DNA of 64,000 bases from an uncultured Acidimicrobiales bacterium (GTDB taxonomy: Bacteria > Actinomycetota > Acidimicrobiia > Acidimicrobiales > VFJN01). Positions within the stretch are counted from its first letter, which is position 1; every line of letters begins with the position of its first letter. The DNA lies in the NCBI GenBank assembly GCA_963735375.1, contig CAVTKS010000002.1, positions 68,569-132,568 of the forward strand, in the 5' to 3' direction. Of this stretch, positions 1 through 64,000 are shown in pieces. Below the pieces are notes generated by a model. That model saw nothing but the letters and a program-made list of their open reading frames with translations, was not told the DNA's origin and did not search any database. The translations under genes and the position numbers were made by a program.

Positions 1-473
1 CCACGCCGCTGGGTGTGGGCGACGTCGTGCGCGGCGAGCTCACCTGGGCGCTCCTGCGCAGCGTGCTGCACTCGGGCGTGTTCCTGGCCACCATGTGGGC
101 GATGGGGCTGACACCGTCGGCCTGGAGCATCCTGGCCTTGCCGGGGGCCGCCCTCATCGGCTTCGGCTTCGCCGGGGCCGGGCTGGGGCTCACCACGTTC
201 ATGCGGTCGTGGTTCGACTTCGACTACGTGCAACTCGCCATCATCCCGCTGTTCCTGTTCTCGGCCACGTTCTTCCCCCTGTCCCAGTACCCCGACGCGC
301 TGGCCTGGCTCGTGCGCCTCAGCCCGCTCTACCAGGGCGTGGCCATCGAGCGCGCCCTCGTGCTGGGCGATCCGTCACCGGTGCTGCTGGTGCACGGCGC
401 CTACCTGGTGGCGATGGGGTGGGTCGGCCTCAGGCTGGCGGGGCAGCGGCTGGGGCGGATGCTCCAGCCGTGA
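1..473 (+). CDS. ABC-2 type transporter permease, C-terminal part (5' end outside window)
   Basis: Frame is open from the window edge to TGA 471-473. The translation is multi-TM (SVLHSGVFLATMWAMGL, IIPLFLFSATFFPL, SPLYQGV) and ABC-2/NodJ-DrrB-like. Confidence 0.6.
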   Translation, partial: TPLGVGDVVRGELTWALLRSVLHSGVFLATMWAMGLTPSAWSILALPGAALIGFGFAGAGLGLTTFMRSWFDFDYVQLAIIPLFLFSATFFPLSQYPDALAWLVRLSPLYQGVAIERALVLGDPSPVLLVHGAYLVAMGWVGLRLAGQRLGRMLQP

Positions 474-544
474 CAGCCGCTCATCTGGCCACGTCCCGTC
501 CCGCATACGCGGAGTGAACGGATCGGTCCGAGCGGTGGGGACGG

Positions 545-1000
545 ATGCCGGCCCGATGCGGGCTGACGGGGCAGGCTGGAGGGGTGCCCCCGTCCGACGG
601 CGACCTCACGACCCCCCGAGGCCTGACCCTGCCGTCAGCCGCGATCGACGAGCGGTTCGCCCGCGGGTCCGGTCCGGGTGGGCAGCATCGCAACGTCACG
701 GCGTCGGCGGTCGAGCTCGTCGCCGATCTCAACGCGCTCGACGGCCCCGAGGCTCGCCGGGTGCGGGCGGTGCTGGGCGAGCTGGTGCGGGTCAGATCCG
801 ACGACTCGCGCTCGCAGTGGCGCAACCGCAGCATCGCCCGCGAGCGCCTGGCCGAGCTGATCGACGAGGCCGCGGTGCCGGTCACCCCCCGCCGCCCGAC
901 CCGCCCGTCCCGGCGGGCGCGGCAACGGCGGCTCGACGACAAGGGCCGTGCCTCCGCCCGCAAGCGCGACCGCTCCTGGCGCCCGGGCGACGACGGTTGA
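545..1000 (+). CDS. arfB: Peptidyl-tRNA hydrolase ArfB-like (class I release-factor GGQ domain)
   Basis: GGQ motif (RGSGPGGQHRNV) followed by an Arg/Lys-rich C-terminal tail. About 150 aa, typical ArfB/YaeJ size. Exact start uncertain. Confidence 0.75.
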   Translation: MPARCGLTGQAGGVPPSDGDLTTPRGLTLPSAAIDERFARGSGPGGQHRNVTASAVELVADLNALDGPEARRVRAVLGELVRVRSDDSRSQWRNRSIARERLAELIDEAAVPVTPRRPTRPSRRARQRRLDDKGRASARKRDRSWRPGDDG

Positions 1001-1076
1001 CCCGACAGCCGGGCGCTGCGACCACTGGCCGCCGCCTGCTGTCGGGCGACGACGGTTGACCCGACGCAGCCGCAGG

Positions 1077-2444
1077 TCAGACGTCGAGGAGGGGGCGGAG
1101 ATGGTCGAGCAGGCCGTCGATCGGCACGCGGTCCTGGGCCATCGTGTCGCGGTCGCGCACAGTGACCGCGTGGTCGTCGAGCGAGTCGAAATCGACGGTC
1201 ACGCAGAACGGCGTGCCCAGCTCGTCCTGCCGCCGGTAGCGACGGCCGATCGCCTGGGTCTCGTCGTAGTCGCACATGAAGTGCGGCTGCAGCAGACCGA
1301 GCACCTCGTTGGCCGGAGCCTGCAGCTCGGGCTTCTTCGACAGGGGCAGCACGGCCACCTTGTAGGGCGCGATGCGCGGGTGGAACCGCAGCACGGTGCG
1401 CACCTCGCCCGCGCCCTGGCCCTCGCGGGTGACCTCTTCCTCGTCGTAGGCGGCCATCAGGAAGGCCATGGCTGTGCGGGTGGCGCCGGCGGCAGGCTCG
1501 ATGACGTGCGGGAGGTAGCGCTCGTTGGCGGCCTGGTCGAAGTACTCGAGCCGCTCGCCGGAGTGCTTCTGGTGCTGGGTGAGGTCGTAGTCGCCGCGGT
1601 TGGCGATGCCCTCGAGCTCGTCCCAGCCCCACGGGAACAGGTACTCGACGTCGCTGGTGCCCGACGAGTAGTGCGACAGCTCGTCCTCGTCATGGGCGCG
1701 GAGCCGCAGCTGGTCGGTGGGCATGCCCAGGTCGAGATACCAGTTGAGCCGCTCGCGGCACCAGTACTCGTACCACTGCCGGCTCTCGGCCGGCGGCACG
1801 AAGTACTCCATCTCCATCTGCTCGAACTCGCGCGTGCGGAAGACGAAGTTGCCCGGCGTGATCTCGTTGCGGAACGATTTGCCCACCTGGGCGATGCCGA
1901 ACGGCGGCCGCTTGCGCGACGTCTCCAGCACGTTCTTGAAGTTCACGAACATGCCCTGCGCCGTCTCCGGCCGCAGGTAGACCTCGGCGCCGGCGCCCTC
2001 GACAGGGCCGGCGTAGGTCTTGAACATCAGGTTGAACTGCCGGGCCTCGGTGAAGCTGTGCGTGGCCCCGCAGTTGGGGCACACCTCGGGGTCGTCGAGC
2101 TTGTCGAGACGGAAGCGCTCTCGACACACCCGGCAATCGACCAGCGGGTCGGTGAAGTTCTTGAGGTGGCCGGACGCCTCCCAGATGGCGGGCGGCGACA
2201 GGATGGCGGCGTCGAGGCCGACGATGTCGTGCCGGAGCTGCACCATCGACCGCCACCAGGCGTCCTTGACGTTCCGCAGCAGCAGAACGCCGACCGGCCC
2301 GTAGTCGTAGGTCGAACGGAAGCCGCCGTAGATCTCGGCCGAGGGGAACACGAAGCCCCGCCGCTTGCACAGGTTGACGACCTTGTCGAACAGTGCGGCG
2401 TCGGGCTCGGGAGCGGGCGAGGAGGGGACGGGGGCCTCGGACAT
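1077..2444 (-). CDS. glyQS: Glycine--tRNA ligase (alpha2 type)
   Basis: 455 aa from ATG at 2444 (MSEAPVP..FDKVVNLCKRRGFVFPSAEIYGG..). Class II GlyRS-like along its whole length. The 695-aa track ORF over-extends upstream of this start. Confidence 0.93.
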   Translation of the reverse strand: MSEAPVPSSPAPEPDAALFDKVVNLCKRRGFVFPSAEIYGGFRSTYDYGPVGVLLLRNVKDAWWRSMVQLRHDIVGLDAAILSPPAIWEASGHLKNFTDPLVDCRVCRERFRLDKLDDPEVCPNCGATHSFTEARQFNLMFKTYAGPVEGAGAEVYLRPETAQGMFVNFKNVLETSRKRPPFGIAQVGKSFRNEITPGNFVFRTREFEQMEMEYFVPPAESRQWYEYWCRERLNWYLDLGMPTDQLRLRAHDEDELSHYSSGTSDVEYLFPWGWDELEGIANRGDYDLTQHQKHSGERLEYFDQAANERYLPHVIEPAAGATRTAMAFLMAAYDEEEVTREGQGAGEVRTVLRFHPRIAPYKVAVLPLSKKPELQAPANEVLGLLQPHFMCDYDETQAIGRRYRRQDELGTPFCVTVDFDSLDDHAVTVRDRDTMAQDRVPIDGLLDHLRPLLDV

Positions 2445-2594
2445 GGCCGCCCAGTGTACGGACCGTGGTCGACAGGCCCGAACTGGTTCGGAGATGGCAC
2501 GGCCGTGCACGACGGTGGGTGGAGCGGGTGGTAGAACGAGCGGCGTGAGCGAGCGCAGCGAGCGAACCATGGGCACAGTGCGAAGGGTGCACCG

Positions 2595-3887
2595 ATGAGC
2601 GTGTACCAGTACCCCGCACCGGCGTCGCCGTATGCCCCGGCGGCACCAGCCGACCCGACTGCCGTCATGGGTCGCCGCATCGGCGGGTGGGTGATCGACT
2701 TCCTGATCTACACGCTGATCATGGCGTTCGTGACGGCCACTCCGCTCAGCCCCATCGCCGAGTACGTCGACCAGAACGAGAACCCGGGCGTCACGTGCGA
2801 CGAGGTGCAGGACCTCAACGACGTGTCGAGCTGTGTCGACATCGGAGATCGCCTGTACTTCACCGACAGCGGCGACGTGTGGATACAGCTCCTCACCGTC
2901 GTCGCGTTCGTGCTGCTCTACTCCCTTCTCCAGGGCGCCACGGGCGTCACCCCCGGGAAGGCGGCGTTCGGCGTCAAGGTCGTCAACGAGCAGGGGCAAC
3001 GCCCCGGCTTCGGCAAGTCGTTGGTGCGGACGGTCCTGTGGGCGGTCGACCTCGCGCCATGGTGCATCCCCGGGCTCGTCGGCCTCATCACAGGCCTCAC
3101 CACCAAGGGCCACCGCCGCGTCGGCGACATGGCCGCCAAGACGTTCGTGGTGGGCAAGGCCCACACCGGCCCGGTCGTCGTGCCCGGCCTGGCCACAGCC
3201 GCGACCGGCGGCTACCCGGGTGGACCCGGCGCCTACGGCGCGCCCGGCCAGCCGTGGGGCGGTCCCCCGCCGGGCGGCGCCGCCGGTCCACCGACGGCAT
3301 GGGGCGGGCCCCCGCAGCCGCAGCAGCCCCAGCAGGGTGCCTGGGGTACCCCGCCCGGTGGCGCATACCCGCCGGGCGGTACGTCGGGCCCCCCTGTCAC
3401 GGGTCCGTCCGTCGCTGGTTACCCCGCCCCGGGGACGACGCCAGGTGGTCCGCCCTCAGGCGAGCATCGGCCCGCACCTCCCAGTGGCTGGGCGGCACCC
3501 GGTGGCGAATCGCCGGCACCCGGCACACCCACCTCGACGCCGACCGATCGACCGTCTCCCACCCCTGGCGGGCCGTCGTCCGCGACCCCCGGCACCACCG
3601 CGCCCGGCGGATCCGACGCGGCGGCGCAGCCGTCGTCACCGTCCGACACGCCGTCTGCAGCGGGCGCACCGTCCAGGCCGGAGCCCTCACCGGGCGCGCC
3701 CTCCACAAGCGGCACTCCCGCGTCGTCCGCAGCGGGGCCGGGCACCCCGGCGAGCGGGTCCCAGGCGGCGCCGAGCGGGTACAACCCGCAGTGGGATGCC
3801 GCGCGCGGCACCTACATCGTGTGGGAGCCCAACCGGGGCAAGTGGCTGGGCTGGGACGAGGCGGCCCAAGAGTGGAAGCCGCTGTGA
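2595..3887 (+). CDS. RDD family membrane protein with long Pro/Gly/Ser-rich C-terminal tail
   Basis: N-terminal RDD-like TM domain (GRRIGGWVIDFLIY .. HRRVGDMAAKTFVV). This is followed by about 230 aa of low-complexity P/G/S/T/A sequence ending in a short W-rich segment. Confidence 0.7.
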   Translation: MSVYQYPAPASPYAPAAPADPTAVMGRRIGGWVIDFLIYTLIMAFVTATPLSPIAEYVDQNENPGVTCDEVQDLNDVSSCVDIGDRLYFTDSGDVWIQLLTVVAFVLLYSLLQGATGVTPGKAAFGVKVVNEQGQRPGFGKSLVRTVLWAVDLAPWCIPGLVGLITGLTTKGHRRVGDMAAKTFVVGKAHTGPVVVPGLATAATGGYPGGPGAYGAPGQPWGGPPPGGAAGPPTAWGGPPQPQQPQQGAWGTPPGGAYPPGGTSGPPVTGPSVAGYPAPGTTPGGPPSGEHRPAPPSGWAAPGGESPAPGTPTSTPTDRPSPTPGGPSSATPGTTAPGGSDAAAQPSSPSDTPSAAGAPSRPEPSPGAPSTSGTPASSAAGPGTPASGSQAAPSGYNPQWDAARGTYIVWEPNRGKWLGWDEAAQEWKPL

Positions 3888-3918
3888 CCCACGGGATGGC
3901 CACCGTCGGCGGCTGAGA

Positions 3919-4638
3919 TCACCCGCGGTGCAGGGCGCTGACCGACCGCAGGCGCCGCTCGACGTGGTGCTCGAACGCCCGCACGACCAGGTGATCCACC
4001 TCTGACACGACCGGCCCGCGGGTCTCGTTGAGCGCGGTGCCCAGCCGGCCGCCGAGAATGTGCTGCAGCACGGCCACCGCGTCGGGGCTGACCGCCGGGC
4101 CCTGCCGGTGGGTGCTGCAGCGCAGGCCGCCCTCCTCCAGCGCCCACGACACGAGCGGGCCCTCGCTGTCGCATGCGACGCACGCCTCGACCTGGGGACG
4201 GAACCCCTCGAGCGCCAGCGCCTTGAGGAAGAACCCCGGCACGACCAGGGGCGCGTCCTGGGTGGCGAGCGTGCGCAGCGCGCCCACCAGCATCTCGTAC
4301 AGGCGGGCATTGGGCTCGCGCTCGAGGGCGAGCTGGTCGGCCGCCTCGAGCATGGCGATCGCCCGCCCCAGGCGGTCGTAGTCGTCGCGCAGTGGCCGGA
4401 AGTGGTCGAGCGTCTCGGCCTGGGACACGATGTCGAGGTCGCTGCGCCCCTCGTAGAGCAGCAGGTCGACGTGGCTGGTGGGCTCGAGGCGGCCGCCGAA
4501 GCGGCTCTTGGTCTTGCGGACGCCCTTGGCGACAGCTCGCACCTTGCCGTGGCCCCGGGTGAGGAACGTGACGATGCGGTCGGCCTCGCCGAGCTTGTAC
4601 GTGCGCAGGACCACGCCGCGGTCGTGGTACAGCGGCAC
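3919..4638 (-). CDS. recO: DNA repair protein RecO
   Basis: MPLYHDRGVVLRTYKLGEADRIVTFLTR.. OB-fold N-terminus and a Cys cluster (CVACDS..C). 239 aa. Confidence 0.9.
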   Translation of the reverse strand: MPLYHDRGVVLRTYKLGEADRIVTFLTRGHGKVRAVAKGVRKTKSRFGGRLEPTSHVDLLLYEGRSDLDIVSQAETLDHFRPLRDDYDRLGRAIAMLEAADQLALEREPNARLYEMLVGALRTLATQDAPLVVPGFFLKALALEGFRPQVEACVACDSEGPLVSWALEEGGLRCSTHRQGPAVSPDAVAVLQHILGGRLGTALNETRGPVVSEVDHLVVRAFEHHVERRLRSVSALHRG

Positions 4639-4645
4639 GGCGGCC

Positions 4646-5377
4646 TCAGGTCGTCCCGCTCGTCTGCACGCCGCCGAAGCGACGGTCGCGGTTCTGGAAC
4701 TCGCGCACGGCGTCGAACAGGTGCTCGCGGCGGAAGTCGGGCCACAGCACGTCGGTGAACACGAGCTCGCTGTAGGCCAGCTCCCACAGCAGGAAGTTGG
4801 AGATGCGGTACTCGCCCGAGGTGCGCACCACGAGGTCGGGATCGGGCATGTCGGGGGCGTACAGGTACTGGCGGAGCCGCTTCTCGGTGATCTTGTCGGC
4901 CGATGTGCCCGCCTCGACCATGGCCCGCACGGCGTCGATGATCTCGGCCCGGCCGCCGTAGTTGAAGGCCAAGGTCAGCGTGAGGCGCCGGTTGCCCTGC
5001 GTCAGCTCGACGGCCTCGTCGATGCGACGCAGGACACGGCGCGGCACACGCCAGTCGCGCCGGCCGATGAAGCGCACCCGCACACCCTTGGCGTGCAGCT
5101 CGTCGCGCCGGCGCACCAGCAGCGACTCGTTGAACCCCATGAGGAAGCGCACCTCGTCGACGGGACGACGCCAGTTCTCGGTCGAGAACGCGTACACGGT
5201 GAGCCACCGGCTACCGAGCTCGAGCGCGCCGTCGACGGTGTCGACCAACGCCTCCTCGCCGGCGGCGTGACCCTCGGTGCGGGGCAGGCCCCGGCGCTCG
5301 GCCCACCGTCCGTTGCCGTCCATCACGCAGGCGACGTGGACGGGGATGCGCTGGGGATCGATGCCGTCGGGGATCAC
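4646..5377 (-). CDS. uppS: Isoprenyl transferase (undecaprenyl/decaprenyl diphosphate synthase family)
   Basis: DGNGRWA and RTSGEYRISNFLLWELAYSE motifs. 243 aa. Lies 7 nt upstream of recO on the same strand. Confidence 0.92.
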   Translation of the reverse strand: MIPDGIDPQRIPVHVACVMDGNGRWAERRGLPRTEGHAAGEEALVDTVDGALELGSRWLTVYAFSTENWRRPVDEVRFLMGFNESLLVRRRDELHAKGVRVRFIGRRDWRVPRRVLRRIDEAVELTQGNRRLTLTLAFNYGGRAEIIDAVRAMVEAGTSADKITEKRLRQYLYAPDMPDPDLVVRTSGEYRISNFLLWELAYSELVFTDVLWPDFRREHLFDAVREFQNRDRRFGGVQTSGTT

Positions 5378-5411
5378 CTGCGCAAACTACCCGCTACGGG
5401 GTAGACGGTAG

Positions 5412-6419
5412 GTGTGCCGCCAGACCTCCTGGCGGCCCCAGCGACGAGGAGCCACCGTGCTCGACCGGCTGCGTGAACGATTCCCGTGGCTCGGCACACC
5501 CCTTGCCGTCCACCGGCGTGTCTCCGACGTCGGTGGCGGCCCGTTGGCGTCGTCGATCGCCCTGGCGGGCTTCCTGTCGCTGTTCCCCCTGCTGCTCGTG
5601 GCCATCGCCGTGCTGGGCGCCCTGTCGGCGAACGACACCGACTTCGCGTCGGAGGTCGTTGACCAGCTCGGGTTCACGGGCGCGGCCGCCGACCAGGTGC
5701 GCGAGGTGTTGACCAACGCCGAGGACAGTCGGCGAACGGCGTCCGTGGTGGGGGTGGCGGGCCTGCTCTGGGCGGGCCTGGGCGTGGTGGGCACGCTCGA
5801 GCAGGCCCTGAACGCCACCTGGCAGGTCCGCGGGCGCCCGGGGTGGAAGGCCAAGCTGGTCGACCTCGGGTGGCTCGCCGGGGCCGGCGTGCTGTTCTTC
5901 GCGTCGATGGCGCTCACGCCGGCGGCGACTGCGCTCCCCGGACCGGCGGTCGTCCCCACCCTGCTGCTCGGGCTGGTGCTCGACACCGTGCTGTTCCTCT
6001 GGATGTTCCGGGCGCTGACCGCCGTCGCCGTCCCCTGGTCGGACCACCTGCCGGGCGCGATCGTCGGCGGCGTGGGGCTCGAGGTCCTCAAGCTGGTCGG
6101 CGGCGTGTACGTGCCGCGGGTGGTCAGCTCGGCGTCGGCGCTCTACGGGTCGCTCGGCGTCGTGTTCGCCATCCTCGCCTGGCTGGCCCTGTCGGCCCGA
6201 CTCGTGGTGTACGCCTCGGCGTTCAACGTCGTGCGCCATGAGCAACGCCACGGCACGGTCACCGTCGAGATCAAGGTCCCCCACATCGAGGGCGAGGTGC
6301 CGGTCACGGCCAATCGCGGCGGCGCCGTCGCCGAGGCCGAGGACGCGGACCAAGCCTCGGACGAGGCCGTGGACCAAGCCGAGGACCAGGCCGAGGACGA
6401 GGAACCGAAAGTGTCATAG
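5412..6419 (+). CDS. YihY/BrkB (RNase BN-like) family membrane protein
   Basis: Multi-TM pattern with GGPLASSIALAGFLSLFPLLLV.. and YGSLGVVFAILAWLALSARLVVY. Acidic tail. Start could be a few codons downstream. Confidence 0.75.
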   Translation: MCRQTSWRPQRRGATVLDRLRERFPWLGTPLAVHRRVSDVGGGPLASSIALAGFLSLFPLLLVAIAVLGALSANDTDFASEVVDQLGFTGAAADQVREVLTNAEDSRRTASVVGVAGLLWAGLGVVGTLEQALNATWQVRGRPGWKAKLVDLGWLAGAGVLFFASMALTPAATALPGPAVVPTLLLGLVLDTVLFLWMFRALTAVAVPWSDHLPGAIVGGVGLEVLKLVGGVYVPRVVSSASALYGSLGVVFAILAWLALSARLVVYASAFNVVRHEQRHGTVTVEIKVPHIEGEVPVTANRGGAVAEAEDADQASDEAVDQAEDQAEDEEPKVS

Positions 6420-6439
6420 GGCGTGCATAGCCTGGGCCT

Positions 6440-9400
6440 GTGCCCATCGAGGTCGTCTCCACCCCGTACGGCCGCCCGGCGCTCGCGGCGCTGCGCGACG
6501 CCGTGGCCGCCGCCAAGGGCGGTGACGCGCTCGCGCCCGTCACCGTGGTGGTGCCCAGCAACCACGTCGGGGTCACGGCGCGGCGGCTGCTCGCCGGTGG
6601 CCGGCTCGGGGCTGTCGCCTCGGCCGGGGTGGGCATCGCCGCGGTCGGTTTCCTCACCGCCTACCGGGCTGGCCGAGCTGCTCGGCGCGGGGGCGCTCGC
6701 AGCCGCGGGTCGGCGGCCGGCCTCCACACCCGTCATCGCGGCCGCCCTACGCAGGGCCCTCGCCGACGACCCTGGCGTGTTCGGCCCGGTCGCCGGGCAT
6801 CCGGCCACCGAGACGGCGCTGGTCGCCACGTTCACCGAGCTCTCCGACGTCTCGGCGCAGGGACTGGCCGCATTGTCGACCGCCGGGCGCCGTGCGCACG
6901 ATGTCGTCCGCATCTGCCGTCGGGCGCGCGAGCTGCTGGCACCCGACTGGTACGACGAGGCCGACCTCACGGCCGCGGCCGTCGACCAGGTCACGGCTGC
7001 GGATGCCGGTCGGCTCGCCGCCGACCTGGGTCACGTCGTGGTGCACCTGCCCCAGGACCTGCTCCAGCGCCAGGCCGAGCTCCTCGCCACGTTGGCCGGT
7101 CGCCTGCCGACGACGGTCGTCGTCGGGCTGACGGGCCACCCCGACGCCGATGCCGGTGTCCTCCGGTCGCTGGCACGGCTGCGCATCGACGCACCGGCCG
7201 CCACGGCGCCGCTCCCGGGCGACGCCGGGCCGGCGCTCCCCGTGTCGGCGGACACCACTCACGTCGTCACCGCGTCCGACGCCGACGACGAGGTGCGGGC
7301 CGCGGTGCGCCGTGTCATCGACGCCGTGCGCGCGGGCACGCCGCTCGAGCGCATCGGCATCCTGTTCGCAGCGCCCCGGCCCTACGGGCGGCTCGTGCAC
7401 GAGCACCTTGCGGCGGCGGGCATCGCTCGCAACGGGGCGGCCGTGCGTCCGCTGGCAGCCAGCGCGCTCGGCCGTACGGTGCTCGACCTGCTGGCACTGG
7501 CCGACCACGACTTCCGCCGCGCCGACGTGCTCGGCCTGCTGGCACGGGCTACCGATGGGCCCACATCCGCCCCCACCGCCGCATGGGAGCGCATCTCGCG
7601 CCGTGCGGGCGTGGTTGCCGGCCGGTCCGACTGGGACAACCTGCTCGCCCGCACGGCCGACCAGTACGCCCGCCACGCCGAGAGCCTCGACGCCGGCGGC
7701 GGCGACCGCGACGAGGGCGCCGCCCGCCACGCTCGTCGTCAGGCCGAGCGGGCGCGCCGCCTGCGCACGCTCGTGCTCTCGATCATCGACGGTGTCGGCG
7801 AGGCCCGGGCCCGCCCGGCACCGTGGGCCGAGCGGGTGCCGTGGCTCCGCTCGCTCGTCGACAGTGTCACCGGCGGCGCCCGAGCACGCGAGGGGTGGCC
7901 GGCCGACGAGGTCCGGGCCGCCGACAAGATCGAGTCTGCGCTCGACAGGCTCTCGGCGCTCGACGGAATCGGCGGGCCGGCGGCGCTCGACGTGTTCCGC
8001 CGCACCCTCGAGATCGAACTCGATGCCGACATCGGCCGCGTCGGCCGGTTCGGCGAGGGCGTGCTGGTCGGCCCCCTGTCGTTCGCGGTGGGCCTCGACC
8101 TCGACCTGGTCGTCGTGCTCGGCATGGCCGAGGGCACGCTGCCCGCCCCGGTGCGCGACGACGCGCTGCTGCCCGATGCCGAGCGCCGACGCGCCGACGG
8201 CCAGCTCGACCTGCGCCGCGAGCGCGTCGGGCGCGACCACCGCCGGGTGCTGGCCGCGCTCGCCGCCGCCGGCCGTCACGTCCTGTGCCTGCCCCGCGGC
8301 GACCTGCGCGCCAGCAGCGAGCGGGTGCCGTCGCGCTGGTTGGCCGACGTGGCCAGCGCCCTCGAGGGCGAGCGGGTGCCGACCGACGCGATCGTCGCCC
8401 GGCCTGCTGCGTGGCTGGACGGCATCCCGTCGTTCGCGCACGCGATCCAGCACTGCGCCTTCCCCGCCACCGAGCAGGAGTACCGGCTGCGCGCCGGCGG
8501 CCGCCGGGCGGCCGACGCGCTCACCGTCCGGGGCGCGGCGGTCATCCAGGCCCGGCGCAGCCACGCCTTCACCCGCTTCGACGGCAACCTGGCGGGGGTC
8601 GGGGTGCCCTCGCCGCACGAGATGGTCGTGTCGTCGACCCGGCTCGAGGGCTGGGCCAAATGCCCGTTCGCGTACTTCGGCCAGCGCCTGCTGGAGATCG
8701 AGCCCATCGACGACCCCGAGCAGCAGCTCGAGATGTCGCCGCTCGACCGGGGCAGCCTCATCCACCAGGTGCTCGAACAGTTCATCGCCGAGGTGCTCGT
8801 CCGGCCGCCCGAGCGCCAGCCGGGCCCCGACGACCCGTGGACCGACGACGACCACGCGCTGATCCGTCGCATCGCCGAGCAGCTGTGCGCCGACTACGAG
8901 ACGAGGGGCCTGACCGGCCGGCCGGTGTTCTGGCGCCGCGACCGGGCGCAGATCGTGGCGCTCGCGAGCCGATTCCTCCTCGACGACGACGTCAAACGGC
9001 GCGATGCACGTACCCGCCCGCTGGCGGCCGAGCACGGCTTCGGCTTCGGCGACGCAGCCGACGCGGTGGAGATCACGCTCGACGACGGCCGGCCCCTGCG
9101 GTTCCGTGGCTCGGCCGACCGCATCGACGCGGCGGCCGACGAGGCGCTGGTGGTGCTCGACTACAAGACAGGCAGGGCCAACGATTACAACCGCCTCAGC
9201 GTCGACAACCCCGACGAGCGGGGCACGAAGCTGCAGCTCGTCGTCTACGCGCAGGCGGCCCGAGCTTTCGTGGGACGGCCCGACGCCCCGGTCACGTCCG
9301 AGTACTGGTTCGTCTCCGAGCGTGGCGGGTTCTCCCGCAAGGGCTACCCGGTCGACGACCAGGTGCTCGCCCACGTCACCACCACGCTCGGCACCATCGT

Positions 9401-9596
9401 CGACGGCATCGAACGGGGGGCATTTCCGCACCACCCGGTCGAGTCGTTCGGGCCCTTCGTCGCGTGCCGCTACTGCGATCCTGACGGCATGGGCGTCGCC
9501 GACCTGCGGCGCGACTGGGAGCGCAAGCGCGACGACCCCGCGGTGGCGCCGTACGCCCAGCTGGCCGAGCCAGTGGACGAGGCGGCGGCGCCGTGA
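6440..9596 (+). CDS. AdnA/AddB-like helicase-nuclease subunit (PD-(D/E)XK nuclease family), apparent +1 frameshift near 6666-6668
   Basis: The N-terminus (MPIEVVSTPYGRPALAALRD..GFLTAYR) is in the 6440 frame. The rest (LAELLGAGAL.. to VVLDYKTGR nuclease motif and CRYC tail) is in the 6423 frame. The join falls at a GGG run. The stop overlaps the next gene's start (GTGA). Confidence 0.7.
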
Positions 9597-12500
9597 CGGC
9601 CCCTCCTGACCAGGCAGCCCGCGATCGCATCGTCGAGCGGTTGGACGAGACCCTGTTCGTCCAGGCCGGCGCCGGTTCTGGCAAGACGCGCGCGCTCGTC
9701 GATCGCATCGTCCGCCTCGTCACCTCCGGCACCGCAGGGCTCGACGCCATCGCCGCCATCACCTTCACCGAGAAGGCGGCCGCCGAGCTGCGCGATCGGG
9801 TCCGTCGCCGTCTCGACGACGAGCTCGCGAGTGCGCTCGAGAAGGGCGACAGCCTCCGGGCCGGGCGGTGCCGCGCCGCGCTGGCCGACCTCGACAGCGC
9901 CGCCATCGGCACGCTGCACAGCTACGCACAGCGCGTGCTCACCGAGCACCCCATCGAGGCCGGGCTCCCCCCACGCATCGAGGTCCTCGACGAGGTCGCG
10001 TCGGCGGTCGCGTTCGACGACCGGTGGAGCCGCTTCCTCGACCAGCTCCTCGCCGACCCCGCCGTCGAGCAGGCTCTGCTGCTCGCCACCGCCGCCGGCG
10101 TCAAGACCGCCCACATGCGGCTGATCGCCCTCGCGTTCAACCAGAACTGGGACCTCGCCGAGCTGTTCGCGCCGACCGAGGCCCGAGACATCAGCCCCTG
10201 GGCCGACGAGCTGACCACGCTCCTCGACGACATCGACGAGGCGTGCCGCCAGCGCGACCAGTGCGCCGACGCCGACGACAAGCTGGTCATCCAGCTGACC
10301 GAGCTCCAGACCTGGTCTCGGCGCGTGCGCGACGCGAGCGACGAGTTCACACGTCTCGCCCTGCTGGGCCGCAACAGCGGGCGGCCGTCTCCCCGGGCCA
10401 ACGGCCGCCAGGACAACTGGCGCGGCTTCGACGTCAAGTCCCTCAAGGATCGCTACAACTCCTTCCAGGAGCGCATCGAGGGGTTGCGCCGCCGTGTCGT
10501 CGATCAGGCCGTCGGCCGGCTCGCCGTCGACCTGCGCCGGTTCACCCTCGAGGCGGCGGGCGAGCGGCGAGCGGCGGGCGAGCTCGAGTTCCACGACCTG
10601 CTCGTGCTCGCCCGGCAGGTGCTGCGCGACCCGGCGAACGGCCCGGCGGTGCGGGCAGCACTGCACGGGCGCTACCGCCACCTCCTCATCGACGAGTTCC
10701 AGGACACCGACCCCATCCAGGTCGATCTGGCGGTGCTCATCGCCGGCTCGGGCGCCGTGGCGGCCGACACCCGCTGGAACGACCTCGACACCCGCGACGG
10801 CCACCTGTTCTTCGTCGGCGACCCGAAGCAGTCGATCTACCGGTTCCGGCGCGCCGACATCTCGCTGTTCCTCCACGCCGCCGAACGGTTCGGTGCCGGC
10901 GACCGGTCGCTGTCGCTCACCACCAACTTCCGTACGGGGCGCTCGGTCATCGACCTCATCAACGGCATCTTCGGCGAGCTGATCCGCGAGCAACGGCACG
11001 ACGGCCTGCCGTCGCAACCTGCCTATGCGCCCTTCACGGCCGTGCGGACCGACGCTCCGGTCGGGCCGCCGGTGACGGTGCTGGGGCCCGACGCCCACGA
11101 CGACGCTCCCAACGCCGCAGAGGTGCGCCGGCGGGAGGCGGCCGACGTCGCCGAGGCCATCACCCGCATCGTGGGGGACGGGTGGCTCGTCGACCGGGCC
11201 CCCCACGGTCCGTCGCCCGACTGGCAGCCCGCCCGGGCCGGCGACATCACGATCCTCGTGCCCACGCGCACGTCGCTGCCTGCGCTCGAGGACGCGTTCG
11301 TCGCGGCAGGCATCTCGTACCGCGCCGAGTCGGCCTCGCTCGTGTACGCCAGCCGGCTCGTGCGCGACCTGTTGCTGACGTTGCAGGCGATCGACGACCC
11401 CACCGACGAGCTGGCCACGGTCGCCGCCCTGCGGTCCCCGCTGTTCGGGTGCGGCGACGACGACCTGTACCGCTTCCGCCGCGACCACCACGGCAGGTTC
11501 GACCATTCGCGTGCCCTGCCCGCCACGGCCGGTGCCGACGACCCGGTGGCGACAGGTCTCGCCTACCTGGACGAGATGCACCGGGCACGACGCTGGCTGT
11601 CGCCGAGCGAGCTCGCCGACCAGGTCGTGCGCGATCGTCGCGTGCTCGAGCTGGGCGAGGCCGAGGGCCGCGCCCGCGACCTGTGGCGGCGGGTGCGCTT
11701 CGTGCTCGATCAGGCGCGGGCGTGGACCGACACGACCAACGGCACGCTGCGTCAGTACCTCGGGTGGGTCCGCCAGCAGACGGCCGAGGGCAGCCGCGTC
11801 TCCGAGGCGGTGCTCCCCGAGACCGACGACGACGCGGTGCGCATCATGACCGTGCACGCGGCCAAGGGTCTCGAGTTCCCGGTGACCATCGTGTCCGGGC
11901 TGTCGACGCAGCCCCAGCGCCAGAGCGCCGGAGCCGAGGTCGTGTGGCCCCCAGGGCAGGACTGCATCATCCGCATCGGCCAGACGGTCGTATCCGATGC
12001 GTTCGAGTCGTGGAAGCCCATCGACGAGCAGATGTCCCACGACGAGCGCATCCGCCTGCTCTACGTCGCGTGCACCCGGGCGCAGGACCATCTCGTCGTC
12101 TCCCTCCATCGCAAGGCCCGCAGCAGGCCGGTCGACGACTCGGCCAAGCTCACCAGCGCCGAGCTGCTGGCGGCCGCGCTCGGCGACAGCCTGGCCGACC
12201 TGCCGACCATCGCCGCGGGACCGCCCGCCGCACCCGGCGGTCCCTCGCCTGCCGACGCCGGCTCGTCCGAGGCCGACGCGACGCAGGGCACCGTGACGGG
12301 GACCGCCGCCGATCGCGACGGCGCCGAGATCGACGACCTGCCCACGTTCGACGAGTGGCGGCGGCAACGCGACGAGGCGCTCGCGACCAGCGAGCGGCCC
12401 CGCACGGTGGCGGCGACGGCGTTGACCGAGGACGGTCGGCCCGACGCACGGTCCGACCCTGGGCTCGACAAGCGCCCCCGCGACCTCGACCTTCCGCCGT

Positions 12501-13078
12501 GGCAGAAGGGGCGCTACGGCTCCGCCATCGGTCGCGCCGTCCACGGGGTCATGCAGACGATCGACCTGGGCCGCCGCCCCACCGCTGGCGACAGCGGGCG
12601 CGACCACATCGACGACGCCGTCGCCGCGCAGGCCGCCGCCGAAGGCGTCATCGGTCACGAGACCCACATCCGGGCTCTGGTCGACGCGGCGCTCGAGTCG
12701 CCCACGGTGGTCGCCGCCGCAGCCAGCCCGCACTGGCGCGAGCTGTACGTCGGCGTGCCGCTGGGCGACGGGCGCACCCTCGAGGGCTATGTCGACCTGC
12801 TCTATCGCCGGCCCGACGGTCTGGTGATCGTCGACTACAAGACGGGCCCCGCCGGGGTCGACGCCGACCTCGACCCGCTGGTCCAGCGGTATCGCCTCCA
12901 GGGTGCGTCGTACGCACTCGCCCTCGGCGACGCCACGGGCGAGCCGGTCGTCGAGATGGTCTTCGTGTTCCTCACGCCCGGAGGTGCCGTCGACCGGCGC
13001 CTGCCCGATCTCGCGCAGGCGGTCGCTCACGTCCGCCGCCTCGCCGCTGCCGGCGACGACGGATTGAGCACGACATGA
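9593..13078 (+). CDS. AdnB/AddA-like UvrD-family helicase with C-terminal RecB-type nuclease domain
   Basis: Walker A (QAGAGSGKT), UvrD helicase motifs (FVGDPKQSIYRFRRAD, VHAAKGLEF) and a C-terminal IVDYKTG nuclease motif. 1161 aa. Confidence 0.85.
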   Translation: MTAPPDQAARDRIVERLDETLFVQAGAGSGKTRALVDRIVRLVTSGTAGLDAIAAITFTEKAAAELRDRVRRRLDDELASALEKGDSLRAGRCRAALADLDSAAIGTLHSYAQRVLTEHPIEAGLPPRIEVLDEVASAVAFDDRWSRFLDQLLADPAVEQALLLATAAGVKTAHMRLIALAFNQNWDLAELFAPTEARDISPWADELTTLLDDIDEACRQRDQCADADDKLVIQLTELQTWSRRVRDASDEFTRLALLGRNSGRPSPRANGRQDNWRGFDVKSLKDRYNSFQERIEGLRRRVVDQAVGRLAVDLRRFTLEAAGERRAAGELEFHDLLVLARQVLRDPANGPAVRAALHGRYRHLLIDEFQDTDPIQVDLAVLIAGSGAVAADTRWNDLDTRDGHLFFVGDPKQSIYRFRRADISLFLHAAERFGAGDRSLSLTTNFRTGRSVIDLINGIFGELIREQRHDGLPSQPAYAPFTAVRTDAPVGPPVTVLGPDAHDDAPNAAEVRRREAADVAEAITRIVGDGWLVDRAPHGPSPDWQPARAGDITILVPTRTSLPALEDAFVAAGISYRAESASLVYASRLVRDLLLTLQAIDDPTDELATVAALRSPLFGCGDDDLYRFRRDHHGRFDHSRALPATAGADDPVATGLAYLDEMHRARRWLSPSELADQVVRDRRVLELGEAEGRARDLWRRVRFVLDQARAWTDTTNGTLRQYLGWVRQQTAEGSRVSEAVLPETDDDAVRIMTVHAAKGLEFPVTIVSGLSTQPQRQSAGAEVVWPPGQDCIIRIGQTVVSDAFESWKPIDEQMSHDERIRLLYVACTRAQDHLVVSLHRKARSRPVDDSAKLTSAELLAAALGDSLADLPTIAAGPPAAPGGPSPADAGSSEADATQGTVTGTAADRDGAEIDDLPTFDEWRRQRDEALATSERPRTVAATALTEDGRPDARSDPGLDKRPRDLDLPPWQKGRYGSAIGRAVHGVMQTIDLGRRPTAGDSGRDHIDDAVAAQAAAEGVIGHETHIRALVDAALESPTVVAAAASPHWRELYVGVPLGDGRTLEGYVDLLYRRPDGLVIVDYKTGPAGVDADLDPLVQRYRLQGASYALALGDATGEPVVEMVFVFLTPGGAVDRRLPDLAQAVAHVRRLAAAGDDGLSTT

Positions 13079-15186
13079 CCGCCACCGAACCGATGGTCCT
13101 CCCCCGCGTCGCCACCCGCGGCGACGGCACCGCCCGCGCTCCCTGGGCTGTGTCGGCCCGCGGGCTACCGTCGCCTGCCGTGCCCCCCACCGACGTGTCC
13201 GCCGCCCTGTCGCGCGTCGTGGGGGCCCTGCCGGGCGGTGGCGAGGCCCGCCCCGGTCAGGTCGAGATGGCGCAGGCGGTGGCCGGCGCCCTCGGCAGCG
13301 GCCGCCACCTGGTGGTGCGGGCGGGGACGGGCACGGGCAAGACGCTCGGGTACCTCGTGCCCGCCGTCCTCTCCGGCAAGCGGGTGGTCGTCGCCACTGC
13401 CACGCGTGCGCTCCAGGACCAGCTGGCCGCCAAGGACCTACCGTTCCTCGACCGCGAGCTCGACCGCCCCTTCGAGTGGGCGGTCCTCAAGGGCCGCTCC
13501 AACTATGTCTGCGTCCAGCGACTGGCCGAGCTCGCGCCGCCCCCCACCGATGTCGCCGCCGGCACCGCCGGGGACGCATCGTTGCTGGGTGACGGCACCC
13601 CCGTGGCGGCGCCGCGCCGTGCCGGCGGCGCCGGCGGGGCGGGTGCTGCCGCGCAGCTCGCCCTCGACGGTCTCGCCGAACGCGCCGATCCCGCCGAGCT
13701 CGCCACCATCGCCGCGTGGGCGGCCACCACCGACACCGGCGACCGGGCCGAGCTCGCGACCGAGCCCAGCGACTCCACGTGGGCCGCGGTCAGCACCACG
13801 TCACGCGACTGCCCCGGGGCCCAGCGGTGCCCGCGTGGCGACCGGTGCTTCACCGAGGCGGCTCGCGCCCGCGCGGCGCAGGCCGACATCGTCGTGGTCA
13901 ACCTGCACCTCTACGGGCTCGACCTGGCGAGCGACGGCGCCATCCTGCCCGAGCACGACGTGACGGTCATCGACGAGGCCCACGTCATCGACGACATCAT
14001 CTCGGCCACGACCGGTGTCGAGATCGGCCCGGGCCGGTTCTCGCACCTGGGCCGGGTCCTGCGGGGCATCCTCGCCGAGGCCGGCGACACCATCACCGGT
14101 GTGGTCGACTCGGCGACCGTGCTCACCGGCGCACTGGCCGGGCACCGCGACCAGCGCATCACGACGCCGCTGCCCGATGCCCTGGCGGGCGCCCTCGCCG
14201 CCCTGCGTCGCCGGGTCGAGGCCGCCCAGGTCGCGCTCCGCAACATCCCCGACGCCGCGGGCGACGACGTCACTGCCCGCGCCATACGTGCCCGGCAGGC
14301 CGCGACCGCACTGCTCGACGACCTCGACGCCGTGGCCGCGCCCACCGACGCCCAGGTCCTGTTCGTCACCGGGCCCGAGCACGCACCGGCGTTGCGGCTG
14401 GCCCCGCTCGACGTGGCCGGGCTGCTGCGCGAGCGCCTGTGGTCGCGGCGGGCCGCCGTGCTCACGAGCGCCACCCTCGCACCGGGCTTCGGGCCGCACC
14501 TCGGCCTGCCGCAGCGGGCCGACGAGCTGCTCGACGTGGGCAGCCCCTTCGACTACCCGACCAACGGCCTCATCTACTGCGCTGCTCGGCTCCCGCGCCC
14601 GAACGACCCGCGTTGGGCGGACGCGGCCATCGACGAGCTCGCCGCGCTCATCGACGCGGCCGGCGGGCGCACGTTGGCGCTGTTCACCAGCTACAAGGCC
14701 ATGAACCGCGCGGTCGAGGCGCTGCGCACCCGGCTGCCGTTCCCCCTGCTCGCCCAAGGTGAGCTGCCCAAGCAGGCGCTCGTCGAGCGGTTCAGCCGCG
14801 AGCCCGAGACCTGTCTGTTCGCAACGATGAGTTTCTGGCAAGGCATCGACGTCCCCGGCCCGTCGCTGTCGCTCGTCACGATCGACCGGCTGCCGTTCCC
14901 GCGGCCCGACGACCCGCTGCTGCAGGCCCGCCGCGAGAACGCCGGCCCGGGCGCGTTCGTCACCATCGACGTGCCCAGGGCGGCGACGCTGCTGGCGCAG
15001 GGGACCGGACGGCTCATCCGCACCTCCACCGACCGCGGCGCCGTCGCCGTGCTCGACCCACGCCTGGCGACGGCCCGCTACGGCCCGAAGATCGTCGCCA
15101 CCCTGCCCAAGATGCGGCGTACCCGCGACAGGGCCGAGGTGGAGGCGTTCCTCCGCGAGCTGCGCACGGCCCCTGCACCCGCCTGA
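13075..15186 (+). CDS. dinG: DinG/XPD-family ATP-dependent DNA helicase
   Basis: ATG 13075 overlaps the upstream stop (ATGA). Motifs: VRAGTGTGKT Walker A, VIDEAH box, and a 4-Cys cluster (C..CPGAQRCPRGDRC). 703 aa. The track ORF 9868..15186 is real only from 13075. Confidence 0.85.
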   Translation: MTATEPMVLPRVATRGDGTARAPWAVSARGLPSPAVPPTDVSAALSRVVGALPGGGEARPGQVEMAQAVAGALGSGRHLVVRAGTGTGKTLGYLVPAVLSGKRVVVATATRALQDQLAAKDLPFLDRELDRPFEWAVLKGRSNYVCVQRLAELAPPPTDVAAGTAGDASLLGDGTPVAAPRRAGGAGGAGAAAQLALDGLAERADPAELATIAAWAATTDTGDRAELATEPSDSTWAAVSTTSRDCPGAQRCPRGDRCFTEAARARAAQADIVVVNLHLYGLDLASDGAILPEHDVTVIDEAHVIDDIISATTGVEIGPGRFSHLGRVLRGILAEAGDTITGVVDSATVLTGALAGHRDQRITTPLPDALAGALAALRRRVEAAQVALRNIPDAAGDDVTARAIRARQAATALLDDLDAVAAPTDAQVLFVTGPEHAPALRLAPLDVAGLLRERLWSRRAAVLTSATLAPGFGPHLGLPQRADELLDVGSPFDYPTNGLIYCAARLPRPNDPRWADAAIDELAALIDAAGGRTLALFTSYKAMNRAVEALRTRLPFPLLAQGELPKQALVERFSREPETCLFATMSFWQGIDVPGPSLSLVTIDRLPFPRPDDPLLQARRENAGPGAFVTIDVPRAATLLAQGTGRLIRTSTDRGAVAVLDPRLATARYGPKIVATLPKMRRTRDRAEVEAFLRELRTAPAPA

Positions 15187-15237
15187 CGGCGGCGGCCGGC
15201 GAGCGGGCGGCAACGGGCGGCCGGCGCGGCCGGCGCC

Positions 15238-16182
15238 TCAGAACCCCAGCCGGTCGAGGGCGCCGGGTCGGCGCTGCCAGTCCTTGTCGACCTTGACGTG
15301 CAGCTCGATGTAGGCGCCGTCGGGCAGTTGCTCGCGCACCGCCGTGCCCACCTGCTTGAGCACCGAGCCCTTGTGCCCGATCACGATGCCCTTCTGCGAC
15401 TCGCGCTCGACCAGGATCTCGCACCGGATCAGCGGCCACTCCCACTCCGTGACCCGCGTGGTGATCGAGTGCGGCAGCTCGTCGCGGGCCACGGCCAGCA
15501 GCTGCTCCCGCACCAGCTCGGCCACCCAGAACGCCTCGGGCACGTCGGTGACCATGTCGTCGGGGTAGTAGCGCGGGCCCTCGGGCAAGCGTGACACCAG
15601 GTGCTCGACCAGGGTGTCGACCCCGTCACCCGTGCGCGCCGACACCGGGAAGTACTCGGACAGGTCCAGCTCGGCGGCCGCCTGGAGCTGATCGAGCACC
15701 ACCTCCGGCCGGGCTGCGTCGACCTTGTTGACCACCACCACCGCGTCGCGTGGCACGCGGGACGCCACCCACTTGTCGCCCCGGCCGAGCGGCTGCGTCG
15801 CGTCGATGACGAACGCGACCACGTCGACGTCGGGGATCGTCGACTCGGCGGTGCTGTTGAGCCGCTCGCCGAGCGGGGTGCGGGGCTTGTGGATGCCGGG
15901 GGTGTCGACGAACACCACCTGGGCGTCCGGCCGAGTCAGCACGCCCTGGATGCGATGGCGGGTGGTCTGCGGCTTGTCGGAGACGATCGCCACCTTCTGG
16001 CCGAGGATGCGGTTGAGGAGCGTCGACTTGCCCACGTTGGGCCGACCGACCAGCGTCACGAACCCGGACCGGAACCCCTCGGGCGTCGGCGAGAACTCGG
16101 GCAGCGGGTTGTCGACCGGCGCGCTCGGCTGGTCGGCCGTGCGCGGGTGCTCGGACGGATCGGCTGCCTCGGGTCGGTCCAC
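15238..16182 (-). CDS. era: GTPase Era
   Basis: GRPNVGKSTLLN, DTPG and NKVD motifs with a KH-like C-terminus. 314 aa. Confidence 0.92.
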   Translation of the reverse strand: MDRPEAADPSEHPRTADQPSAPVDNPLPEFSPTPEGFRSGFVTLVGRPNVGKSTLLNRILGQKVAIVSDKPQTTRHRIQGVLTRPDAQVVFVDTPGIHKPRTPLGERLNSTAESTIPDVDVVAFVIDATQPLGRGDKWVASRVPRDAVVVVNKVDAARPEVVLDQLQAAAELDLSEYFPVSARTGDGVDTLVEHLVSRLPEGPRYYPDDMVTDVPEAFWVAELVREQLLAVARDELPHSITTRVTEWEWPLIRCEILVERESQKGIVIGHKGSVLKQVGTAVREQLPDGAYIELHVKVDKDWQRRPGALDRLGF

Positions 16183-16247
16183 GTCGCTGACGCTAACGGG
16201 GACGCGCGGCGAAGCCCCCTGCGGCGATGGCGAGGCTCATCCGATCG

Positions 16248-17741
16248 TCAGCCGCCGACATCCGTGGTGGCGAGGTTCACGACCGGGTTCTCACCGCTGA
16301 ACAGGCCCCACTGCGACTCCCAGCCGGGCACCTGCCAGAGGTGGCCCATCCACATCGGCTTGTCGAACGGCATGCCCTTCTCGCCGCCCACCGATTCGCA
16401 CATGTCCTCGGGCGTGCTGTCCGGGCCGACGACCAACGCCCCGATGATGCAGAGGGACGGATGGACGTGCCATTCGTCGTTGGGGCCGACGAAGCCTTCG
16501 GGAGGCTCGTCACCGAGCACCGCGTAGCTGAGACCGACGAGCACCGAGGTCGGCTCGTTGCCGTTGTACAGCAGCATCTCGGGCTTGGCGGAGTCGAAGC
16601 CGTCGCTCTGCAGCAGGTCGACGTTGAGGTAGTGGGCGCCGATGCCGGGCACGTACGGCGTCACCTGGAAGTACCCGGCCGCCACGGCGTCGGCGGCTGT
16701 GCCCATCTGGCCGATCACGACGCCGGCGGTCTGCAGCTGCTCCTGCAGCTCCGCCTGGTCGGCAGGATCGGTGATGGTCTGCCACTCGGTGATGCCGTGG
16801 GAGTGCATGGTCGGCTCGTCGCCGCCCCCCTCGGTGCCGTTCTCGGCGAGGAGGGCGTTGTTCACGGACCACTCGACGAACTCGGCGATGCGCGCTTCGC
16901 GCTCGGCCTCGGGCACGTCACGCAGGGCCCGCGACCGGTTGCGGATCTGCTCGGCCAGGTACTCGATGTTGATCTGACGGACGCGGGCCACCTCGTCCTC
17001 GGGCAGGTACCCGGTCAGCGCCGCGAGACGCTGCTCGTTCCAGTCCTCCGTGCTGCCCGCGCCCGCCGACTCGCCCTCGGCGGCGCCACCGTGGGCGTGC
17101 CCGTCGGCGGCCTCGGCGGAGCTGCCCGTGCCGTGCCCGTCGTCGTGGCCCTCGCCCGCACCGTGGGCATGGCCGCCACCCATGGAGGGCACGACCGAGG
17201 CGGTCACCACGGCCACCATGGCGAGCGCCGGCAACCCGGTCACGGCGAGCGCCGGCCGCCGCACCTCGCGCTCGGCCAACCAGCCGAGGGCCACCGCCAG
17301 AGCGCTCACCGCTGCGATGACCTCGAGACCCGATGCGAGCGAGTCGGGGAACCCGACGGCCTCGGCGTCCTCACCCGGGAGGCCCGCGGTGCGGGTCAGC
17401 AGCCAGAGCGCGGCAACGCCGGCGTTGAGGACCGCGGTGCCCAACAACCAGGTGCGCTGGGGGCGCCACGAGAACGCCAGCGCCGCGGCGCCGAGGAGCT
17501 GCGACCACCCCACGACCAGGAAGAACACCCCGTGCGAGGTCTGCTCGCTCAGGTGGTCGGGGGCGAAGGCGAAGTGGATGATGCCCGCGCCGAGCATCGT
17601 CAGCGCGGCCAGCGTGCGGGCCGCGTCCGCGACGGTGGGGTGACCGGTGCCCGGTGTGGGCGCGGGATCCTGTGTGGACCCGGTGCCCTGCGGACCGTCC
17701 GGCGACTCAGATGTGGTGGCGTTGGTCGGCGTGGCCATCAC
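16248..17741 (-). CDS. Membrane protein (about 4 TM), His/Gly/Asp/Glu-rich linker, unknown C-terminal domain
   Basis: 497-aa ORF. TM helices contain His residues (IIHFAFAPDH). Linker is GGGHAHGAGEGHDDGHGTGSSAEAADGHAHGG. The ~270-aa soluble domain has conserved-looking Cys/His/Trp (HVHPSLC, MWMGHLWQVPGW). No family recognised. Confidence 0.6.
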   Translation of the reverse strand: MMATPTNATTSESPDGPQGTGSTQDPAPTPGTGHPTVADAARTLAALTMLGAGIIHFAFAPDHLSEQTSHGVFFLVVGWSQLLGAAALAFSWRPQRTWLLGTAVLNAGVAALWLLTRTAGLPGEDAEAVGFPDSLASGLEVIAAVSALAVALGWLAEREVRRPALAVTGLPALAMVAVVTASVVPSMGGGHAHGAGEGHDDGHGTGSSAEAADGHAHGGAAEGESAGAGSTEDWNEQRLAALTGYLPEDEVARVRQINIEYLAEQIRNRSRALRDVPEAEREARIAEFVEWSVNNALLAENGTEGGGDEPTMHSHGITEWQTITDPADQAELQEQLQTAGVVIGQMGTAADAVAAGYFQVTPYVPGIGAHYLNVDLLQSDGFDSAKPEMLLYNGNEPTSVLVGLSYAVLGDEPPEGFVGPNDEWHVHPSLCIIGALVVGPDSTPEDMCESVGGEKGMPFDKPMWMGHLWQVPGWESQWGLFSGENPVVNLATTDVGG

Positions 17742-17815
17742 GTTGCTGCTCCCCCTGGGGCCGGCGCCCCGTGGGCGCGACGTTACCCGCGGTAAGTGAC
17801 CGGCGTCATAGTGGT

Positions 17816-18274
17816 TCAGCGCACCCGCTCGACCCGTACGCGCACCCCAGCGGCGATCTGCTCGAACCCGATCATCCCCCCGATCGACGGCGGCACGAAC
17901 CGCGGCGGCACCGCGCGAGCGCGCCCCACCACCACGTCGCCGACGCCGTCGCCGTCCTCGTCGACGACGTCGAGCTCGATGACCGTCGACGGGCGACGTC
18001 CCATCTCGCCGAGCGATCCCTCGGCCTCCTCGGCGATGCGGGCCAGCTCGGCCTGGCCCGGCGGACCGTCGGCACCGCCGGCTGCCGCCCGCGAGGCGGC
18101 GTCGTTGAGCGTCGCACGCAGCGTCGACGTCGCGTAGAGCCCGAACATGACCTGCATGGCGAGGAACAGGAACATCAGGAACACGAGGAACCCGATCGAC
18201 GTGCCGAACACGCCGACACCCTCGTCGCCACGGTCGTTGGCCCGCGGGAACCGCAGGGAGGGACGCGGCCTCAG
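17816..18274 (-). CDS. TadE-like pseudopilin (Rv3654c/55c-type); start uncertain
   Basis: N-terminal DRGDEGVGVFGTSIGFLVFLMFLFLAMQ hydrophobic segment typical of TadE/TadG-like proteins. The only in-frame starts are CTG 18274 (overlapping the flp-like stop) or GTG 18211. Confidence 0.55.
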   Translation of the reverse strand: MRPRPSLRFPRANDRGDEGVGVFGTSIGFLVFLMFLFLAMQVMFGLYATSTLRATLNDAASRAAAGGADGPPGQAELARIAEEAEGSLGEMGRRPSTVIELDVVDEDGDGVGDVVVGRARAVPPRFVPPSIGGMIGFEQIAAGVRVRVERVR

Positions 18275-18525
18275 TTGCCGACCTCGCTGATCTTCTCGTT
18301 CGTGTCGGCCTCGATGTTCGTCCACATCGTGCGGAAGCCCACCCACATCAGCGCGCCGATGGCCGCCATGATCAGCACGACGATCGCAGCCGACACGACC
18401 CCTTCGCCGCGGTCGTCGGCGCGGCGCCGGGTGCGAGCGTCGCCGGCCCGGTGGCGGGTGACGACCCACGCCGAGGTGGTGAAGGCGCAGACCCGGAGGG
18501 TCGGGTCCGCCAGCAGTCCTGCCAT
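18271..18525 (-). CDS. Flp/DUF4244-like small pilin-type protein
   Basis: 84 aa. AAGGGA RBS 7 nt upstream of the ATG. Basic leader, then DDRGEG/VVSAAIVVLIMAAIGALMWVGF hydrophobic helix. Its position directly after tadC matches actinobacterial Tad loci. Confidence 0.6.
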   Translation of the reverse strand: MAGLLADPTLRVCAFTTSAWVVTRHRAGDARTRRRADDRGEGVVSAAIVVLIMAAIGALMWVGFRTMWTNIEADTNEKISEVGN

Positions 18526-18541
18526 GAGGTTCCCTTTCGCT

Positions 18542-19453
18542 TCAGGTGTTGGAGAAGAGGCGCAAGGCCTCGATGAACGGCACGGCGAGGAAGATCACGC
18601 CGGGGACGAGGGCGGCGACGGTGACCGGGATCCACACCTGCTGCCCCCGCCGCTCGATGGTCTCGACCAGCTCGCGGTGCACGTCACGGCGGATCGACCG
18701 CGCCTCCTCGCCGATGAGCCGGCCGAGGTCGCCCGCCTGCCGGTTGAGCGACAGGACGCTGACGAGCCGGCGCAGGGCGTCGACGTCGGCGACGGCGGCC
18801 CACTCGCGCAGGGCCTCGACCTCGGTGAGGCCCTGACGGATGCGCCCGGTGACGCGGACCAGGTCGCGCCCGCAGGCACCCGTGCCCCGTGCGGCGAGGC
18901 GCGACAGGGCGGCGCCCAGCGAGTAGCCCGCGCCGAGCAGCATGCCGAGCTGCTCGGCCACCACCGGGAGCTCGAGGAAGATCCGCCGCTGCCACGCGGC
19001 CGACGCGCTGGCCAGGCGTTGCTCGACCACGAGGAACGCCAGGACCGGGGCGCCGAGCACGAACAGCAGGGCGACCAGCCCGGACAGGCCGGCGCCGACG
19101 GCGAGCACGCCGCCGATGACCACTCCCGCCACCGTCCACGCGAGCTGCCGCACCCGGAACGCGGTGACGTCCAACGGCGAGTGCACCCGCTCGAGCCGGA
19201 CGGCCAGGGCCTCGGTCACGCCGAACGTGCGGGCCACCCGCTCACCGACGGCGCGGGCCAATGGACCGATCACCTGGCCGAACGAGGCCGCCGACATGAC
19301 GGCGCCCCGCCGCCGAACGTCGGCGCCGCCGGGGACGTAGGGCGCGAGGCGGTCGACCAGCGGACGGCGTCGGAACCAGCGCAGCTCGCTGAGCAGGAGC
19401 GTCGACCCGACGAACAATGCGAGGACCACCAAGGCGGCGAGCTGCGTGCTCAC
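18542..19453 (-). CDS. tadC: Type II secretion system F family protein (TadC-like)
   Basis: 303 aa with an N-terminal TM, a cytoplasmic helical T2SS-F domain and C-terminal TMs. Sits between tadB and the flp-like gene. Confidence 0.75.
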   Translation of the reverse strand: MSTQLAALVVLALFVGSTLLLSELRWFRRRPLVDRLAPYVPGGADVRRRGAVMSAASFGQVIGPLARAVGERVARTFGVTEALAVRLERVHSPLDVTAFRVRQLAWTVAGVVIGGVLAVGAGLSGLVALLFVLGAPVLAFLVVEQRLASASAAWQRRIFLELPVVAEQLGMLLGAGYSLGAALSRLAARGTGACGRDLVRVTGRIRQGLTEVEALREWAAVADVDALRRLVSVLSLNRQAGDLGRLIGEEARSIRRDVHRELVETIERRGQQVWIPVTVAALVPGVIFLAVPFIEALRLFSNT

Positions 19454-19463
19454 GGCAGGGTCG

Positions 19464-20348
19464 TCATTCGTCGAACACCCTCTGCTCCTCGGGGAGCGCC
19501 AGCAGCCTCCCGGCCCACACCCAGCACGCCACCACCGCGCCGATCCCCACGACGACCATCATCTGGCCCCAAGGCGTGGCGTACGCTGCCCGCCCGTTGC
19601 CGATGGTCATGCCCACGAGCGCCATGCCGAGGGGCACCAGCAGGACGAACCGTCGTGCGAAACGCACGCCGGCCTGCTTGGAACGGGCGTCCTTGCGCCC
19701 CTGCACGTCGATGACACGGTCGTCGATCAGCGCTTCGAGGCGGCGGTCGAGGTCGGACCCGCCCACCTCGTGGGCGACCAGCAGGGTCTCGCAGGCCGCG
19801 TCGGCGGTGGGGTCGGCGAGGCCGGCCTTGAGCACACTGACCGTCCGCCCGAAGTCGGTCGACAGCAACCACTCCCGCTGAGCGGCGACGAACGCGGGGC
19901 GCAGGCTCTCCGGTGCGCGCCGGCCGGCCTCGAACAGGGCCTGGGGCACCGACCGGCCGAGTGACGAGGTCAGGATGCGGATCTCCTCGATGATCCGGGG
20001 CCACGACTCCTGCGCCGCCGTCCGGCGCTGCGCACGGCGTACCCGGTACGAGGCCAGGGGCGTGGCGCCGATGCACACGCCGAGCGCCACGGCCGGAAGC
20101 GGCCCGCCGAACAGCGCCAGCCCCGCCACCGCGCCTGCCACCACCAGGCCCGCCGTGACGACGCCGAACTGCCGCACGTCGACGTCGCCGATCCCGGCCT
20201 GCACCAGCCAGTCCGACGGGCCCGGCCCGCGACGAGCCGCGCGTGTCGGGGCCGGACCGAGCCCTGTCCCCCGCCACCCGAGCGCCAGCGCGGTGTACAG
20301 GTAGTAGGCGCCGGCCGAGGCGCTCAGCGCCAGGAGGAGCCCGGTCAT
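19464..20348 (-). CDS. tadB: Type II secretion system F family protein (TadB-like)
   Basis: ATG 20348 overlaps the tadA stop (ATGA). 294 aa (MTGLLLALSASAGAYYLY..) with T2SS-F topology. The track ORF 19464..21377 is real only from 20348. Confidence 0.75.
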   Translation of the reverse strand: MTGLLLALSASAGAYYLYTALALGWRGTGLGPAPTRAARRGPGPSDWLVQAGIGDVDVRQFGVVTAGLVVAGAVAGLALFGGPLPAVALGVCIGATPLASYRVRRAQRRTAAQESWPRIIEEIRILTSSLGRSVPQALFEAGRRAPESLRPAFVAAQREWLLSTDFGRTVSVLKAGLADPTADAACETLLVAHEVGGSDLDRRLEALIDDRVIDVQGRKDARSKQAGVRFARRFVLLVPLGMALVGMTIGNGRAAYATPWGQMMVVVGIGAVVACWVWAGRLLALPEEQRVFDE

Positions 20349-21643
20349 CGGTAGGCACCACGGGGCTCGAGGAGGCCCCGGATGTCGTGGCCCGCGTCGG
20401 CCAGCGGCCGGACCGCCCTCGCCGGCACGTCGCCGGTCCACGCCAGCGGCTGGTCGGGGCCCGGCCGCCGGAACACCTCGGTCACGGTGAAGTGGGTCGC
20501 GTCGGCGCCTCCGGCCAGGTCCTCGACCATGGCCACCTCCGTGACCCGCGGGCCCGTCGGCGTGCGGGCGCAGTGGACCACGACATCGACGCTCTCGCTG
20601 ACCAGAGAGTTGAGCGCGGCGAGCGGGAGTCCGCCCGAGGTGTCGGCGAGCTGGCAGATGAACCGCAACCGCGTCAGCGCCTGACGGGCCGACCCGGCAT
20701 GGATGGTCGTGTACCCGGTCACGCCGGACGACAGCGTGAGCAGCAGCGGAAGCGCCTCGCGGTCGCGCACCTCGCCGACCACGGCGACGTCGGGGGCCAT
20801 GCGCAGGAACCCGGCGACCAGTCGCCGCAGGTCGACCGCGGGACGGTCGGACCGGGCCGCCCGGGTCTGCATCTGCGCCACGTTCGGCACCGGCACGTCG
20901 GACTCGAACACCTCCTCGGCGACCACCACCCGCAGGCCGGGGTCCAGCTCCGCGGTCGTGCACGAGAGCAGCGTCGTCTTGCCCGACCCGGGCGGCCCGG
21001 CGAACACGATGGACAGGCGCGCGTGCACGCAGGCCGCGAGGAAGCCGGCGACCTGCCCGGTCAGCATCTCGCGCTCGACCAGCTCGTCGAGCGACCGGAA
21101 CGGGATGCCGGTGAACTTGCGGATGTTGACCAGCACGTGGCCGCCGCGGGCGATGTCGCCGTGCACGATGTGGACCCGGGCACCGTCGTCGAGCTGGGCG
21201 TCCTGCAGCCCCTCGGCCGGATCGAGGCTGCGGTGAGCGGTCGACGCGTCGTCCAGCAGCTTGGTGAGCGTGCGCATCACGTGGTCGTCGTCGTGAAAGA
21301 CCTCGTCGTGGTAGCCGGACGGCCCGCGGTGCCTGCGCACGAAGATCGCGTCCGGGGCGTTCACCATCACCTCCCACACATCGTCATCGGCCAGCAGCGG
21401 AGTCAGCGGGCCGTAGCGCGCCAGATTGCGGAACGCCCGCTCGACGACCAGCTCGGGATCGGCCAAGGCGAAGGCACGGCGCCCCCGCCTGTGGTCGTCG
21501 TTCCAGCGCGCCACCTCCTCGGCGATGAGCGCCCGCAGCTTGGCGTCACCCCCCGGTGCCCCCATCTCCAGCGAGATGTCCTTGGCCCGCTCCTGCACGG
21601 CCCGCTCGATCTCCGCCAACGGCGACGACGCCGGACCACCCAT
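20345..21643 (-). CDS. tadA: TadA/CpaF-family secretion ATPase
   Basis: Walker A FAGPPGSGKTT. VirB11/CpaF-type motifs (VVGEVRDREA, TTIHAGSA). 432 aa. Confidence 0.88.
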   Translation of the reverse strand: MGGPASSPLAEIERAVQERAKDISLEMGAPGGDAKLRALIAEEVARWNDDHRRGRRAFALADPELVVERAFRNLARYGPLTPLLADDDVWEVMVNAPDAIFVRRHRGPSGYHDEVFHDDDHVMRTLTKLLDDASTAHRSLDPAEGLQDAQLDDGARVHIVHGDIARGGHVLVNIRKFTGIPFRSLDELVEREMLTGQVAGFLAACVHARLSIVFAGPPGSGKTTLLSCTTAELDPGLRVVVAEEVFESDVPVPNVAQMQTRAARSDRPAVDLRRLVAGFLRMAPDVAVVGEVRDREALPLLLTLSSGVTGYTTIHAGSARQALTRLRFICQLADTSGGLPLAALNSLVSESVDVVVHCARTPTGPRVTEVAMVEDLAGGADATHFTVTEVFRRPGPDQPLAWTGDVPARAVRPLADAGHDIRGLLEPRGAYR

Positions 21644-21721
21644 CCCCTGTCCCCATCTCGTTCCCTAGCCCCAGCGATCACCAACGACCACCCAGCGAAT
21701 GTGGCGGCGCACACACCTTAG

Positions 21722-22474
21722 GTGGTCGGACGAGGCCCCCCGGACACACGGGTGCTCATCGAATTGGACATCGGCCGAGTCCAGCCGAGTTCCTGCTGCG
21801 CTCGCGGCGGCGTGCCTGACCGCCGACCAGGTGCCCGTCGCCATCACAGTGGCTACGACGACGATCCGAACTTCGAGGGAGCAATACCCTCCGACTACTA
21901 CGTCGCCGCGTACATCGGCGTCGTCATTGCCGCCATCGGGCTGGTCATGCTGCCCGTGCATCTGGCGTCCTACCGCGAGCGGGGGGTGCTGCGTCGGTTC
22001 GAGGTCAGCCGCTACCCCCGTTGGGCGCTCCCGGCAGCCTGGGTCCTCGTCGCCATGGTCATCACGGTCGTCGCCGTCGCCGTCCTGCTGATCACCGGCC
22101 ACCTGGCGTACGGACTACCAACGCCCGACGACCTCCTCGGCGTCGTCGTGGGCACGGTGCTCGGCGCGCTCGCCTTCATCAGCATCGGCATCGCGCTCGG
22201 CATGGCCCTCCCCAGCGCCCGCTCCGCCCAAGGCCTCGGGATGCTGCTCTTCTTCCCCTTCTTCCTGCTCGGCGGGGCCGGCCCGCCGCCCGACGCCATG
22301 GGCGACCCCATGGGCTCGATCGCGAATGTCGTGCCGCTCACCCACGTGGTGCGGTCCATCCAGGAGCCGTGGCTCGACCTGGGCAGCCCCACCGGCCACC
22401 TCGCCGTGCTGGCCGCCCTGGCCGTGCTGGCCACCTTCGGGTGGCTGACGCTGAGCGCCCGAGCGGCAGAGTGA
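21722..22474 (+). pseudogene. ABC-2 transporter permease remnant (5'-degraded, no ATPase partner)
   Basis: From about 21860 the frame reads DPNFEGAIPSDYYVAAYIGVVIAAIGL..ASYRERGVLRRF.. to the end, like the last ~190 aa of an ABC-2 permease. Fragments resembling the N-terminus (AEFLLRSRRR) lie in another frame and TM1 is missing. No adjacent ATPase gene. Confidence 0.6.
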
Positions 22475-22513
22475 CCTGCCACCGGTTCCCGGACCTCCCC
22501 GTCCCGAGCTGTG

Positions 22514-22845
22514 TCACGCCCTCGGTCCGCCAGGAAGCCCGTCCACCAGGCCCGGCAGCTCCGCCAAGCGGGGGGCGAACAGGTTGTGCAGCGGCTTGAT
22601 GGTGATCTCTGTCTTGCGGTCGATGCCCAGATCCTCCATGGCTGGCAGCATGCGCCGCTGGGCGAACTCCTCGAAACCGTCCTGGCTGTCCCAGATCTCG
22701 ATGACCCGATAACCGAAGTCGGTCTCCGCGGTGATGTGCAGGTAGATGCCGGGCTCCGGTCGCGCTCGACACCCATCCGGTCGAGCACAGCTCGGTATTC
22801 GGAGTTGGGCATGTCGTAAACGTCGATGGTCGTGACGACGGTCAT
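22514..22845 (-). CDS. Small alpha+beta (ABM/EthD-like?) protein, apparent frameshift near 22757-22768
   Basis: MTVVTTIDVYDMPNSEYRAVLDRMGVE in one frame. It continues as PEPGIYLHITAETDFGYRVIEIWDSQDGFEEFAQRRMLPAMEDLGIDRK..GGPRA* in another frame, with stop TGA at 22514-22516. Family call is tentative. Confidence 0.5.
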
Positions 22846-22912
22846 GAACGCTCCTCCTTGGTGAGGTGATGACGGCCGCCCGGGCTCGGGCGGTCGTGGA
22901 TCCGATGGCGGG

Positions 22913-24695
22913 TCAGGGTGGCGTGCCGGCCGCGATCCAGCGTTCGAACGCCTCGATCCTCTCGGGGGGCCACGCGCCGTCGCACGGCATGGTCCCTGCC
23001 GTGAGCTGATCGAGGATGGCGTCGGCGTGCCGGCTCACGTCTTCGTGTGACCAGAGGTCGAAGGCGAAGCGCATCGACTGGCGGTCCTTGGTTCGGAACA
23101 GCGGCTTGATGTGGGCGGTGAAGGTCGGGGTCTCCCCGGCCCCGGGTAGCTGCACCGGTTGCTGGTCGTCGCCGCGCGTCGCGGTCGGTTGCGAGCGCGG
23201 AGGCGCGGGAGCCGGGTGTGGCGTCGCAGACCCACCACCAGCGCGGCACCGGCATGTGCTGTGGGGGTTTCGCTCCGGGCGTGGAGTTCTCGACCGCGAT
23301 GCGGGTGCCCCACTCGATGTAGGACACGAATGCGGCGCGGAACTCGGGGTCGGTCGGGAGGCCCGCCTCGGTGGCGGACTGGATCATCAAGCTGGCCCAG
23401 CGCGCCCGCTGTTCCTCCTTGAGGGCCTTGCCGAGGTGCTGGGAGACCATCCGGTCGTAGCCGCCGTAGGTCTCGGTGTAGCGCGCGGGTCCGCCGAACG
23501 TCTCACCCAGCCAGGCGGCCACGCGGTCGGGATGATCCGGTGACATGTTGGCGAACAGGGGGGCCAGCAGGGGGTCTTCGGGCACGTGCTTCTCGTAGAA
23601 GATGTGGGTCATCCGCAGCAGCGCGGTGAACCCGCCGGCCCACTCGAACAGGGTCGGCTCGTCGCTCAGCGGAGGGTCCTGGAAGTCGACGTACCAGTGC
23701 ATGCCGCTGCAGAACGGCTTGTTCTGCGCGTGCCCGCAGCGACAGAGGCTGTAGTGCTCCAGCGACGCACCGGCGTTGCGGGCCACCGGATTGCGATCGG
23801 CGTTCAGCAGCGGGATCCCTCCGGTGATCCGGTACGGCCCGTCCTTCGAGACCTCGATGGTCTGCTCGCGCTCCTCGTCGATGTGGCCGCGGGCCTCGCG
23901 TTCCTCGACTGCGAGGCCGAGCGCCCCGGACGGGCACGCCTTGACGGCGCGGACGATCTCGTCCATCCGGCCGCCGCTGGGGGCGACGAAGGCGTCGGCC
24001 TCGCGCTGGAAGACGGTCGGCAGCCGGTTTGTGCAGAACCCGGAGTGGGCGCAGGTGCCACGGTTGTCCTGCACGGTGACCTGCAGGCCGACGTAGGTGT
24101 CGAGCCGGTCAGGGACCCGGTCGGGGTCCTTGCCGTCCGTAAACCCGATCTCGGCATGCGTGCCATCGCAGAGGGGCTTTGATCTTGACTGCCCGCAACG
24201 GCACAGGGCCATCTGCGGCATGGTCGGCATGTCGACGCCGAGCCAGCTCCGCAGACGCTCTGGGTTGGTGACGAGATAGGGCCCACCGGCCTCGGTGTGG
24301 ATCGTGCTCGGGAGGGACCTTTGCAGATCCGCGAGGCTCGCCCGGCGCGCCGCTGCGTCGTCGGGAGCCAGCGTGATGGCGAGGTCCTGCAGCCCCGCCA
24401 CCGCCTCGACGACCTCCAGAGGTAGGTCGTCGTGGTGCTCGACCCGCAGCCGGGTCGCTCGACGGGCCAGGGCCAGTGCTCGTTCCGCGGCTGACCCGCC
24501 AGGACCGGCGTCGCCGGCGGGAGCCGGCCGTGGGTCGGTCGGCCGTCCCCCCGACCCCGCCAGGTGCGCCAGTGCGTGGTCGAGCGGCCGGAGCACCGAA
24601 CGACGCAGCTGCTGGCGCGGCTGCTCGTCGGCGAGGTCCTGCTCGAACGCCGCGGCAGCGTGTCGCAGGTCATGGAGCGCGTCCTCGACGGTCAT
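22913..24695 (-). CDS. Multidomain redox protein: helical N-domain - CDGSH - divergent 4Fe-4S - CDGSH-like - truncated globin - conserved C-terminal domain; apparent frameshift about 23160-23225
   Basis: Motifs: CRCGQSRSKPLCDGTH (canonical CDGSH), GTCAHSGFC..CPSGAL (mono-cluster ferredoxin), CRCGHAQNKPFCSGMH, and a trHb-like segment (FEWAGGFTALLRMTHIFYEKHV..MVSQHLGKAL). The last ~80 aa (TFTAHIKPLFRTKDRQSMRFAFDLW..) are in a different frame ending at 22913. GAGGAG RBS before ATG 24695. Confidence 0.7.
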
Positions 24696-24713
24696 GATCG
24701 CTCCTCGGTGATG

Positions 24714-25363
24714 TCAGTAGTGGGGGGTGGGCGGGAATCTCGTGGCCCTGCTGCACGGCCTCGGCGACGGCGCGGGCCTCGGGGAGCCGGTACTCCTCGC
24801 CGTACACCGAGCCCGGTCGGCGGGGGGCCTCCATGACCGCGGCGTCCGCGTTGACCCCAGGTCGACTGCGGCGAACCCGGCGTCCTCGATCAGTGTGGGA
24901 CGATCGCTTGCGGCTGGGAAGTCCCGCAATGAACAGGACGCACGTCGTCGCGCCGGAGCGACGCCTCCGCCTGGAACCCCGAGGTCAGCGTGTTGAAGGC
25001 CCGGACGTAGCGGGCGCCGGGTATGCGCGCCGAGTTGAACTGGGCCACCGTCTGTCCGTTGGGGGGTTTGGCGCCCGTGCCGAACGGGTTCGTGCTGTCG
25101 ACCACGACCATGCCGGCCAGCGGCCCCGCTTCTTTCAGCGCCTGGTCGATGGCGTCCCAGGGCACGGCCAGCACCACGACGTCAGCGTCGGCCACGGCGT
25201 GGGCGGGGGTAGTGGCGCGGACATGGTCGCCGAGCTCGGCAGCGCGGGCGGCGAGCTGGTCGGGGTGCCGCGAGAAGCTGATCAGCACGTCGTGACCGGC
25301 CCGTGACCATGACCGGGCCGCAGTGCCGCCGATGCGGCCAGCTCCGACGATGGCAAGTCGCAC
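24714..25363 (-). pseudogene. NADPH-dependent F420 reductase-like (Npd/NAD(P)-binding) gene with at least 4 frame changes
   Basis: GTG 25363 gives VRLAIVGAGRIGG Rossmann motif ..VVVDSTNPF... Near 24940-24917 the protein-like reading hops frames (LFIAG, then DFPAASDRPTLIEDAGFAAVDLG). It hops again at C-run 24855-24858 (..MEAPRRPGSVYGEEYRLPEARAV..) and at G-run 24722-24727 before the stop at 24714. Confidence 0.6.
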
Positions 25364-25421
25364 AGCTGTCGGTGTAACCCCGCAGGCGACCACCGTCCAA
25401 CATCGATCGGGGCGGCTGGCG

Positions 25422-25436
25422 ACAAGCAGAGCTTGT
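25422..25436. promoter_or_regulatory. 15-bp dyad ACAAGC-AGA-GCTTGT in the npd/lysR divergent spacer (candidate LysR operator)
   Basis: Perfect 6-bp arms with a 3-nt spacer, read directly. Located between divergent starts 25363 (-) and 25463 (+). Confidence 0.3.
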
Positions 25437-25462
25437 GCCGAAGCAGCTATAGGGTCGGGCTC

Positions 25463-26403
25463 GTGCCCCCGGACCTGCGGCAGATGCGCTACGTGGTGGA
25501 GGTGGCAAAGGAGCAGGGCTTCACGCGCGCCGCCGTCAACCTGCACGTCGCGCAGCAGGCCGTGTCGCAGCAGGTCAAGGCGGTCGAGTTGGAGCTCGGG
25601 GTGAGAGCTGTTCGACGCGCACCAACCAGGGCGTCGAGCTGACCGCGGCCGGTGAGACGTTCGTCCAGGAGGCACGGCGAGCGCTCAACGCCGCCGACCG
25701 CGTCGGGCAGCGAGCGCAGGCCGCGGCGCGGGGTGAGGTGGGAACTCTGCGGCTCGCGTACACGCTCGCGACCGTGTACGAGGCGCTGCCGGCGTTGATC
25801 GATGCCCTGGCGGCCGAGCATCCCGAGCTGAAGGTGAGGCCGCGGGAGGTCTTCGCGGAGGACATCGAGCGGCTGCTCGCGGATGAGCGAGTCGATCTCG
25901 CACTGGCGCCACATGTTGGCCCACGAACCGGCCTCGACCAGCACCCTTTCCGGCAGGAGCCGTTCGTGGCCGCCGTGGCGGAGAACCATCCATTGGCCGC
26001 GGAGCCGCACATACCGCTCACCGCGCTGGCGGGCGAGACGATCGAGCTCTGGCCCCACGCCATGGCCCCCGGCTACTACGACGCCGTCGTCGCCGCCTGC
26101 CGTGCTGCCGGGTTCGAGCCGCGGCGCGACGAGCAGGCCGCCGGTTCCACCGTGTGGGGCAACATCGCCCGCGGGCGCGGCGTCGGCCTGGTCGTCGGAT
26201 CGCTCCGTGATCAGCTCCCGCGGGGGGTCACGCTCGTCGCGCTCGCAACGCCAGCGCCGACACTGGCGATAGAGCTCGTCTGGCCGGTCGACCGCACCAC
26301 GCCAGGCGTCCGGCGACTCATCGACGTCGCCGACCGGCTGGCCCAGGACCGCGGCTGGCTCGCGGGCCCGCCCTCCTCGACCGCCTCCGCGCACCGTCGC
26401 TAG
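25463..26403 (+). pseudogene. LysR-family transcriptional regulator, disrupted by two 1-nt insertions (about 25607 and 25617)
   Basis: HTH part (LRQMRYVVEVAKEQGFTRAAVNLHVAQQAVSQQVKAVELELGVR) is in one frame. LFD is in the +1 frame. RTNQGVELTAAGETFVQEARRAL..GTLRLAY.. plus the substrate-binding domain is in the +2 frame to stop 26403. Confidence 0.7.
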
Positions 26404-26693
26404 CGGACGGACTGCCAGGTTCCCGCCGAGGCCAGCGGCGAGCGTCCGGCGTGAGGGGCGGCGCTCACGGCGGTTGAGTCGGTACACACGACCTGACGCG
26501 CGCCGTCCGACCCGGGAAGGAGGGGATCTCCACCCGGCGAAGGAGCGGAGGAAGCGACCGAGGGGTGATGTGTTTGCGGCGTGCGATCTCGATGATGCCC
26601 GTACAGCGCCGGATCAGACGTTTCCGTCCGATGTACCGATCGAGTCAACGGCGCTCGCCCGGTCGGCAGGGCATCACGTGGAGGACATCAGAC

Positions 26694-27017
26694 ATGTCGA
26701 GCGACATTCCTGCACCAGGAGCAGATCCCGAGAGAACGGAGCTGAGGGCAGACGCTCACCGATGGGTCCGCAGGCAGCGGATCCTGTACACGATCCTGGG
26801 GATCTACCTCGTTCTGAGCCTCATGTGGTTCGCCATCGACATGGCCGACGGCACAGAGAACCTGTGGTTCTACTGGCCGATGCTCGGAACGGGCGTCGTG
26901 GTCGCGATCATCTCGGTCGTTCTCGGCGGCGTGGGAGGCCTGTTCGGATCTGACTGGGAGCAGCGGCAGGTCGATCGTTACGTCGAACAGCGTCGCCGCA
27001 GAAACCAGGACGGGTGA
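26694..27017 (+). CDS. 2TM domain-containing small membrane protein
   Basis: GGAGGA RBS 8 nt before ATG 26694. 107 aa with RWVRRQRILYTILGIYLVLSLMWFAI..LWFYWPMLGTGVVVAI, two TM helices. Confidence 0.65.
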   Translation: MSSDIPAPGADPERTELRADAHRWVRRQRILYTILGIYLVLSLMWFAIDMADGTENLWFYWPMLGTGVVVAIISVVLGGVGGLFGSDWEQRQVDRYVEQRRRRNQDG

Positions 27018-27293
27018 GCGGCAGCCCGCAGGCCCGATTCGGCCTTCGAGCACTGGGTCGACGCCGAGGCGCGGCGCCGCTGGTAAGCGCCCGAAGACGG
27101 ATATAGGGCCGGTTCGGTGTGCGGTTCTCCATGTCGACGCGGCCGTTCTGTACGTCCGTAGCCGAGCGTTCTGGCCGTCGACGTCAGGTCGCCGCCGCGA
27201 GCTGCCCGTCCCGACCGACCTCGGGAACGGTCTTCGTCAAGGGCGCGTCACGCCACCAATCAGCGGATCGTGCGAGCGACGTGGCCGACGAGC

Positions 27294-27905
27294 TCAACGA
27301 TTTATCGAGCGCCTGTGCGGTGGAGGTCCTGGTCGGGGGTCGTAGATGGCCAGGCTCCAGCCGAGGCAACCGCCTGTTTCGACGGCGGCGATCAGCAGGT
27401 CGGTGAGTTGACGCCAGGTCAGGCCACCGGGCTCGTCGTCAACCTCGGGCAGCCCTTGGGCTTCGAAGTGGGCCGGGTCGAGGACGTCCAAATCGACATG
27501 GAGCCACCACCGCTCGGCTTCGGCCTGGACGTGCTGCGCCGCGCCCCGCCCAGCCTCGACGGGATCTGCAGCCACGTCGCTGTCGGAACGGAACCAGATG
27601 GCCCGGTCGCGCAGTGACCCGACGTTGAATTGGCGCCTCCACGCCTCGTCGCGTGGCCCGAGCACGGCGAGTGCCTCGGATCGCAGTGCCGGCAGCCGAT
27701 GCTTGAGCGGACCCGATAGGAGCCGTCCGGTGAGTCCGAGCAACAATCCGAGTTCGGCGTTGGCGGCCTCGCCGTCCTCGGACACATCCAATGGCATGGT
27801 GTCCTCGTGGCCGTCGACGAATACGAGTCCGACATCGCCGAGACGGTCCCGCAGGCCGCTGACCGTGCCCAGCAGCGTCGAGCAATCAGCTCCGTAGACG
27901 CCCCG
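27294..27905 (-). pseudogene. Arginase/agmatinase/formiminoglutamase-family remnant lacking its N-terminal third
   Basis: Reads from the GADCS(TLLG) motif through VFVDGHEDT, LHVDLDVLDP and GWSLAIYDP. No protein-like N-terminal region upstream, where the VOC gene occupies the opposite strand from 27941. The C-terminus may also be shifted at C5 run 27333-27337. Confidence 0.55.
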
Positions 27906-27940
27906 AGTCCGCAGCCGCCGGCTGGGACGGAGGAACCGAG

Positions 27941-28405
27941 ATGAGTGACACACCAGGCCGGTCAGGCGACGGGGTGCTCGCCGGAGCCGACGTCGCTGCC
28001 AGGCTGCCAGCGCAGGACCTCGAACGAGCTCGGCGGTTCTACGCCGACAAGCTCGGCCTGCAGCCGGTCGAGGAGCGCGAGGGAGGCCTGCGCTACCGCT
28101 GCAGCTCGACCGTCTTCTCGTTGTTCGCCTCGGCCGGCGACCCATCGGGCCAGCACACGCAGATGGCCTGGGAGGTCGACGACATCGAGGCAGCGGTGGC
28201 CGAGCTCCGAGCCCGGGGGGTGGTGTTCGAGGACTACGACCTGCCCGGTCTGAGGACCGTCGACGGCATCGCCAAAATCGCCGGCACCTACCCATCCGAC
28301 GGTGGAATCGGCGAGAGGGCCGCCTGGTTCCACGACAGCGAGGGAAACCTTCTTGCGCTCAGCCAACCCATCCGGTCCCCGGCGAAGACTCTCCGGGCCC
28401 GGTGA
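27941..28405 (+). CDS. VOC (glyoxalase/bleomycin-resistance) family protein
   Basis: GGAGGA RBS before the ATG. 154 aa with RFYADKLGL..FHDSEGNLLAL pattern. Confidence 0.75.
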   Translation: MSDTPGRSGDGVLAGADVAARLPAQDLERARRFYADKLGLQPVEEREGGLRYRCSSTVFSLFASAGDPSGQHTQMAWEVDDIEAAVAELRARGVVFEDYDLPGLRTVDGIAKIAGTYPSDGGIGERAAWFHDSEGNLLALSQPIRSPAKTLRAR

Positions 28406-28420
28406 CCAGGAGCGCGTCTC

Positions 28421-29062
28421 ATGAGCGATCCCACCGACGACACGGCCGTGGTAGTGGTGAGGCGGGGGCAACAGCGTGCGGCGGCGGCGCCCATAGCGGC
28501 AGGGCACGCGGACTACCCGTCGTTCCGGTTCGTGTTCCCCGACCCACGACGTCGAGCCAAGGTGCTGCCGGTGTTCTTCGAAGCCACGGTGCGCGACGCC
28601 ATTCCCTACGGCGCGGTGCTGGCAGCCACCCACGGAGATCGGGCCGACGCCACCGCCGTCTGGTGGCCGCCCGGCGGCTTTCCGTGGACGCTGTGGCGCA
28701 AGGTCCGGGCCGCGCCTTCCCTTGCGCGGGTCATGGTCGCGGCACCCCGGTCGTTTCCCATGTTCATGCGCTATGGCGCCAACATCGAGGCAACCCACCA
28801 CGACGAGCGGCACTGGTACCTGGTCGTGCTCTCGGTACGGCCCGAATGTCAACGGCGCGGACTCGGATCAGCTCTTGTCGAGCCGATCCTCGATCGCGCC
28901 GACCGCGACGCCCTGCCCTGCCGGCTCGAGACCTCCGATCCCGCCAACGTGGCGTTCTACCAACGGTTCGGCTTCGAGGTCATCGACCCCGCACTCCCGG
29001 CGATTCCCGGCGGTCCCACGCTGACCACCATGCGACGACCGCAAACGGAGCACCGCACATGA
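28421..29062 (+). CDS. GNAT family N-acetyltransferase
   Basis: 213 aa. Acetyl-CoA binding motif VRPECQRRGLGSAL and C-terminal YQRFGFEV. Confidence 0.75.
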   Translation: MSDPTDDTAVVVVRRGQQRAAAAPIAAGHADYPSFRFVFPDPRRRAKVLPVFFEATVRDAIPYGAVLAATHGDRADATAVWWPPGGFPWTLWRKVRAAPSLARVMVAAPRSFPMFMRYGANIEATHHDERHWYLVVLSVRPECQRRGLGSALVEPILDRADRDALPCRLETSDPANVAFYQRFGFEVIDPALPAIPGGPTLTTMRRPQTEHRT

Positions 29063-29084
29063 CCGGGCCACAAGGAGGACCGTG

Positions 29085-29405
29085 ATGTCGAAGGAGAGGC
29101 TTGCACCACACGCAGTGGTCCTCGTGGTCTGCCCGCCTGTGACGCCCCGACTTCTCGTGCACAGCATCGTTACGAGGTCAGAAGCCGTCCGTCGACTACC
29201 ACATCATGCAGAGGCAGAGGCCGCCTTCGAGGACGGGCGGTTCGAGAGGACTCAGCCGGGCGTCCCGTCGGTGCGGACGGTGGCGACGAGAAGTACCCCC
29301 GGTGCAATCAGCCGCCCGTGCGCCAGCTCCGCGATCCGAGCCCCCAGACCGACCGGCGTAGCGCGCTCTGTACCCTACGTGACCGCGTGCCTCAGTCTGA
29401 AATAG
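29085..29405 (+). CDS. Hypothetical ORF with strong RBS in an AT-richer spacer (doubtful)
   Basis: AAGGAGGA 5 nt before ATG 29085. The translation is not obviously protein-like beyond about 40 aa. No family recognised. Confidence 0.25.
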   Translation: MSKERLAPHAVVLVVCPPVTPRLLVHSIVTRSEAVRRLPHHAEAEAAFEDGRFERTQPGVPSVRTVATRSTPGAISRPCASSAIRAPRPTGVARSVPYVTACLSLK

Positions 29406-29422
29406 GCTGACATACAACGACC

Positions 29423-30746
29423 TCACGCCGGCTGGTCGTCGTCGCTCCAGCTGCCGAGCGAGCCGGGCGCCACCAACACGGGCTCGGGCGGTGAGTCGGG
29501 GGGCGGCTGCACGTGGCGGGCGCGATCGAGCAGCCCGCGGACCGCGCCGACCAGCGGCTTGACCAACGGCGCCGGCGGGGCGACGGCGTCGCGGGCCGCC
29601 TCGCCGAGACGACGTCGCTCCGGGAGGAAGACCGGCGTCGACGCCAGGGCCGAGCCCGGCGCGGCCGCTGCGAGGAGGGCCGTCGAGCGCGCCGCCGACC
29701 TCGGCACGCTGCCTCGGCGAGCGCGGCGCCCGGTTGATGACCGGCACGATGCGAGCGGCGTCGACGCCCAGCTCGAGCAGGTCGCGCACCACACGGAGCT
29801 GCGACTGGACACCAGCGACGCCGGGGATGCCGACCGCCAGGACCAGGTCGGCGGCGACGAGACTGTGGCGGGCGAGGAGGTTGCGGTCCTCGACGTCGGT
29901 GGACCCGCACTGCGCGTCGCCCTCGACGTCGGCGTCCACGTCCGCGACCACCTGACGGTAGCTGCGGCGCAGGCTGTCGAGTGCGGCCTCGCACGCCCGC
30001 GGGCGCAATGCCGTCCAGTCCCGGTGCCGGCGCAGCCCGAGGAGGAGGTCGTAGCCGCGGTCCGCCAGCACGAAGCACAGCGCCCGCACCTCGACGGGTG
30101 GCAGCGCGCCGCCCTGGTGCGCCTCGACCAGCTCGAGCAGGCCCGGCACGACATCGCCCACGTCGTGGAGCAGCGCCTGGTGCGCGTGCAGCGCCAGGTC
30201 CGCGAGCACGACGAGCCCGCGGTCGCGCGGATCGGCGGCCAGCCCGGCGGACAGCGCCGTGGCGACCGTCGAGCGCCCGACGCCGCCGGCCCCGGTCACG
30301 GCGACGAGGCGACCGCGCCACGCGCCGCCGCTTGCGTCGAGCGCCGGCGGAGTGGGCGCGACGAGATCGTCGCCCCGGACGATGGGATGGGACACGGCGC
30401 GGAGCGCCTCGAGCAGCTGCTCCGGGCCGAACCCGGGGGGCAGCACCGCGTGGACGCCGAGGTCACGCCATGGCCGGGCGGTTCGTCCGTCGTCGGCCGC
30501 GATCACGGCGCACGCATGACCGGCGGCGAGCTCCACGAGGTCGCGATCGAGAGCCGCGAGCCCGGCGTCGACGAGCAGCGCGGAGAACGGCCGGCCCGAC
30601 CGCAGGCGCGCCCGGGCCTCTTCGAGGGAGACGACCTTCACGAAGTCGGCGGGGACCGTGGCCGACGTGGTCCACCGGGCCACGTCGCCGAACCAGGGCG
30701 CCCGCACCCCGGCGAGGCCGAGGACGACATACCGGTCGGCCGCCAT
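29423..30746 (-). CDS. Ssd/CpaE-like protein (helicase/secretion-neighbourhood type), apparent frameshift at G-run 29677-29679
   Basis: Receiver-like N-domain, then a deviant Walker A (VTGAGGVGRSTVATALS) and ..VINRAPRSPRQRAEVGGALDG in one frame. LLAAAAPGSALASTPVFLPERRRLGEAARD.. continues in another frame to stop 29423. ATG 30746 overlaps the upstream stop. Confidence 0.7.
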
Positions 30747-31516
30747 CAACCGCCGACCTGAGCCCCGGTCGTGGTGGGCGTGCCCGGAGCCGCCGGGGTG
30801 CCCGCGGCGCCGGCAGCGGCGGCGCCCGTGGACGACGAGCTGCGGGTCACGTGCGTGGTGCGGACCAGGGTGACCTGCCCGTCACGTGCGGCGTGGATGA
30901 CCGGGACCCGCTGCGCCGGGTCGGTGAGCGCAAGCGTGACCGTGAGCTCACTCCCGTCGCCGAACGAGCCCCCGGCCTCGGTGACGGAGATCACCCGGAC
31001 CCCCTCGGCGACAAGCGAGGTCCCGTCGTCCTGCGTGGCGTAGACGTCCACCGTGTCGCCGGTGCGCAGTCGCCCGTCGACCGCCAGGTCACGGCCCAGC
31101 GACACCGACACCTCGGCCGCCGCCTCAGCGTGCCCCTGGTCGCTGAGCGCGCCCTGCTGCAGCAACTCGCCCTCGCCGACGGGGGCGACGAGCACCCGGC
31201 CCTCGAGGTCGGCCGGCGTGCGGAACGCCGCGCCCGCTACGCCGGACGGAAGGTCGATGGGCTCGAAGCGGATCGCGTCGGCCGTGATCGGATCGCCCGG
31301 CTGGAGCGTGCGGTCGGCCACGGCGTAGGACTGGTCCGGCGTCCCGGACGCGCGCTGCCACGACACGAATGTGCCCACGCCGGCCAGGGCGATGAGCAAG
31401 CCGCCCACCACCGCGCGGCTGCCGGGCACACCCGGCACGCGCGTCACGACCCGACGCGGTGGTGCGCCTGGCAGATCGGTCGCGGCGTCGCCGCCGGTCG
31501 GCCGCGTCATCACCAT
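30746..31516 (-). CDS. CpaB/RcpC-like SAF-domain pilus assembly protein
   Basis: ATG 31516. 256 aa with an N-terminal TM (AVVGGLLIALAGVGTFV), a SAF-like domain (LQPGDPITADAIRFEPIDLP) and an Ala/Gly/Thr/Ser/Pro-rich tail. Confidence 0.7.
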   Translation of the reverse strand: MVMTRPTGGDAATDLPGAPPRRVVTRVPGVPGSRAVVGGLLIALAGVGTFVSWQRASGTPDQSYAVADRTLQPGDPITADAIRFEPIDLPSGVAGAAFRTPADLEGRVLVAPVGEGELLQQGALSDQGHAEAAAEVSVSLGRDLAVDGRLRTGDTVDVYATQDDGTSLVAEGVRVISVTEAGGSFGDGSELTVTLALTDPAQRVPVIHAARDGQVTLVRTTHVTRSSSSTGAAAAGAAGTPAAPGTPTTTGAQVGG

Positions 31517-31663
31517 GTCGTGCCACCTCTCCCCAGCTGCAACGGCGCCACCGAGCACCCGACGCCGGCGCGAGGGGTGTGGTGAGGTCCACACCATACG
31601 TGGTCTCACGAACGTCGCCAGGAGTTGACCGAAAGATGCCCAAACACCACACGAGGAGGTAAC

Positions 31664-31912
31664 GTGTCCGGCGTGAACACCGACGAGACCGATTGGCTCT
31701 CGACCCAGGAAGCCGCGCGCCGGCTCGGGATCACCCCCCGAACCCTGTACCGGTTCATCGACCACGGCGAGCTGCCGGCCTACCGCTTCGGTCGGGTCAT
31801 CCGCCTGCGCGGGCACGAGGTCGACGAGTTCATCAGCCGATCCCGTATCCAGCCCGGCGAGCTCGAGCACCTGTACCCCGAGCCGGCCGTCCGCGGCGAC
31901 GACGAGTCCTGA
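31664..31912 (+). CDS. Excisionase-family helix-turn-helix DNA-binding protein
   Basis: GAGGAGG RBS 4 nt before GTG 31664. WLSTQEAARRLGITPRTLYRFIDHGELPAYRFGRVIRLRGHEVDEFI. Divergent from the cpaB-like gene. Confidence 0.75.
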   Translation: MSGVNTDETDWLSTQEAARRLGITPRTLYRFIDHGELPAYRFGRVIRLRGHEVDEFISRSRIQPGELEHLYPEPAVRGDDES

Positions 31913-32078
31913 TCCCGGGCGTCGCGCTGTGTCAGCGGCGGGCGTGGAACACGAATCGGACGCGCGGCATCGCCGTCACCACCGCCACGTCGGCTCGCCA
32001 GCGCCCTGTGGAGAACTACGCCAATTCACAGGGTTGCCCCTCTCGTAGCCCACAGGTCACCCGTCGTACCGTGAGCGC

Positions 32079-32315
32079 ATGCCGACGTTCGAGGTGATCC
32101 TGCGAGACGGCGCCGTCGAGACCGTCGACGGCGCCGACGCCTACCAGCAAGAAGGCCCGATGACCACGTTCTTCCGCCGCGGCGACGGCCGCGACGTGAT
32201 CGACTCGTGGAGCACCCGCATGGCCAGCTTCCGCACCGCCGACCTGCTCGCCGTGCGCCGCCACGAGGCCGCCCTCGCCGCCGCCGGTGCACGAGTGCAC
32301 GCGCTCGCCGGCTGA
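32079..32315 (+). CDS. Hypothetical small protein (78 aa)
   Basis: Protein-like composition (MPTFEVILRDGAVETVDGADAYQQEGPMTTFF..). No family recognised. Confidence 0.5.
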   Translation: MPTFEVILRDGAVETVDGADAYQQEGPMTTFFRRGDGRDVIDSWSTRMASFRTADLLAVRRHEAALAAAGARVHALAG

Positions 32316-32351
32316 CCCCTCGGAGCAGCGCCCGGGCCGGGACGGTGCGGG

Positions 32352-33269
32352 TCAGCGACCCCGGGCGCTGAAGTGCATGTAGTCGACCGGGTTGCTCCAG
32401 GTACCGCCCCACTGCCACCCGATGTGGGCGAACGCCTCGATCACCCCGCCGCCCGGCACGAGCATGCCCGGCCGGACGTTGTCGCGATCGAGGTACGAGC
32501 TCGCCAGCCCGGGGATCACCGAGCCGTCCCGGGCGTACGGGTTCTGGAACGGGTTGATGTCGACAGCCAGGCCGTACGCGTGCTCGGACCACCGCGAGCT
32601 GCCACGCGTCGGCCGGCAGACGAACGCCGCGGTGGCGTTGCCGTCGCCCGTGTTGGGAGCGTCCAACTCGGCGGCCGTGGTGACGTGCATGTCCTCGATC
32701 GGATAGCGGGCGGTGAAGAGCCGCTCGAACACCTGGGTCACCGGCGCGGCCGCATCACGGTGCACGAGCATCTCGCCGGTGTGCGGCAGGTCGTCGAAGC
32801 CCCAGAACGAGACGGTGACGTACCGCAGGTCCGCGAGCGTGACCGGGCACGCCGCCTGCCACGTCGAGCGGGCGGCCACCTCCGGCGACACCGCGTCGAC
32901 CGTGGCGTGGAAGGCGCCGTCAGCCGGCGGAGGCAGCACGTCGATCGTCGGTAGGCGCCGGGGGTCGAGCTCGGGCGGGGTGGGCGGGGGTGGCTCCCCC
33001 GGGACCGGGTTCAGCACGCGCGTACCCAACCAGTCGGGCCTGGTCAGCGGCGGGGACGCCGGTGCCGACGTCGTCGTGGTCGACGCGTCGGCCGGGGCGG
33101 TCTCCGCGGCCTCGTCCGACTCGGCGGGGGCCGTCGTCGTCTCGCCGGCCGCCTCGTCGGCGCCGCCGCCGGAGGCCCCGCCGCCGCTCCCACACGCGAT
33201 CAATGCGGCCGCCAATGCGACCGCCAGAGCGGCTGCCACGGTCAGAAGTCGGCGGTCACTCACGGTCAT
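32352..33269 (-). CDS. M15-family (VanY-like D-Ala-D-Ala carboxypeptidase) lipoprotein
   Basis: ATG 33269. Lipobox LIACGS, then an Ala/Thr/Glu/Pro-rich linker. Catalytic-domain motifs SEHAYGLAVDINP and DYMHFS. Confidence 0.75.
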   Translation of the reverse strand: MTVSDRRLLTVAAALAVALAAALIACGSGGGASGGGADEAAGETTTAPAESDEAAETAPADASTTTTSAPASPPLTRPDWLGTRVLNPVPGEPPPPTPPELDPRRLPTIDVLPPPADGAFHATVDAVSPEVAARSTWQAACPVTLADLRYVTVSFWGFDDLPHTGEMLVHRDAAAPVTQVFERLFTARYPIEDMHVTTAAELDAPNTGDGNATAAFVCRPTRGSSRWSEHAYGLAVDINPFQNPYARDGSVIPGLASSYLDRDNVRPGMLVPGGGVIEAFAHIGWQWGGTWSNPVDYMHFSARGR

Positions 33270-33333
33270 CGACCGTAGCGAGGGCACCGTTCGATGCCAC
33301 CGTCCGCACCGACCGGCCCGACGCCAAGCCGGC

Positions 33334-33972
33334 TCACCGGCCGACGACGATCTCGCAGATCGCATCCAGCGGTACGTACGCGGTGCGCGGCGGGTCGCCG
33401 CCGCCTCGCACGACGGCCAGGTCCTGCCCCACCGACCGCACGGTGCCCGTCACCGGCTCGCCGTCGACCGTCACCAGTCGCACCGATGCGCGCTCGTCCG
33501 CCAGGCCGGACACGACGTCGGCCAGGCGCATCGTCCCGGCGACGCGACGGTCGCCGGTCACCCCCGGCGCGCCCGGTCGCGTGCGCACCGACGCGACCGC
33601 CCCGAGGGCGACCACGACCTCGCTGCCGTCGCTCGCATCGGGCCCTAGCGCCACGAAGTCGAGGCCGACCGCGCGGACCGCACCGAGGTACCGACCGCCG
33701 GAACGCGTGTGGACCAGCACGGGCGTGCCCGCTTCGAGCAGGTCCGCCAGCACGCCGGCGAGCGTGCTCTCCTCTTCCGCCTGCCGCTGCAGCCACCGCT
33801 CGCGCGACCGCACGCGGGCCGCCTCGTCGACCCGACCGTCGGCCGCCCAGCGCTCGAGCCGACTCGTGAGACCCGCAGCGTCACCGCCCACCAACCGGGC
33901 CGGTCCGACGTGGTCGGGCAGGTCGGGAGGTCGGTCCACCGGCGCCAAGGTACCCCCGGCCCACGAGGGCAT
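33334..33972 (-). CDS. Conserved-looking hypothetical protein with two similar beta-rich modules
   Basis: ATG 33972 (MPSWAGG..), 212 aa. Two repeated segments (VLVHTRSGGRYLGAVRAVGLDFVAL / VRLVTVDGEPVTGTVRSVGQDLAVV). The rest of track ORF 33334..35112 is antisense to phoH. Confidence 0.55.
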   Translation of the reverse strand: MPSWAGGTLAPVDRPPDLPDHVGPARLVGGDAAGLTSRLERWAADGRVDEAARVRSRERWLQRQAEEESTLAGVLADLLEAGTPVLVHTRSGGRYLGAVRAVGLDFVALGPDASDGSEVVVALGAVASVRTRPGAPGVTGDRRVAGTMRLADVVSGLADERASVRLVTVDGEPVTGTVRSVGQDLAVVRGGGDPPRTAYVPLDAICEIVVGR

Positions 33973-34035
33973 CCGGCCGGCCGTGAGGGACGGGCGTGCC
34001 GCATGGTCCGGCGATGTGCCTAACCTGGAGCCCTC

Positions 34036-35088
34036 GTGGCAACGACCCAGGTCAAGATCTCCGTGCCCGGCAACCACCTCATGGCCGACCTCCTTGGTCA
34101 GCGCGACGAGTTGCTGCGAGTGGTGGAGTCGGCGTTCTCCGGCGTCGAGATACACGTGCGCGGCAACGAGATCGCCATCACTGGCGACGAGGCCGACAAG
34201 GTCGGTCACCTCTTCGAGGAGCTGGTCCTGCTGCTCGAACGGGGCCAACGGCTCGAGCCGGCCAGCGTCGTGCGCACCATCGACATGGTGCGCCACGACG
34301 AGCGGCCGTCCGAGGTGCTGACCGCCGAGGTCCTGCGGTCGACCCGGGGGCGCACCATCCGGCCCAAGTCGGCCGGACAGAAGCGCTACGTCGACGCCAT
34401 CCGCGACAACGTCATCACCTTCGGCATCGGTCCCGCCGGCACAGGCAAGTCGTGGCTCGCCGTGGCGATGGCCGTCCAAGCGCTCCAGGCCAAGCAGGTC
34501 GAGCGCATCATCCTCACCCGTCCCGCAGTCGAGGCCGGCGAGCGCCTCGGCTTCCTGCCGGGCGACCTCGCGGCCAAGATCGATCCCTACCTGCGACCGC
34601 TCTACGACGCGCTCTACGACATGGTCGAGGCCGAGGGCGCGCAGCGCCTGCTCGAGCGCGGCACGGTCGAGGTGGCGCCGCTGGCGTTCATGCGCGGCCG
34701 CACGCTCAACCAGAGCTTCATCATCCTCGACGAGGCGCAGAACGCCACGCCCGAGCAGATGAAGATGTTCCTCACCCGCATCGGGTTCGGGTCGCGGGTG
34801 GTGGTCACCGCGGACATGACCCAGGTCGACCTGCCCACGGGCCGCAGCGGCATGACGCAGCTCGAGCGCACGCTCACCGGCATCGACGGGCTGTCGTTCG
34901 TCCACCTCGGGTCCAAGGACGTCGTCCGGCACCGCATCGTGCAGGACATCGTCAATGCCTACGAGCGGGCCGACCCGGGGGGCGGTGCCCACGAGCCGAC
35001 CGGCGCGGCCGGCGGCAGCCGGCGGGGCGGCAACGCTGACGGGGCATCCGGGCGCGGCGCCGCCCCGGCGCAGAGCGAACGATCGTGA
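34036..35088 (+). CDS. phoH: PhoH-like ATPase
   Basis: [12 protein letters not shown] Walker A and ILDEAQN. 350 aa with a Gly/Ala/Arg-rich tail. Confidence 0.9.
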
Positions 35089-35690
35089 CCCCACCGCCCG
35101 ACACCCCGCCACCGGGCGCGTCGCACCCCAGCGACGACGCCGAGGTGCGGCGCCCCAGCCCCAAGCCGCTGCGCCACGGCCCCGAGGGCGAGGTGCAGGT
35201 GTTCGGAGCCGACGAGCAGGGCGCGGCCCCCGTCGACGTCGACCGCTGGGTCACGCTGGCGCGAGAGGTCCTGGTGGCAGAAGGCGTGCGGGGTGAGGCC
35301 GAGCTGTCGCTGCTCTTCGTCGACGAGGCGGCGATCGCCGAGCTCAACAAGCGGTTCATGGAATCGGACGGCCCCACCGACGTGCTCGCCTTCCCGATCG
35401 ACGACCCGGTGGTCGCCGGCCGGTGGCCCGACGCCGGCACCGCCGGTCCCGACCGCGACGACCCCGAGCCGGGCGACCTGCCGTTGCTGCTCGGCGACGT
35501 GGTCGTGTGTCCCGCGGTGGCCCAGCGCCAGGCTCCCGACCACGCGGGCAGCTACGACGACGAGCTGGCGCTGCTCGTGGTGCACGGCGTGCTGCACGTG
35601 CTCGGCCACGACCACGCCGAACCCGACGAGACCGCCGTCATGCAAGAGCGCGAGCGGGCCCTGCTCGGGCGCTTCCACCACCGGCGGTGA
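35085..35690 (+). CDS. ybeY: rRNA maturation endoribonuclease YbeY
   Basis: HGVLHVLGHDH zinc motif and PTDVLAFP. GTG 35085 overlaps the phoH stop. The conserved core begins near GTG 35193, so the start is uncertain. Confidence 0.88.
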   Translation: MTPPPDTPPPGASHPSDDAEVRRPSPKPLRHGPEGEVQVFGADEQGAAPVDVDRWVTLAREVLVAEGVRGEAELSLLFVDEAAIAELNKRFMESDGPTDVLAFPIDDPVVAGRWPDAGTAGPDRDDPEPGDLPLLLGDVVVCPAVAQRQAPDHAGSYDDELALLVVHGVLHVLGHDHAEPDETAVMQERERALLGRFHHRR

Positions 35691-35693
35691 GGC

Positions 35694-37643
35694 GTGGTCC
35701 CACCAGCACGCCTGCTCGCCGTGATCAACGGAACCGACGTATGGCTGATCGTCGCCGTGGTCGTCCTCCTCGTGCTGGCGATGGTGCTGGCGGCGGCCGA
35801 GACCGCACTCACCCGCGTCACCCGGCCCCGGGCCGAGGCCCTGGCCGCCGAGCCCCGGCGCGGCGGTGACGCCCTCGTCGAGCTCGTCGACCGGCCCGAG
35901 CAGTTCGTCACCACCGTCGTCTTCCTGTTGCTGGCGTGCCAGCTCGTCCAGGCCACCCTGGTCGGCATCCTGGCCGACCGCCTCTTCGGCGTGGTGGGCA
36001 TGGTGGTCGCCATCGCGATCGATGTCGCCGTCGTGTTCGTGCTGGCCGAGACCGCACCCAAGACCTGGGCGGTGCTGAACCCCGAGCGTGTCGCCCTCGC
36101 CGTCGCCCGGCCCGTGCGGGCGGTTGCGCACTTCCCGCCGCTGCGGCTGCTGGCGCGGGGCCTGATCGGGGTCAGCAACTCGATCCTCCCCGGCAAGGGT
36201 CTGAAGCAGGGCCCGTTCGTGTCGTCGGACGAGGAGCTGCTGGCCGTCGCCGAGCTCGGCGTCGAGGAGGGCGTGATCGAGGAGGACGAGCGCGCCCTCA
36301 TCGAGTCGATCATCGAGTTCGGCGACACGATCGTGCGTGAGGTCATGATCCCCCGGCCCGACATGGTCACGGTGCCCGCCGAGTTCCGGGTGGCCGACGT
36401 CATGGAGGTGTTCCTCCTCAACGGCTACAGCCGCCTGCCGGTGTGCGACGAGGGCCTCGACGACGTCGTCGGGCTCGCCTACGCGAAGGACCTCATGGGT
36501 GCCGAGCGCGACGGCAAGCAGGACGTGGCGGTCGTCGAGCTGTCCCGCCCGGCACGCTTCGTGCCCGAGACCAAGCGCGTGCCCGAGATGCTGCGGGAGA
36601 TGCAGCGCGACAAGTTCCACATGGCGATCGTCGTCGACGAGTACGGCGGCACGGCGGGGCTGGTCACGCTCGAGGACCTCATCGAAGAGCTGGTCGGCGA
36701 GATCGTCGACGAGTTCGACGTCGACGATCCCATCGTCGAGCCGTTGCCCGGCGGGGGCATCCGCGTGCACGGCCGCACACCGCTCGACCAGGTGAACGAC
36801 CTGCTCCACGCCAAGCTGCCCGAGGGCGACTGGGACACGATCGGGGGCCTCGTCTACGACCGCCTCGGCCACGTTCCCGTCGAGGGCGAGTCGGTGCACC
36901 TGGCGGGATGGCGCCTGGCTGCCCAGCGCATCCAGGGCCGGCGCATCGGCCGTGTGAGCATCACGCCGGAGGGCGGTCCGGGCCGCGACCCGTCGCGAAG
37001 CGCGCCTGAGGCGGATGCCCAGGGCGTCGCCGCTCGGCCCGCGGCGCGTGCGACGGATGCTGGAACGCGCGCGGCCGGCAGCGACGTCGGCGACGGCGCG
37101 GGCTCCGAACCGCCCACCACCGCGCTCGACGGCACGACCGCCGCCACGGCCCATCGCACGCGAGACCTGGCCGGGGCCGTCAGGCCCCGCAGTGGCGACC
37201 GGGGCCAGGTCGGCGGCATCGAGGCGCTGCCCTTCGGCATCCTCGTGTTCGTCGTCGGGGCGCTCCTCGTGGCCAACGCGTGGGCTGTGGTGGACGCCAA
37301 GTTGGCCGTGGACGCCGCCGCCCGTCAGGCCACGCGCCACTACGTCGAGTCCGACGGAGCCGAGCAGGCCGCGGTCGAGGCAGGGCTGGCCGCGCTCGAG
37401 GCCCACGGCCGCGACCCCGTCGACGCGACGGTCGGCATCAGCGCGCTCGACGGTGCCGGCGCCCAGCAGGGCTTCAGCCGCTGCGCCCGGGTGACGTTCA
37501 CGGCGACGTACGAGGTGCCGGCGCTGTCGATCCCGTGGATCGGTGGCTTCGGCAACGGCATCGACGTGTCGAGCAGTCACAGCGAGCTGGTCGATCCGTA
37601 TCGATCGGGCCTGCCTGGGTCGGCCGAGACGTGCACCGGATGA
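35694..37643 (+). CDS. CorC/HlyC-family protein (DUF21-CBS pair-CorC_HlyC), ORF running without a stop into a TadE-like module
   Basis: Residues 1 to about 430 are a complete CorC-type protein ending ..GRRIGRVSITP (about 36970). The frame then stays open through a ~70-aa Ala/Gly/Thr/Arg/Asp-rich linker into a TadE-like sequence ending at 37643. Confidence 0.8.
   Translation: MVPPARLLAVINGTDVWLIVAVVVLLVLAMVLAAAETALTRVTRPRAEALAAEPRRGGDALVELVDRPEQFVTTVVFLLLACQLVQATLVGILADRLFGVVGMVVAIAIDVAVVFVLAETAPKTWAVLNPERVALAVARPVRAVAHFPPLRLLARGLIGVSNSILPGKGLKQGPFVSSDEELLAVAELGVEEGVIEEDERALIESIIEFGDTIVREVMIPRPDMVTVPAEFRVADVMEVFLLNGYSRLPVCDEGLDDVVGLAYAKDLMGAERDGKQDVAVVELSRPARFVPETKRVPEMLREMQRDKFHMAIVVDEYGGTAGLVTLEDLIEELVGEIVDEFDVDDPIVEPLPGGGIRVHGRTPLDQVNDLLHAKLPEGDWDTIGGLVYDRLGHVPVEGESVHLAGWRLAAQRIQGRRIGRVSITPEGGPGRDPSRSAPEADAQGVAARPAARATDAGTRAAGSDVGDGAGSEPPTTALDGTTAATAHRTRDLAGAVRPRSGDRGQVGGIEALPFGILVFVVGALLVANAWAVVDAKLAVDAAARQATRHYVESDGAEQAAVEAGLAALEAHGRDPVDATVGISALDGAGAQQGFSRCARVTFTATYEVPALSIPWIGGFGNGIDVSSSHSELVDPYRSGLPGSAETCTG
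37191..37643 (+). other. TadE-like pseudopilin module (no separate start codon found; in frame with corC ORF)
   Basis: GDRGQVGGIEALPFGILVFVVGALLVANAW..AARQATRHYVES.. resembles the TadE/Rv3655c-type N-terminus and body. There is no ATG/GTG/TTG in this frame between 36957 and 37230. Confidence 0.55.
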
Positions 37644-38074
37644 GGAGACGCCTCGCCCAGCGCGACGACCGGGCCAGCGTGTTGATGCTGGCGCCGGCCG
37701 GCGTTCTCATCGTGCTGATCATGGCGTCGATCGCCGTCGACATGTCGCTCGTGCAGCTCCGGCAGCGCCAGGCCCACGACCTGGCGGCGGGGGCTGCGAA
37801 CGACGCGGCGACGGCTGCCGCCGACCAGGGCGAGTTGCGCGCTGGCCGGTACCAGGTCGACCCCGGGGCGGCGTCCGCCCTGGTCGACCGCATCGTCAGC
37901 GCCAGCGAGCTGGCCCCCGAGGTCGTCGGCTCGCCCGTCGTACGCGTCACCGACGAAGGGGTGGAGGTCGAGATCTCGCTGTACGCGGACTACATCTTCG
38001 CCGGCGTGATCCCCGGGACACCCGACGGCGCGACGGTCACCGCCACCGCCTCGGCCACCGCCGACACCCCCTGA
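37640..38074 (+). CDS. TadE/TadG-like pseudopilin (Rv3654c-type)
   Basis: ATG 37640 overlaps the upstream stop (ATGA). MRRRLAQRDDRASVLMLAPAGVLIVLIMASIAVDMSLVQLRQRQAHDLAAGAANDAATAAA. 144 aa. Confidence 0.7.
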   Translation: MRRRLAQRDDRASVLMLAPAGVLIVLIMASIAVDMSLVQLRQRQAHDLAAGAANDAATAAADQGELRAGRYQVDPGAASALVDRIVSASELAPEVVGSPVVRVTDEGVEVEISLYADYIFAGVIPGTPDGATVTATASATADTP

Positions 38075-38195
38075 CCTCCCCGGAGACACCAATCAGGCCG
38101 CGGTGCACGGCCGGCCACCACGAAGTGCACGATCCCGACAAATCTCTCTCCTTCCCTCTTGACAACTTTCGTTCGCATTCAGCACTCTTCACGTC

Positions 38196-39928
38196 ATGGA
38201 CGTGCACGTCAGGGTCGACCTCGACGACGACGGGCCGGTGGTGGTCAAGTCGGCCACCGGGCCGGCCGCCGACCGATTGCGCCACGAACGCGAGCGGCTC
38301 GAGCGAGCCCGTCACCCCGGGGTGGTCGCGCTGGCGCGCCACCGCACCGGTGGCGGCGCGGGCGAGCAGCTGGGTGACGCCGATGACGACCGGGAGGGCT
38401 CCGGCTGCCACGAGCTGCGCACCTGCTACGCCGGTGAGCCTGTGTCACGGTGGAGCGGCCCGCTCACCGGTGTCGCCGGTCTGGGTGCCGCGGTCGCCAG
38501 CACCCTGGCCGACCTCCACGATCTCGGCGTCGTCCACGGGCGTGTCGACGCCACCCACATCGTCGTCGGCGACGACGGCCGCCCTCGCCTCTGCGGCCTG
38601 TCCCATCGGGGCGACGCAGCACCGGCCGACGACGTCGCCGCGCTGGGCTCGGTGCTCACCGACCTGGTCGCACGCGCTCCGAACGACCGACGGGGCCCGC
38701 TGCGACGGGCGAGAGGCTCTGCTGGCGATCGCCGGGCGCTGCTCCAGGTCGTCGAGCGGGCCACCGATCCGGTGCCGACCCGCAGGCCGTCGGCCCGTGT
38801 GCTGGCCGACGCGATCCTGACCGCCGTCCCCACCGCCGCCCTCCCGATCCTCGCCGGGCGCGGGCCGGCCGCCCGGCGCGACGGGCCCGGCGCTGCCGCC
38901 GAGGTCGGGCCCGACCGGGGCGCCGACGGCGCGTCGACCGCTGGTCCTCGCCGGCGCCAGCCCGACACGCTCGACCGCATCTGGTCGTTCGCGGACGACC
39001 GCTCCGACGACGAGCGATGGGCCGCGGCCTTCGGTGGCGGTCCACCCGATCTGCCGCCCACCAGCGCCGAGCCGCCCTTGCCCATCGTCGAGGTCGACAC
39101 CCTCGACTGGTTCGCCGCGTCGACACCCGACCGCCGCGACCCATGGTGCGACGACCTCGACGTCACGGCGAGCACCGACGTCCTCGACCCGTCGTCGGAT
39201 CACGGCGACCCTGCCGACGACGCCGCGCCCGACGCAGAGGGCTACGACGACACAGAGGGCTACGACGACACATTTGGCGGCGGCGATTCGGCGAGCTACG
39301 GCGCCCGCAACGGCTCCGATCAGGCCTTCACGCGCGAGCACCGCGCCGCCACCGGTCGGGTGTCCCCCATCGCCCGTCCGGCCCGTGTCGCCGCACCCGA
39401 TGGCCGTTCCGCCTCGGGGAGCGGTCGTCGCCGACTGACGCTCGCCGCAGCCGCAGTGGCGATCGGCGGGGTCGCGGTGGCCGGGGCGATGGTCCTCGGA
39501 TCGGGGGGTGGCGCCGACTCCTCCCGGTCCGGGCCGCCCCCGGCCGCCGCCACGCCGGACGACTGCCCGCCCGCGGCCCGACCCGCCGCCGACGTCGACG
39601 GCGACGGGTGCCCGGAAACTCTGGCGGTCGAGGGCGGCATGGTCGATGCCGGCGTCGCATCGTGGTCGCTCGGCGAGCCGGGCGACCACGTCACGGTGGG
39701 CGACTGGGATTGCGACGGCGACGCATCGGCCGCGCTCCTGAGACCGTCGACAGGCGACGTGTTCGTCTTCTCGTCGTGGGCCCAGGTCGACGATCCGGTG
39801 ACCGTCAGCTCCAGCCAACGCGTCGAGGGCGGCGTCGGCATACGAGCGGAGGCAGGCGACCAGGCGTGCGATCTGCTGCGTGTCGACCTGTCCTCCGGCG
39901 GGGCGGCGACGGTCGAGCTCCCCGATGA
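38196..39928 (+). CDS. Membrane pseudokinase: degenerate Ser/Thr-kinase-like domain, acidic linker, TM, DxDGDG/GDWDCDGD ectodomain; 3' end inferred
   Basis: Kinase-like landmarks have the catalytic residues replaced: VVVKSA, HPGVV, HGRVDATHIVV in place of HRDxKxxN, LCGLS in place of DFG, and no G-loop. TM is LTLAAAAVAIGGVAVAGAMVL. The frame has no stop until 41192. A 1-nt change at C-run 39920-39923 would give ..TVELPR* with TGA overlapping the LysM gene ATG. Confidence 0.6.
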
Positions 39929-40848
39929 TCCGCGACGGCGTGCGGGCGACGGTGCGGCTCACCGCGTGGACGGCTGGCCTCGTCCTCGTTGCCCGCCTGC
40001 TCCTGGCGGCCGGGACGGAGTCGCTGTCGGTGCCGCTGACCTCGGGCGACGACTTGTCGACCTGGGTGTCCGAGACCCCCCCGGCCGACATGGCCATCGC
40101 GTTGCTGCGCCTGGCCGCACTCGCGGCCGTGGCGTACCTGCTGGCGGTGACCGCCCTGGCCGTGCTGGCCCGCGTCGTCCGTATCCGCGGGCTGGTGGCG
40201 GTCGTCGACCGCATCAGCCCCGGCGTGGTGCGCCGCGTCGTCACGGGTGGCTCCGGCCTCGGGCTGGTGCTGGGCGGGGCCGTGGCGTGGCTCCCGGTCC
40301 CCGACCTGACGCCGGGATCGTCTCGCCCCGAGGTGTCAGCGGTGGCGGCACCGCCGGGAGCGACGATGACGCGCCTGCCCGCGGCGACCGCCACCATGAC
40401 CCAGGCCGCCGGCCCGACCGATACGCCTGCGTCCGCTGCCGAGCCGGCGACGGGCGAGGCCACCATGACCCGCATCGACAGCCCGCCGCGGGCGTCGGCG
40501 ACGATGACGCGCCTCGAACCGTCGCCACCCACGCCGCCGGGCACGGCGGCGCCCCCGGTCGAGGCGGCGCCGGCGGCCTACGAGCCCAGGCCCACGGTCG
40601 TGACGATGCCCGCCGCCGCCACACCACAGATCGACCCGACGAGGTGGATCGTCGAGCCGGGCGATTCGCTGTGGTCCATCGCCCAGGACGTCATGGCCCC
40701 GTCCCCGGGCGCGGGCCTTCGCCCGCGGGCCGTGACCAGGTACTGGCGGCAGTTGGTCGAGGCCAACCGCGCCCAGTTGGTCGATCCCGGCAACCCCGAC
40801 CTGCTCGTCCCCGGCCAGTCCCTCGTCGTCCCACCCCCCGACGACTGA
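39925..40848 (+). CDS. LysM domain membrane protein with repeated ATMT(R/Q) motif
   Basis: ATG 39925 (MIRDGVRATV..). Two or three TM helices, a linker with four ATMT(R/Q) occurrences, and a C-terminal LysM (WIVEPGDSLWSIAQDV..LLVPGQSLVVP). Confidence 0.7.
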   Translation: MIRDGVRATVRLTAWTAGLVLVARLLLAAGTESLSVPLTSGDDLSTWVSETPPADMAIALLRLAALAAVAYLLAVTALAVLARVVRIRGLVAVVDRISPGVVRRVVTGGSGLGLVLGGAVAWLPVPDLTPGSSRPEVSAVAAPPGATMTRLPAATATMTQAAGPTDTPASAAEPATGEATMTRIDSPPRASATMTRLEPSPPTPPGTAAPPVEAAPAAYEPRPTVVTMPAAATPQIDPTRWIVEPGDSLWSIAQDVMAPSPGAGLRPRAVTRYWRQLVEANRAQLVDPGNPDLLVPGQSLVVPPPDD

Positions 40849-40909
40849 TCGGCCGGGCACGGCCGCGCTCCGACGAGCGGCGCCGAAGCCGACGCCGAAG
40901 CCGACGCCC

Positions 40910-42298
40910 TCAGCGATCGAGCCAGCGGGATGTGACCCTGTCGAACCGGCTCTCGCGCTCGCCGGCCGTCGCCTCGTCCAGCGCGGCGGTGACGGCCGCG
41001 TCGAGCGCCGTCTGCCCCTCGGCGATCACCTCGTCGACGACGCCGAGGGCCAGCATGTCCGCCGAGGTGAGTGCCAGACGGTCGGCGACGTCGGCGGCGC
41101 GGTCCGGGTCGCGCTCGAGGATGGCCGCCGCCCCCTCCGGGCCGATCACGGAGAACACCGAGTGCTCGGGCATGATCAGGCGGTCCGCGTAGCTCAGCGC
41201 CAGCGCGCCCCGCTGCCCCCCTCGCCTACGCACACCGACACGATCGCTGTCGGACACTCGGCGAAGGCCCGCAGCGTCTGGGCGATCTCGTAGGCCAGCC
41301 CGTCGGCCTCCGACTCGGGCGACGGGTCGGCACCCGGCGTGTCGACGAGCGTGACCACCGGGAGCCCCAACCGCCCCGCCAGGCAGACCGCCCGTTGCGC
41401 CAGCCGGAAGCCCGTGGGCGTGGGGCGGCCCGCGCCGTGGTAGCGGTCGGTGGCCACCACGACACACCGCCGCCCGGCCACGGTGGCGAGCCCGGCTCGC
41501 ACGACGGGATCGGCGCTCCGCACCTCGAGCCACGACGAGCACAGCCGGGCCACGCGGTCGATGCCGGTCGGCCGGCCGACCGCACGGGCGCGCAGCACCT
41601 CGCCCCAGGCACCGCCGACGTCCGGGTCGGCCCAGGCAGGCAGGGGCCGGGTGGGCAGCGGGCGGTCGCGCAGGCCCAGCGCGACCTCGACCCACTCGGC
41701 CGCCTTGGCGGGCGGCAGCAGCTGGTCGACCAGGCCCTCCTCGTAGGCGGCCTCGGCCGTGTGCGACCCGGGGGGCAACGTCGTGCCCAGGGCTCCCTCG
41801 GCGACGCGAGGCCCGGCGAAACCGATCACGGCGTGCTCGATCGCGGCGCGCACGTCGACCAGCGACGCGAACGAGGCGTAGACGCCCCCCGTCGTCGGCG
41901 AGCCGTACACACCCAGCGACAGCAGGCCGGCCGCCGCGTGGCGGGCGGCGGCTGACGCCGTGCGGGCGAGCTGGACGAGCGAGACCATGCCTTCCTGCAG
42001 CCGTGCCCCGCCCGTGCGGGTGGCCACGACCATCGGCAGCCGTAGGTCGCACGCCCGGTCGTAGGCACGGACGACCCGCTCGCCGACGGCGGCCCCCATC
42101 GTGCCGCCCAGGACCTCGAAGCGCCCCTCGATGTAGGCGTAGTGCTCGGTGCGACCGGTGACCACCGCCTCGCCCGTGTCGGCCAGCGCGCGGCGGCGCT
42201 CGTCGTAGCCGGGGAAGCCGAGCGGATCGCCTGCCAGGACGTCGGCATCCCACTCCTGGACCGAGGGGTGGAACGGCATGGCCGGGAAGTCTCGCATT
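40910..42298 (-). CDS. Fused acetyl-CoA carboxylase carboxyltransferase beta/alpha (AccD-AccA-like), apparent 1-nt deletion at C-run 41208-41211
   Basis: Beta-like N-half (..GGTMGAAVGERV..GGARLQEG..) and alpha-like C-half (..VVTLVDTPGADP..VCVGEGGSG). The frame then switches to GALALSYADRLIMPEHSVFSVIGPEGAAAIL.. ending at 40910. Confidence 0.75.
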   Translation of the reverse strand, partial: NARLPGHAVPPLGPGVGCRRPGRRSARLPRLRRAPPRAGRHGRGGGHRSHRALRLHRGALRGPGRHDGGRRRRAGRPCLRPGVRPTAADGRGHPHGRGTAAGRHGLARPARPHGVSRRPPRGGRPAVAGCVRLADDGGRLRLVRVAGRRARRDRARRDRFRRASRRRGSPGHDVAPRVAHGRGRLRGGPGRPAAAARQGGRVGRGRAGPARPPAAHPAPACLGRPGRRRCLGRGAARPCGRPADRHRPRGPAVLVVARGAERRSRRASRARHRGRAAVCRGGHRPLPRRGPPHAHGLPAGATGGLPGGAVGAPGGHARRHAGCRPVARVGGRRAGLRDRPDAAGLRRVSDSDRVGVRRRGGQRGALALSYADRLIMPEHSVFSVIGPEGAAAILERDPDRAADVADRLALTSADMLALGVVDEVIAEGQTALDAAVTAALDEATAGERESRFDRVTSRWLDR

Positions 42299-42365
42299 CT
42301 GCGTGCAAGATCTACCAGTACCCAGACGTGTCGGCGCGGGCCTGGCCGTCGACCTGGCTCGGGCC

Positions 42366-43427
42366 CTAGTGCAGCCGGAGCGCGACCTCGTTCGCGAGCA
42401 GGCGGCCCCGCATCGTGAGCACGGCGTGGTCGCCGCTCAGCTCGACCAGGTCGGCCAGCTCGTCGACCGGGAGCGACCCGGCCGGCACGCCGGCGCGGGT
42501 GCGCACGGCGAGCTGCAGTGCCTCGAGGCGGCGCTCGGCCTGCTCGAGCCGCTCCCCCGCCGCTTCCGGAGACCGGCCGGCAGCGACGGCGTCGATGTAG
42601 CGCTCCGGCGTGCGGACGTTCCAGAAGCGCCGGCCGTCGCGATGCGAGTGCCCGGCGCACCCGAAGGCCTGGTACTCGCCCATGGTCCAGTAGAGCTGGT
42701 TGTGGCGGCACTGGTGGCCCGGTCGAGCCCAGTTCGAGATCTCGTACCAGGTCAGGCCCGCCGCCTCGAGCGCCTCGGCTGCGATCAGGTACTTCTCGGC
42801 CTGGTCGTCGTCATCGGGGTGGCGTTCGGGGTCGTCTGCCAAGGGCGTGCCCGCTTCGACCGTGAGGGCGTACGCGCTCACGTGGGGCGGGTCGAGCTCG
42901 AGGGCGCCGTCGAGCGTGCGTCGCCAGTCGTCGATCGACTCGCCCGCTCCGCCGTAGATCAGGTCGAGGTTGAAGGTGGGGATACCCGCCGCCCGCACGA
43001 GCTCGACCGCCTGCCGCACGTTGGCGGGGTCGTGCGTGCGGCCGAGCGACCGGAGGACCCGGTCGACCATCGACTGGACCCCGAGGCTCACCCGGTTCAC
43101 TCCCCCGGCGGCGAACGCGGCGACCAGCTCCGGCGTGACCGTGTCGGGGTTGCACTCGACGGTGACCTCGCAGCCCGGCGCCCTGGGGACAGCGTCGAGC
43201 GCGGCGACCAGGCGCTCGGGAGGGACGAGCGACGGTGTGCCGCCACCGACGAAGACGCTCGTGGCCGCAGGCAGGCCTGCGGCCACGGCGCGCTCGATGT
43301 CGGCGCGGCAGGCGTCGAGGTAGGCGTGCTGGAGGTGGTGCCGGTCGGTCCAGGTCGCGAAGGCGCAGTAGTCGCATTTCGCGGCGCAGAACGGAACGTG
43401 CAGGTAGACGCCGAACGGCGTCGCCAC
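42366..43427 (-). CDS. hemW: Radical SAM heme chaperone HemW (HemN-like)
   Basis: YLHVPFCAAKCDYCAF radical-SAM CxxxCxxC motif. 353 aa. Confidence 0.88.
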   Translation of the reverse strand: MATPFGVYLHVPFCAAKCDYCAFATWTDRHHLQHAYLDACRADIERAVAAGLPAATSVFVGGGTPSLVPPERLVAALDAVPRAPGCEVTVECNPDTVTPELVAAFAAGGVNRVSLGVQSMVDRVLRSLGRTHDPANVRQAVELVRAAGIPTFNLDLIYGGAGESIDDWRRTLDGALELDPPHVSAYALTVEAGTPLADDPERHPDDDDQAEKYLIAAEALEAAGLTWYEISNWARPGHQCRHNQLYWTMGEYQAFGCAGHSHRDGRRFWNVRTPERYIDAVAAGRSPEAAGERLEQAERRLEALQLAVRTRAGVPAGSLPVDELADLVELSGDHAVLTMRGRLLANEVALRLH

Positions 43428-43465
43428 CTCGGGCGAGCGTTCGGTCGTCGTGGTCGGCCCCTGGC

Positions 43466-44017
43466 TCAGCGGACCAGGCAGAGGCCCAGGCTGTCGAGCC
43501 GGGCGGGCACCTGATCGGGGTGGCAGTCGAGGATGCAGGCCACGGCGCGCAGGTCTTCACGCCGGATGGTGAGCATGCGGCCGTTGTAGTCGCCCCGCTG
43601 CACCTGGATCATGCGCAGGTAGCGGGCGAGCATCTCGCCCTCCTGTCCGCCGAGTTGCTCGACGGCACCGAGGTCGATGGTGACCGGGCGGTCGTCGCGG
43701 CGCGGGCCGCGCATGCGCTCGGTCAGGTCGACGACCTGCTCGTCGCCCGCGGGCGCACGAATGCCCAGCTCGTCGTCGCTCGGCAGCATCTGGTCGACGG
43801 GTACGCGGTAGAAACGGGCGAGGCGCTGCAGCCGGGGCACCGAGATGGCGCGCTCGCCCCGCTCGTAGGCTCCCAGCACCGAGGCCTTGAACTCGTGCTC
43901 GGACGCCGCTTCGACATCTTGCAGCGACAGGTGCTTCTGGCGGCGGATCGAGCGAAGCCTCGTGCCGACCTTGGCGGCGTAGCCGCTGTCGCGTTCGACC
44001 TCGAGATCGGTGTCCAT
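43466..44017 (-). CDS. XRE-family transcriptional regulator
   Basis: GAGGGAGGAAAA RBS. HTH segment VGTRLRSIRRQKHLSLQDVEAASEHEFKASVLGAYERGERAISVPRLQRLARFY. 183 aa. Confidence 0.75.
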   Translation of the reverse strand: MDTDLEVERDSGYAAKVGTRLRSIRRQKHLSLQDVEAASEHEFKASVLGAYERGERAISVPRLQRLARFYRVPVDQMLPSDDELGIRAPAGDEQVVDLTERMRGPRRDDRPVTIDLGAVEQLGGQEGEMLARYLRMIQVQRGDYNGRMLTIRREDLRAVACILDCHPDQVPARLDSLGLCLVR

Positions 44018-44069
44018 GGTTTTCCTCCCTCGGCCGTCCCCAGCAGTACGGCCAGACCCAGGCGTGCCG

Positions 44070-44090
44070 GCCCTGAGATCTGCTCAGGGC
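44070..44090. promoter_or_regulatory. Dyad GCCCTGAG-N5-CTCAGGGC upstream of the XRE regulator gene
   Basis: Perfect 8-bp arms read directly, 53-73 nt upstream of start codon 44017 (minus strand). Candidate autoregulatory operator. Confidence 0.3.
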
Positions 44091-44212
44091 AGGCGAGTCC
44101 CTACTCTACGCACTGGGCGACGCGACGGACAATCACTGCGAGTGCGCCTCCCTCACAACCGTCCCTCGCATCATGACGCGAAACGTGTCACGAAACCACT
44201 CTTCGTGATCGA

Positions 44213-44941
44213 CTAGCGCGCTTCGACTACCAGTTGGGCACGGAGGGCGGCCATCAACGCACCGACTGTGATTGCTGCAGTCTCTGCACGAAGAACGTGG
44301 GCGCCGATGCGGGTCCGGGGTAGGTCGGCGCCGCGTTCGCTCGGTGACCATCCCCCTTCGGGACCGACCAGCACGACCGGTCGCGCCAACGTGGGCGGGT
44401 CGCCGTCGAGGTCGGCCATCGTCGCTCCCACGAGGCCGGCCACCTGCGCGAACGATGCCACCTGGTCGACCTGGGGCAGCCATGTGCGCCGGCACTGGAC
44501 CGCGGCCTGGCGGGCGATGTCGGTCAACCGCGACACCTGGCGGTCGGCCTTCGTCTCGTCCCAGCGCACCACGCCGCGCTCGGCCATGAACGGGATCAGT
44601 CGGTCGACGCCGAGCTCGGTGAGCTTCTGCACCGCCAGCTCGGGCCGATCGCCCTTGACCACGGCGAACGCCACGGTGATCTCCGGCCGCGCACGTCGTT
44701 CGGTCGCGATCTCGCCGGTGACGTCGACATCGACGTCATCGGTCAGCCGGCCGCTCCGCCAGCGCCCGGCGCCGTCACCGACCGTGACGTCGCTGCCGGG
44801 CGCGAGGCGCAGCACCCGTGCGAGGTGGTGGTGGTCGTCGGACGACAGGCGCGGCGCGCCGAGGTCGTCGACGAACACGTGCGCCCGGGCCGTCAGGGGC
44901 GTGACGCCGGCAGCGCCCCCACCGGGGCCGACACCGCGCAC
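44213..44941 (-). CDS. rsmE: 16S rRNA (uracil1498-N3)-methyltransferase RsmE
   Basis: HVFVDDL N-terminus and C-terminal VLVGPEGGWSPSE motif. 242 aa. Start may be internal. Confidence 0.85.
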   Translation of the reverse strand: MRGVGPGGGAAGVTPLTARAHVFVDDLGAPRLSSDDHHHLARVLRLAPGSDVTVGDGAGRWRSGRLTDDVDVDVTGEIATERRARPEITVAFAVVKGDRPELAVQKLTELGVDRLIPFMAERGVVRWDETKADRQVSRLTDIARQAAVQCRRTWLPQVDQVASFAQVAGLVGATMADLDGDPPTLARPVVLVGPEGGWSPSERGADLPRTRIGAHVLRAETAAITVGALMAALRAQLVVEAR

Positions 44942-44947
44942 GGCCGC

Positions 44948-46073
44948 TTACTTGAACGCGGAGCGGATCTTGGACATCAGCCCGCTCGGGGGCGGGGCCA
45001 CGGCCTCGCCCCGCAGGTCGGCGAGCCGGCGGATGACCTCCTCCTCGTCCTCCGAGAGCTCGGTGGGCACGTCGACGACCACGTCGACGAGCAGGTCACC
45101 GCGGTTGCGGCGCTCGAGGTGCGGGACGCCGCGGCCCCGCACGCGGAAGGTGGTCCCCGACGCGGTACCCCGAGGGATCTCGATCTCCTCGGTGCCGTCG
45201 AGCGTCTCGAAGTCGAGGCTCGTGCCCAGCGTCGCCTGCGTGTACGGCAGGTGGACCGTGCTGTGCAGGTCGGCGCCGTCGCGCTCGAACCGGGGATGCG
45301 GCTTCACCCTCAGGTGGACGTACAGGTCGCCCGCCGCGCCGCCGCGCGGACCCGACCGCGCCGCGGCCGGACAGCCGGAGCGTGGACCCCGAGTCGACCC
45401 CCGCAGGGATGTCGACGGTGTAGGTGCGTTCCTCGACCGAGCGGCCCTCGCCCCGGCACTCGACGCACGGGCTGGCGATGATCTGACCCGAGCCGCTGCA
45501 ACGGGCGCACGGCGACGAGGTGACCATCTGGCCGATGAGCGATTGGCGCACGCGCTGCACCTGGCCCGTGCCCTGGCACTCGTAGCAGGTCACGGGCTCG
45601 GTGCCGTCGGCCGCACCGGTGGCCCGGCACGCGGTGCACGCCACGGCGGTGCGCACGGACACGGCGTGCTCGCACCCGAAGACCGCCTCCGTGAACTCGA
45701 GGTCGGCAACGACTTCGAGATCGGAGCCGCGAGGCGGACCGGAGGGGCGCCGGTTGCCGCCGCCGAACGGGCTGCCGCCGAAGAACGCCTCGAACACGTC
45801 GCCGAGGCCGCCGCCAGCAAAGCCGAACGGGTCGCCCGTCGGCGCGCCGCCGTTGACACCGTCGGGGCCGTACGTGTCGTACCGCTGCCGCTTCTCGGGG
45901 TCGGACAGCACCTCGTAGGCGTGCGCCACCTGCTTGAAGCGGGCTTCGGCCTCGGGGTCGCCGTGGCCCGTGTCGGGGTGCAGCTCGCGGGCGAGCCGGC
46001 GGAACGCGCGCTTGATCTCGTCGGCGGTGGCGGTGCGGGAGACGCCGAGCAGCTCGTAGTAGTCGGTGGCCAC
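44948..46073 (-). CDS. dnaJ: Molecular chaperone DnaJ, apparent 1-nt insertion at C-run 45351-45353
   Basis: GTG 46073. J domain (DYYELLGV..HPD), G/F region and 4x CxxCxGxG zinc finger in one frame up to ..LRLSGRGAVG. PRGGAAGDLYVHLRVKPHPRFERDG.. to stop 44948 is in another frame. Confidence 0.85.
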
Positions 46074-46084
46074 GGTTCTCTTTC

Positions 46085-47092
46085 TCAGCCCTCGGTGAGG
46101 CGGTCGGACAGGCGGTTGCTCACCACGGCGACGGCCGCCAGCGCCTGGGGGTAGTTCATGCGGGTGGGGCCGAGCACGCCGATGGTGCCGGCCCGCTCGC
46201 CCTCGATGTCGTAGGGGGCGACCACGATCGCGCACTCGGCCAGCGGGGCGACACCGGTCTCGGTGCCGATGGCCACGTGCAGCCCACGGTCGATGACGTC
46301 GCGGAGCAGGGACACGACGACGAACTGCTGCTCGAGGATGCCGAGCACCTCGCGCACCGTCTCGATGGCGTCGAACGCCTGGGCCATGCGCGCCGCACCG
46401 CCCACGAACACGTGCTCGGGGTCGTCGGGCTGGCGCCCGGTGAGGGCAGCCAGCGACCGGGCGACGAGGTCGTCGGTGGCCGCATCGCCCGTGGCGGGCA
46501 CGAGGGCCGGCGAGTCGCGCAGGACGCCGCTGAGGTGGGCGGTCATGTGGGCAGTCGCCGCGCCCACGCGCTCGTCGCCCGTGCCGTCGGGCACCTCGAT
46601 GGTGTGCTTCTCGACGGCGCCGTCGCTGTAGACGGCCACGAGCACGGCGGCCGTGGTGCTGAGCGTGACGAGCTGCACCGAGCGCACGCTCGCCTCGGCA
46701 GGGCTGGGCGCCACCACGACACTGGTCAGGTTGGTCAGGTTCGAGAGCAATCGGCTGGTCTCGGACAGCATCTGCTCGGCCTCGCCGTGGGCCCGGGCGA
46801 AGAACTCGCGCACCTCGACCGCAGACCGACCGCCGAGCCGGGCGGGCTCGCGCAGGTGGTCGACGAAGAACCGGTAGCCCTTCTCGGTGGGGACACGGCC
46901 GGCGGACGTGTGCGGCTGGCGGAGGTAGCCCTCGGCCTCGAGACCGGCCATCTCGTTGCGCACGGTCGCCGAGGACACGTCGACGCCCGGAGCCTTGGCC
47001 ACGTGGCCGGACCCCACGGGCTGCGCCGTGTCGATGTACTCCTCCACCACTGCCCGGAGGATGGCCGCTTTGCGTTCGTCGAGCATCGTCAT
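46085..47092 (-). CDS. hrcA: Heat-inducible transcription repressor HrcA
   Basis: LDERKAAILRAVVEEYIDTAQPVGS.. winged-helix N-terminus. 335 aa. CIRCE element upstream. Confidence 0.92.
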   Translation of the reverse strand: MTMLDERKAAILRAVVEEYIDTAQPVGSGHVAKAPGVDVSSATVRNEMAGLEAEGYLRQPHTSAGRVPTEKGYRFFVDHLREPARLGGRSAVEVREFFARAHGEAEQMLSETSRLLSNLTNLTSVVVAPSPAEASVRSVQLVTLSTTAAVLVAVYSDGAVEKHTIEVPDGTGDERVGAATAHMTAHLSGVLRDSPALVPATGDAATDDLVARSLAALTGRQPDDPEHVFVGGAARMAQAFDAIETVREVLGILEQQFVVVSLLRDVIDRGLHVAIGTETGVAPLAECAIVVAPYDIEGERAGTIGVLGPTRMNYPQALAAVAVVSNRLSDRLTEG

Positions 47093-47132
47093 CGCCGTGG
47101 GGCCAGCAACCCTGCGCTGCCGCGACCCCCGG

Positions 47133-47159
47133 GTAGCAGTCGAGTGTACCGAGTGCTAA
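47133..47159. promoter_or_regulatory. CIRCE operator (HrcA binding site)
   Basis: gTAGCAgTC-N9-GAGTGCTAA versus consensus TTAGCACTC-N9-GAGTGCTAA. The right arm is perfect and the left arm has 2 mismatches. Located 41 nt upstream of the hrcA start. Confidence 0.8.
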
Positions 47160-47272
47160 CGGCGGGCAGGGTGCCCGATCGCTGCCGGTCCGCGGCGAGG
47201 AGACTCAGCCGCCTCCCGCTCTTGGCGCTGCACGCCGGGCCGCCAGGGCCACGCCCTCCCCTCCGGTCGGGC

Positions 47273-49069
<1,797 letters not shown>

Positions 49070-49192
49070 GCGAGCGTAGCGGCGTGCCCCCGCCGCCCTT
49101 CAGTGGGCGGTGAAGGTGACATCGCGCCGTGGTCCCCGCTAGCCTGTCCCGGCTATTTCGTTCTCAGCAGACGAGTGAAACAGAGAGCCCCC

Positions 49193-49462
49193 GTGGCGAA
49201 CATCAAGAGCCAGATCAAGCGCAACAAGCAGAACCTCGTGCGCCACGAGCGCAACAAGGCCGTGCGCTCCGAGCTCAAGTCCCGCAGCAAGTCCGCGGTC
49301 ACGGCCGCCGAGGCCGGCACCGACGACGCCGCCGAGCGCCTTCGGCTCGCCATCAAGCGCATCGACAAGGCTGCGGCCAAGGGCGTCATCCACAAGAACG
49401 CTGCCGCCCGGCGCAAGTCGCGGCTGGTGGCGCAGGTCAAGCGGGTCTCGGCCGAGGCCTGA
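49193..49462 (+). CDS. rpsT: 30S ribosomal protein S20
   Basis: GTG 49193. VANIKSQIKRNKQNLVRHERNKAVRSELKSR.., 89 aa. Only the last 90 codons of track ORF 46277..49462 are real. Confidence 0.9.
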   Translation: MANIKSQIKRNKQNLVRHERNKAVRSELKSRSKSAVTAAEAGTDDAAERLRLAIKRIDKAAAKGVIHKNAAARRKSRLVAQVKRVSAEA

Positions 49463-49479
49463 CCCGCAGCCGTCCTGGG

Positions 49480-49510
49480 GCAGGGGCGCGAGCCCGACAG
49501 CCGCCCCTGC
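49480..49510. terminator. Hairpin (9-bp stem GCAGGGGCG/CGCCCCTGC, 13-nt loop) after rpsT
   Basis: Read directly. Lies between convergent rpsT and holA. No U-tract. Confidence 0.35.
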
Positions 49511-49527
49511 ACCACGACACACCGCAC

Positions 49528-49552
49528 GATGCCGGGCCCACCGCCCGGCATC
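49528..49552. terminator. Perfect 10-bp stem / 5-nt loop hairpin (GATGCCGGGC-CCACC-GCCCGGCATC)
   Basis: Read directly. Lies between convergent rpsT (stop 49462) and holA (stop 49646). Candidate bidirectional terminator. Confidence 0.5.
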
Positions 49553-49645
49553 GCCGCGTCCGGGCGCTCGAGGGGTCTGGCGTTGCCGTGGTGCGGTGGC
49601 ACGCACACTCGCCGAACGCAGCGACGCGAGACCGCTCGTTTCCGA

Positions 49646-50647
49646 TCAGCGGGCCAGCCGGGCGAGGCGGGCCACGAGGACCTCGAGCACGAGGTCGTCC
49701 GGCCACGCCTTGCCGCCACGGAGGTCGAGGTCGGCCGTGGCGAGCAGGTCGATGGCGCGCACCACCCCATCGTGGCCGAGCTTGCGGGCCTGGCTGAGCG
49801 CCTTGCGGGCCGGGAACGTCGATCCCTTCATGCCGAGGAGCGCGGCGGCATCCTTCTCCCCCGCCACCGCCGCGCCGTCGAGGGCGAGCATGCGGCCGTA
49901 GTGGCTCTGCAGCGTCGCCATGACCTGGAGCGCGTGGCGGCCGCCACCCGCCGTCATGCGGCGGAGCTTGGCGAGAGCCGTCGGGATGTCGCCCCGATCG
50001 AGCGCGTCCGTGAGCTCCCACGGCGGCACTCCGCCCGCCTCGCCGAGGAACGGTTCGACGTCGGCGGCGCCCAGGCGAGAGCCGGCGCCGAAGCTGCCGA
50101 CCAGCGTGCCGAGCACCCCGACCAGGCGCTGAGGGTCGTCGCCCAGCCAGCCGACGAGACGATCGGTCGCGGCCCGGTCGAGCCGCAGGCCCGAGGCAGC
50201 CACCTGCTCGTCGACCCAACCGGCGATCTTGCGACCCGGGCTGGTGTCCACCTGCACGCCCTTGCACGCCTTGACGGCGTCGAGCAGCGACTTGGGTACC
50301 CTGCCCCCGCTCCACACGAGGACGAGCGACGTCGTGGGCAACGGGTCGGCCAGGTAGTCGACCAGGGGCGCGACCTGCGCGGCCTTGGTGAACATCTCGA
50401 TGTCGCGGCCGACCACGACCCGGCGGTCGGTGAGGAACGGCGGGGTCTGCGCGGCCTCGACCAGGGGAACGATGCTGGTCTCGCTATCCGGCGGAGCGAA
50501 GCGCTCGCGGCCCACCTCCTCGACGGCCAGACCGGGATCGAGCTCACCGGCCAGCGCGTGCACGACCTCGCGGGCGGCGTCGCGTAGCAGCACCTCGTCG
50601 TCGCCCTTCACCAGGTGCACGGGCGCGTCGAGCTTCACGTCGGTCAC
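49646..50647 (-). CDS. holA: DNA polymerase III subunit delta
   Basis: GTG 50647 overlaps the upstream stop (GTGA). 333 aa (VTDVKLDAPVHLVKGDDEVLL..) with HolA-like helical C-domains. Confidence 0.8.
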   Translation of the reverse strand: MTDVKLDAPVHLVKGDDEVLLRDAAREVVHALAGELDPGLAVEEVGRERFAPPDSETSIVPLVEAAQTPPFLTDRRVVVGRDIEMFTKAAQVAPLVDYLADPLPTTSLVLVWSGGRVPKSLLDAVKACKGVQVDTSPGRKIAGWVDEQVAASGLRLDRAATDRLVGWLGDDPQRLVGVLGTLVGSFGAGSRLGAADVEPFLGEAGGVPPWELTDALDRGDIPTALAKLRRMTAGGGRHALQVMATLQSHYGRMLALDGAAVAGEKDAAALLGMKGSTFPARKALSQARKLGHDGVVRAIDLLATADLDLRGGKAWPDDLVLEVLVARLARLAR

Positions 50648-51351
50648 GACTGGCTCCCGGCCTCGTGGGTCGGCGGACGCGCGGTCGACCGGGCTCTCGG
50701 GCGGCGCGCGGCGAGGATCGCACCCATCACCTCGGCCACACGCCGGCTGCGGCGGACGTCGGCGGTGCGGAGGAGCCGGCAACCCTCGGCCACCGCCGCG
50801 GACTCGAGGGCGATCGCTGTGGCTGCGCTCCAGCGTGTCGAGTCGAACGCCAGCGGCACCCCGAGCTGCTCGGCCTGGGCCCGGGCGGCACCCAGCTCGT
50901 CGAGGTCGTCGACGAGGAGGGCCGCGGCGACTCCGAGCGCGGTGCGATCGACCGGGCCGGACACGTCCACCAGTGAGGCGGACAGCATCACGACCGACGC
51001 GCCCGCGCGGACCGCGGCGGCGGCCTCGTCGATCGAGGCGACCCGCGCCGCCACCGGGACCCGCCCGGCGCGCGCCGCGGGTGCGATCAGCCGCGGCGCC
51101 AGTGAGACATCGGCCAGATCGGCCCCGCTGGCCACGACCGCGCCGGCGGTGGCCGCGACCTCGCCCTCCCGCCCGAACCGTGGCGCCGGCACGACGCCGG
51201 CGACCAGCACGCGCGTCGCCAGGTCGACGAATCGTCCGCCGACCTGCAATGACACGGCGACGGACGGTGCCGGCGGCGGCGAGGGGGCGATCACGAGGGC
51301 CGAGGATAGGTGCCCGCAGTCGCCGCGGAGACCGGCTGACCACCGGGCCAC
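50644..51351 (-). CDS. Dihydropteroate-synthase-like (pterin-binding fold) protein, probably non-catalytic
   Basis: SLQVGGRFVDLATRVLVAGVVPAPRFG parallels the DHPS N-terminus but lacks the N-x-TPDSF motif. TIM-barrel-like Ala/Val/Leu-rich body. Start uncertain. Confidence 0.5.
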   Translation of the reverse strand: MARWSAGLRGDCGHLSSALVIAPSPPPAPSVAVSLQVGGRFVDLATRVLVAGVVPAPRFGREGEVAATAGAVVASGADLADVSLAPRLIAPAARAGRVPVAARVASIDEAAAAVRAGASVVMLSASLVDVSGPVDRTALGVAAALLVDDLDELGAARAQAEQLGVPLAFDSTRWSAATAIALESAAVAEGCRLLRTADVRRSRRVAEVMGAILAARRPRARSTARPPTHEAGSQS

Positions 51352-51411
51352 GGTGCCGAGGCGGCCGCGTGCGGGTCCGCGCCCCCGATCGGAACGCAGA
51401 CCGGTCCGTCG

Positions 51412-53361
51412 TCACGTCTGGGACGGGCCGCGATCGACCAGGTCCGTCGAGGGCGGGGCACGGGGCGCGATGTGGACGTCGAGACGACCGGCCGTATTGC
51501 TCTCGACCGTCAACCGCAGAGTGCCGATGTCGATGACCGTGCCCGTCGGCGGGCTCACGCCGCCCTCGACGCCGGCCCGACGATCGCCGGGCGCTGTGGC
51601 CTCGAGCCGTGGCGCCAGGACGACCAGTGCCGGCCACCGACGCCGCAGCGTCTCCACCACGTCGGCCCCCGCCCGCGCCGTCGTCCGTAGGATCACCACG
51701 TCCACGCGCTCGACGCGCTCTCGTCGCAGGCCCGCCAGCACCACGTCGTCGCGAGCGCGACCGTCCAGCACCACGACCGCTCCCCCACCCCGCCACAGCA
51801 CGGCACCGATGCCCAGGGGTTGCTCCAGCCTCGCCGCAGGTGCGCCGCCGAGCGGCACGATCGTCAGGACCACGACGGCGGTGGCGACGAGCCCTCCGGT
51901 CGTGCGCAGAACCCCGGCGATCCCCGACCGGGCATCGCCATCGAAGGCGCCGGCCGCGATCGGCCGACTCCGGGCATCCCGCCGACCGGCCAGGTTGCGG
52001 CCGAGCGCCAGCATCGCCGTCGCCGCTGCGAGCCCCGCCAGGTGAGCCCCACGCAGATCCCCGAGCGGCCACCGCGCCGCAGCGGTCGCGACCCCCTCCA
52101 GCCACGCCAGCAGCACGCGGGTGGGAAGGTGGAGGAGGTTGGCCACGGGGCCACCGGCGATGCCCGCGAGGAGTCCGCCTGTCAGGCCCCACACCATCAA
52201 CGGCCCGGCCGCCGGCACGGCGAGGAGGTTGGCGGGAAGCGAGGCCAGGGGCACCGAGCCGAATGTCGCCACCAGCAGCGGGGACACCGCGGCCTGGGCG
52301 GCGAGCGTGACGGACAGCGGCGCGGCCAGCCAGCGAGGCCCGGGCAGCAGGTCCTCGAGCCGCGCCGCGCCCACGACGATGCCCCCGGCCCCGGCGACCG
52401 ACAGCCGGAACCCGAGCGAGGTCGCCAGCAGCGGATCGATCAGCAGCATGCCGGCGACGCCGAGCGCCAGGGTGCGCACCGTCGATGCCGGCCGACCGAG
52501 CGCGCCGCCCACCGCGGCGACCGAGGCCATGGCCGTCGCCCGGAGCACCGACGGTTCGGCGCGCGTGACCAGGGCGAACATCGCCAGCACCACCAACGTC
52601 GCGGCGAGACGCGGGCCGAAGCGCAGCCGGGTGAGCAGCGGTGCGGCGATGACCATGACGAAGGCGACGTTCTGTCCCGATACGGCGAGCAGGTGGGTCA
52701 GCCCCGCGGCACGGAATGCGTCGGTCATGTCCGCCGGCTGGGCACGGTCGTCGCCCAGGGTGACGCCCGCCAAGAGGCTCCGTTGGCGGTCGGGCAGGCT
52801 TTCGGCGCCGCGGGCGAGCGTGCGACGCAGCCCGTTCGCCAGGCGCGTCGCGCCATCGCCGGCTCGCCAGCCGACGACCGTGTCGATCGCCAGCCGACCG
52901 GCGAGGTGCCGGTGGCGGAGAAGCTGCTCGATCGGGCCCGGCGGCTGCACCCGGCCGACGATGGTGACCCGTTCGCCCGCGAGCCGGTCGTCGAGTGCGC
53001 TGGCGGCCGACTGGCGCGCGACACCCCGCAGCCGCCGACCCTCCAGCCGCACGTCGACCGTGACCCCGCCTCGCCCGTCCGGAACGGGGTCGCCCACCAG
53101 AGCGATCTCGGCCCGCACCGGGCCGGTCGCCAGCGGCGCCTCGAGCCCGGCGAGGGAACGCTGGGCCAGCGCGGCGGCCACCAGCGCCGCGCAGAGACAC
53201 AACACCTCGGGCCGGGGACGCCCGATCCGGCCGAGCGCCCACGCGAGCGCCAGCAGCACCAGGGGCAGGGCGATCGGCACCGCCGGCACGTGCCGGTCGA
53301 CCGCCGCGAGCGCGCCAGCGAACACGGCCAACGCGAGGACGACCGTCCACCGGTCGGACAT
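51412..53361 (-). CDS. comEC: ComEC/Rec2 family competence membrane protein
   Basis: 649 aa. DUF4131-like N-terminus and a polytopic Competence domain (HLLAVSGQNVAFV). The C-terminal region is MBL-like only weakly. Confidence 0.85.
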   Translation of the reverse strand: MSDRWTVVLALAVFAGALAAVDRHVPAVPIALPLVLLALAWALGRIGRPRPEVLCLCAALVAAALAQRSLAGLEAPLATGPVRAEIALVGDPVPDGRGGVTVDVRLEGRRLRGVARQSAASALDDRLAGERVTIVGRVQPPGPIEQLLRHRHLAGRLAIDTVVGWRAGDGATRLANGLRRTLARGAESLPDRQRSLLAGVTLGDDRAQPADMTDAFRAAGLTHLLAVSGQNVAFVMVIAAPLLTRLRFGPRLAATLVVLAMFALVTRAEPSVLRATAMASVAAVGGALGRPASTVRTLALGVAGMLLIDPLLATSLGFRLSVAGAGGIVVGAARLEDLLPGPRWLAAPLSVTLAAQAAVSPLLVATFGSVPLASLPANLLAVPAAGPLMVWGLTGGLLAGIAGGPVANLLHLPTRVLLAWLEGVATAAARWPLGDLRGAHLAGLAAATAMLALGRNLAGRRDARSRPIAAGAFDGDARSGIAGVLRTTGGLVATAVVVLTIVPLGGAPAARLEQPLGIGAVLWRGGGAVVVLDGRARDDVVLAGLRRERVERVDVVILRTTARAGADVVETLRRRWPALVVLAPRLEATAPGDRRAGVEGGVSPPTGTVIDIGTLRLTVESNTAGRLDVHIAPRAPPSTDLVDRGPSQT

Positions 53362-53364
53362 CGA

Positions 53365-54165
53365 TCACACCGTGGCCAGGTCGCGGAGCTGCTCGAGCTT
53401 GGCCTCGCCGATGCCGCGCACGTCGAGCAGCTCGTCGACCGAGGCGAACGGCCCGTTCTGGTCGCGGTGGGCGATGATCGCCTCCGCGGTGGCGGGGCCC
53501 ACGCCGGGCAGCTCCTCGAGCTGCGCCGCGGATGCGCTGTTGAGGTTGATCAGGCCCCCGGCACCGCCCGTTCCGTCAGTGCCACCGCCGCCGACCTGCG
53601 CTCCATCCGGCGCCCCGGCCACGGGAGCCGGCGGAGCCTCACCCGGCCGGAGGACGTAGACCTGCTGCCCGTCGGTCAGCACCGCCGCCAGGTTGATGCG
53701 CCCCAGGTCGGCGTTCGGCGACGCACCGCCTGCGGCGTCGACCGCGTCGACGACCCGGGCGCCCGCGGGCAGCCGCTGAACCCCGGGCGCCGCCACCGCG
53801 CCCACCACGTGCACGACGACCTCGCCCCCGGCGGTCGTGGGTGCGAGCCCCGTCGCGCCCGGCAGCGACCCCGGCGGGGCAAGCGCGGCGCCCTGCCCGC
53901 CCGTGACGGGCGGAGCTCCGGATTCGCCGGGTTGGGCGCCGGGCGCCGCCTGCTCGGCGAACGGGATCTCCATCTCGGGAGGGGCGGCGGGCGGCGCCAG
54001 CAGCCGCCACCCCACCACGGCGGCGAGCGCGACGGCGCAGGCTGCTGCGACGAGCCGCCCGGGCGACGGCCCACCTGCCGCCAGGTCCTCGAGCCGGTCG
54101 CGCCAGGTGCGCGGCGGCAGCGGTCGGGGCAGGTCGTAGTGCGGGTCGTGGGGCAGGTCGGACAT
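53365..54165 (-). CDS. comEA: ComEA family DNA-binding protein (helix-hairpin-helix)
   Basis: ATG 54165. TM, SLBB-like segment (VHVVGAVAAPGVQRLPAGARVVDAV) and C-terminal HhH (INLNSASAAQLEELPGVGPATAEAIIAHR). Confidence 0.85.
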   Translation of the reverse strand: MSDLPHDPHYDLPRPLPPRTWRDRLEDLAAGGPSPGRLVAAACAVALAAVVGWRLLAPPAAPPEMEIPFAEQAAPGAQPGESGAPPVTGGQGAALAPPGSLPGATGLAPTTAGGEVVVHVVGAVAAPGVQRLPAGARVVDAVDAAGGASPNADLGRINLAAVLTDGQQVYVLRPGEAPPAPVAGAPDGAQVGGGGTDGTGGAGGLINLNSASAAQLEELPGVGPATAEAIIAHRDQNGPFASVDELLDVRGIGEAKLEQLRDLATV

Positions 54166-54466
54166 CGCCGTCCTCCGGGTGCACGACGGCACGGCGAAGC
54201 CGGGCGCGTCACCGTTGATGGAGAGCCACGCGAGCGGCGAGGAGGGACGTGGCCGTCCTGCGTTCGCGGGCACGAGGCGCACAGAGCCGCGGAGCGACGA
54301 GGCCGAGGGACCGGCGGATCAGGGACCCGCAGTCGACGGAGCATCGGCCACGGCGCCGACGAGGCCGACGATCCGGCGAGGCGCCGCTCGGCGACAACGA
54401 GCCGAGCGAGACCGCCGTCACCGTAGCGCCACGGGAGCAGGGGTCCGCGCGCGGCATGATCGCGGG

Positions 54467-54673
54467 GTGCAGATCACGTCCGAGACCGCGATCGCCAACG
54501 CCCATGCGTGGTTCGAGGTCAACAGCGGCTGGGCGCCGCCCGACGAGGACACACTCGCCGAGTGGGTCGACGACGGTGTCTGCCGCTGCCCTGACGAGTG
54601 TCTGGTCGCGCCCGACCAGTGGTGCGGCCACGGGTTGGCCTCGTGGTGGCTGATCCTCGGCGCCCTCGACTGA
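54467..54673 (+). CDS. Small Cys/Trp-rich hypothetical protein (68 aa)
   Basis: GTG 54467. ..WFEVNSGWAPPDEDTLAEWVDDGVCRCPDECLVAPDQWCGHGLASWW... Protein-like only in this last part of track ORF 54179..54673. Confidence 0.4.
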   Translation: MQITSETAIANAHAWFEVNSGWAPPDEDTLAEWVDDGVCRCPDECLVAPDQWCGHGLASWWLILGALD

Positions 54674-54710
54674 GCTGTCCCCGCCTGCTGACCCTGTGTC
54701 CCGGGGCTGA

Positions 54711-55085
54711 CTACCGATCCGGCGGGGACCCGCTCGCCGTGCCACCGATGGACGACCGACGGACAGGGTCAGAGTCCGCGCCCGCGATCTCGACGCGGCG
54801 GGCGATCCACTCGGCCTCGATCTCGTGCGGGATCCGCCGGTATGCCGCCAGGTGCGGGTAGCCCCGCAGGCGCCAGCGGACATACACGGCGAGGTACCTC
54901 CGCACGAAGCCGATGACCCCCTGCTCGCGCCACTGCCGCACGTGCTCCAGCTCGTGGCGCAGCAACCGGCGATTGCCGACGCCCCGGCGTCGCATCAGTA
55001 TCAGCGGCCCCAGGGTGGTGGCCGTGGCCCCGGGCGCGGCAGGGCCGATCAGCAGCCAGTAGCCGTCATGCCGTTCGAGTCGCAC
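54711..55085 (-). CDS. Small HExxH-motif protein (putative metallopeptidase-like)
   Basis: 124 aa with a LLRHELEHVRQW motif. No further family recognised. Confidence 0.5.
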   Translation of the reverse strand: MRLERHDGYWLLIGPAAPGATATTLGPLILMRRRGVGNRRLLRHELEHVRQWREQGVIGFVRRYLAVYVRWRLRGYPHLAAYRRIPHEIEAEWIARRVEIAGADSDPVRRSSIGGTASGSPPDR

Positions 55086-55130
55086 CCGTCCCCCCGATCG
55101 TGCGTGATCCGCGTGGTCAGCGACGCACCA

Positions 55131-55868
55131 CTAGAACAGCTGGCGGGTCAGGCGCTTGCGGTAGTCGGCCGTGCGGGGGTCGTCGGAGCCGAGCACCTCG
55201 AGCAGGTCGACGTACTCCTGGCGCGCGGCATCGTCGCCCTTGACCTGCGCCAGCAGGGACTCGAGCTTGGCGGTGATCTCGCCCGCGGTGGCGCCGTCGC
55301 CGTTCGTCCCGGCGGATTCCCCCGTGCGCACGAGCGCAGCGACGCGGCGGGTCTCTGCAGTCTCGGGGATGCGCCCCAGCAGGGCGAGGGCCTCGTCGAG
55401 GTCGCCGTCGTCGCGCCGAGCCGCCAGCAGCTCGGCCAGGCCGACGATGGCATCGTGGTGGTCAGGCCTCTCGTCGAGCACCTGGCGCAGGGACGCTTCG
55501 TCGCCCGTGTCCATCAGCTGCGTGATGCGCTGCTCGGCCTCGCTCGGCAACAGCTTGCTCACGAACGTGCGCACCTCGGCCTCGGGCTGCGCGCCGACGA
55601 AGCCGTCGACCACCTTGCCGCCGGCCACGGCGTACACGGCGGGGATGCCCTGCACCCGGAACGCCTGTGACACCTGCGGGTTCTCGTCGACGTTGACCTT
55701 GGCCAGGACGACCTGGCCCTCGGTCTCGCCGACGACCGTCTCGAGGATGGGGCCGAGCGTGCGGCACGGACCACACCACGGTGCCCACAGGTCGACCACG
55801 ACGGGGGTCGTCGACGAGCGGTCGAGGACGTCGGTCTGGAAGGAGGCGTCGGTCACGTCGATAGCCAT
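55131..55868 (-). CDS. Thioredoxin-domain protein with TPR-like C-terminal domain (YbbN/co-chaperone type)
   Basis: WAPWCGPC active site in the N-terminal Trx fold. Helical repeat C-terminal half. 245 aa. Confidence 0.82.
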   Translation of the reverse strand: MAIDVTDASFQTDVLDRSSTTPVVVDLWAPWCGPCRTLGPILETVVGETEGQVVLAKVNVDENPQVSQAFRVQGIPAVYAVAGGKVVDGFVGAQPEAEVRTFVSKLLPSEAEQRITQLMDTGDEASLRQVLDERPDHHDAIVGLAELLAARRDDGDLDEALALLGRIPETAETRRVAALVRTGESAGTNGDGATAGEITAKLESLLAQVKGDDAARQEYVDLLEVLGSDDPRTADYRKRLTRQLF

Positions 55869-55969
55869 CGCGGGTCAGGCTATCGGCGGCGTGCGGAGCC
55901 CCGACCGCCGAGGGGAGCCCGACGGTCGTGGCCCCCTGACGCTCCGGCACCCTCTACGGTGAACCTCCG

Positions 55970-57025
55970 ATGACGAACGCCCCAACCGCCGGCACGGACG
56001 CACCGAAAGGCATCGAGGTCTCCCGGGTGACCGAGTGGTTCCTCGCCCACGCCCAGCACGTCGAGCCGCCGCTCACCTTCGACCTCATCGCAGGCGGGCG
56101 GTCGAACCTGACGTACCGGGTCACCGACACCGCCGGCCATGCCTGGGTGCTGCGCCGGCCGCCACTCGGCCAGGTGCTGGCCACGGCGCACGACATGGGC
56201 CGCGAGCACCGCATCATCTCGGCGCTCGCCCCCACCGACGTGCCCGTGGCCCCAGTGGTCGGGCTCTGCACGGACGAGTCGGTCAACGACGCACCGTTCT
56301 ACGTCATGGAGTTCGTCGACGGGCTCGTGGCGCGCAACGCGGACGCGGCCCGCGCTCTCCAGGTTCCGGCCCGGACACACGCCGGCGATCAGATCGCCGA
56401 CGTCCTCGCCCGCATCCACGCGGTCGACCCCGACGCCGTCGGGCTCGGCGACCTGGGCCGCAAGGAGGGGTACATCGAGCGGCAGCTCAAGCGCTGGTAC
56501 GGCCAGTGGCAGAAGTCGCAGACGCGCGAGCTGCCGGTCGTGGACGACGTGCACGCGGCGCTGGCGGCCCGCGTGCCCGAGCAGGGCCCGGCCGCCATCG
56601 TCCACGGCGACTACCGGCTCGACAACTGCCTGCTGGGCCCCGACGGCACGATCGCGGCGGTGCTCGACTGGGAGCTGTGCACGCTGGGTGATCCGCTTGC
56701 CGACGTCGGTCTCCTGCTCGTCTACTGGACCGAGCGCGGCGACGCTCACCCCGCGTTGCTCGACGCCTCGACAACGCTCGAGGGCTTCCCGTCCCGCGCT
56801 CAGGTGGTCGAGCGGTACGCACAGGCGTCAGGACGGGATGTGTCGGCGGTCGACTACTACGTGGCGTTCGGGTACTGGAAGCTGGCCTGCATCCTCGAGG
56901 GCGTGTACGCGCGCTACAAGGGCGGGGTGATGGGCGAGACCTCGGGCTTCGAGGGGTTCGCCGCGCAGGTCGAGATACTGGCCCAGTCGGCCAAGGCCAC
57001 GGTCGAGGCCCTTCCGGCCACCTAG
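55970..57025 (+). CDS. Phosphotransferase (APH/kinase-like fold) family protein
   Basis: GGRSNLTYRV, IVHGDYRLDNCLL and VLDWELCTLGDP motifs. 351 aa. Confidence 0.8.
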   Translation: MTNAPTAGTDAPKGIEVSRVTEWFLAHAQHVEPPLTFDLIAGGRSNLTYRVTDTAGHAWVLRRPPLGQVLATAHDMGREHRIISALAPTDVPVAPVVGLCTDESVNDAPFYVMEFVDGLVARNADAARALQVPARTHAGDQIADVLARIHAVDPDAVGLGDLGRKEGYIERQLKRWYGQWQKSQTRELPVVDDVHAALAARVPEQGPAAIVHGDYRLDNCLLGPDGTIAAVLDWELCTLGDPLADVGLLLVYWTERGDAHPALLDASTTLEGFPSRAQVVERYAQASGRDVSAVDYYVAFGYWKLACILEGVYARYKGGVMGETSGFEGFAAQVEILAQSAKATVEALPAT

Positions 57026-57056
57026 GTTCCCGCCCGCCCCCGGACGAGAGGCGCAC

Positions 57057-57929
57057 ATGGCGCTCTACGAGCTGATCGAACAACCCGACCTCGATGAGCC
57101 GCTGCTCGTGCTCGCGCTCGAGGGCTGGATCGACGCGGGCCTCGCGGCCGCCGGTGCCGCCGAGGTGCTGTCCGACCGGCTCGACACGGTCACGGTCGCC
57201 CGGTTCTCGACCGACGACCTGCTGGACTACCGCGCCCGCCGCCCGATCGCGCACCTGGCCGACGGCGTGCTGCGCGGGCTCACGTGGCCCGACATCGAGC
57301 TGCGGGCGGCGACCGACGGCGACGGCAACGAGATGCTGCTGCTCGTGGGCGCGGAGCCCGACAGGTTGTGGCACCAGTTCACCGACGAGGTCGTGACGCT
57401 GGCGCTCGACTTCGGCGCCCGCATGTGCGTCGGCCTCGGTGCCTACCCGTTCGCCGCGCCGCACACCCGGTCGCCCCGCGTGGCCTGCACGGCCTCGACG
57501 CCCAGACTGGCCGAGGGCACGTTCCTCAAGGCGTCGCTCGACTTCCCCGGCGGCATCCAGGCCGCCATCGAGCAGGGCTGCGACGAGCGCGGCATCCCGT
57601 CGGTGGGCCTGTGGGCACAGATCCCCCATTACGTGCCGTCGGCGATGCCGTTCCCCGCGGGCAGCGTCGCCCTCATCGAGAGCCTGAGCCTGCTCGGCGA
57701 CCTGGCGTTGCCGCTCGGCGACCTGTCGGCCCGCGCCGACGCCACCCGTTCCCGGCTCGACGAGCTCATCGCGCAGAACCCCGAGCACGTCGAGATGCTC
57801 CACCAGCTCGAGGTGGCTTGGGAGCAGTCGGAGCGGCCCGACGAGCCGATCGGCATCTCCGATCTGCCCACAGGCGACGAGCTGGTGGCCGAGCTCGAGG
57901 AGTTCCTCCGCGACCAGCGCCCGGACTGA
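57057..57929 (+). CDS. PAC2 (proteasome assembly chaperone 2-like) family protein
   Basis: LLVLALEGWIDAGLAAAGAAEVL N-terminal signature. 290 aa. Stop TGA 57927-57929 lies inside the first tandem-repeat unit. Confidence 0.75.
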   Translation: MALYELIEQPDLDEPLLVLALEGWIDAGLAAAGAAEVLSDRLDTVTVARFSTDDLLDYRARRPIAHLADGVLRGLTWPDIELRAATDGDGNEMLLLVGAEPDRLWHQFTDEVVTLALDFGARMCVGLGAYPFAAPHTRSPRVACTASTPRLAEGTFLKASLDFPGGIQAAIEQGCDERGIPSVGLWAQIPHYVPSAMPFPAGSVALIESLSLLGDLALPLGDLSARADATRSRLDELIAQNPEHVEMLHQLEVAWEQSERPDEPIGISDLPTGDELVAELEEFLRDQRPD

Positions 57930-58165
57930 GCGAGCGTCCCGAAGGGCGAGAGAGCGAGCGAGGCCCGAGCGGCCCGGCCGAAGGCCAAGAGCGGGGAACA
58001 CTGAGCGAGCGTCCCGAAGGGCGAGAGAGCGAGCGAGGCCCGAGCGGCCCGGCCGAAGGCCAAGAGCGGGGAACACTGAGCGAGCGTCCCGAAGGGCGAG
58101 AGAGCGAGCGAGGCCCGAGCGGCCCGGCCGAAGGCCAAGAGCGGGGAACACTGAGCGAGCGTCCC
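57926..58165. repeat. Perfect 75-bp tandem repeat, 3 full copies + 15-bp partial copy (MIRU/VNTR-like)
   Basis: Units start at 57926, 58001 and 58076 and are identical base for base. The partial unit is 58151-58165. Unit: CTGAGCGAGCGTCCCGAAGGGCGAGAGAGCGAGCGAGGCCCGAGCGGCCCGGCCGAAGGCCAAGAGCGGGGAACA. Confidence 0.97.
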
Positions 58166-58183
58166 TTGACCCGCCGGTCAAGG
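58164..58183. terminator. Hairpin CCTTGACC-CGCC-GGTCAAGG immediately after the repeat array
   Basis: 8-bp perfect stem and 4-nt loop, read directly. Could be a terminator for the PAC2 gene or an operator. It overlaps a TTGACC -35-like hexamer. Confidence 0.4.
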
Positions 58184-58196
58184 TGCGGAGTAGGTT
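58166..58196 (+). promoter_or_regulatory. Candidate promoter (TTGACC - 19 nt - TAGGTT) giving a leaderless transcript for the LLM gene
   Basis: The -10-like TAGGTT (TANNNT) ends 6 nt before ATG 58203, and there is no RBS. The spacer is 19 nt, longer than optimal. Confidence 0.35.
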
Positions 58197-58202
58197 GCGG
58201 CC

Positions 58203-59213
58203 ATGAAGATCGACGGGGGCATCCGAGGTGGGCTCGACCGGGCACAGGCAGCGGCCGCCGAGCTCGAGCGGCGCGGTTACGACGGCGTGATGACGGCCGA
58301 GACCAGTCACGACCCGTTCCTGCCGCTGCTGCTGGCCGCACAGGACACCGAGCGCGTCGACCTGATGACATCGATCGCCGTGGCGTTCGCCCGCAGCCCG
58401 ATGACGCTCGCGCAGACCGCGTGGGACCTGCAGGCGGGCTCGCAGGGGCGCTTCGTCCTCGGCCTCGGCAGCCAGATCAAGCCGCACATCACTCGCCGGT
58501 TCTCGATGCCCTGGTCGCACCCGGCGCCACGGATGCGCGAGATGATCCTGGCCATCCGGGCCATCTGGGCGTGCTGGAACGAGGGCACCAAGCTCGACTT
58601 CCAGGGAGACTTCTACACCCACACGCTGATGACCCCGTTCTTCAACCCGGGGCCCAACCCCCACGGCGACGCCCGCGTCTTCCTCGCCGGCGTGGGCGAG
58701 CTGATGACCGAGGTCGCCGGAGAGGTGGCCGACGGGTTCATCTGCCACGGCTTCACCACCCGTCGCTACCTCGACGAGGTCACGCTGCCGGCGCTCGAGA
58801 AGGGGCGGTCCAAGGCGGGCAAGACGATGGACGGGTTCGAGCTGTCGGGCCCGATGTTCGTCGTCACCGGGCGCGACGAGGCCGAGATGGCCGAGGCGGC
58901 CAAGGGCGTCCGGGGCCAGATCGCCTTCTACGGCTCGACGCCCGCCTACCGCAAGGTGCTCGACCTGCACGGCTGGGGTGACCTGCAGGACGAGCTGAAC
59001 CGCATGTCCAAGGAAGGTCGCTGGGCCGAGATGGGCGAGCTGATCGACGACGAGATCCTGGCCGAGTTCGCCGTGGTGGCACCGCTCGACGAGGTGGCCG
59101 CGGGGCTGCACGCGCGCTGGGGCGACGTGCTGGCCCGGCTGAGCTTCTACACCCCGTACGAGTCGGACTCGACTCCCTGGGACCAGGTGATCGCCGACCT
59201 CAAGGCGGCCTGA
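58203..59213 (+). CDS. LLM-class (luciferase-like) F420-dependent oxidoreductase-like protein
   Basis: 336 aa, TIM-barrel LLM pattern (GYDGVMTAETSHDPFLPL.., FVLGLGSQIKPHITRRF, FYGSTPAYRKVL). Confidence 0.8.
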   Translation: MKIDGGIRGGLDRAQAAAAELERRGYDGVMTAETSHDPFLPLLLAAQDTERVDLMTSIAVAFARSPMTLAQTAWDLQAGSQGRFVLGLGSQIKPHITRRFSMPWSHPAPRMREMILAIRAIWACWNEGTKLDFQGDFYTHTLMTPFFNPGPNPHGDARVFLAGVGELMTEVAGEVADGFICHGFTTRRYLDEVTLPALEKGRSKAGKTMDGFELSGPMFVVTGRDEAEMAEAAKGVRGQIAFYGSTPAYRKVLDLHGWGDLQDELNRMSKEGRWAEMGELIDDEILAEFAVVAPLDEVAAGLHARWGDVLARLSFYTPYESDSTPWDQVIADLKAA

Positions 59214-59245
59214 AACCGGCCGCTGTCGCGTCGCCGGCGGGCGGC

Positions 59246-60892
59246 TCAGGCGTCGACGAGGGCGAGCTGCCCGTCGTCGTAACGGCGCTTGCACAGCGAG
59301 CGCTGCAGCTTGCCCGAGCTGGTCTTGGGCAGGGTGCCGGGGGCGACGAGCACGATGTCCTTGGCCGGGACCCCGACGACCTCGCGCACCCGCTCGGCGA
59401 CGGCCTTGCGCACCAGCGCCAGGTCATCGGCCTTGGACTCGGCCACGACCACCAGGGTCTCGCGGTGCCGGTCGCTCTCCACGCCGAAGGCGATCACGTT
59501 GCCGGCCCGCACGCCGTCGAGCACGCCCACCGCGCGTTCGACGTCCTCGGGGAACACGTTGCGCCCCCCGACGATGATCACATCCTTGATGCGCCCGCAC
59601 ATCACCAGGCGGCCCTCGAGCATGTAGGCCAGGTCGCCGGTGCGCAGCCAGCCGTCCCGGAACAGGTCGGCGTTGGCGTCGGGCCGCTTGTAGTAGCCGG
59701 TGGTGACCGACGTGCCGCTGATCTCGAGCTCGCCCACCTCGCGGTCGCGCAGGTGTGCGCCGGTCTCGGGGTCGACGATGCGGATCTCGAGGCCCGGAAC
59801 GGCCCGGCCCAGCAGCGCCAGCCGGCGGCTGCCGTCGGCACCGGGATCGACGGGTGCGGCGTAGCGCTCGCTCTCGAGCACGCGGCGGTCGACGCAGTCG
59901 GTCAGCATGCCGGCGCCGGGCTCGGGGAAGGTGCCGGCGATCGCCACCTCGGCCATGCCGAAGGCGGGGAACACCGCTCCGGGCCGCAGGCCGTGGCGCC
60001 GACCGGCCTCGACGAACGCCTCGACCTGGTCGGGGTCGATGGGCTCGGCGCCGTTGAGCGCCACCCGCAGGCGGGACAGGTCGAGGTCTTCCGCCCGGTT
60101 GAGCGCCCGCGTGGCCAGCACGTAGCTGAAGTTGGGACCGGCGGTGGCCGTGCCGCCGTAGGTGGACAACCACTCCATCCACCGGGCGGGGCGGGCCGTG
60201 AAGTCCTGCGGAGCACCGAGGACGAGGGCCGTGCCGGTCGACATGGGCAGCGTCAACAGCCCGACCAGGCCCATGTCGTGGTAGAGCGGCAGCCACGACA
60301 CGAGCACGTCGTCGTCGGGGTCGAGCTGGGCGGCGACCTCGATGGCGTCGAGGTTGGCCCGCAACACCCGGTCGGGCAACATGACGCCCTTGGGGTCGGA
60401 CGTCGACCCACTGGTGAACTGCAGGATCACCAGGCGATCGGGGTCGTCGGGGGGTCGCGCCCATGCGGCCGCGTCGCCCGACATGAGGTCGTCGAAGCCG
60501 AGCATGGGCGGATCGCCCGGCTCGGGGGTGACGAAGGCCGCCAGCTCGGGGTCGACCACGCACACCCGGGCGTCCGCGTTGTGGATGCGCTGGCGGGTCT
60601 GGGCGACGAACTCCTCGATCGACGACAGCCGCATCGGCAGCGGCAGCACGACGATGGTGGCCCCGGCCAGCCAGGTGGCCTGGATCGCGGTGACCAGCTC
60701 GCGCGTCGTGGGAGACAGCAGTGCCACGTGGTCGCCGGGCCGGACGCCCCGGGCCTGCAGAGCGGCCGCGTAGCCCTTGGCCTGCTCGTGCAGGTCGCGC
60801 CACGAGACGACGTCTTCGGCCCCGCCGACCACGAAGGTGACGGCGGTGTCGCGCGCCGCGGCGCGCTCGAGGCGATGGAGGAGTGAGGGCAT
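59246..60892 (-). CDS. AMP-dependent synthetase / fatty-acyl-AMP ligase-like
   Basis: AMP-binding motif [16 protein letters not shown] and later ..GDLAY..GR.KD.. motifs. Start chosen at MPSLLHRLE (60892). ATG 60943 is also possible. Confidence 0.82.
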
Positions 60893-61020
60893 CACCCGTC
60901 CGACCTGCCCCCGCTGGAGCGCGTTACACATCCTTCGGGACATGTGACGTATGTCTCGTCCCCCACCAGGACCGTTTCGCCTTTCAGGGCACCGTCGGGC
61001 GCCCGGTACCCTTCCGGGTC

Positions 61021-63936
61021 ATGGCCGAGCCGACGTCGCCGAGCACCGAATCACAGGGGCCCGACATGCCCCCGCACCGCTACACGGCCACGCTCGCCGG
61101 GCACATCGAGACCACCTGGCAGGACCGCTGGGAGCGGGAGGGCACGTTCCTGACGCCCAACCCCGTCGGCGACCTGAGCGCCGGGTTCGACAAGGTCGCC
61201 GACCTGCCCAAGCTGTACGTGCTCGACATGTTTCCGTACCCCAGCGGCGCGGGCCTGCACGTGGGGCATCCGCTGGGCTACATCGGGACCGACGTCTTCG
61301 CCCGCTACAAGCGCATGACCGGCTACAACGTGGTCCACACGATGGGCTACGACGCGTTCGGCCTGCCGGCCGAGCAGTACGCGGTGCAGACCGGCCAGCA
61401 TCCCCGCACCACGACCGAGTCCAACATCGCCACGATGCGCCGCCAGCTCCGGCGCCTGGGCCTGGCGCACGACCTCCGGCGCTCGATCTCCACCATCGAC
61501 GAGGGCTACTACCGCTGGACGCAGTGGATCTTCCTGCAGATCTTCAACTCGTGGTACGACACCGACGCCGATCGCGCCCGCCCCATCGACGACCTGGTCG
61601 CCGAGCTCGACGCCGGGGCGCGTGAGCCCGGCGAGGGCACCAACCCGACCGGGCGTCCCTGGGCCGAGCTGTCCCCCACCGAGCGGCGGGTCGTCGTCGA
61701 CAACCACCGGTTGGCCTACGTGCAGGAGGCCCCGGTCAACTGGTGCCCCGGCCTGGGCACGGTGCTGGCCAACGAAGAGGTCACGGCCGACGGCCGCAGC
61801 GACCGCGGCAACTTCCCCGTGTTCCGCCGGCCGCTCAAGCAGTGGATGATGCGCATCACCGCGTACGCCGACCGCCTGATCGGCGACCTCGACGTGCTCG
61901 ACTGGCCCGAGCCCATCAAGCTGCAGCAGCGCAACTGGATCGGCCGGTCCGAGGGGGCCCAGGTCACGTTCCCGACCGTCGCACCCGACGGCAGCGCCGG
62001 CGCGGGCATCGAGGTGTTCACCACGCGGCCCGACACGCTGTTCGGCGCCACCTACATGGTGCTGGCGCCCGAGCACCCGCTGGTCGAGCAGCTCACCGCT
62101 GCGTCGTGGCCCGCGGACATCCCGGCCGAGGCCGTCGCCGCCTGGACGGGCGGCCACGCCACACCCGCCGAGGCCGTGGCCGCCTACCGCCGCCAGGCCG
62201 GCGCCCGGTCAGACGTCGAGCGGCAGGTGGAGACCCGCGAGAAGACCGGCGTGTTCGTCGGCAGCTATGCCACCAACCCCACGACCGGCCAGCCGATCCC
62301 GGTGTTCATCGCCGACTACGTGCTGATGGGCTACGGCACGGGGGCCATCATGGCCGTGCCCGCCCAGGACGAGCGCGACTGGGCGTTCGCCGAGGTGTTC
62401 GACCTGCCCATCGTGCGGACGGTCCAACCGCCCGAGGGCTGGGAGGGCAAGGCGTACGTCGGCGAGGGCCCGGCGGTCAACAGCGCCAACGACCAGGTCA
62501 GCCTGGACGGGCTGGGCGTCGCCGAGGCCAAGCACACGATCATCGAGTGGCTCGAGGCGCAGGGCGCGGGCACCGGCACGGTCACCACCAAGCTGCGCGA
62601 CTGGCTGTTCAGCCGCCAGCGGTTCTGGGGCGAGCCGTTCCCCATCGTCTACGACCCCGACGACGGCCTGCCCCGGGCGCTGCCCGACTCGATGCTCCCG
62701 GTGGCATTACCGCACATCGACGACTACTCCCCCACCACCTTCCCCGACGACGACGACACGTCCGTTCCCGTGCCCCCGCTGGCCCGGGCCACCGACTGGG
62801 TCGAGGTGGAGCTGGATCTGGGCGAGGGCGTCAAGACCTACCGGCGCGAGACGAACACGATGCCCCAGTGGGCCGGATCGTGCTGGTACGAGCTGCGCTA
62901 CCTCGACCCCACCAACGACAAGGCGTTCGTCGACCCCGAGAACGAGCGCTACTGGATGGGCCCGCAGTGGGACGGCGATTGCGGCGGCGTCGACCTGTAC
63001 GTGGGCGGCGCCGAGCACGCGGTGCTGCACCTGCTGTACGCCCGCTTCTGGCACAAGGTGCTGTACGACCTGGGGCACGTGTCGTCGTTCGAGCCGTACC
63101 GGCGGCTGTTCAACCAGGGCATGATCCAGGCCGCGGCCTTCACCGACCGGCGGGGGCTCTATGTCGACGCCCACGACGTGGTCGAGCGCGACGGCGCGTT
63201 CTGGCAGGGTGACGATCAGGTCAACCGCGAGTTCGGCAAGATGGGCAAGAGCCTGCGCAACTCCGTCACGCCGGACGAGATGTACGAGAGCTACGGGGCC
63301 GACACCCTGCGGCTGTACGAGATGTTCACCGGGCCGCTCGACCAGAGCCGCCCGTGGGAGACCAAAGCCGTCGTCGGCGTGTACAGGCTGCTGCAGCGCA
63401 TCTGGCGCAACGTGGTCGACGAGGACACGGGCACGATCACCGTGTCGTCCGACGCGCCCGATCTCGAGACGCAGCGGGCCCTGCACCGCGCCGTCGACGC
63501 CGTGCGCGACGGCATGGAGAAGATGCGCTTCAACGTGTCGATCGCCAAGATCACCGAGCTCAACAACCACCTGACGGCCCGCTATCCGTCCGGTGGCGTC
63601 CCCCGGTCGGTGGTCGAGCCGCTGGTGCTGCTGCTGGCCCCGCTGGCGCCCCACATCAGTGAGGAGCTGTGGTCGCTCCTGGGCCACCCCGACTCGCTGG
63701 CCACCGAGCCGTTCCCCGTGGCCGACCCCGCGCTGCTGGTGGACGAGACGGCCGAGATCCCGGTCCAGGTCAACGGCAAGGTGCGCACGCGCGTGCACGT
63801 CCCGGCCGACGCCGACGCTGCCGCGCTCGAGACCGCGGCGCGGGCCGACGACAAGGTGGCGGCGCTGCTCGAGGGCACGACGGTCCGCAAGGTGATCGCC
63901 GTCCCGGGCCGTCTGATCAACTTCGTGGTGAGCTGA
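61021..63936 (+). CDS. leuS: Leucine--tRNA ligase
   Basis: ATG 61021. [16 protein letters not shown] (HIGH region) and [10 protein letters not shown] (KMSKS). 971 aa. Confidence 0.95.
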
Positions 63937-64000
63937 GCGGCCCGGACGCCCGGGACCGGCCGCCGTCACGGCGGTCCGAGCACATAGTCGTCGGCCCACC

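Follow-up and report, generated by a model that had tools for sequence, protein, structure and literature searches.

Flavohaemoglobin (Hmp), a globin joined to an FNR-like FAD/NAD(P)H reductase, is the familiar example of a haem protein that carries its own electron supply. Known group II truncated haemoglobins (trHbs) are single-domain proteins of ~130 aa, for which, to our knowledge, no physiological reductant has been established. Peroxidase-like and oxidative-stress roles are attributed to group II trHbs (PMC9536834; PMC4319818), and NO dioxygenation by globins is described as requiring electron donors (PMC3820574). Chimeric trHbs of actinomycetes, in which a group II trHb is joined to other domains, are represented through citations in PMC7475203 and PMC7082302, namely of the S. 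avermitilis trHb-ABM chimera (Bonamore 2007) and of an in-silico survey of multidomain trHbs (Hade et al. 2017). Among Fe-S proteins, type 7 CISD proteins of subtype CDC have the order CDGSH-DUF1271-CDGSH, that is, a Fer4_19 domain flanked by CDGSH on each side (Lin et al. 2011, PMC3174974; Sengupta et al. 2018, PMC5859297); those described are stand-alone proteins without an assigned function.

The locus considered here brings these elements together. On the minus strand of the window (the whole 64,000-nt stretch of DNA analysed), genes for an FNO/STEAP-type NADPH oxidoreductase, a ~594-aa fusion protein and a small ABM-fold protein follow one another: past the reductase stop (24714) there are 18 nt before the fusion begins (24695), and past the fusion stop (22913) 67 nt before the small gene begins (22845). 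A LysR-family gene (25463..26403, plus strand) is divergent from them; the genes, with their order, strands and coordinates, are as originally predicted. The regulator matches Pfam HTH_1 (3e-13) and LysR_substrate (2e-29), on two pieces, and is 78-81% identical to the intact LysR genes at the same position in two relatives (L002 and L083). Between it and the operon lies a 15-bp dyad, ACAAGC-AGA-GCTTGT (ACAAGCAGAGCTTGT, 25422..25436), a candidate operator present as a single copy in the window, where 0.02 would be expected. In the orthologous spacers of the same two relatives the arms are invariant and the central 3 nt vary (ACAAGC-N3-GCTTGT), and the dyad itself, as read from the sequence, does not match the classical T-N11-A spacing. 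A regulator with both LysR domains, a divergent target and a conserved spacer dyad, the marks of a LysR-type divergent operon, are thus all present, bearing out the divergent arrangement first proposed, and LysR would probably act at the dyad. We give about an even chance to the reading that the locus, from a high-GC, actinobacterium-like organism of soil, is a stress operon under LysR control, built around a self-wired fusion for which the reductase is a lineage-specific, non-obligatory donor.

The fusion protein

The frame-corrected fusion (22913..24695, minus strand) is covered over 100% of its length by intact homologues, at 80% identity. Its order is a helical N-terminal domain, CDGSH, Fer4_19, CDGSH, a group II trHb and an unannotated C-terminal domain. 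The N-terminal domain (aa 1-135; 24291..24695) is a bundle of five helices, mostly with pLDDT above 90 in an AF2 model of a homologue (P0002). It gave zero Pfam matches even at E<=10, and no PDB fold match was present among the best 50 Foldseek matches listed, in which the only rows other than globin or CDGSH were non-significant (E ~0.7-1).

Two copies of zf-CDGSH (PF09360) were found, with 101.5 bits against a curated cut-off of 29.5. Judged by the motif C-X-C-X2-(S/T)-X3-P-X-C-D-G-(S/A/T)-H, with three Cys and one His as ligands, the first domain (24126..24290, CRCGQSRSKPLCDGTH) is canonical and a predicted [2Fe-2S] site, and the second (23694..23843, CRCGHAQNKPFCSGMH; best Pfam stretch aa 285-334) is a variant that keeps the three Cys and the His while D, G and S vary. 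The ligands of both are invariant in 83 homologues. Between them lies a Fer4_19 (PF06902, DUF1271) mono-cluster ferredoxin domain (aa 201-262; 23910..24095) of the form C-x-H-x3-C ... C-P, which scores 55.4 bits (6e-15) against a cut-off of 24; its ligands C215, H217, C221 and C254 are invariant among the homologues aligned, and it may carry a cluster, predicted to be [4Fe-4S] or [3Fe-4S]. This part is of moderate confidence (pLDDT 55-75) in the AF2 model of a homologue, which is without cofactors. The stretch of aa ~136-340 thus matches the order of subtype CDC exactly. Its CDGSH units are type-4-like (TM 0.84 to the type 4 CISD 3tbm, by Foldseek with the AF2 model of an 80%-identical homologue), and, unlike the described CDC proteins, the module sits between the helical N-terminal domain and the trHb with its C-terminal extension.

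The globin domain (23283..23654) matches Pfam Bac_globin with 31.5 bits against a cut-off of 21, and its PDB sequence matches (5d1v, 2bmm, 1ux8, 1ngk) are group II trHbs, to which the model of the 80%-identical homologue aligns in Foldseek with TM 0.80-0.84. With M. tuberculosis GlbO (1ngk), T. fusca trHb (2bmm) and B. subtilis YjbI (1ux8) it has in common the fold and the haem-pocket residues, F8 His420, B10 Tyr367 and G8 Trp433, which are invariant and line up with those of the trHbs from T. fusca and Chloroflexus. It differs from the known single-domain proteins in its covalent tie to three predicted Fe-S sites and in position CD1, a Phe (PLF) at the aligned position where 2bmm has Tyr (PMYPEE); Tyr at CD1 is typical of group II trHbs, not universal.

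The C-terminal helical domain (~75 aa; 22916..23155), with the signature LFR..DR..M...FDLW....V......I......G.MPCD..W., gave no match in the Pfam search. It matches 1229 protein clusters at E<1e-3, and elsewhere is found as short proteins, in tandem arrays and at the C-termini of Ferritin-like (PF12902) and Haem_oxygenas_2 (PF14518) proteins. The original prediction of two CDGSH motifs, a mono-cluster ferredoxin and a truncated globin in one protein was therefore correct, each lying above its Pfam cut-off, but it overlooked two conserved parts, this domain and the ~130-aa N-terminal bundle. In the literature searched, which takes in Hade et al. (2017) as cited by others, we found neither a description of this architecture nor a functional study of family members.

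Fusion loci number 409 among GTDB species genomes, in Actinomycetota, Chloroflexota and Acidobacteriota, and cultured genera such as Nocardia, Streptosporangium and Embleya are among the carriers; a search with the fusion gave 2664 matches, many of the 120 listed being full-length homologues, and larger variants carry the same core plus a Ferritin-like domain. The conserved unit is the fusion. A fixed, widely conserved union of Fe-S and haem domains with invariant ligands is most naturally read as an internal relay, and on domain anatomy such a predicted built-in path from Fe-S to haem is well supported.

Gene neighbourhoods and the reductase

Across the family the fusion is mostly solitary, beside a divergent regulator gene of the MarR (19 loci), TetR (14) or LysR (7) type, which suggests an inducible stress gene. 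The near-constant presence of a transcription factor has also been weighed as a sign that the fusion is not a catalyst but a redox/NO/O2 sensor or an Fe-S/haem handling protein, whose labile His-ligated clusters and haem would signal stress to a partner by way of the N- or C-terminal domain. CDGSH clusters, with their 3Cys-1His ligation, are labile and redox- or NO-responsive (mitoNEET-type; PMC5859297), and the two conserved unannotated domains could serve as interaction modules. The adjoining regulators, however, come from three different families, a variety not suggestive of a fixed partner, no output domain was recognised in the Pfam search, and the C-terminal domain is also borne by predicted redox enzymes of the Ferritin-like and Haem_oxygenas_2 types. 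A sensing role is improbable.

The reductase (24714..25363, minus strand; COG2085-like) matches Pfam F420_oxidored (PF03807) at 4e-19 and shares the dinucleotide-binding fold of FNO and STEAP-type NADPH oxidoreductase domains (5n2i, 1jax, 2vns, 2yjz). The closest solved structures are 4huj (2e-25), an uncharacterised protein, the STEAP3 oxidoreductase domain (7e-13) and T. fusca FNO (5e-11). It had been called Npd-like, which holds for the superfamily domain; it does not qualify as an NpdG equivalog, the intact L002 orthologue reaching 44.6 bits with the npdG equivalog model TIGR01915 against a cut-off of 149.8.

Co-occurrence of reductase, fusion and ABM protein is mixed, conserved in the window's clade but rare across the family. 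Intact LysR / reductase-fusion(-ABM)(-DJ-1) operons are present in relatives, where the four-gene arrangement recurs, and the three-gene set is intact and conserved at ~76-81% fusion identity in L083-L086, L094 and L103. Among 80 species-level fusion loci, by contrast, such a reductase lies within 6 kb in four and is lacking in 76, and the ABM protein is near the fusion in one. Outside the window's own clade, the reductase adjoins the fusion in just a few lineages. Even among 17 loci of closely related reductases, where LysR is divergent in 16, the fusion is directly downstream in ten and absent from seven, in which the reductase leads straight into DJ-1; among reductase homologues at 55-70% identity the fusion is found in none of 22. 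The reductase is thus not a general partner of the fusion, and within the clade it is tied more tightly to LysR and DJ-1.

These frequencies bear on the full model first put forward, in which the reductase is a dedicated NAD(P)H/F420H2 donor and electrons pass from NADPH through the reductase and the Fe-S clusters to the haem. The tight or overlapping reductase-fusion junctions of the clade favour it, as do the ten loci with the fusion directly downstream, the occurrence of the adjacency in two gene orders and in distant lineages (L005, L026, L029, L141-L151), with the fusion first in a second clade (L005 and L141-L151), and further juxtapositions in Solirubrobacteraceae and Chloroflexota. The reductase is, moreover, STEAP-like, and STEAP oxidoreductase domains pass NADPH electrons by way of flavin to haem. 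Against it stand the sparse family-wide association, the seven loci without the fusion, the 0 of 22 among more distant homologues and the departure from NpdG. F420 is an obligate hydride carrier, for which direct reduction of an Fe-S cluster is impossible, and the encoded chain has no flavin-binding domain, hence no converter from two electrons, or hydride, to the single electrons of Fe-S clusters. We therefore regard a dedicated donor as unlikely, and a dedicated NADPH reductase completing the chain as weakly supported.

The small protein (~110 aa; 22514..22845, minus strand) has 411 homologues, every one labelled 'hypothetical'. The designation ABM-like falls short at the Pfam threshold (PF03992, 17 bits against 23.1), with sub-threshold ABM matches in 7 of 49 family members and no other family turning up, but stands at the level of fold: AF2 gives a beta-alpha-beta-beta-alpha-beta topology (pLDDT 89), and Foldseek finds SnoaB, Rv0793, RslO4 and YgiN (E 3e-5 to 2e-4, TM 0.55-0.6). 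In the S. avermitilis chimera, as cited, ABM is fused to the trHb, whereas here the ABM protein is encoded by a separate neighbouring gene. Distant homologues adjoin FNO-type reductases, Lactamase_B, Glyoxalase, DJ-1 and aldehyde dehydrogenase in carbonyl/electrophile-stress-type clusters from which the fusion is absent.

Such clusters raise the possibility that the operon encodes co-regulated yet mechanistically independent detoxification enzymes of an electrophile/carbonyl/oxidant regulon, with the fusion an optional passenger running on housekeeping electrons and the reductase and ABM protein acting on small molecules, e.g. quinones or aldehydes. The clade core, LysR / reductase-DJ-1-VOC-ABM+Y2318_C, with or without the fusion, agrees with this, and DJ-1 is close to the fusion in 7 of the 80 loci. 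Yet reductase and fusion are found side by side independently, in no fewer than two gene orders, which points to more than co-regulation, and in two relatives (L092 and L093) the stop codon of the reductase gene overlaps the start codon of the fusion gene. Independence of the enzymes is a real possibility, though we lean against it.

Frame breaks in the window copy

In the window none of the four genes has an intact reading frame, ~14 indels falling within 4 kb. Mapped against L083, the reductase has about eight 1-2-nt deletions at 24952-24852 and one insertion at ~24737, leaving its 3' third scrambled. The fusion has one insertion at ~23175, its single net frameshift, and a compensated -1/+1 pair at 24550/24539; the LysR gene has two 1-nt insertions (~25605 and ~25616) and the small gene one 1-nt deletion (~22765).

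Whether the operon is genuinely dead here, its frameshifts real and its four genes pseudogenes, is separate from the question of function. The heavy clustering of the frameshifts in the operon would fit pseudogenisation too, since across most of the window gene ends are clean and ORFs, up to 3.4 kb long, are intact. An adjoining arginase-family gene is a remnant, in one relative (L001) the reductase has decayed naturally through an internal deletion, and sister lineages do without the fusion. On the other side, the frame-corrected proteins are conserved to the same degree as intact homologues, and invariant positions carry no excess of amino-acid changes: compared with 113 homologues, the frame-corrected fusion has 1 private change at otherwise invariant columns, the others having 0-3. 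The gene pieces are without in-frame stops, and eight single-base deletions in 100 bp amid a well-conserved gene would be odd for natural decay. A housekeeping gene elsewhere, dnaJ, is also frameshifted, as is a pilus gene. Conservation after frame correction and the frameshifted dnaJ make assembly error likelier than decay. Thus the frame breaks are most likely assembly errors rather than ancient decay, and a dead operon is somewhat unlikely; the genes are in any case not dead in all relatives, as the intact operons attest.

Proposed electron supply to the haem

For cofactor loading, the direction of electron flow, the substrate and the donor we infer the following. Most likely the Fe-S clusters would take up electrons from a cellular donor and hand them one at a time to the haem, and ferric haem left by each turnover with O2/NO or peroxide would be re-reduced without a separate partner. 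The FNO/STEAP-type reductase is a plausible upstream donor in some lineages, probably acting via free flavin. Together with the ABM-fold protein and the DJ-1/PfpI, VOC and ABM genes of relatives, it would belong to a co-regulated oxidant/electrophile-defence toolkit. Of the self-contained chain originally proposed, the Fe-S/haem fusion and the recurring gene arrangement survive; a dedicated reductase is weakly supported, given its rarity beside the fusion, its loci without the fusion and the want of a flavin domain.

The likeness to Hmp is that of a globin fused to its own electron supply as a self-sufficient catalyst. The Hmp globin is 3/3, whereas that of the fusion is 2/2, and Hmp holds NAD(P)H- and flavin-binding parts where the fusion, equipped solely with one-electron carriers, depends on an entry point outside itself. 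A more speculative reading, which we hold tentatively, is that the fusion may be a new class of self-wired catalytic globin, its trHb re-reduced via three internal His/Cys-ligated Fe-S clusters that are fed in some lineages by a STEAP/FNO-type NADPH oxidoreductase. The two would then make up a modular system, different from flavohaemoglobin, that acts as an NO dioxygenase or hydroperoxide reductase, and the C-terminal MPCD domain might be a new redox-partner or metal-binding module common to ferritin-like and haem-oxygenase-like enzymes. Present in hundreds of species, the fusion offers a natural test system for electron supply to truncated haemoglobins.

The operon and its broken reading frames

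Reading frames show four genes between 22514 and 26403 of the window, whose G+C content is about 72%. A LysR-type regulator is encoded on the plus strand (HTH_1 25463-25642, LysR_substrate 25738-26403), and divergently from it, on the minus strand, come an oxidoreductase (25363 to 24714; Pfam F420_oxidored, 4e-19), a large multidomain gene, hereafter the fusion (24695 to 22913; zf-CDGSH twice, 101.5 bits; Fer4_19, 55.4 bits; Bac_globin, 31.5 bits), and a small gene (22845 to 22514), with intergenic gaps of 18 nt and 67 nt. The domains assigned in the original prediction, from F420_oxidored and the paired zf-CDGSH to Fer4_19, Bac_globin and the LysR domains, agree with Pfam.

The 15-bp dyad placed by that prediction in the LysR spacer is likewise present, as ACAAGCAGAGCTTGT at 25422-25436, where it was found by eye and with a pattern search, its 6-nt arms being too short for the inverted-repeat tool. 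It occurs once in the window, with 0.02 occurrences expected by chance. Two relatives keep the arms unchanged in their orthologous spacers while the central three bases vary, a pattern characteristic of protein-binding sites that makes the dyad a candidate for one. Beside it, at 25376-25392, a second element, GATCG(A/G)TGTTGGACGG, is conserved in the spacers of the window and of the homologous loci L083 and L002; this may be the operon promoter, with TTGGAC as a -35-like hexamer. The annotation of L002 treats the element as coding ('DRCWTV'), probably through an over-extended start. A promoter and terminator scan of the operon returned nothing useful.

All four genes are frame-broken in the window. 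The breaks were placed by tblastn with intact orthologues, by local frames and by DNA alignment to the intact locus L083 (82% identical), relative to which the regulator carries two 1-nt insertions (~25605 and ~25616), the reductase about eight 1-2-nt deletions (24952-24852) and one insertion (~24737), the fusion a compensated -1/+1 pair (24550/24539) and one insertion (~23175), and the small gene one 1-nt deletion (~22765). No in-frame stops were found within the gene pieces of the operon. Once corrected, the fusion departs at a single site (S323A) from the columns that 113 homologues otherwise keep invariant; intact homologues have 0-3 such private changes. Eight small deletions within 100 bp of the reductase, between well-conserved flanks, are hard to produce by natural decay, and a local assembly error is therefore favored, at a probability of about 0.7; true pseudogenisation, for which this is an improbable pattern, is the less likely reading. 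The operon is intact elsewhere; the copy in the window may be dead or laden with errors. As to specific causes, basecalling errors at a methylation motif were rejected because the operon contains 5 of the 69 copies of GCGCGAC in the window, vs 4.2 expected, and so shows no enrichment; a homopolymer origin is not supported, most of the indel contexts lying outside homopolymer runs.

Elsewhere in the window gene ends are mostly clean and intact ORFs reach 3.4 kb by composition-based segmentation, and two further genes are shifted. One is dnaJ (45096-46235, minus strand, beside hrcA at 46085-47092 and an rsmE-like gene at 44213-44941), with a frameshift at ~45330; its DnaJ_C match covers only profile positions 2-59 of 152, the remainder continuing in a different frame. 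That a housekeeping chaperone is broken points to assembly indels. The other is a CpaE/TadZ-like pilus-assembly gene (29196-30749, minus strand) that changes frame at ~29680, has a plausible C-terminus in the 29423-30154 frame and adjoins a CpaB/RcpC gene (30749-31870). A second pilus-type gene set, including a T2SSE-family secretion ATPase (20345-21643), occupies ~15.2-21.6 kb. Coding signal is weak overall across 26444-29427, where an arginase-family remnant (27297-28295, minus strand) matches only profile positions 91-242 of 280 and looks truncated; the 5' part of its ORF overlaps an opposite-strand VOC/glyoxalase gene (27941-28405).

Architecture of the fusion protein

Intact homologues of the fusion are 560-630 aa long, share up to 81% identity with it and span 100% of the corrected protein, including two parts that the original prediction had not noted. 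An AF2 model was built on one of them, P0002 (80% identical to the fusion), from 83 sequences (pLDDT 81.8, pTM 0.73). In this model a five-helix N-terminal bundle (1-124) is followed by CDGSH 1, Fer4_19, CDGSH 2 and a 2/2 globin (349-471), then by a disordered linker and a helical C-terminal domain (525-588). The Fer4_19 domain is modeled at lower confidence, which might reflect the absent cluster. By Foldseek the globin resembles the group II truncated haemoglobins 5d1v, 2bmm and 1ngk (TM 0.80-0.84) and a CDGSH unit resembles the type 4 CISD 3tbm (TM 0.84); the top 50 matches to the whole model are to the globin and CDGSH parts only, none being significant for the N- or C-terminal domain. Across the 83 homologues both 3Cys-1His CDGSH sites are invariant, as are C215, H217, C221 and C254 of Fer4_19 and, in the globin, the proximal His420, Tyr367 (B10) and Trp433 (G8); position CD1 is Phe where Tyr is usual. 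The family thus combines, in a fixed fusion, three predicted Fe-S sites with a haem-competent group II truncated haemoglobin.

The C-terminal domain, about 75 aa (22916-23155, minus strand), bears the signature LFR..DR..M...FDLW....V......I......G.MPCD..W and has no Pfam model. It is found in 1229 representative clusters at E<1e-3, as short proteins, some perhaps fragmentary, as a five-fold tandem array (P0241), and at the C-termini of larger proteins, among them Haem_oxygenas_2 (PF14518) proteins and versions of the fusion with an N-terminal Ferritin-like domain (PF12902). A new and widespread module is thereby brought to light. The longer variants of the fusion (among P0093, P0104, P0113, P0256, P0294 and P0329) include proteins of 900-1250 aa with the added Ferritin-like domain and one of 821 aa with an added GTP cyclohydrolase II domain, possibly a gene-call merger. 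The idea that the N-terminal domain is itself a Ferritin-like remnant found no support, since in P0251 a Ferritin-like fragment precedes the stretch homologous to that domain.

The single domains are already known, and so is the Fe-S module, which matches exactly the CDC subtype of type 7 CISD proteins (Lin et al. 2011, PMC3174974); Sengupta et al. 2018 (PMC5859297) likewise remark on the association of CDGSH with Fer4_19. NCBIfam has no model for the fusion or the small protein, and automatic database names for the former are 'CDGSH iron-sulfur domain-containing protein' or 'truncated hemoglobin YjbI'. Within the searchable literature library no paper was found that joins CDGSH with a bacterial or truncated globin, a paper on an A. 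baumannii 'novel haemoglobin' proving unrelated. Chimeric group II truncated haemoglobins form a known class, to which the S. avermitilis trHb-ABM chimera belongs and which Hade et al. 2017 surveyed, both being cited in PMC7475203; that survey may already list the CDGSH-trHb architecture in silico.

Distribution and genomic partners

Among GTDB species, each represented by one genome, a scan yielded 409 fusion loci, all at most 66% identical to the window's fusion. They fall in Actinomycetota (Catenulispora, Nocardia, Streptosporangium, Nonomuraea, Embleya, Actinacidiphila, Kribbella, Actinomadura, Solirubrobacterales and Acidimicrobiales), and beyond that phylum in Chloroflexota, Acidobacteriota, Dormibacterota and others. 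At the 80 of these loci retrieved for neighbor counts, the commonest neighbor is a divergently transcribed regulator: MarR at 19 (16 directly divergent), TetR at 14 and LysR at 7. DJ-1/PfpI homologues lie nearby at 7 of the 80, homologues of the window's reductase at 4 and a homologue of the small protein at 1, so the fusion is mostly a stand-alone, separately regulated gene. Its contexts resemble those of an inducible gene and associate it with oxidant and electrophile-defence genes.

Intact forms of the operon occur in the window's own clade. LysR / reductase - fusion - small protein - DJ-1 is found in the metagenomic contigs L083-L086, and LysR / reductase - fusion - DJ-1/VOC/ABM+Y2318_C in L002, L092 and L093, in the last two of which the reductase stop overlaps the fusion start. 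In the relative L001 (148-kb contig, 5693-5963) the reductase upstream of the fusion is an 82-aa ORF retaining residues ~6-59 and 165-218, a natural internal deletion, so that the fusion is kept there without the reductase.

A scan centered on the reductase, covering metagenome contigs, gives the complementary picture. Where identity to the window's reductase is at least 73%, LysR is divergent at 16 of 17 loci and the fusion immediately downstream at 10; at the remaining seven DJ-1 comes directly after the reductase, with VOC and ABM following, and there is no fusion. The clade core is thus LysR / reductase - DJ-1, with the fusion and small protein as optional inserts. At 55-70% identity LysR is divergent at 1/18 loci and the fusion adjacent at 0/22, and at 47-50% LysR is never divergent and the fusion is adjacent at six loci and at the GTDB locus L005, where it precedes the reductase, the reverse of the window's order. 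Adjacency nevertheless arose in at least two gene orders. Further cases in Solirubrobacteraceae and Chloroflexota (L029, L026, L014) make this a modest signal of functional linkage. The fusion-free sister loci (L102, L104-L108 and L113; for example L105, 4692-6506) carry LysR / reductase, DJ-1/PfpI, a 130-aa VOC-like protein and a membrane-anchored ABM+Y2318_C protein. The window's VOC gene (27941-28405), 5 kb away, is 38% identical to the sister-locus VOC and stands beside a GNAT gene, as in L093.

The small protein is one of 411 family members, all 'hypothetical', that measure about 110 aa and lack a Pfam domain. Its predicted ABM-like nature finds sub-threshold Pfam matches but a consistent modeled fold: the AF2 model (pLDDT 89) is beta-alpha-beta-beta-alpha-beta and matches SnoaB, Rv0793 and YgiN. 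Distant homologues occur without the fusion, beside FNO-type reductases, Lactamase_B, Glyoxalase, DJ-1, aldehyde dehydrogenase and LysR/AraC regulators; in a Nocardia genome a family member lies 763 bp downstream of the fusion. An IsdG-type haem-degrading role was set aside as speculation, the Asn/Trp/His spacing being mismatched.

Electron supply and proposed function

The reductase had been likened to NpdG, but it scores 44.6 bits on the TIGR01915 equivalog model, whose cut-off is 149.8. Its nearest solved relatives are the uncharacterised 4huj, the NADPH oxidoreductase domains of STEAP3/STEAP4 and F420:NADP oxidoreductases, and together these results place it as an FNO/STEAP-superfamily NAD(P)H enzyme. 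Because F420 and NADPH carry hydride and Fe-S clusters take electrons one at a time, such a reductase, a candidate donor in the window's clade, would require a flavin mediator. The original prediction of a complete, self-contained chain from NADPH to haem is only partly supported: the Fe-S and haem domains are joined in one fixed protein, but no electron entry point is encoded in the fusion and the reductase accompanies it at 4 of 80 loci. The neighborhood data support at least as well a reading in which detoxification is carried out independently by the reductase, ABM protein, DJ-1 and VOC, enzymes that share only a LysR regulon with the fusion.

Within the fusion, the clusters would pass single electrons to the haem, and the ferric haem made in each cycle would be re-reduced internally. 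The protein may catalyse NO dioxygenation or reduce peroxides or hydroperoxides, as group II truncated haemoglobins are reported to do (PMC9536834, PMC4319818, PMC3820574). A sensor role is less likely; no output domain is present. The frequent MarR, TetR and LysR regulators and DJ-1, VOC and ABM neighbors point to oxidant or electrophile stress as the relevant condition.

The reductant of truncated haemoglobins in the cell and the role of their group II members are long-standing questions, and a widespread fusion of trHbO with a three-cluster Fe-S module bears on both. It argues that one-electron supply to the haem is central to function, at least in its own branch of the truncated haemoglobins, and it provides the first concrete context for the uncharacterised CDC-type CDGSH proteins. 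We rate the fusion as an uncharacterised, widespread and directly testable Fe-S-wired truncated haemoglobin, one polypeptide that would let intramolecular electron transfer, NO dioxygenation and peroxidase chemistry be measured directly.

What the first reader, a model, noticed from the sequence alone, without database searches (positions are those of the whole stretch)
57926..58165. Perfect 75-bp x3.2 intergenic tandem repeat, in frame with the upstream gene and TGA-punctuated (MIRU-like VNTR)
- Three base-for-base identical 75-bp units plus a 15-bp partial unit fill the spacer between the PAC2-family gene and the LLM oxidoreductase gene.
- The unit length is a multiple of 3.
- The PAC2 stop codon (57927-57929) is part of unit 1.
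- In that frame every unit is 24 sense codons (ASVPKGERASEARAARPKAKSGEH) closed by TGA.
- This recalls mycobacterial MIRUs, which are 46-101 bp intergenic tandem repeats whose small ORFs overlap the flanking genes' stop/start codons.
- Zero divergence between copies implies very recent expansion or ongoing homogenisation.
- The 3' end of the PAC2 gene (..AGCGCCCGGACTGAG) resembles the unit junction (..AGCGGGGAACACTGAG), which hints at how the repeat was seeded.
- The unit also contains small GAA-loop hairpins (CCC-GAA-GGG, GGCC-GAA-GGCC).
Basis: partly seen in the sequence, partly recalled or inferred. Interest (0 to 1): 0.65.

Follow-up and report, generated by a model that had tools for sequence, protein, structure and literature searches.

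The report
Start-less copy of MIRU-like relay repeat
The perfect 75-bp x3.2 array is real and is a local tandem expansion of a small repeat found across the genomes of Acidimicrobiia soil bacteria, a repeat that normally sits on stop/start gene junctions and passes ribosomes on through a mini reading frame, much as the MIRU repeats of mycobacteria do; this copy lacks the start codon and looks like a recent, probably harmless passenger behind the PAC2 gene.

Summary
In detail: window 57927-58165 holds three identical 75-bp units plus a 14-nt partial unit, starting on the PAC2 stop codon.

- **Not unique.** The unit belongs to a dispersed family with about 45-88 copies at 34 or more loci in this genome. 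It occurs in 22 of 24 other species of the genus and 37 of 146 sampled Acidimicrobiia genera, and in no other class sampled.
- **Family design.** Typical members lie between co-oriented genes. They begin with the upstream TGA inside ATGA or GTGA and end with a Shine-Dalgarno-like tail plus ATGA on the next start. The unit length follows a 3n-1 rule (65 of 69 units, 10 length classes), so a 21-35-codon mini-ORF relays translation. This is the MIRU design, without the RAYT-type (REP-associated) transposase or terminal inverted repeats.
- **Window array.** It is a start-less variant (CTGA junctions, period 75 = 3n), so its in-frame TGAs are a coincidence of length. It lies in the PAC2 3' region, next to a conserved promoter-like site for a leaderless LLM transcript.
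- **Age.** None of 26 genus relatives has the array there, so it is recent.

The parts
57057..57929 (+). PAC2-family gene; its stop codon TGA (57927-57929) is the first triplet of repeat unit 1
   Evidence: ORF list; Pfam PF09754 E 1e-48; the same 3' end ..gaccagcgccc(c/g)gacTGA occurs in relatives that lack the array
57926..57929 (+). CTGA: presumed 4-nt target, repeated at every unit junction (58001-58004, 58076-58079, 58151-58154)
   Evidence: The base before the first TGA equals the base before the next TGA in 72 of 76 units (A/A 60, C/C 7, G/G 5, G/A 4). Empty sites in relatives carry a single NTGA.
57927..58001 (+). Repeat unit 1 (75 nt): 5' box TGAGCGAGCGTCC; hairpin CCC-GAA-GGG 57938-57946; helix GCGAGC/GCGAGC 57930-57935 with 57954-57959; central hairpin GGCC-CGAGC-GGCC 57960-57975; hairpin GGCC-GAA-GGCC 57976-57986; tail AAGAGCGGGGAACAC 57987-58001
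   Evidence: Alignment A1; pair counts; hairpin survey; 93% identical to copies on contig C7
58002..58076 (+). Repeat unit 2, identical to unit 1
   Evidence: TRF 100% matches; sequence
58077..58151 (+). Repeat unit 3, identical to unit 1
   Evidence: TRF 100% matches; sequence
58152..58165 (+). Terminal partial unit TGAGCGAGCGTCCC (the 5' box only). Together with the preceding C it forms a 15-nt direct repeat with the array start, the likely substrate for slippage.
   Evidence: Sequence. Similar terminal partial units follow other arrays and single copies. The relative L021 has TGA-CGGGCGACCC-TTGACC here.
58164..58183 (+). Conserved palindrome CCTTGACC-CGCC-GGTCAAGG containing a -35-like TTGACC (58166-58171). 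Not part of the repeat; it marks the end of the insertion.
   Evidence: Present with variable 4-nt centre in about 20 relatives directly upstream of the LLM gene
58191..58205 (+). -10-like TAGGTT (58191-58196), 6 nt, then ATG 58203: inferred leaderless start of the LLM gene
   Evidence: TTGACC-19 nt-TA(G/C)G(G/T)T-6/7 nt-ATG is conserved in relatives. The consensus scan did not call it (19-nt spacer, weak -10), so the promoter is inferred.
58203..59213 (+). Luciferase-like (LLM) oxidoreductase gene, downstream neighbour, not translationally coupled to the array
   Evidence: ORF list; PF00296 E 5.5e-62

Best explanation
**What it is.** The array is three tandem copies plus a 14-nt partial copy of a small non-autonomous repeat that is spread through Acidimicrobiia genomes.

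**How the family works.**
- The element lands in a fixed orientation on an NTGA tetranucleotide at a gene's stop codon and duplicates it.
- Its own first bases restore the upstream TGA.
- Its purine-rich tail (AGGAGCGGGGAGCA) supplies a Shine-Dalgarno-like site (ribosome-binding site).
- At ATGA or GTGA targets the duplicated tetranucleotide supplies a start codon. A throw-away mini-ORF of 21-35 codons then begins on the upstream stop and ends on the downstream start.
- This is why start-capable units have a length of 3n-1, and why the insertion does not break translational coupling.

**What happened here.**
- The target was the CTGA of PAC2 (..GAC TGA). No start codon was created and the frame rule does not apply (75 = 3n).
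- The copy simply restores the PAC2 stop and extends its 3' untranslated region by 225 nt.
- The insertion ends 1 nt before the -35-like TTGACC of the downstream LLM gene's inferred leaderless promoter, and its last two bases form the outer pair of the conserved palindrome that holds that box.
- The three identical units arose by recent slipped-strand or unequal-exchange duplication between the 15-nt direct repeats that flank a unit.

**Shown versus inferred.**
- Shown: family membership, design rules, the 4-nt repeat, absence of the array in relatives, hairpin covariation.
- Inferred: transposition-like insertion, translation of the mini-ORFs, slippage as the amplifying step, and that this copy is a near-neutral passenger.
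For: - **Dispersed family.** BLAST gives 57 matches on all 7 contigs. nhmmer gives 45 copies at 34 loci. The covariance model R1 gives 88 matches.
- **Context in this genome.**
  - 33 of 34 loci start with TGA.
  - The base before it is A in 23, G in 5 and C in 4.
  - In 22 of 34 the TGA closes a long ORF with high third-position GC (a real gene).
  - 30 of 34 have a co-oriented gene start within 60 nt.
  - In 16 single copies the mini-ORF stop overlaps the downstream ATG.
- **Frame rule in five genomes.** 65 of 69 start-capable units have a period of 3n-1 across 10 length classes (68 to 104). 0 of 7 CTGA units do (75 x3, 79 x3, 73).
- **Empty versus filled site.** About 20 genus members have a plain A/GTGA overlap between the enolase gene and its neighbour. 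This genome has one 77-nt unit between ATGA and ATGA. The relative G017 has two units at the same site.
- **Window locus.** 26 of 28 genus genomes have the PAC2-LLM junction and none has the array. One has a relic of a related element.
- **Structure.**
  - The helix GCGAGC/GCGAGC is 100% paired. Three of its 4 pairs have compensatory changes, and 0 of 500 shuffles reach this.
  - The 3' hairpin has perfect stems in 64 of 75 copies, with 8 or more different stem sequences.
  - Its loops are GNA in 66 of 75 copies.
- **Tail and ribosome.** The 16S rRNA 3' end is CACCUCCUUUCU, and the tails carry AGGAG or GGGGAG.
- **Same design in a different family of the class.** It bridges the acyl carrier protein gene and fabF there.
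- **MIRU features from the literature.** See PMC12548453 and PMC3184786.
Against: - No transcript, ribosome or read data could be obtained, so translation of mini-ORFs and the exact copy number are unverified.
- Predicted folding energies of single units and of the array are no better than shuffled sequence (z from -1.2 to +2.4). The case for structure rests on covariation only.
- No mobilising enzyme was found, so 'insertion' is inferred from empty and filled sites.
- Flank similarity to the element often extends beyond 4 nt (up to 15-17 nt). A simple 4-nt target duplication does not explain this.
- The closest other copy in the genome is only 93% identical, so no recent donor is visible.
- A host function of this copy cannot be excluded.
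Confidence: 0.8

Rival explanations
1. The array has a host function at this locus. It could be a structured 3'-UTR module that stabilises or ends the PAC2 transcript. It could also be a variable-length spacer directly upstream of the LLM promoter that tunes read-through or promoter strength with copy number.
For: - The array abuts the -35-like TTGACC and replaces the upstream promoter region seen in relatives.
- All four conserved pairings are intact in each unit.
- Hairpins are kept although the relay function is absent here.
Against: - No terminator-like site was found and there is no U tract.
- Folding is not better than shuffled sequence.
- 26 relatives manage without any element here, and their spacers are highly variable.
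- The same element sits in dozens of unrelated contexts.
Confidence: 0.15
2. The copy number or the perfect identity is an assembly or polishing artefact. The real locus would hold a different number of units, or slightly diverged units that were homogenised.
For: - The genome is a 7-contig, 91% complete assembly.
- Earlier, unchecked first-reader notes report broken frames at homopolymer runs in this window (e1-4992052, e1-4992053).
Against: - Tandem arrays of 2-4 identical or near-identical units of this family occur at many loci in this genome and in independently assembled genomes.
- 225 bp would be spanned by long reads, if the assembly is long-read (not established).
- CTGA-type junctions recur at four other loci in this genome and in another genome.
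Confidence: 0.08
3. The repeat is protein-coding. It could be a repetitive C-terminal extension of PAC2 by stop-codon read-through, or a repeat peptide in the open -1 frame.
For: The unit is a multiple of 3. The -1 frame is open across the array and beyond.
Against: - Every unit has an in-frame TGA in the PAC2 frame.
- The -1 frame has no start codon here (CTG only) and runs out of frame into the LLM gene, which is typical of spurious ORFs in 72% GC DNA.
- Across the family the peptide changes freely while the hairpin stems covary.
- Relatives' PAC2 proteins end at the same residue.
Confidence: 0.02
4. It is a REP/BIME element (repetitive extragenic palindrome) moved by a RAYT (Y1 HUH transposase), or a classical MITE (miniature inverted-repeat transposable element) moved by a DDE transposase.
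For: It is a short GC-rich hairpin repeat, dispersed and intergenic, with a 4-nt flanking direct repeat.
Against: - Y1_Tnp (PF01797) was found in 0 of 25 genomes of the genus. The control search detected it in 6 of 14 reference genomes.
- Copies are all co-oriented with genes and never in inverted doublets.
- There are no terminal inverted repeats beyond chance.
- There is no replication-strand bias (9 of 17 loci against a 51% gene baseline).
Confidence: 0.03

Closest known systems
MIRU, mycobacterial interspersed repetitive units (Supply et al. 1997; summarised in PMC3184786 and PMC12548453)
   Same: - Size 40-100 bp, with tens of copies per genome.
- Intergenic within operons and co-oriented with genes.
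- A small ORF overlaps the upstream stop and the downstream start (-4 nt coupling).
- Tetranucleotide direct repeats at filled sites and empty sites in relatives.
- Tandem copies whose number differs between genomes.
- No transposase of their own.
   Different: - The host is a different class (Acidimicrobiia, not Mycobacterium).
- The covariance model finds nothing outside Acidimicrobiia in a 401-genome sample of the phylum, so no sequence relationship is detectable.
- The conserved parts differ from anything I know of MIRUs: 5' box TGAGCGAGCG, GGCCCGAGCGGCC hairpin, C-GNA-G triloop hairpin.
- The window copy lacks the mini-ORF start and the coupled downstream start.
The 'relay repeat' of Acidimicrobiia noted repeatedly in this scan (e1-2377408, e1-2392219, e1-2350205 and others); I found no published description
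   Same: - Same sequence family: shared 5' box, central hairpin, GNA hairpin and AGAGCGG tail.
- Same ATGA-to-ATGA design, tandem expansion and class-wide spread.
   Different: Those notes describe relay-competent copies between coupled genes. The window array is the start-less CTGA form at the end of a transcription unit, and it breaks the 3n-1 rule.
REP/BIME elements and their RAYT transposases
   Same: Short, GC-rich, hairpin-forming, dispersed extragenic repeats, often in the 3' regions of genes.
   Different: - No RAYT/Y1 transposase in the genus.
- Fixed orientation relative to genes instead of inverted pairs.
- Coding-phase constraint (3n-1), which REPs lack.
d(GCGNAGC) DNA mini-hairpins (PMC13037366, PMC3201870)
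   Same: The 3' hairpin loop is GNA closed by C.G in 66 of 75 copies. Many copies contain GCGAAGC itself.
   Different: This is a structural motif, not an element family. Whether the hairpin acts as DNA or as RNA here is unknown.

Membership tests
MIRU (mycobacterial interspersed repetitive units) | 40-100 bp unit, tens of dispersed copies per genome | tested here: met
   Units of 63-104 nt. 45 (nhmmer) to 88 (covariance model) copies in this genome.
MIRU (mycobacterial interspersed repetitive units) | Lies between genes of an operon, in the genes' orientation | tested here: met
   Family: 30 of 34 loci have a co-oriented gene start within 60 nt, and in 22 of 34 the first TGA is the upstream gene's stop. 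Window copy: co-oriented and on the PAC2 stop, but the next gene appears to have its own promoter.
MIRU (mycobacterial interspersed repetitive units) | Internal small ORF whose start overlaps the upstream stop and whose stop overlaps the downstream start (ATGA, -4 spacing) | tested here: not met
   For the window copy: junctions are CTGA, the period is 75 = 3n, and there is no coupled downstream start. For the family the feature is met: 65 of 69 start-capable units are 3n-1 and chain into the next ORF.
MIRU (mycobacterial interspersed repetitive units) | Tetranucleotide direct repeats at filled sites; empty sites in related genomes | tested here: met
   NTGA on both sides in 72 of 76 units. 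Empty enolase junctions in about 20 relatives. An empty PAC2-LLM spacer in 26 relatives.
MIRU (mycobacterial interspersed repetitive units) | Copy number at a locus varies between strains (VNTR) | tested here: inconclusive
   Between species: 1 unit against 2 units at the enolase junction.
MIRU (mycobacterial interspersed repetitive units) | Sequence related to the mycobacterial units | tested here: inconclusive
   Model R1 hits only Acidimicrobiia among 401 genomes sampled from the phylum. No MIRU sequence was available for a direct comparison.
   All are present in each window unit. 93% identity to copies on contig C7. nhmmer E 3.2e-15 per unit.
REP/RAYT | A Y1 (IS200/IS605-like) RAYT transposase gene in the genome | tested here: not met
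   PF01797: 0 of 25 genus genomes. The control detected it in 6 of 14 reference genomes.
MITE (DDE-type) | Terminal inverted repeats | tested here: not met
   Best end-to-end inverted match is 4-6 nt, no better than shuffled ends.
Rfam RNA families | Match to a curated covariance model | tested here: not met
   Only a chance-level hit elsewhere in the region (P37, E 3.1, 16.5 bits against a cut-off of 50).

The most novel reading that the evidence does not exclude
The family would be an undescribed, class-wide mobile element that homes strand-specifically to NTGA at stop and stop/start junctions.

- **Recognition and mobilisation.** It would be recognised through sense-strand C-GNA-G mini-hairpins and the GGCCCGAGCGGCC hairpin. 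It would be moved by an enzyme that is neither a Y1 HUH transposase nor a DDE transposase acting on inverted ends.
- **What the start-less CTGA copies would show.** Copies such as the window array keep every hairpin and still expand in tandem without any relay function. That would mean the hairpins serve the element's own propagation, and that the relay mini-ORF is only what lets insertions at coupled junctions survive selection.
Probability: 0.35. Interest if true: 0.75.

Novelty: new variant of a known kind. Interest (0 to 1): 0.5.

Why it matters
**Why the family matters.** How MIRUs arise, move and are tolerated has been unclear since their description in 1997.
- This is an unrelated family in another actinobacterial class with the same design, hundreds of copies, many length classes and many empty and filled sites.
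- It gives an independent and much larger data set for testing the 'self-neutralising insertion' idea.
- The strict 3n-1 rule predicts that the mini-ORFs are translated, which can be tested directly.

**Why this array matters.** It is the informative exception.
- It is a copy on a CTGA stop that cannot relay. It ignores the frame rule, yet it keeps its hairpins and still amplifies.
- This separates what the host selects (the relay) from what the element itself needs (the hairpins).

**Practical points.**
- Such arrays are candidate strain-typing markers for uncultured soil Acidimicrobiia.
- They are a likely source of annotation errors, such as false small ORFs and mis-called starts beginning MSERP.

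Tried and rejected
- **Rfam scan of the region:** nothing.
- **Thermodynamic folding** of the array and of single units, as RNA and as DNA, on both strands: not better than shuffles. Structure is therefore argued from covariation only.
- **REP/RAYT hypothesis:** no Y1 transposase in the genus. Rejected.
- **Classical MITE:** no terminal inverted repeats. Rejected.
- **Replication-strand bias**, expected for hairpin elements that move as single-stranded DNA on the lagging-strand template: none (9 of 17 loci against a 51% gene baseline). Power is low because half of the loci lie in regions of weak skew.
- **Long autonomous element with the same ends:** none found. Only solo 5' boxes at gene starts.
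- **Sigma-70 and terminator consensus scan:** no calls. The leaderless promoter is inferred from conservation in relatives.
- **Search for conspecific strains to test copy-number variation:** two exact-pattern scans of metagenome contigs and an exact-protein look-up found nothing.
rejected, because relatives without the repeat have the same end.
- **A CRISPR-like array** was considered and dismissed. Units are contiguous, with no spacers.
Full report
**1. The observation**

Tandem Repeats Finder reports one outstanding array in the window: 57925-58165, period 75, 3.2 copies, 100% matches, score 482. Read directly, the layout is as follows.
- The PAC2 stop TGA (57927-57929) is the first triplet of unit 1.
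- The units are 57927-58001, 58002-58076 and 58077-58151.
- A 14-nt partial unit, TGAGCGAGCGTCCC, follows at 58152-58165.
- In the PAC2 frame each unit is 24 sense codons closed by TGA. The -1 frame is open throughout.
- The neighbours are a PAC2-family gene and a luciferase-like oxidoreductase (LLM) gene.

**2. The unit is not unique**

- A BLAST search of the whole genome (4.84 Mb, 7 contigs, 72% GC) finds 57 matches on all seven contigs.
- Iterated nhmmer gives 45 copies of a core of about 68 nt at 34 loci, as singles, doublets and triplets.
- A covariance model built from 32 units (A1, R1) finds 88 matches in this genome.
- The model also finds 3 to 109 matches in 22 of 24 other species of the genus, but in only 2 of 16 other families of the order.
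- In a wider sample of the class, 61 of 301 genomes and 37 of 146 genera have matches, often in tandem.
- In 401 genomes drawn from the whole phylum, only Acidimicrobiia genomes matched.
- Record titles of relatives identify the organism as an uncultured Acidimicrobiales bacterium.

**3. Anatomy of the family**

Every unit has the same order of parts.
1. A 5' box, TGAGCGAGCGTCC.
2. A variable module: CCC-GAA-GGG plus GAGAG, a shorter GCAATGCAG, or longer hairpins in other genomes.
3. A second GCGAGCG.
4. The hairpin GGCC-CGAGC-GGCC.
5. A second hairpin with a three-base loop.
6. A purine-rich tail, A(A/G)GAGCGGG(G/A)A(G/A)CA.

Two pairings are supported by covariation.
- The two GCGAGC boxes pair around a tandem G.A. 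This helix is 100% paired, 3 of its 4 pairs show compensatory changes, and 0 of 500 shuffles reach this.
- The 3' hairpin has a perfect stem in 64 of 75 copies, with at least eight different stem sequences: GCTGC/GCAGC, GGCC/GGCC, GGCGC/GCGCC, GCAGC/GCTGC, GGTGC/GCACC and others.
- Its loops are GNA in 66 of 75 copies. This is the C-GNA-G / GCGNAGC mini-hairpin known for exceptional stability in DNA (PMC13037366, PMC3201870).

Nearest-neighbour folding does not rate the units above shuffled sequence. The evidence for structure is therefore comparative, not energetic.

**4. Context and the relay rule**

Context in this genome:
- 33 of 34 loci begin with TGA.
- The preceding base is A in 23, G in 5, T in 1 and C in 4.
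- In 22 loci this TGA closes a long ORF with high third-position GC, the mark of a real gene in this 72% GC genome.
- In 30 loci a co-oriented gene starts within 60 nt of the end.
- In 16 single copies a mini-ORF that starts on the ATGA/GTGA overlap ends in a TGA overlapping the next gene's ATG.

The tail carries AGGAG or GGGGAG, complementary to the 16S rRNA 3' end CACCUCCUU.

Because each mini-ORF starts one base before a TGA and ends on the next TGA, the TGA-to-TGA distance must be 3n-1.
- I tested this on this genome plus 40 loci fetched from four other genus members.
- 65 of 69 start-capable units obey the rule, across ten length classes (68, 71, 74, 77, 80, 92, 95, 98, 101, 104).
- In tandem arrays the mini-ORFs form unbroken chains into the downstream gene.
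- The same design bridges the acyl carrier protein gene and fabF in a genome of a different family of the class.

This is the arrangement described for MIRUs: insertion at start codons with an internal ORF coupled at -4 nt (PMC12548453; PMC3184786).

**5. Evidence for insertion**

- At the enolase/downstream-gene junction, about 20 genus members have a plain A/GTGA overlap. This genome has one 77-nt unit between ATGA and ATGA. The relative G017 has two units at the same site.
- The base before the first TGA and the base before the next TGA agree in 72 of 76 units: A/A 60, C/C 7, G/G 5 and G/A 4. This fits a 4-nt NTGA duplication.
- No Y1 (RAYT/IS200-type) transposase exists in any of 25 genus genomes, while the control search worked.
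- There are no terminal inverted repeats.
- No long element with the same ends was found.
- There is no replication-strand bias.

The mobilising mechanism is unknown. An unexplained point is that flank similarity to the 5' box often runs well beyond 4 nt. Many downstream genes begin ATGAGCGAGC.., and arrays end in partial units.

**6. The window array within this picture**

- Its junctions read CACTGA, not CAATGA, so no start codon is present. Its period is 75 = 3n.
- The other CTGA-type units do not obey 3n-1 either. They lie on contigs C6 and C7 of this genome and in locus L149 of another genome, with periods of 79, 79 and 73.
- CTGA is exactly the end of PAC2 (..GAC TGA). Relatives without any repeat have the same PAC2 end. 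This fits insertion on a CTGA target and refutes the idea that the gene's end derives from the repeat.

Downstream of the array lies a palindrome, CCTTGACC-N4-GGTCAAGG, containing TTGACC.
- It is followed after 19 nt by TAGGTT, then 6 nt, then the LLM ATG.
- This block is conserved in about 20 relatives, where it lies 5-50 nt behind the PAC2 stop.
- I read it as the promoter of a leaderless LLM transcript. This is an inference; the consensus scan did not call it.
- The LLM gene therefore needs no relay, and a start-less copy does no harm here.

Of 28 genus genomes, 26 have this junction and none has the array. One (G010/L037) has a relic of a related 3' module. Others carry unrelated insertions. 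The insertion is thus specific to this species.

The identity of the three units points to a very recent local duplication. The 15-nt direct repeat CTGAGCGAGCGTCCC at both ends of a unit is the obvious substrate for slippage. The nearest other copy in the genome is 93% identical, so no recent donor is visible.

**7. Verdict and limits**

The array is a real, recent, tandemly expanded, start-less member of a MIRU-like relay-repeat family of Acidimicrobiia, and most probably a tolerated passenger in the PAC2 3' region.

Limits:
- It is not a MIRU by descent as far as can be detected, and this copy fails the MIRU hallmark of a coupled mini-ORF.
- I found no publication describing the family.
- Other agents of this scan have met the family repeatedly. 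Their notes agree with my reading but are not independent evidence.
- Not testable here: read support, copy-number variation between strains, transcription and translation.

Noticed in passing
window 58164-58205: The palindrome CCTTGACC-CGCC-GGTCAAGG contains TTGACC. It is followed after 19 nt by TAGGTT, then 6 nt, then the LLM ATG. The block is conserved in about 20 relatives with a variable 4-nt centre. It is probably a leaderless promoter with an overlapping operator or hairpin.
   Followed up: partly
L043 about 3885-4040 (the PAC2-LLM spacer of another species): A different hairpin repeat of about 75 nt (CTTCTGCCCGCGCTCACC..GGTCAGCGCGGGCAGAAAG) is present twice in the same spacer. This spacer seems to be a hot spot for small insertions.
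   Followed up: no
L116/L123 (G009:C350) and L023, between PAC2 and the LLM gene: Relatives carry an insertion of about 0.7 kb here. By eye it encodes a MazF/PemK-like toxin (..GEVWWADVPGDKVRPVVVLTRQRF..). G022 has an unrelated insert of about 0.8 kb.
   Followed up: no
G000 C2:238985-239166, C7:183233-183413, C1:634903-635074 and about 30 single loci: Sister repeat families share only the 3' half (GTGGCCCGAGCGGCCCG, GNA hairpin, AGAGCGGGA tail) joined to other 5' modules. Several of them form x3 tandem arrays.
   Followed up: partly
G000 C1:508181, C5 minus strand (index 235675 on the reverse complement), C6:338560, C6:909536: These genes begin ATGAGCGAGCGTCC (MSERP..) with no element in front. 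They may be excision footprints, element-derived N-termini or preferred targets.
   Followed up: no
G000 C1:615410-615545: One family copy is interrupted after the second GCGAGCG box by about 50 nt of lower-GC sequence (GATCCCTGCAGATCGATACCTTTCGAACGCGATCAG..). This may be a nested insertion.
   Followed up: no
L068 (G017:C12 about 357980-358135): In the relative G017 the last enolase codons (GGG ATG CAA TGA) are identical to the element tail GGGATGCAATGA. Recombination among units may have rewritten the gene's 3' end.
   Followed up: no
type-A units, e.g. G000 C6:298028-298104: The minimum-energy fold pairs the 5' box GC-GUCCCG with the tail CGGGA-AGC. This would hide the Shine-Dalgarno-like tail until a ribosome translates the mini-ORF. 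Both segments are nearly invariant, so covariation cannot test it.
   Followed up: no
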